Below are positions 1 through 37,090 of a stretch of DNA of 37,090 nucleotides, piece by piece. The stretch is from the NCBI RefSeq assembly GCF_001194135.2, contig NC_068992.1:43828924-43866013 (forward strand), in the 5' to 3' direction. How positions within the stretch are numbered: the stretch's first letter is position 1; every line of letters starts with the position of its first letter. A model generated the notes under the pieces. The model saw only the letters and a list, made by a program, of their open reading frames with translations. It was not told where the DNA came from and ran no database searches. The translations under genes and the position numbers were made by a program. The DNA is from Octopus bimaculoides. Taxonomy: Eukaryota.

Positions 1-1475
1 TGAGAAAAAAACACAGAACATAGTAAAAGTGTCTGTAGAGACAAAAAAATCCAGTTCGTATAAGAGTTACACATGGTGTGTCCCTGGTGGTGGGGCCGTT
101 GGCGCACGACATTGTGGTAGACAGTACATTGATGTTCTGTATGTGTGGTGGTAATGATGTTGACAGTGGTAATGAGTCAGTTGAAACTTGGCGACGTCGG
201 GGGGAATGCTTGTAGTTGGTAGTAGTAATTGTTGTCGTCACGGTGGTAATCTTGGTTGGCGCACGACGCTGGTGGCGAAAAGGCTGTTTGGTGATGAGTG
301 TTCGTAAATGTGATGGCATTGACAAAGGTGCATGTGTAAGTGATGGTGTTGTCAAAGGTGCATGTGTAAGTGATGGTATTGTCAAAGGTGCATTTGAAGG
401 TTCTAAGATGGATGTGGCAGTGGTGTCATCAAAAGATGTGGACACTTCAAAATATGCCCTTTTAAGACGATCTACAGTGACGGTTTCCGAACGACCATTA
501 ATGTCAAGTTTGAATACTATTGGAGTGCGAGAAAGCACTCGAAAAGGTCCTTTATAAGGTGAAACAAGAGGTCCTTTCACAGAATCATCTCGAACAAAAA
601 CATGTGTCCAAGAGTTAAGATCAGATGGCACATTAAAAGGAGGAATTTGATGTCGGGGATCCATAGGAGGAAGGGCAGAAAAATAACTTCGTAGTCGAAC
701 AACATATGACTCTAGATTAAGAGACTGTGATTTGTCTGGCACCAACATCGTTCCATGCAATGCCAGAGCGGTACCATACAAGAGCTCGGCGGAAAAAAAA
801 CCTAGGTCTGCTTTAACCGCAGACCGACATCCAAGCAAAACGACAGGAAAAAATTCAGTCCACGACTGTGGATTCGGTGAGGCACGCAACGCGGCCTTAA
901 GTTGCCTGTGAAAACGCTCCACCATCCCATTAGAAGCGGGATGGTAACTAGTGGTGCATATATGATGTATCCCCAAAATTCGTGATAACTCACGAAATAA
1001 AACAGCTTCGAATTGTCGACCACGATTTGTTGTTAAACTGGACGGTACACCGAACCTAGAAACCCAATTAGACACGAAGGCTTTTGCAACAGTTTCAGCA
1101 GAAATTTCTGCTATAGGCATGGCTTCCGGCCAACGGGAGAAACGATCGATACAAGTTAAAATATGAGAAACCGCGACTCACAGGCCATGGTCCAACCAAA
1201 TCAAGGTGGACATGGTGAAAACGGGCTTCAGGAGAAGAAAACTGTCCAAGTGGAGCACCTACGTGTCTATGGACTTTAGTACTCTGGCACTTCAAACAAG
1301 AGCGTGCCCAAGAGGTAATCGATCGCCACATATTGAGCCAGAAGAAACGAGCAGAAACAAGCTTTACTGTGGCAGAGATGCCCGGATGTGACAATGAATG
1401 AAGGGCATCAAAAACAGAACGTTGATGGTTCTCAGGTACTAAAGGCCTAGGAGAACCGGTGGATGTGTCACACAC
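1..1475 (-). pseudogene. Gypsy integrase, frameshifted near 1160, with a Pro/Thr/Ser-rich C-terminal extension running off the window
   Basis: HHCC zinc finger (HSLSHPG...CLKC), HVHLDLVGP, then after a 1-nt slip [13 protein letters not shown]...TTNRGRQF...[17 protein letters not shown]...AELLYG...PYKGPFRV...VDRLKRA. Manual translation shows no stop from ~1157 to base 1. Confidence 0.9.
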
Positions 1476-2176
1476 AATATAGAGCCTTCATATGAAGGGA
1501 ACGGAAGGTAGGCAAATTTACAATTGTTGAATTTTGGCGAAGTTAAATTTAACGTCGACAAAAGAGGTTGGTCCTGCGAAATAGCAAGTAAATCAATTGT
1601 TGCAGGAGAGGAAACAGAACTGACAGGGAGTCTCGAGAGAACATCAGCCGGGACGTTCTCCTTCCCTGGCACATGTCGAATGTCACTTGTAAACTGTGAA
1701 ATATAGTCCAGGTGACGGAAAGCACGAGGGGAGAGTTTGTCTGTTTTAGAAGACAGAGCAAACGTAAGGGGCTTGTGATCAGTATAAATCACAAACTCCC
1801 ATCCCTCGAGCTGGTGCTGAAAATGCCGAACTGACAGATTGATCGCTAGTAACTCTCGATCAAAGGTACTATATCTGCGTTCGGCAGGCTGCAATTGACG
1901 AGAAAAGAAAGCCAAAGGTTGCGATTGATTATCTACGGTGTGCTGCAAAACAGCACCGACCGCAGAATCTGAAGCATCCACAGATAAAGAGAGCGGAGCA
2001 TCAGGAGCCGGATGTGCAAGAACAGGAACGGAGGATAATTCCTGTTTCATGGACTCAAAAGCAGACAACGCCTCAGCAGAAATAGTTAGTTGAGCATCCT
2101 TCTTAGAATGGCCTTGTAGTAACTTCGTTAAAGGAAGTAGCTTGTCCGCACACCGATCTATAAATCTTCTGGGCAA
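1439..2176 (-). pseudogene. Gypsy RT-connection/RNase H domain
   Basis: RRFI...LLPLTKLL, LAHP...VDASDSAVGAVLQH, FFSRQLQPAERRYSTFDRELLA, YTDHKPLTFAL, HVPGKENVPADVLSR. Confidence 0.92.
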
Positions 2177-2424
2177 TCATTCGGTACTAGTACGCTAACT
2201 GTCATTAATTCGGCATTTTCCGCAAGGAAAGAGGGAAAGGATGACGTTATCTGTTATCTGTTAGGTAGCAGACAACAGGCAGGAGGGAAAAAGAAGAAAA
2301 GCAACTCTCTATCTATCTATCTCTCTTTCCCCCTCCCTTCCCTCTCTCTTAAGAACACATGCCAGTTATCTCTCGCTTTCTCTCTCTATCTGTCGCTGAC
2401 TAACGTCCTTTCCCTCTTTCGTTT

Positions 2425-2740
2425 AGTCGAATTGTCGACTAGCCTCCGACGTCTGACAACTACCAAAAGATCAAAGTGATTTAGAAAATCCGCACCCAAT
2501 ATAGGATGGGGAATGATAAAAACCCATTGAAATTCTCGACGAAGATTTATATCGAGGCGTAACGAAACCTGCCCGAATGTGGCTATTGGTGACGAGTCAA
2601 TAGCGTACCAAGTAACATTAGAGCGTTTTGGCCTGTCATTAGTAAGACGCAGAGGCCAAATGCTACAAGAACCAGTGTCTACCATGAAGAATTTCTTCGA
2701 CACTAGATCTTTTACAAAAAATGCACGATAACTAAAAAAT
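2425..2740 (-). pseudogene. Gypsy aspartic protease remnant
   Basis: FFVKDLVSKKFFMVDTGSCSIWP ... ILGADFLNHFDLL (DTG catalytic motif). Confidence 0.85.
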
Positions 2741-2782
2741 GAAGAGGAGGAAGCTGACGTGCGCAACTCCTCCGAAGTTAGT

Positions 2783-3365
2783 TTAAATGTTTGTATGTAC
2801 ATGGCAATATACACTTATGAGACTTCTCTCCAAATTTGAAATGATACTAACACTGTCCGGACTTTGACTGTGTTGAGCGAGATGCAGAACGACTGCGACT
2901 ACGCGACCTTGAAAAACGTTTGCCATCACATCCATCCTTTTGGTCAATGTTTCAATTTGTTTTGAAAGAGTGTCAATTGAAATTGAGGAAGGTGCATCGG
3001 AGCAAACACAAGCAGCACGAGACGATGGCTGCACGGAGAATTCCATAATCTTATCAGCCATTGTGGCTATTTGGTCTACAGTATTTGATTCCAGTCCTGT
3101 TGCCAAAATTGATTGTATATTTGATGGCAACCTAGAAAAAAAAATCTTCCGGAGTAGGGGAGCGTCAGCGGATTTACCGCTTAACTCTCTTAAACGGCGT
3201 AAAAATTGGGATGGCGTTCTGTCCCCTAACTCTTCGTCTGCCATCAATTCGTTGAAACTGCTTTCCTCACTTCTAGTGTTCCTCTGTAAAATTTCTGCTT
3301 TAACAGACGCATAAGTAGCGTCTGGACTCGGATCTGTAATTAAATCTCTTGAAGCCGATTTTCAC
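2783..3365 (-). pseudogene. Gypsy gag remnant, 5'-truncated next to a SINE
   Basis: The frame of ORF 2783-3247 extends upstream as DLITDPSPDATYASVKAEILQRNTRSEESSFNELMADEELGDRTPSQF, a typical Gypsy gag capsid segment. Confidence 0.85.
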
Positions 3366-3377
3366 TCAGGTTCCATA

Positions 3378-3554
3378 TCAACCCCACTGCACAACTGATA
3401 CTTCTTTATTGACCCCAAAAGGATGAAAGGTAAAGTTAACTTCGACTGTACTTGAACTCAGAATGTAAAGAGCTGGAAGAAGCGCTGCTAAGCATTTTGT
3501 CTGATGTGCTAATGATTCTGCCAGCCTAATAATAATAATAATAATGATAATAAT
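3378..3554 (+). mobile_element. SINE 3' fragment with (AAT)n tail
   Basis: gaccccaaaaggatgaaaggtaaagttaac...gaactcagaatgtaaag...ttctgccagc followed by (aat)n. Resembles an abundant octopus SINE body (recognition from memory, not searched). Confidence 0.65.
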
Positions 3555-3559
3555 ATGTC

Positions 3560-4337
3560 TAACAAACTTTTGGGATCCTTCTGATTTGACGGGTACCACT
3601 TGTTTTCTTAACGAAACACTTTCACACTTGAGATACTGGTAGAATGTGTCATATAAAACAACTTTTTCTCTTAGCCTTCTTAACAAAAAATTGTACATCG
3701 CAAGTTATTTCATGTTAAAGTTGTCGTATTTCTGTAATTTCAACCAATCACTGACGTCTATTCAGTTGAATACAGTTACTGCTGTTTTTGTAAACAATAA
3801 TTTTTGCCGGTGTCAAGAGTGTTATTCCCTGTTTAATTATATCATTATTCCTTAGTAAGGGTTTTAGGGTTAGGGTTCGGGTTTTAGAGTTAGGGTTAGG
3901 GTTATGAGTGAGGTTATGGCAAAAATAATCATAACCCTAACTCTAAAACCTGAACCCTAACCCTAAAACCCGAAAGCTAAAACCAGTACAAACGCACGAA
4001 CGATGTCATAAATAACAGTACCACCGATAGTTGTTGTTGACAAACTACGGCACTAATTTTATTCAAAGGAAAAGATCACATGACACCGTTAGAACATGTT
4101 GTTTACATTCCATGGCAGTAATTGTTTTCACTTCAATAGACGTCAGTGATTGGTTGAAATTACCGAAATACGACAATTTTTTACACGAAATAACTTCGAA
4201 TACAAAAATTTTTATCTGTTCTATAACACAAAATATACAAGTATACGAAGTTTGAAAGTGTTTCGGTACCAAAAACACTACATAAAACATAAATGAAAAG
4301 TGTTGCCTGTCAAATCAGAAAGATCCAACTTTTGTTA
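3560..4337. mobile_element. Foldback/MITE-like palindromic element with internal inverted telomere-like repeats
   Basis: Nested inverted-repeat pairs: 3560-3595/4305-4337, ~3611-3637/4240-4266, 3717-3782/4114-4180 and 3858-3906/3929-3971 (TTAGGG-like versus CCCTAA-like). TA at both outer ends. Confidence 0.8.
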
Positions 4338-4399
4338 TAATTGCTCAACCTATTTTTATAGCTAAAACATTTTTTCTCTTCTTCAATCCCTTTCTCCTC

Positions 4400-4400
<1 letters not shown>

Positions 4401-4456
<56 letters not shown>
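4401..4456. repeat. (TATC)n microsatellite
   Basis: Direct reading. Confidence 0.95.
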
Positions 4457-4457
<1 letters not shown>

Positions 4458-4629
4458 GTCTGTCGGTTTATCTATCCATCTAACCCATGTGTTCCCAACT
4501 TTCATATCTTGTAATTCTTCAAATAACTTACAAATTATATTTCTTTAGATCTTTGCAATATTCTCTCTCCGTTTCATAACCCATGTTTTCTCATACGCCT
4601 TGTTTCTCATTCTCGTCATGACCCCCTCC

Positions 4630-5920
4630 TCCAGTGATAGTCTTTCAAGTCTCTCATGTCTTCAGCAGTCACAGCCCATCTTTCACTGCCATGTAGCATA
4701 TATATATACTACACTGTACTTGTTGCCAAACCTCACCTAAATGACAGTGTCCTTGTACCTGGCTTGAACAGCTTTCACCAACCACTCATCTATCCCTTTT
4801 TTTTTTTTTGGTCTGACCACCAAGTAAGGGATTGGGGGACCCTGTCAAAGGCTTTCTCCAAGTCAAGAAAAGCCAAGTATAAAGGTTTGTCTTTGGTTAT
4901 GTATTTCTCTTGCAGCTGCCTTACTAGAAATATAGCATCAGTGGTGCTTCCCCCTGGCACAGAACCAAACTGCATCTCAACTAGACTACCTCTCTTCCTA
5001 ATTAGTTGGACTGTGACCCTCTCCATAACTTTCATCACCTGATCCAACAATTTGATACTTCTATAATTATTTCTATCAAAGGCATCACCTTTACCTTTGT
5101 AGCAGTTGACTACAGTGCTGCTACACCAGTCATTGGTAACGACTCCTTCGTGAATCACCTGATTTACAATACGGGTGACTAGACCACAACCCACACCGCT
5201 AGATATTTTAAGCATCTCAGCAGTGATTCTTGGTGGATCAGGGGCTTTCCCTATCTTTATATCCTTAATTGCTTTATCTACCAAGGTTCTGTCGATTTGG
5301 TGGAGGTGCAATGGCCCAGTGGTTAGGGCAGCAGACTTAGGATCACGGTTTTGTTTCCTAGACCAGGCGTTGTGAGTGTTTATTGAGCAAAAACACCTAA
5401 AGCTCCACGAGGCTCCGGCAGGGGGGGGGGGTGAGCCTTGCTGTACTCTTTCACCACAACTTTCTCCCACTCTTTCTTCCTGTTCCTGTTGTACCTGTAT
5501 TTCAAAGGGCCAGCCTTGTCACACTCTGTGTCATGCTGAATCTCCCCAAGAACTACGTTAAGGGTACACGTGTCTGTGGAGTGCTCAGCCACTTGCACAT
5601 TAATTTCACGAGCAGGCTGTTCCATTGATCGGATCAACTGGAACACTTGTCATAACTGACGGAGTGCCAACTGTTGATTTGGGTAGCTGGTCCCTCAATT
5701 GTGTCAACATTTGGCAGGCTCTCCTCCTCCTCCCATTTATTCTCCATGTTCAACAGTCTTTCATAACGGCATTTCCTAGCCTCTTTTTGTTTGCAGAATC
5801 ATTAAATGCAAGTGCACCATCATCCATGCAGACACATAACATCTCAACTTTCTCTCACACACTGTCTTGCAACTGAAACACTTCAGTTCTTTGGTCCTCA
5901 CAGTGCTGAACAGCTCTTCT
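4630..5920 (-). mobile_element. RTE-clade LINE reverse-transcriptase fragment, interrupted by a SINE at 5301-5670
   Basis: ...LLNMENKWE...IEGPATQ | IDRTLVDKAIKDIKIGKAP...WCSSTVVNCYKGKGD...NYRSIKLL...MQFG..PG.STTDAIF.VRQLQEK...LYLAFLDLEKAFDRVP; later LHGSERW after an internal deletion. Confidence 0.9.
5301..5670 (+). mobile_element. tRNA-derived SINE with 12-bp target-site duplication
   Basis: tRNA-like head ggaggtgcaatggcccagtggttagggcagc (A-box-like tggcccagtggtta). TSD ctgtcgatttgg (5289-5300) versus ctgttgatttgg (5671-5682). The LINE frame rejoins when the SINE is removed. Confidence 0.85.
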
Positions 5921-6839
5921 CCGTCTGATCAGAGCAATATTCATATCACTTACACACTCTACAGAGAATATGGAGAACCCCTGAGCAATGATAACCAAAG
6001 AACTTCTCTCACAATTAACAAAGAAGCACTATTTAGCCAGTGCCACTCTAGTGTGCTGTCTACCTAGTTATTTACACTTTAACATGAAGTTCAAACCTAA
6101 TACTAAACCCTGAATCTAAATTATAACCCATATCAGGTCATTTCTCAATGTAGACTGCAGAAACTGAAAGACTGCATGCTAAAATAGCACTGTTTAGCTT
6201 TTCTTTCTCTGAACAGTTTCAAACCAAGTCCAGTGATTAAGAATCAAAATGTTTAGCCTTACATTGCTTGTATTGGACGCTATCAGTTTTTAATAGTTAT
6301 TCAAGCTTGAATGAGAGGTCAGATATAAAAAGTACCTAAATATCTAAGAATTCTTCTAAAATCTCCATATCATCTATGTACGAGATTATGTGAAGCAGTT
6401 GTGAATGCCTGTGAATAGATGTAACTGTCCATCTTGAAGCTTACCTCTACCACCTTCTTTGGCAAAGACTAGTAGTCAGACATTTTTTTTTATCACTGGT
6501 ATATTATAGTGAAAGGGGTTATAGCATTAAATGAGAATAGAAAACCTGCGGTCCCTTTCTTTAGCAAGAAAACCATTATTTGAGAGTTGCTCAAAGAAGT
6601 TGATGGTTATGAGATAAACACACTTGCTACTTTTGATTACATTTTTATATAAAGTGAATGTAAAATGGCAAGATTAACATGAGTGATGAGTTCTATAATC
6701 TAACACTTAACCAGAGTGATCAAGGTTTTTGGATGCAAGGAGCTTTCTTGCATGGTTATCACCCTTTGGGAATAGGAATGGCAATGTGTTAGAATGTACA
6801 AAGAGAAAAAGAACTGGATATATCTGGAAAAATATATTA

Positions 6840-6920
6840 TATGCATACATACAAACATAGATACACACATACGCACACACACGCACACACACTCATGCAC
6901 ACACACACACACACACACAT
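6840..6920. repeat. (CA)n/(TACA)n compound microsatellite
   Basis: Direct reading. Confidence 0.9.
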
Positions 6921-7899
6921 ATATGCCTGTATGCCTGCATACATGCAGGCATGCTTTATTCGGTTGTGTCACAATCTGGGGAAGTTACAGTGTAAACAAA
7001 ACAATTTTGAGTTTCACAACACACACCACCTAAAATTCACATTTTTGAGTAGTATTTGAGCCCTGAATATTTTCTCTGCAAATATGCAGTTTTATCTACT
7101 TTAATAACAATACTGTCAGGACCACCAGCCTTCAGTGGATTGCAGAGCAAATCTCTTGTGCAGATATGTAAATAATTTTTATAGTAAACTGAAGTAGTGA
7201 CACCAATCCCTAATTCCCCAGTTTAGAATTGATTTAACATGCAATTTTCTGTCATAAAAAAAAAAAAACATGAAAGTAAATTACTTCATAAGTCAATTGT
7301 GATCAATACTGGAAGTGACAACAGTGACATACCAAAATATTATAAAACACATTTGATATCTAATGGATGCGCTTCCTATGTGGATCTCAGCAACTTCTAT
7401 ATTCATGAAGTTATCAACCATTCACTCAGTTATACTATGTGTACTGTTTTCATGTTATATTAAATGCATGTAAATTCTATACTAGTTATGAGTATCCTGT
7501 AGCTTGTGTAACTTTCTGAATGACATACCTAATGAAAGTTTACTTAAATTTTTTTGGAAATACTTGGTAATGAACCATGTTTCAACCAGCCCCCTTGGAT
7601 CTGGCTTTGTCATGACGAAGGGGCTTGCATGTCCTGTAGATCCAAGAGAGTGTTACCATCTGGAGTTTTACCATCTGGAGCTTTACCATCTGGTAAGGCC
7701 ACCCTAGGCAGACCAGTCTCCTGAGGAGGTTCTAAACTAACAGTGATCCTTGATGTGTCAGCTCATTGCCAAGATGGCAGCCTCATCATCCGACTTTTCT
7801 GTGGAAGACCATCAACCTGCTCAGAAGAAGTTGTTGTAACAACCCTTGACTTGTTACGACACTGACCAGAAGAAAATGAACTGCCCAACCAACAAGAAA

Positions 7900-8560
7900 T
7901 CAACTTACACTATACAGTTTAGGTTTCCACATGGAATATCCTGTCACTCCTTCACTGCAGAGCAGCCACTCTGCCTTCTCATGAGTTATTCCACTACAAC
8001 ATCATCCTGATAGGTCTCTACAAGACACACTGGCCTAGCAGTGGTGTGAATTCATCATAGGAAACCACTGTCTCATCTGGTGTGGCCCCAAGAACCAGAT
8101 AGGCCTCTGCAGGTGCTCATCAGTTGGGACCTGGTGAACAACCACTTGTCCACCCATTTTCTCCACCAGCACAGGAACATGACTATCATCATTGCCTATG
8201 CCCCAACAGGTGTCACAGAAAACAAGTCAAGGATCACAACTACAATCAGCTCCAACAGTTTTTAGGACAAATCCCACACTGTAACATCATAATCATCTTG
8301 ACAGATACTAATGCTAGCACCAATGACAATAGTAATCACCTGCTTCTCCTATGCCATGAGAACAATCTCTATATCATCAACACCTGGTTCCCCCACAAAC
8401 TAATCTATCACTAAACTTGGTATAGTCCAGACATCTACACCTGGAAGGCAATCAATTACATCATCTTCTGCTTCTAGAGGTCATTTATCACTAACTGCCA
8501 GGTCTACAGAGGAGATAAACTCAGCAATACCAATCATTAATTGCTGACTGTGACACTCCA
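7900..8560 (+). mobile_element. Degraded LINE apurinic-endonuclease (APE) domain, RTE-like
   Basis: Fragments RFSTWNIL, MTIIIAYAPT, IIIILTDTNA, CHENNLYIINTWFPHK..H*TWYSPD, INYII and VYRGD....NH*LL follow the order of L1-type endonuclease motifs, with stops and frameshifts. Confidence 0.75.
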
Positions 8561-8704
8561 GTTGAAGTGGGCCTCATCCCCAAGTACCAGCACCACCTTC
8601 ACTCATCTTGTGTCTGTGATCCCAACATCACCTCTACTCTCACAACATCAGCCACATGTTCAACAAGCTCCACAGAGCCTGTGCTGGTCCCCAGTTCAAG
8701 GTGA

Positions 8705-8880
8705 AAAAACTGGGATTGATGTGAGGACAGAATATGCTCAGAAAACTGCTTTATTGGGGACAGCAAGGATTTTGAGATAGTTTAATGTTAAGTCTCATGG
8801 ATGAAGATACTGCATGATCTTTGACGATAGGTTGTTGCCCATTCTTATAGAATCAGCCAAAGCAAGTGAAATCAAGCTCT
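8705..8880 (+). mobile_element. 3' end of an R4/Dong-like (RLE-type) LINE
   Basis: GIDVRTEYAQKTALLGTARILR matches the C-terminal QKxxLLGTARILR motif of R4-clade proteins. Confidence 0.55.
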
Positions 8881-9146
8881 GAGAAGTGTATTTACAACAA
8901 TAGTAATACATATATAAATAATGAATTTAAACAGGAGAAATAATTTATTTAATTTTTTTTTATTCTCAGATATCTGTTATAATTTTAAAATAATCAGAAA
9001 TTGTTCAATGTATAGTTTTAAAAATTATTTGTGACAATATATTATTCAGATTTTATTGGTGATGGCATCACTGATTGAAAGAGTAAAAAAAATCATTTTC
9101 AAAACTTCTTTAAACAATCAGATTGTTAAGCATGGACATTCTATTG

Positions 9147-9180
<34 letters not shown>

Positions 9181-9183
<3 letters not shown>

Positions 9184-9445
9184 GATGGAGGAAGCAGGTT
9201 AAAGAGGGCATTGACACTTTTGAATCTGCACATAGAAATTAAGCGTGCTGCTCAAAAGCGCACTGCTGGTGTAGTGAATGGGGAAAGCTTGGTCTGCAAT
9301 GTTTGCAGTCATGAATGCTTATCAAGAGCAGGGCTCATTAGCTACCAATGGACCCACAAATGCAAAATATAAGTTAGCCCTTGAGCACACAATGCTCCTG
9401 AAGGTCAGCAATGGTCTTCCTCGGTCAATAGTGGATGGCCATCAT
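9181..9445 (+). mobile_element. 3' end of an RTE/BovB-like LINE (C-terminal zinc knuckle)
   Basis: RWRKQVKEG...KRAAQK...LVCNVCSHECLSRAGLISYQWTHKCKI* (CxxC...R.GL.SH.R.H-type terminus). Confidence 0.7.
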
Positions 9446-9646
9446 TATATCTATATATATATATATACATATCTATGTATGTATGTGTCTATATATATAA
9501 CTTTTTATTTACATCTACCCGTATAATGGTCTTAATAGCTTGCCCTTCGCTTTTAAATTTAACTGACCAATTATATTGGAAGCTGGACTTTGGTCAATCC
9601 CATTATGGGTAATAGGTGGTTGGTCTTTACAACATATCAGTTAGTA

Positions 9647-10730
9647 TCAGGTCATCCAATAAGTTCTGTCTGAATTTTGAATAAAGAAAACAAGTGATCA
9701 AATGTTATATTTAATTGAAATTTAATCATCAATGTACTTTCCCTGATTATCTATGACTTCCTTCCATCTATTTACAAGCTTTTTAATCCCATCAATGTAA
9801 AACTCTTTTGGTTTCAAAGTGAAGAATTCTGAAATGTCAGTCTCGACCTCCTCCTGGCTTGCGAAAGTTATGTCCTCCAAATGATTCTGTAAACTACGAA
9901 ACAAATGGTAGTCTGAAGGAGCTAGGTGAGGAGAATAAGGTGGGTGAGGAATTTTTTCCTAACCAAGCTCTTCGATCTTCTGTGATATGATCTTTGCAGT
10001 TTGGGGTCACGCATTGTCTTGATGAAACATCACTCCTTTTCGATTCACTAAAGCGGGTCTTTTTCTCTTCAAAGCTTGGTTCAAACACTCTAAATGCTGA
10101 CAGTAGACTAGAGCATTGATTGTTGTATTAGGTGGTAACAATTCAAAGTGAATTACTCCTTTGCAATCCCACCAGATAGAGAGAACCTTTTTTCCATGAA
10201 GTTCCCTTCTCGATAGAAAATCCATTTTCCATCACCAGTCACAAGTCTATCCAAAAAGAGTGAAATGAGTTCGCGAGAATGGAGAGAAGAGCAGTTGTCA
10301 ACTTGGGATTTGCGGTTGCATTCGGACAATTCATGAAGAATCCATTTTTCAAGTTTAGGAACCTTTCCAAGTTGTTGAAGCTGACGATGAACAGTTGTAT
10401 GGTTTGAACTAAGCTTTATTGCCAATTCTTCAACTGATAATGCAAGATTTTCTTCAAGTAATGCCTCAAGGAGCTTATCATCAAACTAAAATGGACGTCC
10501 TGTTCGATCTTCATCTTCAAGGCTGAAATCGCCACTTCTGAATTTTGCAAACCATCTTCTCCAAGTTCTTTCATTCAAGCATTCTTTCCCATAAACTGAG
10601 TGTATGTTTCGAGTCGCTTCGGCTGCAGAGTTTCATTTTTTGTACTCATAAAGCATTATGTGCCTTAAATGCTCTTTGGATACTTCCATGTTAGAAATAA
10701 ATTTTAATTCTATTATTCTGTAAAATAATA
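9647..10730 (-). mobile_element. Mariner (D,D34D) transposon, pseudogenised; 5' TIR lost in the gap
   Basis: TA then TIR tcaggtcatccaataagttc at 9647. Transposase 10689->9722: MEVSKEHLRHIMLYE...VTGDGKWIFY...WWDCKGVI...FHQDNA...HPPYSPHLAPSDYHLF...RWKEVIDNQGKYIDD; stops and a deletion present. Confidence 0.92.
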
Positions 10731-11641
10731 NNNNNNNNNNNNNNNNNNNNNNNNNNNNNNNNNNNNNNNNNNNNNNNNNNNNNNNNNNNNNNNNNNNNNN
10801 NNNNNNNNNNNNNNNNNNNNNNNNNNNNNNNNNNNNNNNNNNNNNNNNNNNNNNNNNNNNNNNNNNNNNNNNNNNNNNNNNNNNNNNNNNNNNNNNNNNN
10901 NNNNNNNNNNNNNNNNNNNNNNNNNNNNNNNNNNNNNNNNNNNNNNNNNNNNNNNNNNNNNNNNNNNNNNNNNNNNNNNNNNNNNNNNNNNNNNNNNNNN
11001 NNNNNNNNNNNNNNNNNNNNNNNNNNNNNNNNNNNNNNNNNNNNNNNNNNNNNNNNNNNNNNNNNNNNNNNNNNNNNNNNNNNNNNNNNNNNNNNNNNNN
11101 NNNNNNNNNNNNNNNNNNNNNNNNNNNNNNNNNNNNNNNNNNNNNNNNNNNNNNNNNNNNNNNNNNNNNNNNNNNNNNNNNNNNNNNNNNNNNNNNNNNN
11201 NNNNNNNNNNNNNNNNNNNNNNNNNNNNNNNNNNNNNNNNNNNNNNNNNNNNNNNNNNNNNNNNNNNNNNNNNNNNNNNNNNNNNNNNNNNNNNNNNNNN
11301 NNNNNNNNNNNNNNNNNNNNNNNNNNNNNNNNNNNNNNNNNNNNNNNNNNNNNNNNNNNNNNNNNNNNNNNNNNNNNNNNNNNNNNNNNNNNNNNNNNNN
11401 NNNNNNNNNNNNNNNNNNNNNNNNNNNNNNNNNNNNNNNNNNNNNNNNNNNNNNNNNNNNNNNNNNNNNNNNNNNNNNNNNNNNNNNNNNNNNNNNNNNN
11501 NNNNNNNNNNNNNNNNNNNNNNNNNNNNNNNNNNNNNNNNNNNNNNNNNNNNNNNNNNNNNNNNNNNNNNNNNNNNNNNNNNNNNNNNNNNNNNNNNNNN
11601 NNNNNNNNNNNNNNNNNNNNNNNNNNNNNNNNNNNNNNNNN
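10731..11641. other. Assembly gap (N run)
   Basis: Ns. Confidence 1.
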
Positions 11642-11668
11642 AAATATATATATATATATATATATACA

Positions 11669-12492
11669 CACAAGAGAGTACACAAAAGAAACCGGAATTT
11701 TACAATATTATTTTATTCACTTAGTTTTACATGCATCAGTCCAGACATGTCTTTCACTGTTTGAAACAGTGCTGGAACTCTTGCAAAGGATGCCTTTTAA
11801 CACTTTTGTTGTTTTTTTTGTTCACTTCTTCCACATCTGCAAATTCCATAGCACCAGCTTTCGTACCAGTGATGACCTTCAAAAAAGGGTCCAGATCAAT
11901 TTCTCACTCTCTTTTCAGTTCATGACACACATTCAGTTGTAACTGCTTTTGATCTTTCATGAGCAAGCGAGGTACAAATTTTGCTGCAACTCTTTTCATT
12001 TGCAAGTCATATCAACAAGTTCATCAATTGTTTGATGAGAGTCTGCCAATATCAGTTCATGAATTTTCATATTTTCATTCATTCAGGAGGTTGATGGATG
12101 TCCTGAACAACGTTGGTCTTCAAGCAACAAGTGGCCATTCCTAAAGCATGAAAACCACTCATAAACTTTTATCTTGCTCATGGCAGCTTCCTTGTAAACT
12201 GTTTGTGGCATGATAACTGTTTCAGCCACTGTTTTCCCCAGTAGAAAACAGCATTTCACAGAATCATGCTGTTCTTTCATTTCAACCAACAAAAAAAAAA
12301 AAATCAATGAACAGGGGAGGAGTACTGCACAACATATCTGCTCCATGTGGCAGTATGACCACACCCAACAATGCTGGTTGTCAGACTGATGTCTGAGGGT
12401 CATATCAAGTGGCTTTTAGTGATGGAAGCCTGAACTACAATGTGCTTGTCCCACAGAGAATGTTTCTGGTTACTTTTGGGTACTTGCATGTG
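11669..12492 (-). mobile_element. Mariner deletion derivative (irritans-like) with both TIRs
   Basis: TIRs agtacacaaaagaaaccggaa (11678-) and ttctggttacttttgggtact (-12484). HTH segment KCCFLLGKTVAETV...VYEWFSCFRNG...EDQRCSGHPSTS, then MKRVAAKFVPRLL and KVITG; catalytic core deleted. Confidence 0.85.
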
Positions 12493-12593
12493 TGTGTGTG
12501 TGATAGATTGTTTGTAGAATTGTTCAATATCAGGATTATCAATCGGTTGAGGTGGGATTTCCGTCTATAGCACTACATTTCCATTTATGTCAT

Positions 12594-12852
12594 CTATTCC
12601 AATTGATGTAATGTTACTCTTGGATCTTCATTTTCACATGGACCTCTAGGGTTTTGCTGTAGAGAGCATAATTTTAATCCAATTTCATTGCCATAAACTG
12701 AATCAGAGTTTTGCACGGCACGACAGATATTCTCTTCAGGAAGGACTTCATAAGCTTCATAAGCTTCATCAGCTTGATCAATTTCATCAATTTCATCAGC
12801 TTGATTGACTTGATGCAACTTTTTAAATTGGTAATCAAGAATCAATATTTTG
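12594..12852 (-). pseudogene. Diverged duplicate of the receptor cytoplasmic-tail exon (acceptor AG->AA, 3' frameshift)
   Basis: Aligns with 15255-15564 (YEVLPEENICRAVQNSDSVYGNEIGLKL versus YETLPEENIRCAVQNSDSVYDKQIGLEL). Homology continues through 12495-12600 / 15160-15260. Confidence 0.7.
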
Positions 12853-13238
12853 TTGCAAATTAGGGTTAAAAGAAACTTTGCAGTTAGATATTTTTTCAGG
12901 CTCTGCAAAGCAATTGAAAATTTTTAAAAATCACTATTTTTGGTTGAATTTTGAATTTCATGGATTATAAGTCGTAACGAATACATATTTCTACATAGCA
13001 GAATGCAAAACAGTAAGAATAGTATCCTTAAGAGGTTGCATACCAAATTTCAATACAACTGCCTAATATCTTGAGATTCCACATTGACTAAAAAGAGAAT
13101 GGGAGTGTGAGCTTCTCTCCAGTGTCACTGCATATAGACGTATGTCATACATGTGTAAACTTTTCTGCTTTGTACCTTGACTTTAGGCCATTGTATTAAA
13201 ATTAACGATCGTGTTAAATTTAGTGTTATTTACATGTA

Positions 13239-13530
13239 GTGAGGACTCATAAGCCAATAACACATCTTGATATTGAATGCCCAATATTTGGTACTCCATG
13301 TGATCTTAGCGAACAAGTTTTGTCAACCTACAAGGACATACTAAAATATGTTTTATTTGAACGAGAAAAACAAAAGAATGTAGTTGAGAAAGATCCTTCA
13401 ATTAAACAAATTGTCAAGATTGTAGCAGAAAAGATAATTCTTTTTTGGCAAAAGGCATCAATCCCTTGAGCTACGATTTTTATCTAAAGTACCAAGCATT
13501 ACTAAAATCTGTGAAAAATAGAAAAAAAAT
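13239..13530 (+). mobile_element. N-terminal fragment of a DNA transposase, probably hATm-like
   Basis: CPIFGTPCDLSEQVLSTYKDILKY...VAEKIILFWQKASIP, then in another frame YLKYQALLKSVKNRKK. The CPIFG / LPTY / W.KASIP pattern is recalled from hATm-type transposases; not database-checked. Confidence 0.5.
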
Positions 13531-14098
13531 GTGCCATCATTTCAAACAGGGTTGATCTAATTGACTGGCCCCCTCCCCCAAAATTTCAGGCCTTGTGCCT
13601 AGAGTAGAAAAGAATGTATAATATCTCCTCACATGAACTTGACGTCCTTATAAATTATTGTTTATGTTTGAATATTTGAAAACACAGTTTATTTCATTGT
13701 TCAACACCTGAAAGTACAGATCTATCTCTGAAGATATCTGACTAAATGTGGTTTTTTTAACATCTAAAATAGTTTGAATGCTGATAATTCAAACCTAAAA
13801 CAGGACTGAAACATATTTAAGATTTTTCAAGTTATTTCTTTGGTTATTTCTTTCGTTGATCCGGTCCCTTTATATCCTGAATCTTATATGTATTACTTTT
13901 TCAATGTGAGTTCAAATAAATTTAACAAAGTACCCACAATATTTTTTTCTCCACTTTCTTTTATTAACTTTATTTATATATGCTTTATATATATATGCTC
14001 ACATTACTTAAATAAATGGAGTAGCATGAAACGTGCGTACTGCAATAACCTTTGAAATCCGTGTTGCTTTTTTTTAATTTTTATATATATATACATAC

Positions 14099-14145
<47 letters not shown>

Positions 14146-14976
14146 NNNNNNNNNNNNNNNNNNNNNNNNNNNNNNNNNNNNNNNNNNNNNNNNNNNNNNN
14201 NNNNNNNNNNNNNNNNNNNNNNNNNNNNNNNNNNNNNNNNNNNNNNNNNNNNNNNNNNNNNNNNNNNNNNNNNNNNNNNNNNNNNNNNNNNNNNNNNNNN
14301 NNNNNNNNNNNNNNNNNNNNNNNNNNNNNNNNNNNNNNNNNNNNNNNNNNNNNNNNNNNNNNNNNNNNNNNNNNNNNNNNNNNNNNNNNNNNNNNNNNNN
14401 NNNNNNNNNNNNNNNNNNNNNNNNNNNNNNNNNNNNNNNNNNNNNNNNNNNNNNNNNNNNNNNNNNNNNNNNNNNNNNNNNNNNNNNNNNNNNNNNNNNN
14501 NNNNNNNNNNNNNNNNNNNNNNNNNNNNNNNNNNNNNNNNNNNNNNNNNNNNNNNNNNNNNNNNNNNNNNNNNNNNNNNNNNNNNNNNNNNNNNNNNNNN
14601 NNNNNNNNNNNNNNNNNNNNNNNNNNNNNNNNNNNNNNNNNNNNNNNNNNNNNNNNNNNNNNNNNNNNNNNNNNNNNNNNNNNNNNNNNNNNNNNNNNNN
14701 NNNNNNNNNNNNNNNNNNNNNNNNNNNNNNNNNNNNNNNNNNNNNNNNNNNNNNNNNNNNNNNNNNNNNNNNNNNNNNNNNNNNNNNNNNNNNNNNNNNN
14801 NNNNNNNNNNNNNNNNNNNNNNNNNNNNNNNNNNNNNNNNNNNNNNNNNNNNNNNNNNNNNNNNNNNNNNNNNNNNNNNNNNNNNNNNNNNNNNNNNNNN
14901 NNNNNNNNNNNNNNNNNNNNNNNNNNNNNNNNNNNNNNNNNNNNNNNNNNNNNNNNNNNNNNNNNNNNNNNNNNNN
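14146..14976. other. Assembly gap (N run) flanked by (TA)n
   Basis: Ns. Confidence 1.
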
Positions 14977-15254
14977 ATATATATTTAAGTCACAATACAT
15001 GGATTCAAGTAATCCAGTAGTACTCATAAAAAAAGCACTATTTTGTAGGATTTTTTACATTTTGCATTGATGAAAGCATGTAAGTTATTAGAAGTCTTCT
15101 TATTGCTAAGTAAAATTTCATCAAACTATTTCTCTGTCATTTATGACTGTGTATGTGTGTGTATGTGATTAGTTGTATGCAAAGTTGTTCAATATCAGGA
15201 TTATCAATGAGCTGAGGAGGGGTTTCCACCTATAGCTCTATTTTTTCATCAATG

Positions 15255-15564
15255 TCATCGATTTCCTATGATGTAATACGCTGATCCTGGATTTTCATTT
15301 TCATATGGACCCTCAGGGTTTTGTTGTCGAGAGGATAATTCTAATCCAATTTGTTTGTCATAAACTGAGTCAGAATTTTGCACGGCACACCGGATATTCT
15401 CTTCGGGCAAGGTTTCATAGACTTCATAATCTTGATTGATTTCATCAACTTGATCAGCTTGATTGATTTCATCAACTTGATCAGCTTGATTGACTTGGTT
15501 GACTTGACAGGCTTGATGTGTTGGCATGTAATCTTTACTGCTTTTGTTTTTGAGTATATTATAT
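15255..15564 (-). CDS. Receptor gene terminal coding exon: acidic Tyr-rich cytoplasmic tail
   Basis: Acceptor tctattgcag|A TAT AAT; phase 2 matches the TM exon donor (AG+A=Arg). Reads YNILKNKSSKDYMPT...DYEVYETL...SVYDKQI...PYENENPGSAYYIIGNR*. Confidence 0.8.
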
Positions 15565-15804
15565 CTGCAATAGACAATATATGTGTGTGAGTGTGTGCAC
15601 ACACGTGTGTGTGTATGTATATGTCTGTCTGTCTGTATGTATGTACAATTGGATGAAAACATCTCTCTCTTTCTCTCTCCCCATTTCTCCCTAATTTTTT
15701 TTTGCTCTGTGCACACAAACACCCACTATGTATGCATATATATTTGTATAAGTATGCTTGTGTATGCGCATGCATGCTTGCTTGTGAGTGTATATATATC
15801 ACCA

Positions 15805-15990
15805 TCATCATCATCATCATCATCGTTTAACATCCGCTTTCCATGCTAGCATGAGTTGGACGATTTAACTGAGGACTGGTGAAACCGGATGGCAACACCA
15901 GGCTCCAATCTGATTTGGCAGAGTTCCTACAGCTGGATGCCCTTCCTAACGTCAGCCACTCAGAGAGTGTAGTGGGTGCTTTTACGTGTG
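15805..15990 (-). mobile_element. RTE-type LINE/SINE 3' tail with (ATG)n end
   Basis: The same ~150-bp unit (ggaagggcatccagctgtag...ccaacccatgctagcatggaaa...gttaaacgatgatgatg) recurs at ~22745-22860 (-), ~27680-27825 (+), ~29230-29350 (-) and ~36710-36855 (+). Confidence 0.75.
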
Positions 15991-16151
15991 ACCCGCACGA
16001 GAAAAACAAAAGACAAAGACAGGTGTATAAACAACAAGCAGGTATATTAGTTTGATGCTCGGGAAGGTGAGCAAGTTATTTATATTTTGAGCCTACAGTC
16101 TTCAACAGAAATGAACATGAGGAAATAAATAGAGAGAGAATAACAAAAATA

Positions 16152-16953
16152 NNNNNNNNNNNNNNNNNNNNNNNNNNNNNNNNNNNNNNNNNNNNNNNNN
16201 NNNNNNNNNNNNNNNNNNNNNNNNNNNNNNNNNNNNNNNNNNNNNNNNNNNNNNNNNNNNNNNNNNNNNNNNNNNNNNNNNNNNNNNNNNNNNNNNNNNN
16301 NNNNNNNNNNNNNNNNNNNNNNNNNNNNNNNNNNNNNNNNNNNNNNNNNNNNNNNNNNNNNNNNNNNNNNNNNNNNNNNNNNNNNNNNNNNNNNNNNNNN
16401 NNNNNNNNNNNNNNNNNNNNNNNNNNNNNNNNNNNNNNNNNNNNNNNNNNNNNNNNNNNNNNNNNNNNNNNNNNNNNNNNNNNNNNNNNNNNNNNNNNNN
16501 NNNNNNNNNNNNNNNNNNNNNNNNNNNNNNNNNNNNNNNNNNNNNNNNNNNNNNNNNNNNNNNNNNNNNNNNNNNNNNNNNNNNNNNNNNNNNNNNNNNN
16601 NNNNNNNNNNNNNNNNNNNNNNNNNNNNNNNNNNNNNNNNNNNNNNNNNNNNNNNNNNNNNNNNNNNNNNNNNNNNNNNNNNNNNNNNNNNNNNNNNNNN
16701 NNNNNNNNNNNNNNNNNNNNNNNNNNNNNNNNNNNNNNNNNNNNNNNNNNNNNNNNNNNNNNNNNNNNNNNNNNNNNNNNNNNNNNNNNNNNNNNNNNNN
16801 NNNNNNNNNNNNNNNNNNNNNNNNNNNNNNNNNNNNNNNNNNNNNNNNNNNNNNNNNNNNNNNNNNNNNNNNNNNNNNNNNNNNNNNNNNNNNNNNNNNN
16901 NNNNNNNNNNNNNNNNNNNNNNNNNNNNNNNNNNNNNNNNNNNNNNNNNNNNN
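16152..16953. other. Assembly gap (N run)
   Basis: Ns; lies inside the TM-to-tail intron. Confidence 1.
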
Positions 16954-16996
<43 letters not shown>

Positions 16997-17454
16997 AAAA
17001 GAGACGAAACAGGAAAAACAATGATTATGTTATGAACTTCATTAGCTAACAGCTTTTTCTGCTATAAGATGCAGTGGACTCATAGTTGAGTACCTGAATA
17101 ATATCCTATTGCTTCAACAGGACTTGAATATGAAGTGCAATTTATATGGGAAAAATGAATTACATTTATGCAATATACAGAGAAGTATACCAGTGAGAAA
17201 GTCATTACTGACATATATCAAAAAAGTGTATGTCAAAAAGGCAATTAGATTTGACCCACATTATTCAGCTGTCCCAGAATCTTTAATCATCTCTTTAAAA
17301 ATCTTACAGTCAATTTAATTCCCATGAGTAATAGTTCTGTACTGTTCTGAATATACCAACCAAGACTTTTTGTTTCATTTTCTACACAATCATTGCAACT
17401 TATCATACCTCTTCTTCTACCTTTACATGATAAATATATTCTTTGTACGTCACT

Positions 17455-17915
17455 TTATTATTATTATTATCATTATCATTGGGTGAGAGAGCAATGCATG
17501 TCATCAAAGTGACCCTGGGGTACATCAGGTCTATGCATCACAACCGTATGTGTACAACATGGTGATCTCCTATCAACATAAACAATACATGACCTTGCAG
17601 GTGAGGTCCAGTTAGAATTTTTTTCAGGTTGAGTAGCCCATCCTGCTCAAAAGATCCCCGAATAAGGTTTGTTTAAGGATGAACAAAACACCAATATTTC
17701 CAGACATGAATTATTCAAGCACCAAAGAATTCCCCTCAACACATGGCTATGATGCTCCCCGACTACTTCTGCTCGTTATTAGAGGTGCACATATCGTCAG
17801 CCACAAAGGGAAATGCTCAACTGGTTAAGGTCAAGCAACTGATGAGCAAATCTGTGGTATTGAGCAGAATATTTGCTGTAGTCCATCCTTTATACCAAGG
17901 CAAAACAGTGTACAT
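17455..17915 (-). mobile_element. Interspersed retroposon 3' part with (AAT)n tail
   Basis: (TAT/CAT)n run at 17455-17480 adjoining a GC-richer block that resembles a recurrent octopus repeat (recognition only). Confidence 0.5.
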
Positions 17916-17974
17916 TTTATGATGCACAAAGGAAACGTTGGGTCTATTTTTTGATTATCTGGTTCCTACTCAGC

Positions 17975-18091
17975 ATTAGAGTAATGTGAAATGAAGTGCT
18001 TTGCTCAAAAACACCATACACCACCCAATCTGGGAACTGAACCCATGATCTGACAATCATGAGTGCAACACACTAGCCACTAGGCCATGCC
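17975..18091 (-). mobile_element. tRNA-derived SINE head fragment
   Basis: Reverse complement reads ggcatggcctagtggctag...gggttcagttccc (A- and B-box-like), followed by ttgagcaaagcacttcatttcac. Confidence 0.65.
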
Positions 18092-18279
18092 TGATTGAAA
18101 TCTTGAAAACTACTTTTGAGATATGCTCTGCAACAGCATCCTTTCTGTACACACTGCATATCTTCCTGCAGGTTTCTGCTACCTTTCTTGTCTTGATTTT
18201 TTAAAAATAAAACAGCATGAGGTGTTGATAATATTTGTTTTCAGTCTCCATTTTCAGAGTAATCCTGAGCATGCAAAAT

Positions 18280-18951
18280 ACAACCAGTTTTCTCACAAGT
18301 TCACAGACTGAAGTGAGAGTGCTTGGATAATCTATAACAATGTGAAGCACAAAATATCATGGGAGAAGTGCTGCAAAGCACCACAAATAACCTCCAAAGC
18401 AGGACTGTGCCTAAAGAAGATAATGTTTTCAGTTTGGTGGAACTGGAAAGATGTCATCTTTTACAAGCTACTTCGGACAGACAGGACCATCAATTCTGAT
18501 GTGTACCATAACCAGCTGGACAAATTAAATGCAGTGATCCACCAGAAGCATCCAGCACTTGCTGATCATTAGGGTAATGTCTTTCATTAGGACAATGCCA
18601 GACTGCACACTTTTTTGTGGACATGACAGAATTTACTAGGGATTGGCTGGGTTAGTTTGCTACACCCTCAATATTCACCTGAACTGGTGCCTTCGGATTT
18701 CCACCTGTTTAAGTCTCTTCAAAATTTATTAAATGAACAGACCTTCAACTCTGTGGAGAATGTAAAAAATTGTCACGAAAAGTTTTTATGCCGGTAAAGT
18801 CAAGAAATTCATTGAACAAGGTATAATGGATATTGGAAGATACTGGAACAAAAATATGATTATATCATTGATTGAATAAATCATTTTGTGTTTAAAACTT
18901 GTGCCTAATTTTCGATTAAAAAAACTGAATGGATTTTTGGCCAACCCAATA
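18280..18951 (+). mobile_element. Mariner 3' half, degraded
   Basis: WIIYNNVKHKISW...KKIMFSVWWNWKDVI...DNAR.HT...HPQYSPELVPSDFHLFKSLQN; 3' TIR ...ggatttttggccaacccaata. Confidence 0.85.
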
Positions 18952-19386
18952 TCTATATCTACATATATAATATAATATAATATAATATAAAATATATTTA
19001 TATATTGCTGTCTGGTTTATGCATTGTCGTCCTTTTTCAACTGACTGCCTTTGAGGTCAGTCACATCTGTTCAGTTCTGTCTCGCCACCCGGTCAGTTAA
19101 GATATTTCCTTGCGCTAGCTTACTACACTGCCTGATAGTCGAAAGACTCTGCTTTGTTTTATTTTTGTTGTAATATATAATCATTTTCCGTTTGTTGTAT
19201 AGCCGAAAGGCTTTTGTCCATTGTATATGTATAATTTTATTTCTTATGTTACATTCGTCTGATAGTCGAAAGACCCTTCAGCTTAAGCCTTTGACCCAGT
19301 TGGTTTCAAGTAGTATTGAAGAGGATCAGGCGAAACTATGTGGACATTCTAGACTCCGACTGAAGAAGCAATTGGCTGCAAATGAT

Positions 19387-19396
19387 NNNNNNNNNN
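19387..19396. other. Short assembly gap (10 N) next to (TA)n
   Basis: Ns. Confidence 1.
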
Positions 19397-19442
<46 letters not shown>

Positions 19443-19628
19443 TCCCCCACACATACACACACATGTACACATGCACATACTTTGGTAATGTCCCATTTCC
19501 TGTTCTTTAAACAAACACACACACAGACAAATTCAAACACATATATGCACATACACATATGCCCACACACATACAAACACAAAAGGGAAATAAACTGAGA
19601 ATAAAGATTAATAATATACAAGCTTTAC

Positions 19629-19692
19629 CTTATACAGAGAATGATGATGATGATGATCAAAAATGACGTGAGGACTGCAAAGAGGCCAATAA
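19629..19692 (-). CDS. Receptor gene transmembrane exon
   Basis: ttgttttctcctttag|TT ATT GGC...TGT ATA AG|gtaaag; 64 nt, phase 1-2; encodes VIGLFAVLTSFLIIIIIILCI(R). Confidence 0.85.
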
Positions 19693-20164
19693 CTAAAGGA
19701 GAAAACAATAAGATACTCAATTAACCAATAGTTTATGTAAACTTAAATGGAACCTAATATATGTAACTTAATAATCAAAAACAAAAATATCTTCATTAAA
19801 AATTACTAACGTAATTAAAAGGAAATCTATAACTTTTTGTGATAATTGCTGTCAAAATAAAAATTGATAAAGACTTGAATGGAGACATGCTTTAGGAAGA
19901 GATTCAGGTTATTGCTAAGTATGGAGCTTAACTCTTGGTATGTTTTGTCTTATTAGACTTCTTCGGTAAAGTATAGTGATATCTGTTCTAGATCTCAGAT
20001 TCTTCCTGTTACATGGAACCATTAGAATTTTTAAACAGTTTGTTGAAGTGGTCTTTATTCCTTTTGAAGAAGATTATCATTAATACTAATGATTTTTCTT
20101 TCAATAATGAGTGTAATTTTTAACTCTTAATTTCCTGTACTATGACCCAATACTACAAGTAAAT

Positions 20165-20294
20165 AAACAAATTTTCACATGGTTCCAGATTCAGTCCCAC
20201 TGCATTCCACCTTGGGCAAGTGTCTCTTACAATCGCGTCGCGCCGACCAAAACCTTGTGAGTGGATTTGATAGATGAAAACTGAAAGAAGCCTG

Positions 20295-20297
<3 letters not shown>
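20165..20297 (+). mobile_element. SINE fragment ending in (TA)n
   Basis: ggttccagattcagtccc (B-box-like)...ccttgggcaagtgtc...gaaagaagcctgtcatatata. Confidence 0.55.
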
Positions 20298-20329
<32 letters not shown>

Positions 20330-20965
20330 NNNNNNNNNNNNNNNNNNNNNNNNNNNNNNNNNNNNNNNNNNNNNNNNNNNNNNNNNNNNNNNNNNNNNNN
20401 NNNNNNNNNNNNNNNNNNNNNNNNNNNNNNNNNNNNNNNNNNNNNNNNNNNNNNNNNNNNNNNNNNNNNNNNNNNNNNNNNNNNNNNNNNNNNNNNNNNN
20501 NNNNNNNNNNNNNNNNNNNNNNNNNNNNNNNNNNNNNNNNNNNNNNNNNNNNNNNNNNNNNNNNNNNNNNNNNNNNNNNNNNNNNNNNNNNNNNNNNNNN
20601 NNNNNNNNNNNNNNNNNNNNNNNNNNNNNNNNNNNNNNNNNNNNNNNNNNNNNNNNNNNNNNNNNNNNNNNNNNNNNNNNNNNNNNNNNNNNNNNNNNNN
20701 NNNNNNNNNNNNNNNNNNNNNNNNNNNNNNNNNNNNNNNNNNNNNNNNNNNNNNNNNNNNNNNNNNNNNNNNNNNNNNNNNNNNNNNNNNNNNNNNNNNN
20801 NNNNNNNNNNNNNNNNNNNNNNNNNNNNNNNNNNNNNNNNNNNNNNNNNNNNNNNNNNNNNNNNNNNNNNNNNNNNNNNNNNNNNNNNNNNNNNNNNNNN
20901 NNNNNNNNNNNNNNNNNNNNNNNNNNNNNNNNNNNNNNNNNNNNNNNNNNNNNNNNNNNNNNNNN
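20330..20965. other. Assembly gap (N run) flanked by (TA)n/(TAGA)n
   Basis: Ns; lies inside the stalk-to-TM intron. Confidence 1.
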
Positions 20966-20999
<34 letters not shown>

Positions 21000-21046
21000 T
21001 AGATATATATATAGATAGATATATAGATAGATATATAGATAGATAT

Positions 21047-21095
<49 letters not shown>

Positions 21096-21124
21096 GGTGC
21101 ATGTTTTCTTTGTATCTGTGTACA

Positions 21125-21335
21125 TTCCCAGTCACTGCTTGACAACTGGTGTTGATGTATTTACATCCCCATAACTTAACAGTTCAACAAAAGAGACTGA
21201 TAGAATAAGTACCAGGCTTGAAAAGGATATTAAGTACTGGGGTTGTTTAGTTTGACTAAAATTCTTGAAGGTGGTACCCCAGCATGGCCACAGTCTAATA
21301 ACTGAAACAAGTAAAAGATAAAAGAATTCAATAAT
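21125..21335 (+). mobile_element. SINE 3' part (family also at ~31330-31510 and ~34795-34840)
   Basis: Shared tttacatcccc(g)taacttagcagttc...gatagaataagtacc...ccccagcatggccaca...actgaaacaagta. Confidence 0.7.
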
Positions 21336-21374
21336 AAATCTCTGAGCGAGATATAAACAGTAGCAGCATGACAT

Positions 21375-21767
21375 CGGGAAATATATTTGCCAACTAAAAA
21401 TGTGGCTAAGGCTCCCCCTTAAGGGTCAATGCTACTGTAGCTTGTAGCCACAGGAAGACATCTCATCCAGCTGGCTCGAGATCAGTGACTTTTCGTCACT
21501 GGAAAAAGTATATATATTTGCATTGAGAATCATTTCCCATCACCAACCGGTGGTTGTCATACGCTTATGACAGGTCAATACCCAGAAACTCAGGTCCGTA
21601 TGTATCACGTCAGGCTGGAGATGGGAATGATGACTTCCCTTTGCAAATATTGATAGGGCACAAATAGTGTGTCAATAGCCAGCTAGAGATGTCTTCCTTG
21701 GGCTACAAGCTACAGTAGCATCAACCCTTAAGGGTTAGCCACATTTAGGTGGCAAATCTACTTCACG
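21375..21767. mobile_element. MITE with ~95-bp terminal inverted repeats
   Basis: cgggaaatatatttgccaac...ccttaaggg...gctactgtagcttgtagcc...ggaagacatctc is mirrored by gagatgtcttcc...ggctacaagctacagtagc...cccttaagg...ggcaaatctacttcacg. Confidence 0.85.
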
Positions 21768-22496
21768 TAAAATAATTCATTCGGAAGGAAATGAGAAACT
21801 GCCTAATGTAAGGGAGAAAACTCTAATCCTTTCTCTCCTCCGCTTTTGTTCCTTCACAGAATCATTACAAAGCTGGACTTTGAATTGGACAGTTTTCAGT
21901 ATGATATTAAGAGTTAATTAAATATTTTGGTGTGGGTGTGTTACTACATTAAGTTTGTTAACCTCACTTAGCTCTCTGTCCTTCATTCAAACATTCTTAG
22001 TGCAGTTATTAAACTGCCAAACATCAGCTTAATAAGGACAAATTTATTCAACTGAACTCTTCATTATTTCCAACATTAGTTAAAACAAAGTTAGACTATT
22101 TGAATAGTAACGTGGTTAACAAAAGGTTAAACTCATTCGGATATTCTTGATGCAGTTATTAAATTGTCATTGAATTTAGAGTTGAGTTTTGAGAAAAGAC
22201 CTCTCCCAATCATAAAATCATGTTTGCGAGGCACGAACCAGTTTCTATAGCTATCAAACCATGATATAATATGACACAGATTTTCAATACTTGACATTAA
22301 TTCCAATGATAGAGAATAATTACAGAGTCTCTAACTTCCTAATATCCTCTCAAGGCTTTAGTTAGTTGGCCCAGTGCTATAATGAATGACATCTGCTCTT
22401 GGTATTGTGTAATGGGACTGAAATCAGAACGATGAGGTAGTCAAACTTGATAAACAAAAATTATGAGATGATACATGAAAAAGTAAAAATAATTAC

Positions 22497-22538
22497 CTAT
22501 TTTTATGGAGAGATTTGTTTCATTCCCAAGTATTTTCT
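22497..22538 (-). CDS. Receptor gene stalk mini-exon
   Basis: ttttgtctactttttag|AG AAA ATA...AAA ATA G|gtaatt; 42 nt, phase 1-1; encodes (E)KILGNETNLSIKI with two N-glycosylation sequons (NET, NLS). Confidence 0.8.
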
Positions 22539-22859
22539 CTAAAAAGTAGACAAAATATTAATTAGAAATTGGCAAAAATATCTCTGAAACACTCAAACAC
22601 TATTATTGATCTGAGAAGTCCAATCCTGTTTCATATAAAGATTGTCCATTTCAATCATTGATGCCACCAATTTGGAAGAATCATTCAGTTTGTGATAAAT
22701 TCTTGGAAACAAGAAATAGTTGATGACAACATCAAATAATGAACAGATAGCTAACATCATCATCAGCATCATTTTGGTGTCCACTTTTCCATTCTTGCAT
22801 GGAACAGATGGAATTTATTGAGGCAGATTTTCTATAACTAGATGCTCTTCCAGTCACCA

Positions 22860-23080
22860 ACATACGTGTGTGTATGTGTGTAAGAGTGTGTATACACATA
22901 TATTTACACACAGATGTGTATGTATGTACATATGTAAGTATGTATGTTAGTATGTACATATATATATCTACATATGTGTGTATGTACATATATATCTACA
23001 TATGTGTGTATGTACATATATATCTACATATGCACGTATGTACATATGCATATAAATGTATGTATGTATGTTCAAATGCA
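22860..23080. repeat. (TA/TG/TATG)n compound microsatellite
   Basis: Direct reading. Confidence 0.9.
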
Positions 23081-23084
23081 TGTA

Positions 23085-23965
23085 TGTGGTGGTAGCAAAA
23101 AGTTATTTTTAATAAAAAATAACTTATTTACCTAAGTTTTAACATCATCGCTTTTGAAATGGTCACCCTGCACAGCAATACACTGGTCCCAGCATTCCTG
23201 CCATTTTTGGAATCTGGCCTGGAAGTTGTTTTCCATAAGTGAGTGAAAGATCTTCAATTCACCTTGGATCTTGATAGTGGTGTTAAAACAGTAACCTTTG
23301 AGCTGCATTTTCATCTTGGAGAAAAGATGGAAGGCTGCAGATGCTAAATCTGGTGAATAGGGTATGTGCGTAAGCAATACCATGCTGTTTTTGGTGAGTA
23401 ACTCACAAGTAATGAGAGCTCATGACAGGGTGCATTGTCATCACAAAGAATCCAATTCTTTGCACTCCACAATTCTGGTCACTTTCACCAAATGTCCTCC
23501 CTGAAATGCTTCAAAACATCTTTGATTGTCCTCTGACGATCCTCATGCACAAACTGATGAAATTTCTCCACATTTCCTGGAGTGATGCTTGCAGCAGGTC
23601 TTCAGGATCGCTCATCTTCCAGGGATGTTTTTCTGCTTTTGAAGCTCCTGTGCCACTTGAAGCATTGCATGACCCATTGCCTCATCGCCATAAGTTTACC
23701 AAAGCATGGTCAATGTCTCTGTAGCAGACTTCCGAAGTTTAATGCAAAATTTCAAGCTGGCTCTTTGTTCTTGTCCATCTCAAAATTACAGACAACAGCA
23801 TGCATCTAATCACAAAAACAAAAATTTTCACAACTTGTGAAGTAAAACACAGTAATGATGCGTGACACACCATCCCATGAAGGTCACTTCTAGGTGTTAT
23901 TGCAAACACCCTCATGTACTACCATCTGTTGGTGTACTACAGAACTAGTCTGGCAACTTTTTGAT
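23085..23965 (-). mobile_element. Non-autonomous mariner (same family as 32515-33411)
   Basis: TIR-like gtggtagcaaaaagtt and actagtctggcaactttttgata; PYSPDLASAAFHLFSKMKMQLKG...FQKWQECWDQCIAVQGDHF. Confidence 0.88.
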
Positions 23966-24296
23966 ATGTATGTATTCTATCACCTCAATCCAAAATGTTT
24001 GACTTTGCACAATGTTTTGGACAGGAAATTTCTGATAATTTTGTTTTTGATCCCTGGACATTGACAAAATAACTTCCAGACTGCATTTCCTCAGGAAGAT
24101 ACTTCTGAGTTGGCTTTTCCCTGCATTATGCACCCAACAAGTTTATGCTTGTGTATTTGTGATGAAAATATGTGTGCATATATGTTTATATATGATGAAT
24201 ATATGTGTATGTATGAGTGTCCATTTATACTGATGCTGATATCTGGCATTTAAAATAAACAATGTTTAAGCAAGACAATATCAGACAACCATATAC

Positions 24297-24396
24297 CTTT
24301 TGTTATTCGAGTATATTCTGTCACCAAGTAATTCTGAAATTTTCTTTCTACATTTGTTTTGAATTTATACTCCGAGTAATTACTGATCAAACTTAT
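24297..24396 (-). CDS. Receptor gene exon: second half of module 3
   Basis: atctataatttcag|ATA AGT TTG...ACA AAA G|gtatat; 100 nt, phase 0-1; ISLISNYSEYKFKTNVERKFQNYLVTEYTRITK. Confidence 0.8.
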
Positions 24397-24500
24397 CTGA
24401 AATTATAGATTTGAAATGTCAAATTCACTCTCATAAGACATGCAATGTGCTTGCCTATCAAATTTAAATATTTTAAAATAAGTAAAGAAAATATTTTTAC

Positions 24501-24727
24501 TTCATTGATTCTCAGAAATTTATCCAAAAAGTGGAATTTCAATTTCATGATTTCATTTTTCTCATATGTCTTCAGATTAAAATATTTGATATAAGTATTT
24601 CCATATGGAAATACATAATTCCATTGTAAATTTCTCATGAAAGAAGATAGTGTGTCTTGAATTATTTCCACATCGAAATTTCGTTCATGTTCTTCAGGAG
24701 AAATAACTTTCAACAGCCAATTTTTGC
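24501..24727 (-). CDS. Receptor gene exon: first half of module 3
   Basis: tttattttccag|GC AAA AAT TGG...ATC AAT GAA|gtaaaa; 227 nt, phase 1-0; (S)KNWLLKVISPEEHERNFDVEII...MKLKFHFLDKFLRINE. Confidence 0.8.
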
Positions 24728-24783
24728 CTGGAAAATAAATTTAGAAAATAAGTCTTTTAGTGCGTGTGCTTATGTGTGTATAC

Positions 24784-24814
<31 letters not shown>

Positions 24815-24830
24815 TTTATGTATATACATA

Positions 24831-26002
24831 CAGGGACTTCCTAAAAGTCTATACTCAATTTTCATTTCTTTTTTGATTTAACCCGTTAAAAATAATGATG
24901 TGAGCTAGACTAATCTTTGAACAAAATAAAACTTGTTCTTAGAGCTACTGGAAGTTTAGGAGAGAGTTTTAAAACAGATACACAATACAATTTAACATCA
25001 TTTTGAACCAAATGGAACTGTTCAGAATGTCCACTAGAAATGCTCCCAAAGACTGGACATTGTTGAGTCCCACAAAGCAAGAAAGGACACTAGAATCATA
25101 TCACTAAAGTTCGAGAAAATCTTTGGCAAGCAAGTCATGGGACGTTTGTTTCAAAATCAAGTGTTCATCCATTTTCAAGCACTGTCAGTGGAAAAGTTAC
25201 ATTCCAAGAATAGTCCATGGTCTCAAAGAAGATGACCCAGAGCAAAGAGTGGAGTTTTATGAGTGGCACTTGGTAAGATGTGTAGAAGAGGTATACTTTC
25301 CAACAAAGATTGGAGTGATGAGACTACATTTAAATTAAATGGCCTAATTAACAACCACAACTGCACCTATTAGGGACCTGAGAATTTAAATATTATAGAA
25401 GAATCTCATGTTAATTTACTAGGAGTTACATTATGATGTGGCTTACCAACAAAAGGATTCATTGGACTATTCTTGTTTTTGACAGTATTGCAATTGGTCC
25501 CATTTACTTGAACTTGGTGCAACAATCTGTCATACCAAGCATTCAAGGAGACTTTGAAGACTTTATTTTCTGCTAGCTGAGTCACCCCAACACTTCCATA
25601 GTTATATAAGAGCCTACTGGGATGACATTCTGTCAAACAGGTGGACTGGAAGAGGTAATTCTGTAGAATATCTTCTGCATTCACCAGACATCCCCATGAC
25701 ATTTTTTTATGGGGATACTTAAAAGATAATGTCTACAATACAAAATTAGCAGCTGTTGATAAACTGAGATTAGCCATTGAACAAAATTGTACACAAATAC
25801 CAAATGAAATGTATTTTTGATATGTTGCAATTTCATAGCTCCGAGGTATCAGCAGTGCCTGGGGCAGAATGGTCATCATTTTGAGAACAGGCATTCATAA
25901 AAAAATGAAATATTTGAATTCTATGTATCGTTTTCTTTAAATTTCCTTAATTTCACATTTCCAATGATGCTTTGAATTATTACCAAAGGTTTAGCTCCCT
26001 TG
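24831..26002 (+). mobile_element. Degraded IS630-Tc1-mariner element, rosa/D,D41D-like
   Basis: [12 protein letters not shown], (SD)[26 protein letters not shown]...SPD...FF.WGYLKDNVY, QCLGQNGHHFE; TA flanks. The subfamily label is from motif recall. Confidence 0.7.
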
Positions 26003-26020
26003 TAATAGCTGCACCACATA

Positions 26021-27178
26021 CACTAGCCAAAATAAGTTTCAGAGTGATGATGACAGCTCTATTCCATCATTAATTCATTTTAACAAAACTGTATAAAATT
26101 ATTTTACTTTTTACAGTCTATGTAGAATTTTTTTTCTCTTTCGAATGATATAGGCTTTATATATCTTTCTACAATTTGAATAATTTTAATGCACAAAATA
26201 AGTTTAAGACCATACCAACATTATTTTGTTTCAATTGAAAATTTACAGCAGAAATGATCAATGAACAAAAATTTATTATTAGTATCTAGTTTTATAGCCC
26301 TTATTTTCAATTACAGCCTTACTACGGTGGGACATGGAGTTTGACAGATGAGCACAAAACTCACTTGGAATGCTCTGCCATATTTCTTCAATAAAATTAT
26401 ATAATTGGGAAAAATTTGTTGGTTTTTTAGCATGAATTCCTTTAGCAACATAATTCCATAAGTTTTCTATCAGATTCAAATCTGGGCTCTGCAGAGACCA
26501 CTCAATAACCACCATATTATTGCACTCAAAATATTGCAAAACTTTCCTAGCCTTATGAACAGGGCAATTGTCCTGCTGGAAAATAGATCCCCATGGTTTC
26601 TGATTATTTAAATATGGCAGCACATTTTCATTTACTAATTGCAGCTAACCTATACTGTTCAGTCTGCCATCAACCTTAACAATTGGACAAACACCTTAGT
26701 TATTGAACATGGCCTGCACCATTACCCCATCACTTCTTGCTTGCACGGTTTTCTTGACACATTTAGGATAGAATTCTTCAATTGAACGGCATCTAACATA
26801 AGTCTATCCATCTGATCCAAAGATGCAGAACTGGGCTGGTACTACAATGCTTTCCCATAATGAATAAATATGTAACAATGCTCGATTATTAAGCAAAACA
26901 GTGCAGTATGACCATCCATTTGGCCTATTAATTTATTAATTTGCATAATCTTGGTATGGTCTTAAACTTATTTTGCCAACAATTTCTAATCATTTCATTT
27001 AATTGCACATTAAAATTATTTGAATTGTAGAAAGATATATAACGCCTATATCATTCGAAAGAGAAACAAACTCTACATAAACTATAAAAAGTAAAATAAT
27101 TTTATACAGCTTTGTTAAAAATACATCAATGAAGGAATAGAATTGTCATCATAGGTCTTAAACATATTTTGGCCAGTG
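26021..27178 (-). mobile_element. Tc1-like (DD34E) element of IR-DR type, internally deleted, with TA target duplication
   Basis: TA at 26019-20 and 27179-80. ~200-240-bp inverted repeats carry caaaata(a/t)gttt(aagacc) direct repeats at both ends. ORF 26279-26623 reads FQQDNCPVH...SPDLNLIENLW with 34 residues between D and E. Confidence 0.92.
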
Positions 27179-27211
27179 TATGTTCGATTTAGTTGTTCAA
27201 TGAAATCTTAC

Positions 27212-27305
27212 TTTTCTGTAGTTTACATGAATATTTAGCTGGGATTGTCTTATGTATGCTGACACAACCGTATTCTTCTTCAGTAAGTATTTTTGTCAAG
27301 ACAAT
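27212..27305 (-). CDS. Receptor gene exon: second half of module 2
   Basis: ttttatgatttttcag|ATT GTC TTG...CAG AAA A|gtaaga; 94 nt, phase 0-1; IVLTKILTEEEYGCVSIHKTIPAKYSCKLQK. Confidence 0.88.
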
Positions 27306-28102
27306 CTGAAAAATCATAAAAGAAAATTTCAAGCTGATTAGTTTTAATATATATTTAAATTAACACAAATGTCTACATTGATAGAAGAGCAGTTTTTGAC
27401 TTTATGAGTCTGGTCCATTCATTTTATTTGCGTGAGAGAGAGAAGGACTTTTGTTATTATACATACACATATACATATACACATGCATACACATTCAGGA
27501 ACATACACACATGTAGACGCATGCTCACACACATACATAAACAAACACAAACACACTCAAACACATATACACACTGACACCTACACAAAATAATTACTCC
27601 AGTTAATGAGGGAAGCCTCTATGTGATTAGTTGACTGTCTAGAAATAAATGCCAAATCTCCTTTAAATTACATTGGTTGGTTGGTGCTACGAAGGGTATC
27701 CAGCTGCAGAAACCATGCCAAATCAGACTATAGTTAGGTGCAGCCCTACAGCTTACCAGCCATGGTCAAACCAACCAACCCATGCCAGCATGGATAATGG
27801 ACGTTAAATGATGATGATGATGATGTACTGTATTAGAAAAGAAGGACACACTGAATAAAGGTCATGAGTGCATGTATCTGAAAAATGAACATGGTGGTCA
27901 TAGATGAATGTATTTGAATCTAGGTCCACTGAATCAAGACTGATCAGGGCTTTAACAATAACAATGACAGAAAATAAATAAATCTTTAATAGCATAGAGA
28001 ATTCAAGGTAAAAATTCTTACTTTGAATATGTCAAAATATTTGCTACCGTTTTCTTAAAATAAAAAAGCAAACACGGAATTCAAGAAGGTGAAAATTCTT
28101 AC

Positions 28103-28335
28103 TTTGGATATGTCAAAAGATTTGCTACTGTCTTTAAAGTATATTTCAGCCTCACCAATGCCTATTTTACCTATATTAGTAAAAGCAGAGAATGTCGGGA
28201 GATAAGCTAACTTTTTGAATGTTAGACTTTGTGAAGAATTTGTTCCACTGCCAGTCACTCCAACAAATATCTTTATTTCTTCTATATTTTTAATTAGTTT
28301 GGATAGAGAGCTTAGTTCTATTTTCCACTCAAGAT
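28103..28335 (-). CDS. Receptor gene exon: first half of module 2
   Basis: ttcttctttcttatttag|AT CTT GAG TGG...ATA TCC AAA|gtaaga; 233 nt, phase 1-0; (D)LEWKIELSS...IKIFVGVTGSG...TNIGKIGIGEAEIYFKDSSKSFDISK. Confidence 0.88.
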
Positions 28336-29620
28336 CTAAATAAGAAAGAAGAAAATGAAAAGAGCAATGAAAAAATTATATCGTAGCTGTGATACATTAA
28401 CAAAAGAAATGTGCTGCAAGAAAAATGATGAATTATATGACATTTTGAGATTTGAGTTATTCATCAGTAGAAAACAACTGATTTTCTTATCATTAATCTT
28501 TTCTTATCATTAATCATAATTCTGTTGAAATATGTTTGATTTCATTTAATTTTGACAATAATAAAGAATTTGTTAAGTAACTTTGTTGTTATTAAGCTGA
28601 TGTTTGGAATATAAATTAACATGGAATTTTAATGAAAGGTTGTCATTAAGATCAGTTTAAAACAAGGAATTTGTATCATAGAACTAGGGTTTGTTTCAGG
28701 CTGGTTGGTATAAAAAGGATTAAGAAATAAAGGAACGGTTGTTGTAACATTTAAAGTTGAGTTATGTTTAATAAGTTGAATAATTAATAAAAGAAAGAAT
28801 TATCATCAACAATGTTTACTAATGAGACTAAACATTTTTAATATAGAATTTGTTGTATGTAAGTTATGTATGTGAATCAAGAAATAGTGAAACTGTCAAA
28901 AGATAACGGCAGGAATACCTCATAAATCAAATCATAGTTGCCTGTTACAATAAGAATAATCACTTGGAGAGACAAAGTTGAGGGATGAAAATTATCATTA
29001 AAAAGATAATTTTCATTGAGTATCTAAAGACACAAGGCTTCTATAAAGAGCTGAATTCCAAGATTTTTAAAAGCCTGCCAAAACATTTTTAGAATGTTCC
29101 ATGTTGCCCTTAGGAGCAAAATGTTATTCTTCTTGTCTGACATTGGCCTCTCACAAACAAATTTCAAAAATAACTGTTTGGAAAAATATTTGTATGTATT
29201 ATAATAGACTTCAGAGATGAAACTAAAATAGTTCTGGTCATGGTGACAGGAAGAGCATCCATCCATGAAAATCTGATTAATGAATTCTCTTCTGATTCAT
29301 GCAAGCATGGCAAAGTGAACATCAAAATGCTGTTGCCACTACCATCACCATCGATGACTAATTGGATATATGACAGAATCTCAATGTAGAGCTGTGGAAT
29401 ATTGTTTAGTTTTACATCTTTGAGTTGGAATCTGGTTTTGGTGTTGGGAAGATTAACTCTTGATGGTAAATCAACACAGTAGCATGAATCATTTAGAATT
29501 CACCCTGCTCACTCTCTTTCTTTATCATTTAACATCTTGTAAAAGCCACACAGACAGCAAGGTAGAACTACTTCATAGTTTCTAATAAAGTGACATAATA
29601 AATACCTTCTATCAACTTAC

Positions 29621-29714
29621 CGTTTCTCAATGAACACTCATGGTAAGGATTACTTTGTTTAAGAAGATAACTACAGGAATATATTTTGGAAGTTTCCATG
29701 TTCTTCAGTTTGAT
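29621..29714 (-). CDS. Receptor gene exon: second half of module 1
   Basis: tttttttcttttacttaag|ATC AAA CTG...AGA AAC G|gtaagt; 94 nt, phase 0-1; IKLKNMETSKIYSCSYLLKQSNPYHECSLRN. Confidence 0.9.
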
Positions 29715-30663
29715 CTTAAGTAAAAGAAAAAAACAACAAAATTATGTTTATGTCTCTAGGAATTATATAGATTTAGACAGGTGTCGTTTTGTTCTGGATC
29801 CAGCAATTAAACAGATGAGAAATAATTAACTTATCCATCCACTCAGCAATTCTATCTCTACAAATTTTGATAGCTTTATAAATAGTCAAACAAGACCATG
29901 TTTTCAGCAGCTGAGCAATTATATTGAATCAACAGATGATGATAGCAGAGAAGCAACCTGGGCTTGTCATCTTAGTATATTCATCTTGAAAATATTATTC
30001 TATTCTAAATCATAAATTCATGTAGAACTGAATGTAGAAATAGAGAAAACATTAAGTGACAGTTAGGTAAAGAGAAGAAAGAAGAAATGTTGACTGTTAG
30101 GAAGGATGGGGTCATTGTAGGTGGGATAGAGAACAGATAGTTCCAGTATCGCCTTTCATGACACAGAATAAACAGCAAAAAGGATAAATGGTAAACTTGG
30201 GCCTGGCATGAAGTGAACACAGAACAGTGATGTTAAGTCATTCATCCAAACTACCTGCTTTCTAAAACAGGAAAAATGATCATCAATGCACAGCAGTACG
30301 TTTTACTGAACTATGCGTGGGCATACATGTATGTAACTTGTTTTATTTGCTCAAATCCAGTAACCCTAAAAACAAGTTATAAATTGGTTTCAAATTTTGG
30401 AACAAGGTGAGTAAGTTTATGGGAGAGGGGATAAGTTGATTACATTGAACCCCAGTGTTTAAATAGTATTTATGACCCTGAAAGAATGATAGACAGAATT
30501 TGTATTCTGAATCTAAAGATGGGTGAAATGCCACTAAACAGCTAATGATTCTACCAGCCTGTCACGTTGAAAACAAGTAGTATATTGAAGTTGAGTCAAA
30601 CAATTATACTCCTTTCTAATTGAATAACTAAATAATTTAATAATTAATATAGGGTTTACTCAC

Positions 30664-30869
30664 AGTCTTGTCCAGCCAAAATTTTTTTGTTGTCAATAAT
30701 TCTATTCTTGACTTTGTATTCATTTCCATTGGAAGAAAGAATGATACATTTGTTGTTTTAGAATTTGCTCTAAACTTTATAAAGTTTTTACCATAAGGCT
30801 TTATTTCAAAAGACTCATCATAATTGTCATACAACTTACTGTGTATAACTGCCATGTTCCAGTGTACCC
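30664..30869 (-). CDS. Receptor gene exon: first half of module 1
   Basis: ttttttctcttactttctag|GG GTA CAC TGG...AAG ACT|gtgagt; 206 nt, phase 1-0; VHWNMAVIHSK...FEIKPYGKN...KKFWLDKT. Confidence 0.9.
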
Positions 30870-31628
30870 CTAGAAAGTAAGAGAAAAAATTTGCTCATCA
30901 GTGAAAACAACATTTCAAAATTAATAATCATAAAACAATAATTGTCTAATAAGGAGAGTAGATTTAAAATGAAATTATTAGAATATGATTGAAAGCCATT
31001 TACTTTCTCTGCTCTTCCAATATAGATTAAGACACTTCTTTTCATTTGAAATTTATTTAGCTTATTTATGTATGAAATCAAACAAGGAGAAACTTTAAAA
31101 ACTTCAAATAGTCATATATATATATTGTATGTATGCAGAGTATCTCCGGTAATTTAGCAGCAGATGTACTGTTAAAGTGCTTTTCAAATTATTTTAGCTA
31201 TTACCTCTTTTCCTTTTCCTAATACTTCATAAATGCAGCCCACACTTGCTATGAGTCAATGTACCTCACTCCCCATTTTCAATATATGTGCATTAAGAAC
31301 ACGTGCTAGACAGAAACTGAGAGAAGCTCATCACCACTTGACAACCAGTGTTGGTTTGTTTACATTCCTGTAACTTAGCAGTTCTGCATAAGAGATTGAT
31401 ATAATAAGCACCAGTCTTTAAAAAAAGTAAGTACAGGGATCAATACATTTGATTAAATCCCTTCAAGGTAATGCCCCAGCATGGCCACAATCCAATGACT
31501 GAAACAAGTAACAAATAGAGGATATCTAAATATAAGATAAAGACCAAAATTTACTATATAAATGTATCAGTTGCCCTCACCCCTATTGCCTCTGATGTCT
31601 ATATAAATATTTCCATTCCTCTCCTCAC

Positions 31629-31715
31629 CTCAACACTGAGGTGGAGGTTATTGCCTATTTTGAGAATCATTGCACTTGAGTAACCAGAAGCAAGAACAGT
31701 TATGAAAACAAATAC
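31629..31715 (-). CDS. Candidate upstream exon with a signal-peptide-like hydrophobic stretch
   Basis: ctttcctcacctgtcatag|GTA TTT GTT TTC ATA ACT GTT CTT GCT TCT GGT TAC TCA AGT GCA...GTT GAG|gtgagg (VFVFITVLASGYSSA...). Phase 0-0 does not join directly to the phase-1 exon at 30869. Confidence 0.3.
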
Positions 31716-31888
31716 CTATGACAGGTGAGGAAAGTAATAAGAAATGACAGGTAATTAATGATTGCTACCTAGATGTATATAATCAGCTAAAGATTATGCA
31801 AATGGACCAAAGTCGATAAGATGCATATTGCATGGAAAATACTCAGAGGATACATGTACACTGACAACAAAAGAGTTGATTTTAACAT

Positions 31889-32495
31889 ATGAGGTGGTAT
31901 CAAAAAGTTCTTGGACTAGCTTTGTAGTGCACCAATAGATGCCAGTACATGTTTGTGTGCACAGTGAGAGCTAGCAGTGACCTTCATGAGGCAGTGTGTT
32001 GAGTAATATCGGTGTGTTTACTTTGCAAGTTGTGAAATTTGTGTTTTTATGGTCACTTGTATGCTGTAGTGTGTGATTTTGTCATGGATAGAAACAAAGA
32101 GCCAACAAGAAATTTATGTTAAACTTGAGAAGTCTATTATAGTCCCTGAAAGATGGTGTGCGATCTGGAAAATCTGCCATGTGTGTCATCCCCTGAAATA
32201 TGGTATTGTGCATCAAGAGTTCATTCCCCCAGGGTTAGACCTTCAATTGAGAGTTCTACTGTGGCATTTTGAAATGTTTGAGGGAAGACATTCATTGAAA
32301 GCAACTGGATCTGTGGAGCACAAAGAATTGGATTCTTCACAACAACAATCTCTCTTCACTCGTGAGTTTCTTGCTAAAAACAACAACATATTGCTTTGAA
32401 ACCTACCCTATTCACCAGATTTAGCACCTACAGATTTCCATCTCTTCCTCAAGATGAAACTGCAGCTCAAAGGTCACCGTTTTAACATTATGATT
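31889..32495 (+). mobile_element. Mariner deletion derivative, 3'-truncated
   Basis: 5' TIR gaggtggtatcaaaaagttc; GIVHQEFIPPG, WILHNNN, LPYSPDLAPTDFHLFLKMKLQLKG. Confidence 0.85.
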
Positions 32496-32514
32496 TGAAG
32501 GGATAGAATACATA

Positions 32515-33411
32515 TGTATAAAAAAGTTCCCAGACTAGCTCTGTAGTCTGCTAAGAGATAGCAGCACATGTTTGTGTGTGCAGTGACACCTAGAAGCGAC
32601 CTTCATGGGATGGTGTACCAAGTGACATCACTGTGTTTACTTTGCACGCTGTGCAATTTTTGTTTTTGTGATTATGTGTATACTGTAGTCTGTGATTTTG
32701 TCATGGAGAGAAACAAAGAGCCAACATGAAATTTAGCATTAAACTTGGGAAGTCTGCCTCGGAAACATTGAGCATGCTTTGGTAAACTTATGGTAATGAG
32801 GTAATAGGTCATACATGTTTTGAGTGGTATAGGTGCTTCAAAAGCAGAACATCCCTAGAAGACAAGCAACCTGGAAGACCTGCCATGAACATCTCCCCTG
32901 GAAATGTGGAAGAAAATTCATCAGCTTGTACATGAGGATCGTCAGAGGACAACCAATAACATTTTGAAGCATTTGAGGGAGGACATTTGGCAAAAGTGAC
33001 TGGACTTGTGAAGTACAAAGAAATGGATTCTACATGATGACAATGCACCCTGCCATCGAGCTCTCCTCGCTTGTGAGTTTGTCGCTAAAAACAGCAAGGT
33101 ATTGCTTCCATATCTGCCATATTCACTAGATTTAGCATCTGCAGCCTTCAATCTCTTCCCCAAGATGAAAATGCAGCTCAAAGGTTACTGTTTTAGCACC
33201 ATTATCAAGATCCACTGTAAATCGCAGAAGGTGCTTGACTCACTTATGGAAAACAACTTCCAGGCCAGATTCCAAAAATGGCAGGAATGCTGGGACCAGT
33301 CTGTTGCTGCACAAGGTGACCATTTCAAAGGTGATGATGTTTAAAAATAGGTAAATAAGTTATTTTTTATCAAATATAATTAGTGCTGGAACTTTTTGAT
33401 ACCACCTTGTA
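32515..33411 (+). mobile_element. Non-autonomous mariner with both ends
   Basis: Starts taaaaagttcccagactag and ends aactttttgataccaccttgta; HTH remnant (FEWYRCFK..RTSLED..PGRP), DDNAP and PYSLDLASAAFNLFPKMKMQLKG. Confidence 0.88.
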
Positions 33412-35662
33412 TAATGACAAATTATATGATAGACATGAAAATGGTTGATGTCTTACGACAGGTCTTCCAAAATTTTATTAAACTGTAACCCCTTTCCTTT
33501 GATCAATCCCCTTTGCTATGATTCAGTGCTCCCTTGCTAAGATTTAACACTACCACCCTATTTTTAATGTACATATACTTAATATAAAGCCAGACTAATT
33601 AAGCTCCAAGTAGATTTATGGTCGAAGATGATGAACTTTTAGTACATCACTTCAGTCACACTTGGGTTCTTATTCATTGTGTCACATATATACTGATGTA
33701 GCTACCAGTTGAAATTTGTCTGCATATTCTCAATTCTAGTAGTAGTTTCTATATATTCACAAACTCATATGCTGTTTTCCCAGCAACATGCAAGTTTACA
33801 TATGTCTAGTTATAAATGTGAATAAATTATGGGATTAACAAACAGCCATCATAGCTAGAACCAACAACATTCTAGTAAACAGATAGGTATGAAAATGTGT
33901 GCATATAAGTCAGGGCATTACATAATGCTACAAGTGCAGTAGCATGTATGGAAATATTCAAAATTTTGACAGTGTCTTTTAAACTGATTTTAAGGTTACT
34001 GTATATAATTTTCATGCCATAGACGGTATATAATCAGTTTTTTTAAATTATTCATTTAATTTCATAGTCTACTTTTATTGTTTATTTGTTCTTGTTATTG
34101 TCATCATTACGACTGTGAATAACAAGCACTTTCTAATAATTACATATCTAAAATTATTTTAAAGTTTAATATTCAAATATGAAACAAAGACTAAAAATCT
34201 ATAAAAATGTATCTATTGCTCCTTCTTATTGTCCCCTTGCCCCAGTGGCCATATAAATTTTCACACACTTCAAGGTCAGTATCACCTACTTTGTGAAAAA
34301 CTGCCTCATTGTATTGAAACACAGGTGGTGAATGCAGAAGATTTTTAAAGAGTAGAATGCTAACATTTACTCAGAAATGTTTCCATTAAACAGGAATTTC
34401 TTGTGCAACATTTACAATAATTTTATTATTATATATCATTATATATATAATAAAAAAGATTGGAAATAAAAATAAAGCATATAGGAAGGATAAATTGTGC
34501 AGGAATATGAAAGTATTAAATTAACTGGACAGTCAAAATGATAATGTCTACAGATTAATCTGTTCTTAAGGACATTCTTCTTATATAGAGAAAATAGTTA
34601 TAAATAATTTTAACCATTGTAATTTATAGATTTAAAGAACAAAACTTTTGTCAACTGGTTAATCAGGCTGGAGTAAGCTTTTCTATGCTGATCATGTCTG
34701 ACGGATTGAAATATGTTCATAGTTATCCTTTGCTTCAATTTTGAATCCTGCTCCTGTATCATGTAAATTAACTCTGAGTATTTCATTTTTCATTTTATCT
34801 AGTTTCAGCTCATGAGCTGTGGCCATGCTGGGGCACCGCCAGTCTAATTGTTTGAAATTATTTCCCCTGTTCTTTGAATCTTACTAAAAATTACTACAGA
34901 ATTTTGTTTCTATCTTTAGTTTAGAGTGAAATTTTCTCTTAATTTAGAATTTTTGTATATAGAATTCAGTATGTCATCTTCATAATTTATTTTATATAAA
35001 TCCATGCCATGGGTCCATTTGAGTTATCAACCTTAGCTCATATTTTTTATTTAACTATACAAAATATACCAGCCTAAATTTGCTTGTAACTATTTTTTAC
35101 ATGTAAAAAACATTGTAACTTGGAGTAACTAAACTATACTGATGTCTAATGAGGTGTAACAGACAGAAACATACTCATAGTTGCACCTCCTGCCTGCAAA
35201 TTACTTTGAAAAATTAATTCTAAATTTTTTTAAATTATCTCCTCTTTTCCTTGAGAGTTGCCAACAATTGCAACTAGATTTTTATTTTCTTTCCCTACAT
35301 AAAAAGGAAATTTCAATTAATTAAGAATCTTTTGTATGCATCAACCCTTAGATTATACTATTTTTTTAACTCAGAACAATGTTACTGCTTTAGCCGTTTT
35401 AGAAAATATTATTTTTATATCCATTTTCATGCATCAACACTGTTTGGAAAAGTTGTTGAAAATTTCACTAATGACATGATTGACTGGAGATATTGATTTT
35501 ACAGCTGTTTGTCGTTCTTATTACTGACTACACAACCGTGGATTGAACCACTAAATGTAGAATAATGTGTCTTTCCTAGGGATTGAATAGCAACAATAAA
35601 ATTTGAACTGATAATACTGATCATTGTTGTTGAGCATATTAATCTTATAATTATTATGCTTC

Positions 35663-35664
<2 letters not shown>

Positions 35665-35698
<34 letters not shown>
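35665..35698. repeat. (TG)n microsatellite
   Basis: Direct reading. Confidence 0.95.
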
Positions 35699-35702
<4 letters not shown>

Positions 35703-36110
35703 GTATACAAATGAAATGTATTTCTCAAGGATTTTTATAATGAATGCAAGAAAAAGAAAGAAAAAAAAAAGAAAAGAATAAAGATCATTTCTAAAGGAAA
35801 ATCTTACATTTTTTTAATTCAGGATGAGCTGTTGAACAATTTGCCTGGCATTTAGCAACATACATTTCTTGAAGATAGTGATTTTGAACAAACGCCTAAA
35901 ACAGAATGATTCAGCAAAATTAACAACAGAGCAATATTCAAAACAATTTGATGATGATGATAACAATAGTGATGATAATCACTAGGCTATTGATGACAAT
36001 AGTAGTAAAACGCTTACAGTGTACAGCTAGTACTCTGTTTCCAAGACTGGTTTGAAGTTGTGTATACATATAAACACTCACCCATTCCTGCACCTATATG
36101 TATACATACA

Positions 36111-36158
<48 letters not shown>

Positions 36159-36364
36159 AGGAAAGAGTTTAGCCACTGTGGTCGTAAGAGACATGTTCTG
36201 TAAGTGCTCCAATTGATAAGCCACGAGGATCCAAGATTACAATGGATGCCAGAGCTAGGGATCCATAGCCTACTTCTGAGTCAGAGGATATGAATTAAAC
36301 TGCTAGATCCCATTTTTTTCAACTGGATGCATTACTCAACCTGCTTTCTGAACTATGGACTTAC

Positions 36365-36458
36365 CTGGTATTATAAGTATGGTGGTACACCTTCGCAGAA
36401 ATATGGATAAACCCCCACACCCTCCGGAACAAGATGAACTATGAGCCTTGACCTTCAT
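36365..36458 (-). CDS. Candidate first coding exon of the receptor gene
   Basis: ATG at 36458 gives MKVKAHSSSCSGGCGGLSIFLRRCTTILIIP and ends CCA G|gtaagt, a perfect donor in phase 1, compatible with the exon at 30869 (G+GG=Gly). The peptide is an atypical signal sequence. Confidence 0.35.
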
Positions 36459-36854
36459 GCTTGTCTCTACATCAGATTTTCTATCTACACCTCCACACTG
36501 AAATTTCCTGCATATATATCTTGTCTCCAATGATGGAATACCCAGTATATGGAAATGCAGATCAATACATTATCTGGGATATCCTAGAAGCAGCTGTAAG
36601 ACATTATTTACTTCAATACACCATTATAATAATTAAAATAATTTAATAATTTAAGTGATGTGATAAGCTTGTCCTGATTTGGCCTTGTTTTCCTCTTCTT
36701 TTAATATATGTGGTTGGCATTAGGAAGGGCATCCAGTTGTAGAAACTGTCAGACCAGACTGGAGCCTGGTGCAGCCACTAGCTCTCCAGACTTCAGTCAA
36801 ACCATCCAACCCATGCTAGCATGGAAAACAGACGTTAACCGATGATGGTGATAG

Positions 36855-37090
36855 TGCACCGACCAGATCTGTGGCTGGTGTAAGGTCCCCTCTCGACCCA
36901 GAGTAACGTGGTGGTGGAACAAGGAGGTAGACAGGGCTATTAGACAAAAGAAACAGGCTTGGAAGGACTGGAAGAACGGTGGTAGCAGGGAATTGTACCA
37001 ATGTGCCAGAAGGGAGGCTAGGTGACAGGTTTATTTAGCCAGAGGGGAAGCAGATAAGAAAAGATTTGCCAATGTTCTGCGCCGTGAGGA
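36855..37090 (+). mobile_element. RTE-clade LINE ORF fragment (between endonuclease and RT), runs off the window
   Basis: TDQICGWCKVPSRPRVTWWWNKEVDRAIRQKKQAWKDWK...AR*QVYLARGEADKKRFANVLRRE; abuts the sequence seen at ~5900 in the minus-strand copy. Confidence 0.85.

Follow-up and report, generated by a model that had tools for sequence, protein, structure and literature searches.

LOC106873066: a probable octopod-only type I glycoprotein with PLAT-like modules

Does a chain of short open segments on the minus strand of an octopus chromosome constitute a gene and, if so, what kind of protein does it encode? The question arises for a stretch of 37,090 nt from Octopus bimaculoides (the window), in which a reading made from the letters alone (the sequence-only reading) had proposed a hidden nine-exon gene for a type I signaling receptor with three PLAT-like modules. 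Our best explanation is that the locus, LOC106873066, probably encodes an octopod-only type I glycoprotein, in which PLAT-like modules are followed by a stalk, a transmembrane helix and a tail.

The nine exons belong to an annotated twelve-exon gene

The chain was recovered exactly as proposed. Its nine minus-strand exons (e1 to e9), running from 30869 to 15255, total 1370 nt, i.e. 455 codons plus the stop codon, with zero internal stops. A pyrimidine-rich AG lies upstream of every exon, the donors of e1 to e8 are GT (GTAAG, GTGAG, GTATA or GTAAT), the phases run 1-0, 0-1, 1-0, 0-1, 1-0, 0-1, 1-1, 1-2 and 2-stop, and the codons split across the junctions encode D, S, E, V and R. The features of the window are as follows.

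35808..35895, minus strand: e0, upstream coding exon, 88 nt, phase 0-1, located by tblastn with XP_014775780/XP_014775771, AG/GT present
30664..30869, minus strand: e1, first half of module 1, 206 nt, phase 1-0
29621..29714, minus strand: e2, second half of module 1, 94 nt, phase 0-1, with a conserved Cys-x12-Cys pair
28103..28335, minus strand: e3, first half of module 2, 233 nt, phase 1-0
27212..27305, minus strand: e4, second half of module 2, 94 nt, phase 0-1, with EEYGC...YSC
24501..24727, minus strand: e5, first half of module 3, 227 nt, phase 1-0
24297..24396, minus strand: e6, second half of module 3, 100 nt, phase 0-1, without the Cys pair
22497..22538, minus strand: e7, stalk exon, 42 nt, phase 1-1, with sequons NET and NLS
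20330..20965, no strand: assembly gap within the e7-e8 intron
19629..19692, minus strand: e8, transmembrane exon, 64 nt, phase 1-2
19387..19396: 10-N assembly gap within the e8-e9 intron
16152..16953, no strand: assembly gap within the e8-e9 intron, checked by exon order only
15255..15564, minus strand: e9, cytoplasmic tail and stop codon, 310 nt, with RNA contigs covering 15100-15566
12485..12815, minus strand: second copy of the tail exon (3' part, 5'-truncated, without acceptor), found by sequence comparison

The 455-aa product of the nine exons coincides exactly with residues 115-569 of RefSeq XP_014775771.1, which is isoform X1 of O. bimaculoides LOC106873066 and is labelled "uncharacterized"; isoform X2 is XP_014775780.1. 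The gene is therefore not hidden. It occupies 33.3 kb on the minus strand of chromosome CM046612.1 and has 12 coding exons for a protein of 569 aa, of which the nine-exon chain represents exons 4-12, the 3' three-quarters of the gene. Three further 5' coding exons (114 aa), read with their phases in the genomic locus L001, supply the signal peptide and a fourth, N-terminal module (module 0), so that the nine-exon model is not the full gene and the protein has four modules instead of three. One of these exons, e0, lies at 35895-35808 and codes for AFVQNHYLQEMYVAKCQANCSTAHPELKK and ends on the first base of a Trp codon, forming the second half of module 0; the other two lie outside the window. 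The XP_0147 accession series and a 'PREDICTED' EukProt entry suggest that LOC106873066 dates from the first (2015) annotation. The annotation links it to no function, domain or publication, and the UniRef name 'Vitellogenin domain-containing', carried by X2 only, is probably an automatic, spurious label.

Predicted fold of the modules

Each of the four modules spans ~100-110 aa, starts with a conserved Trp and is encoded by one phase 1-0 exon and one phase 0-1 exon. The Cys count is even in modules 0-2, while module 3 has none. The pair encoded by e2 (C82 and C95) is invariant across the family, and the Cys pairs overall are invariant or nearly so among family members. At the sequence level, the modules resemble one another weakly (hhalign E 0.016-0.29). 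Pfam PLAT (PF01477) gave no match at E <= 10 with this protein or any of 18 family members, and a PDB profile search returned no sequence match. The modules aligned by hhalign to a three-sequence lipoxygenase PLAT profile with E 0.06-0.3, this profile being too thin to exclude remote homology.

The alignment behind the structural models is shallow (15-18 sequences), and their confidence is moderate. The AlphaFold2 (AF2) model of module 2 has 8 strands (pLDDT 76), and 49 of its 50 best Foldseek matches in the PDB are PLAT domains, which come from lipoxygenases, pancreatic lipases, LPL and Rab6IP1 (probability about 1.0, TM 0.41-0.60 with most at 0.46-0.60, E 2e-3 to 4e-2, rmsd 4-6 Å). The single C2 match among these 50 is weak (probability 0.66, TM 0.28), and Ig, FN3 and CUB are absent from them. 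The AF2 model of the whole protein, comprising three 8-strand modules, a helix at 324-361 and a disordered tail, led Foldseek to the same families. With nearly all Foldseek matches being PLAT/LH2 and no sequence match in Pfam or the PDB, the term "PLAT-like", already applied in the sequence-only reading, holds for the predicted fold only.

It is possible, if rather unlikely, that the modules are unrelated to PLAT/LH2 and represent a new or convergent 8-strand β-sandwich, the Foldseek matches then reflecting generic topology or model error. The empty Pfam, PDB-sequence and profile searches would fit this, as would the limited TM (just 0.46-0.60) and high rmsd of the matches, the shallow alignment and pLDDT behind the module model, and an extracellular, disulfide-bonded setting that is uncommon for PLAT. 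However, the 49 matches are drawn from four unrelated protein classes, the only other fold among the best 50 is the lone weak C2, and the whole-protein model arrives at the same families independently, which argues for the PLAT-like assignment.

Membrane topology and tail

The protein begins with a signal peptide, MLLLSFSSMLVFILLHFTNTHA, whose exon lies outside the window and which is visible as a hydropathy peak at residues 1-20. The sole internal peak lies at 439-456 (19-residue window starts; KD 3.2) and is followed by a stretch with basic residues, RYNILKNKSSK. Exon e8 codes for a 21-residue helix, VIGLFAVLTSFLIIIIIILCI, where AF2 also predicts a helix. By sequence count, the ectodomain preceding it carries 7 N-glycosylation sequons and 8 Cys. 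NET and NLS are the sequons of the short stalk encoded by e7, a 14-aa unit that some paralogues carry in several repeats. Exon e9 encodes a tail of 103 aa with 8 Tyr and 18 acidic vs 8 basic residues, which is predicted to be disordered (pLDDT below 50). Stalk, helix and acidic tail are thus all present as first described. No ITAM (YxxL/I - x6-12 - YxxL/I) occurs in the tail, where YxxL/I is found only at Y468, Y516 and Y563, more than 40 residues apart. Two stretches fit the ITIM consensus ([SIVL]xYxx[IVL]): IRYNIL, conserved and 2 residues from the transmembrane helix, and the C-terminal SAYYII.

The sequence-only reading proposed calculating dN/dS between species and looking for stops or lost splice sites in orthologues, and both comparisons were made with Octopus sinensis. 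Its gap-free orthologue (locus L002) has the same exons with conserved AG/GT sites, including those of e1, and an intact frame; the counterpart of e5 is longer by an in-frame 3 nt. Nucleotide identity is 91% for e0 and 95.9% for e8. The ectodomain has a dN/dS of about 0.41, ranging from 0.18 in module 3 (lowest) to 0.93 in e0 (highest), and the tail of 0.55. The O. sinensis tail has 3 Tyr vs 8 in O. bimaculoides, reads GPCENE where O. bimaculoides has GPYENE, and lacks the AYYII (and with it SAYYII), which goes back to a 2-nt indel confined to the O. bimaculoides copy. Of the proposed type I signaling receptor, the single-pass type I layout stands, whereas the Tyr motifs on which signaling would depend are mostly absent from the orthologue.

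The family's distal DIEQLYTQPIKY motif survives in this gene just as an out-of-frame relic within the 3'UTR. The second tail-exon copy at 12485..12815 shares 78% identity with e9 but 87-90% with the tail exon of O. sinensis and the flank downstream of that exon; being closer to the O. sinensis tail than to e9, it represents the true orthologue of that species' C-terminus. The tail of LOC106873066 probably evolves fast and is partly decayed.

The family comprises 18 to 30 clusters (about 30 at 50% identity), all of them from Octopus species or Argonauta, in agreement with the earlier proposal of a lineage-specific gene outside any described family. LOC106873066 pairs with LOC106873081, about 24 kb away in a tail-to-tail arrangement, and the same chromosome carries a second gene pair at a distance of 17.6 Mb. 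The region is rich in transposon fragments and microsatellites and has a GC content of 36%. The family, which has no described relatives, forms small gene clusters, and these were found in octopods only. Acidic Y-x-N and C-terminal [VIL]-Y-E-[ED]-[LF] tail motifs recur in the paralogues and in Argonauta, and several family products stop before the tail or have none.

Isoform X2 equals X1 minus the 64-nt e8, as a result of which e9 is read in a shifted frame with a stop at 15343-15341. The annotations of O. bimaculoides and O. sinensis both include this form, which has no transmembrane helix. It invites a second alternative, namely that the protein is mainly a secreted or adhesive, non-signaling glycoprotein whose modules bind lipids, lipoproteins or matrix, with the transmembrane helix as an anchor only and the tail providing YxxPhi sorting or nothing functional. 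The tailless family products, the poor conservation of the Tyr motifs and the dN/dS of the tail are in line with this, and PLAT domains of secreted lipases, a class recovered by Foldseek, do bind partners or lipid surfaces. Nevertheless, the transmembrane exon is among the best conserved exons and retains its splice sites, the acidic-YxN and YE[ED][LF] motifs are repeated in paralogues and Argonauta, and the X2 tail results from a frameshift, in a protein that is itself putative. We consider this alternative a minority possibility beside a membrane-anchored glycoprotein.

Integrity of the gene model

The sequence-only reading had allowed for extra exons in the gaps at 16152-16953 and 20330-20965, but nothing points to any. 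All three assembly gaps are intronic and touch 0/9 exons. The flanks of the gap at 20330-20965 are collinear with positions 34140-34359 and 34757-34848 of the gap-free O. sinensis locus L002, while around the 10-N gap the aligned O. sinensis blocks lie far off, flanking a ~700-nt insertion specific to O. bimaculoides. Additional coding exons concealed in the gaps, such as extra 42-nt stalk exons, would make the true product differ from the model. Such exons are conceivable in that the paralogues LOC106880587 and LOC106880589 have three or four stalk repeats between their e7 and e8 equivalents, precisely the intron that holds the gap at 20330-20965. They are nonetheless very improbable: the O. 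sinensis orthologue has a single stalk exon and an X1 protein collinear with the model, its interval corresponding to this gap measures only about 400 nt, and RefSeq X1, as placed on the chromosome assembly, is identical to the model.

RNA contigs from four runs cover e9 and the 3'UTR, which extends at least to 15100. Two contigs (511 and 1604 nt) stop exactly at the e9 acceptor, at lengths sufficient to continue upstream, which is consistent with splicing. The transposon fragments and microsatellites throughout this repeat-rich intronic DNA might suggest a pseudogene or open frames chained by chance, but this is refuted by the RefSeq identity, the RNA contigs, a 455-codon frame that stays open at such a low GC content and an orthologue with intact frame and splice sites and dN/dS below 1.

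Relation to known systems and possible role

PLAT/LH2 domains are found in animal lipoxygenases (N-terminal), pancreatic lipase and lipoprotein lipase (C-terminal), Rab6IP1, polycystin-1 and LOXHD1. The octopus modules share with them the predicted 8-stranded β-sandwich of about 110 aa and, with LOXHD1, the tandem arrangement. They differ in having no detectable sequence similarity, in being extracellular with paired Cys, N-glycosylation sequons and a single-pass membrane anchor, and in belonging to a protein without an attached catalytic or channel domain. The PLAT domains of LOXHD1 and polycystin are cytoplasmic; the octopus protein, which has no sequence match to LOXHD1, carries a signal peptide and a transmembrane helix.

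In overall layout, the protein resembles KIR/LILR-type immunoreceptors, with a signal peptide, tandem β-sandwich modules, a stalk, a transmembrane helix and a Tyr-motif tail. The likeness extends to phase-1 symmetric units encoding the modules, a skippable transmembrane exon, small gene clusters and faster evolution of the membrane-distal modules. KIR and LILR belong to the Ig superfamily, carry ITIM or ITAM in their tails and also occur as soluble splice forms. In contrast, the octopus modules are not Ig-like, a canonical ITAM is absent, of the two matches to the ITIM consensus IRYNIL is juxtamembrane and SAYYII species-specific, and a link to immunity is conjectural. Apicomplexan LCCL/LAP (CCp) adhesive proteins also display a PLAT-type module outside the cell in a multi-module protein, but the organisms are unrelated, the architectures are mosaics that include other domains, and a transmembrane helix with a Tyr tail is missing. 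We know of no sequence relation between them and the octopus family.

In a type I cell-surface glycoprotein of this kind, the PLAT-like modules would attach to a partner outside the cell, which, to judge from PLAT domains, could be a protein or a lipidic surface, and skipping of the transmembrane exon would give a soluble form. The tail motifs of the family could dock SH2 domains of the Grb2 or Src type through phosphotyrosine, or alternatively work as YxxPhi sorting signals. A role as a signaling receptor is plausible from the sequence, while an immune or sensory role is conjecture. We tentatively put forward the idea, more doubtful than that of the glycoprotein itself, that the family comprises octopod-restricted recognition receptors combining PLAT-like binding units, phosphotyrosine docking motifs and a soluble form produced by skipping of the transmembrane exon. 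If so, PLAT-like modules would replace Ig, FN3 or LRR as extracellular binding units, and the family would represent an invertebrate immune or contact-chemosensory receptor class that is new and originated within Octopoda.

Exon chain and gene model

The window has the base composition of AT-rich eukaryotic DNA (GC 36%) and contains five N runs. By enumerating open segments bounded by AG...GT on the minus strand and then reading the junctions, we recovered exactly the nine-exon chain (e1-e9) claimed by the sequence-only reading, with the phases and the split codons D, S, E, V and R that it had stated. Every acceptor has a pyrimidine tract and every donor is GT, and the nine exons sum to 1370 nt, corresponding to 455 codons and a stop.

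Coding exons in the window (e1-e9 from open segments and junction reading)
35895-35808, minus, e0, 5' coding exon, 88 nt, phase 0-1
30869-30664, minus, e1, module 1
29714-29621, minus, e2, module 1
28335-28103, minus, e3, module 2
27305-27212, minus, e4, module 2
24727-24501, minus, e5, module 3
24396-24297, minus, e6, module 3
22538-22497, minus, e7, stalk
19692-19629, minus, e8, transmembrane (TM) helix
15564-15255, minus, e9, tail and stop

A protein search with the product of this chain matched isoform X2 of LOC106873066 at 100% identity. Isoform X1 (XP_014775771.1, 569 aa) belongs to the same protein cluster, and its residues 115-569 are identical to the 455 aa of e1-e9. The gene, which had been thought hidden, is therefore already annotated in RefSeq; it is 33.3 kb long and lies on the minus strand of CM046612.1, where the window occupies 43,828,924-43,866,013. 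The proposed exon chain was right, but the nine-exon, three-module model was truncated at its 5' end. In addition to e0, two further coding exons lie past position 37090, namely a signal-peptide exon ending in phase 1 and a phase 1-0 exon (residues ~20-84). These three exons bring the full gene to 12 coding exons and the modules to four, each module being encoded by a (1-0)+(0-1) exon pair with a conserved Trp at its start.

Using tblastn with all family proteins, we found no further exons in the window besides a second copy of the tail, and Rfam gave no match on the whole window. A mariner-derived open frame (23314-23167) was rejected as an exon: it is absent from the annotated product, had no Pfam match and by eye resembles a C-terminal transposase fragment. 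At the exon level, the e1-e9 chain correctly reconstructs the greater part of a real, annotated but uncharacterised gene.

Assembly gaps and repeats

Three of the five N runs fall within the e1-e9 span, all of them intronic (20330-20965 between e7 and e8; 19387-19396 and 16152-16953 between e8 and e9). As no gap breaks an exon, the continuity of the frame rests on splicing and not on unread letters. The gaps are retained in the chromosome-scale assembly. The orthologous O. sinensis locus contains zero N and has the same exons in the same order. Nothing points to the extra exons envisaged within 16152-16953 and 20330-20965. The flanks of the e7-e8 gap are collinear with this locus, where the matching interval measures only ~400 nt, though some paralogues have additional stalk repeats of 14 aa at this point. 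Translated flanks, covering every gap except 10731-11641, showed YIYIYI from TA-rich or TATC-type microsatellites at each of these four gaps; the microsatellites probably caused the assembly breaks.

Gaps, transposon remnants and interspersed repeats in the window
10731-11641, 14146-14976, 16152-16953, 19387-19396 and 20330-20965, assembly gaps (all N runs)
26282-26644 (minus) and 18342-18572 (plus), transposase fragments, one DDE_3 (Tc1-like, E 6e-7) and one mariner Transposase_1 (E 6e-19)
23135-23419 and about 32000-33200, mariner-like stretches, no Pfam match
15784-16040, 27688-27825 and 36710-36852, short interspersed repeat, three copies, 76-79% identical

The transposase fragments and mariner-like stretches are located in introns and upstream of the gene. 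The three copies of the interspersed repeat had no Rfam match; its k-mer depth in RNA contigs reaches 10^4 to 10^5, compared with about 10-40 for the gene.

Protein architecture and predicted fold

The full protein begins with a hydrophobic N-terminus and shows a single internal hydropathy peak, the e8 helix, with basic residues next to it. The ectodomain preceding the helix contains 7 sequons and 8 cysteines. In modules 1 and 2, the second-half exon encodes a Cys-x12-Cys pair that is conserved without, or almost without, exception in the family. The acidic 103-aa tail with 8 Tyr was found in the full protein as described. This supports the assignment of the LOC106873066 product as a predicted type I membrane glycoprotein.

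Pfam searches with the protein and all 18 family members returned only spurious matches to TM segments, and a PDB sequence-profile search with module 2 as query found no match. Aligning the modules with a lipoxygenase PLAT profile in hhalign, a thin profile of 3 sequences, also gave nothing. Among the three modules themselves, hhalign similarity was weak (E 0.016-0.29) and in the register of the exon structure for modules 1 and 2 only. AlphaFold2, run on the 18-sequence family alignment, predicted three all-beta modules of 8 strands each (pLDDT about 70-86) together with a TM helix and a tail that is disordered. The high-probability local matches of the whole model in a Foldseek search against the PDB were PLAT domains of pancreatic lipases, LPL, lipoxygenases and Rab6IP1. 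With module 2 modelled alone (pLDDT 76), PLAT domains made up 49 of the top 50 PDB matches (TM 0.46-0.60, probability about 1.0, E 2e-3 to 4e-2); these top 50 included no Ig or FN3 fold and one weak C2 match. The Foldseek matches thus support the term "PLAT-like" at the level of the predicted fold, but not membership of PF01477 by sequence, for which the Pfam, PDB-profile and hhalign searches found nothing.

RefSeq isoform X2 lacks the 64-nt e8, so that e9 is read in another frame, rich in Lys and Ile and open over 74 codons. An e8-skipping isoform is annotated in O. sinensis too. If translated, the annotated X2 would yield a product without a membrane anchor.

Transcription and selection

The RNA contig evidence comes from positions 15100-16151; the other junctions are based on the RefSeq models and on the comparison with O. 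sinensis. Four runs gave contigs over the 3'UTR and e9, of which two (511 and 1604 nt) stop exactly at the e9 acceptor, their lengths allowing 408 and 1501 nt more upstream. All ten exons shared with O. sinensis retain AG/GT and have the same length, except for an in-frame addition of 3 nt in e5. The ectodomain dN/dS between the two species is 0.41, with a dS of 0.14 (Nei-Gojobori). From small counts, the ratio is lowest in the membrane-proximal module 3 (0.18) and increases outwards, with values of 0.40, 0.57 and, for the outermost exon analysed, 0.93. LOC106873066 is a coding gene under purifying selection, relaxed towards the N-terminus as far as the small counts indicate.

An apparently octopod-restricted family

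A word-indexed search yielded 18 family clusters and an exhaustive HMM search of 1.84 billion representatives yielded 30, with no relative outside Octopoda; all named matches come from O. bimaculoides, O. sinensis, O. vulgaris or Argonauta hians. A second profile search including the Argonauta sequences added nothing new and again no relative outside Octopoda. The proposal of a lineage-specific gene outside any described family agrees with these searches, which recovered octopod sequences only (Octopus, Argonauta). In the library searched, we found no paper on the LOC, XP or UniProt identifiers of the family, nor on a PLAT domain in octopus. In UniRef, X2 (A0A0L8ID31) is named 'Vitellogenin domain-containing protein' and X1, which shares residues 1-445, 'Uncharacterized'; the former name looks like an automatic artefact, as it has no Pfam support.

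O. bimaculoides has at least eight genes of the family. LOC106873066 and its paralogue LOC106873081 lie tail to tail, with about 24 kb between their 3' ends. The same chromosome carries a tandem pair, LOC106873229 and LOC106873224, at a distance of 17.6 Mb, and the remaining members are on other chromosomes. LOC106873081 is located outside the window (CM046612.1 43,784,207-43,820,158, plus strand). It carries an extra internal duplication of an e0+e1-type unit, evidence that modules were gained through duplicated exons.

Tail motifs and a second tail copy

The tails of the paralogues and of the Argonauta proteins share an acidic Y-x-N motif (DIYENL, DIYANT, GPYENS, DIYQNL), followed after 12-20 residues by a C-terminal [VIL]YE[ED][LF]; some also contain DIEQLYTQPIKY repeats. 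These motifs are similar to SH2 docking sites of the Grb2 and Src types or to YxxPhi sorting signals, a likeness that does not amount to function. The LOC106873066 tail has no ITAM and two ITIM-consensus matches, one juxtamembrane and the other species-specific. The X1 tail of O. sinensis contains no more than 3 Tyr; GPCENE stands in place of the GPYENE of O. bimaculoides, and the last residues are RATLH. Here, both species retain the family motif DIEQLY only in the 3'UTR and not in frame.

Tail-related features in the window
15428-15500, minus, tandem duplication in e9, QADQVDEIN x2, 27 nt per unit
12485-12815, minus, second tail copy, a 5'-truncated duplicate of the 3' part of e9, 2.4 kb downstream of the stop, no acceptor
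15140-15229 (3'UTR) and 12496-12555, minus, out-of-frame relic PPQLIDNPDIEQLCIQLITY, resembling the C-terminal DNPDIEQLYTQPIKY motif

In a three-way DNA alignment, orthology between the two species holds over the first ~60 nt of e9. From the QADQ repeat on, the O. sinensis tail exon is 90% identical to the second copy and only about 74% to e9; the second copy in turn shows 87-90% identity with the O. sinensis C-terminus, compared with 78% with e9, and its open frame ends in ...GPCENEDPRVTLHQLE followed by a stop. The true orthologue of the O. sinensis C-terminus is thus the second copy. Divergence between the two copies in O. bimaculoides is 22% and exceeds that of orthologous flanks (10-13%). 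We infer either a tail duplication older than the species split, with the proximal copy later lost from O. sinensis, or faster evolution of the proximal copy. It is in this proximal copy that a 2-nt indel gives rise to the C-terminal SAYYII. The e9 repeat and the adjacent DYEVYE segment comprise 36 nt absent from both O. sinensis and the second copy, and RNA contigs break within the repeat at 15460-15464. The PPQLIDNPDIEQLCIQLITY relic was likened to the C-terminal motif DNPDIEQLYTQPIKY of LOC106873224 and to Argonauta repeats, and the comparison suggests a longer ancestral tail, shortened by a stop or a frameshift before O. bimaculoides and O. sinensis separated.

Meaning for octopod biology

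The best-supported reading is that of a type I surface glycoprotein with four predicted PLAT-like modules, belonging to an octopod-restricted family. Its architecture and the family-wide tail motifs make a recognition or signalling role plausible, less so for LOC106873066 itself because of its decayed tail. Lineage-specific gene families are often credited with cephalopod novelties, and to our knowledge the majority of them have no structural or functional assignment. Here, an octopod-only family gains a concrete architecture of signal peptide, four PLAT-like modules, stalk, TM helix and Tyr-motif tail, including a putative membrane/soluble splice switch in the annotated X1 and X2. Known PLAT domains are mostly intracellular or enzyme-attached membrane-targeting modules. 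If the predicted fold holds true, a tandem extracellular PLAT-like array on a single-pass receptor would be an unusual use of this fold, and the family would be a candidate for octopus-specific recognition, be it immune, adhesive or chemotactile.
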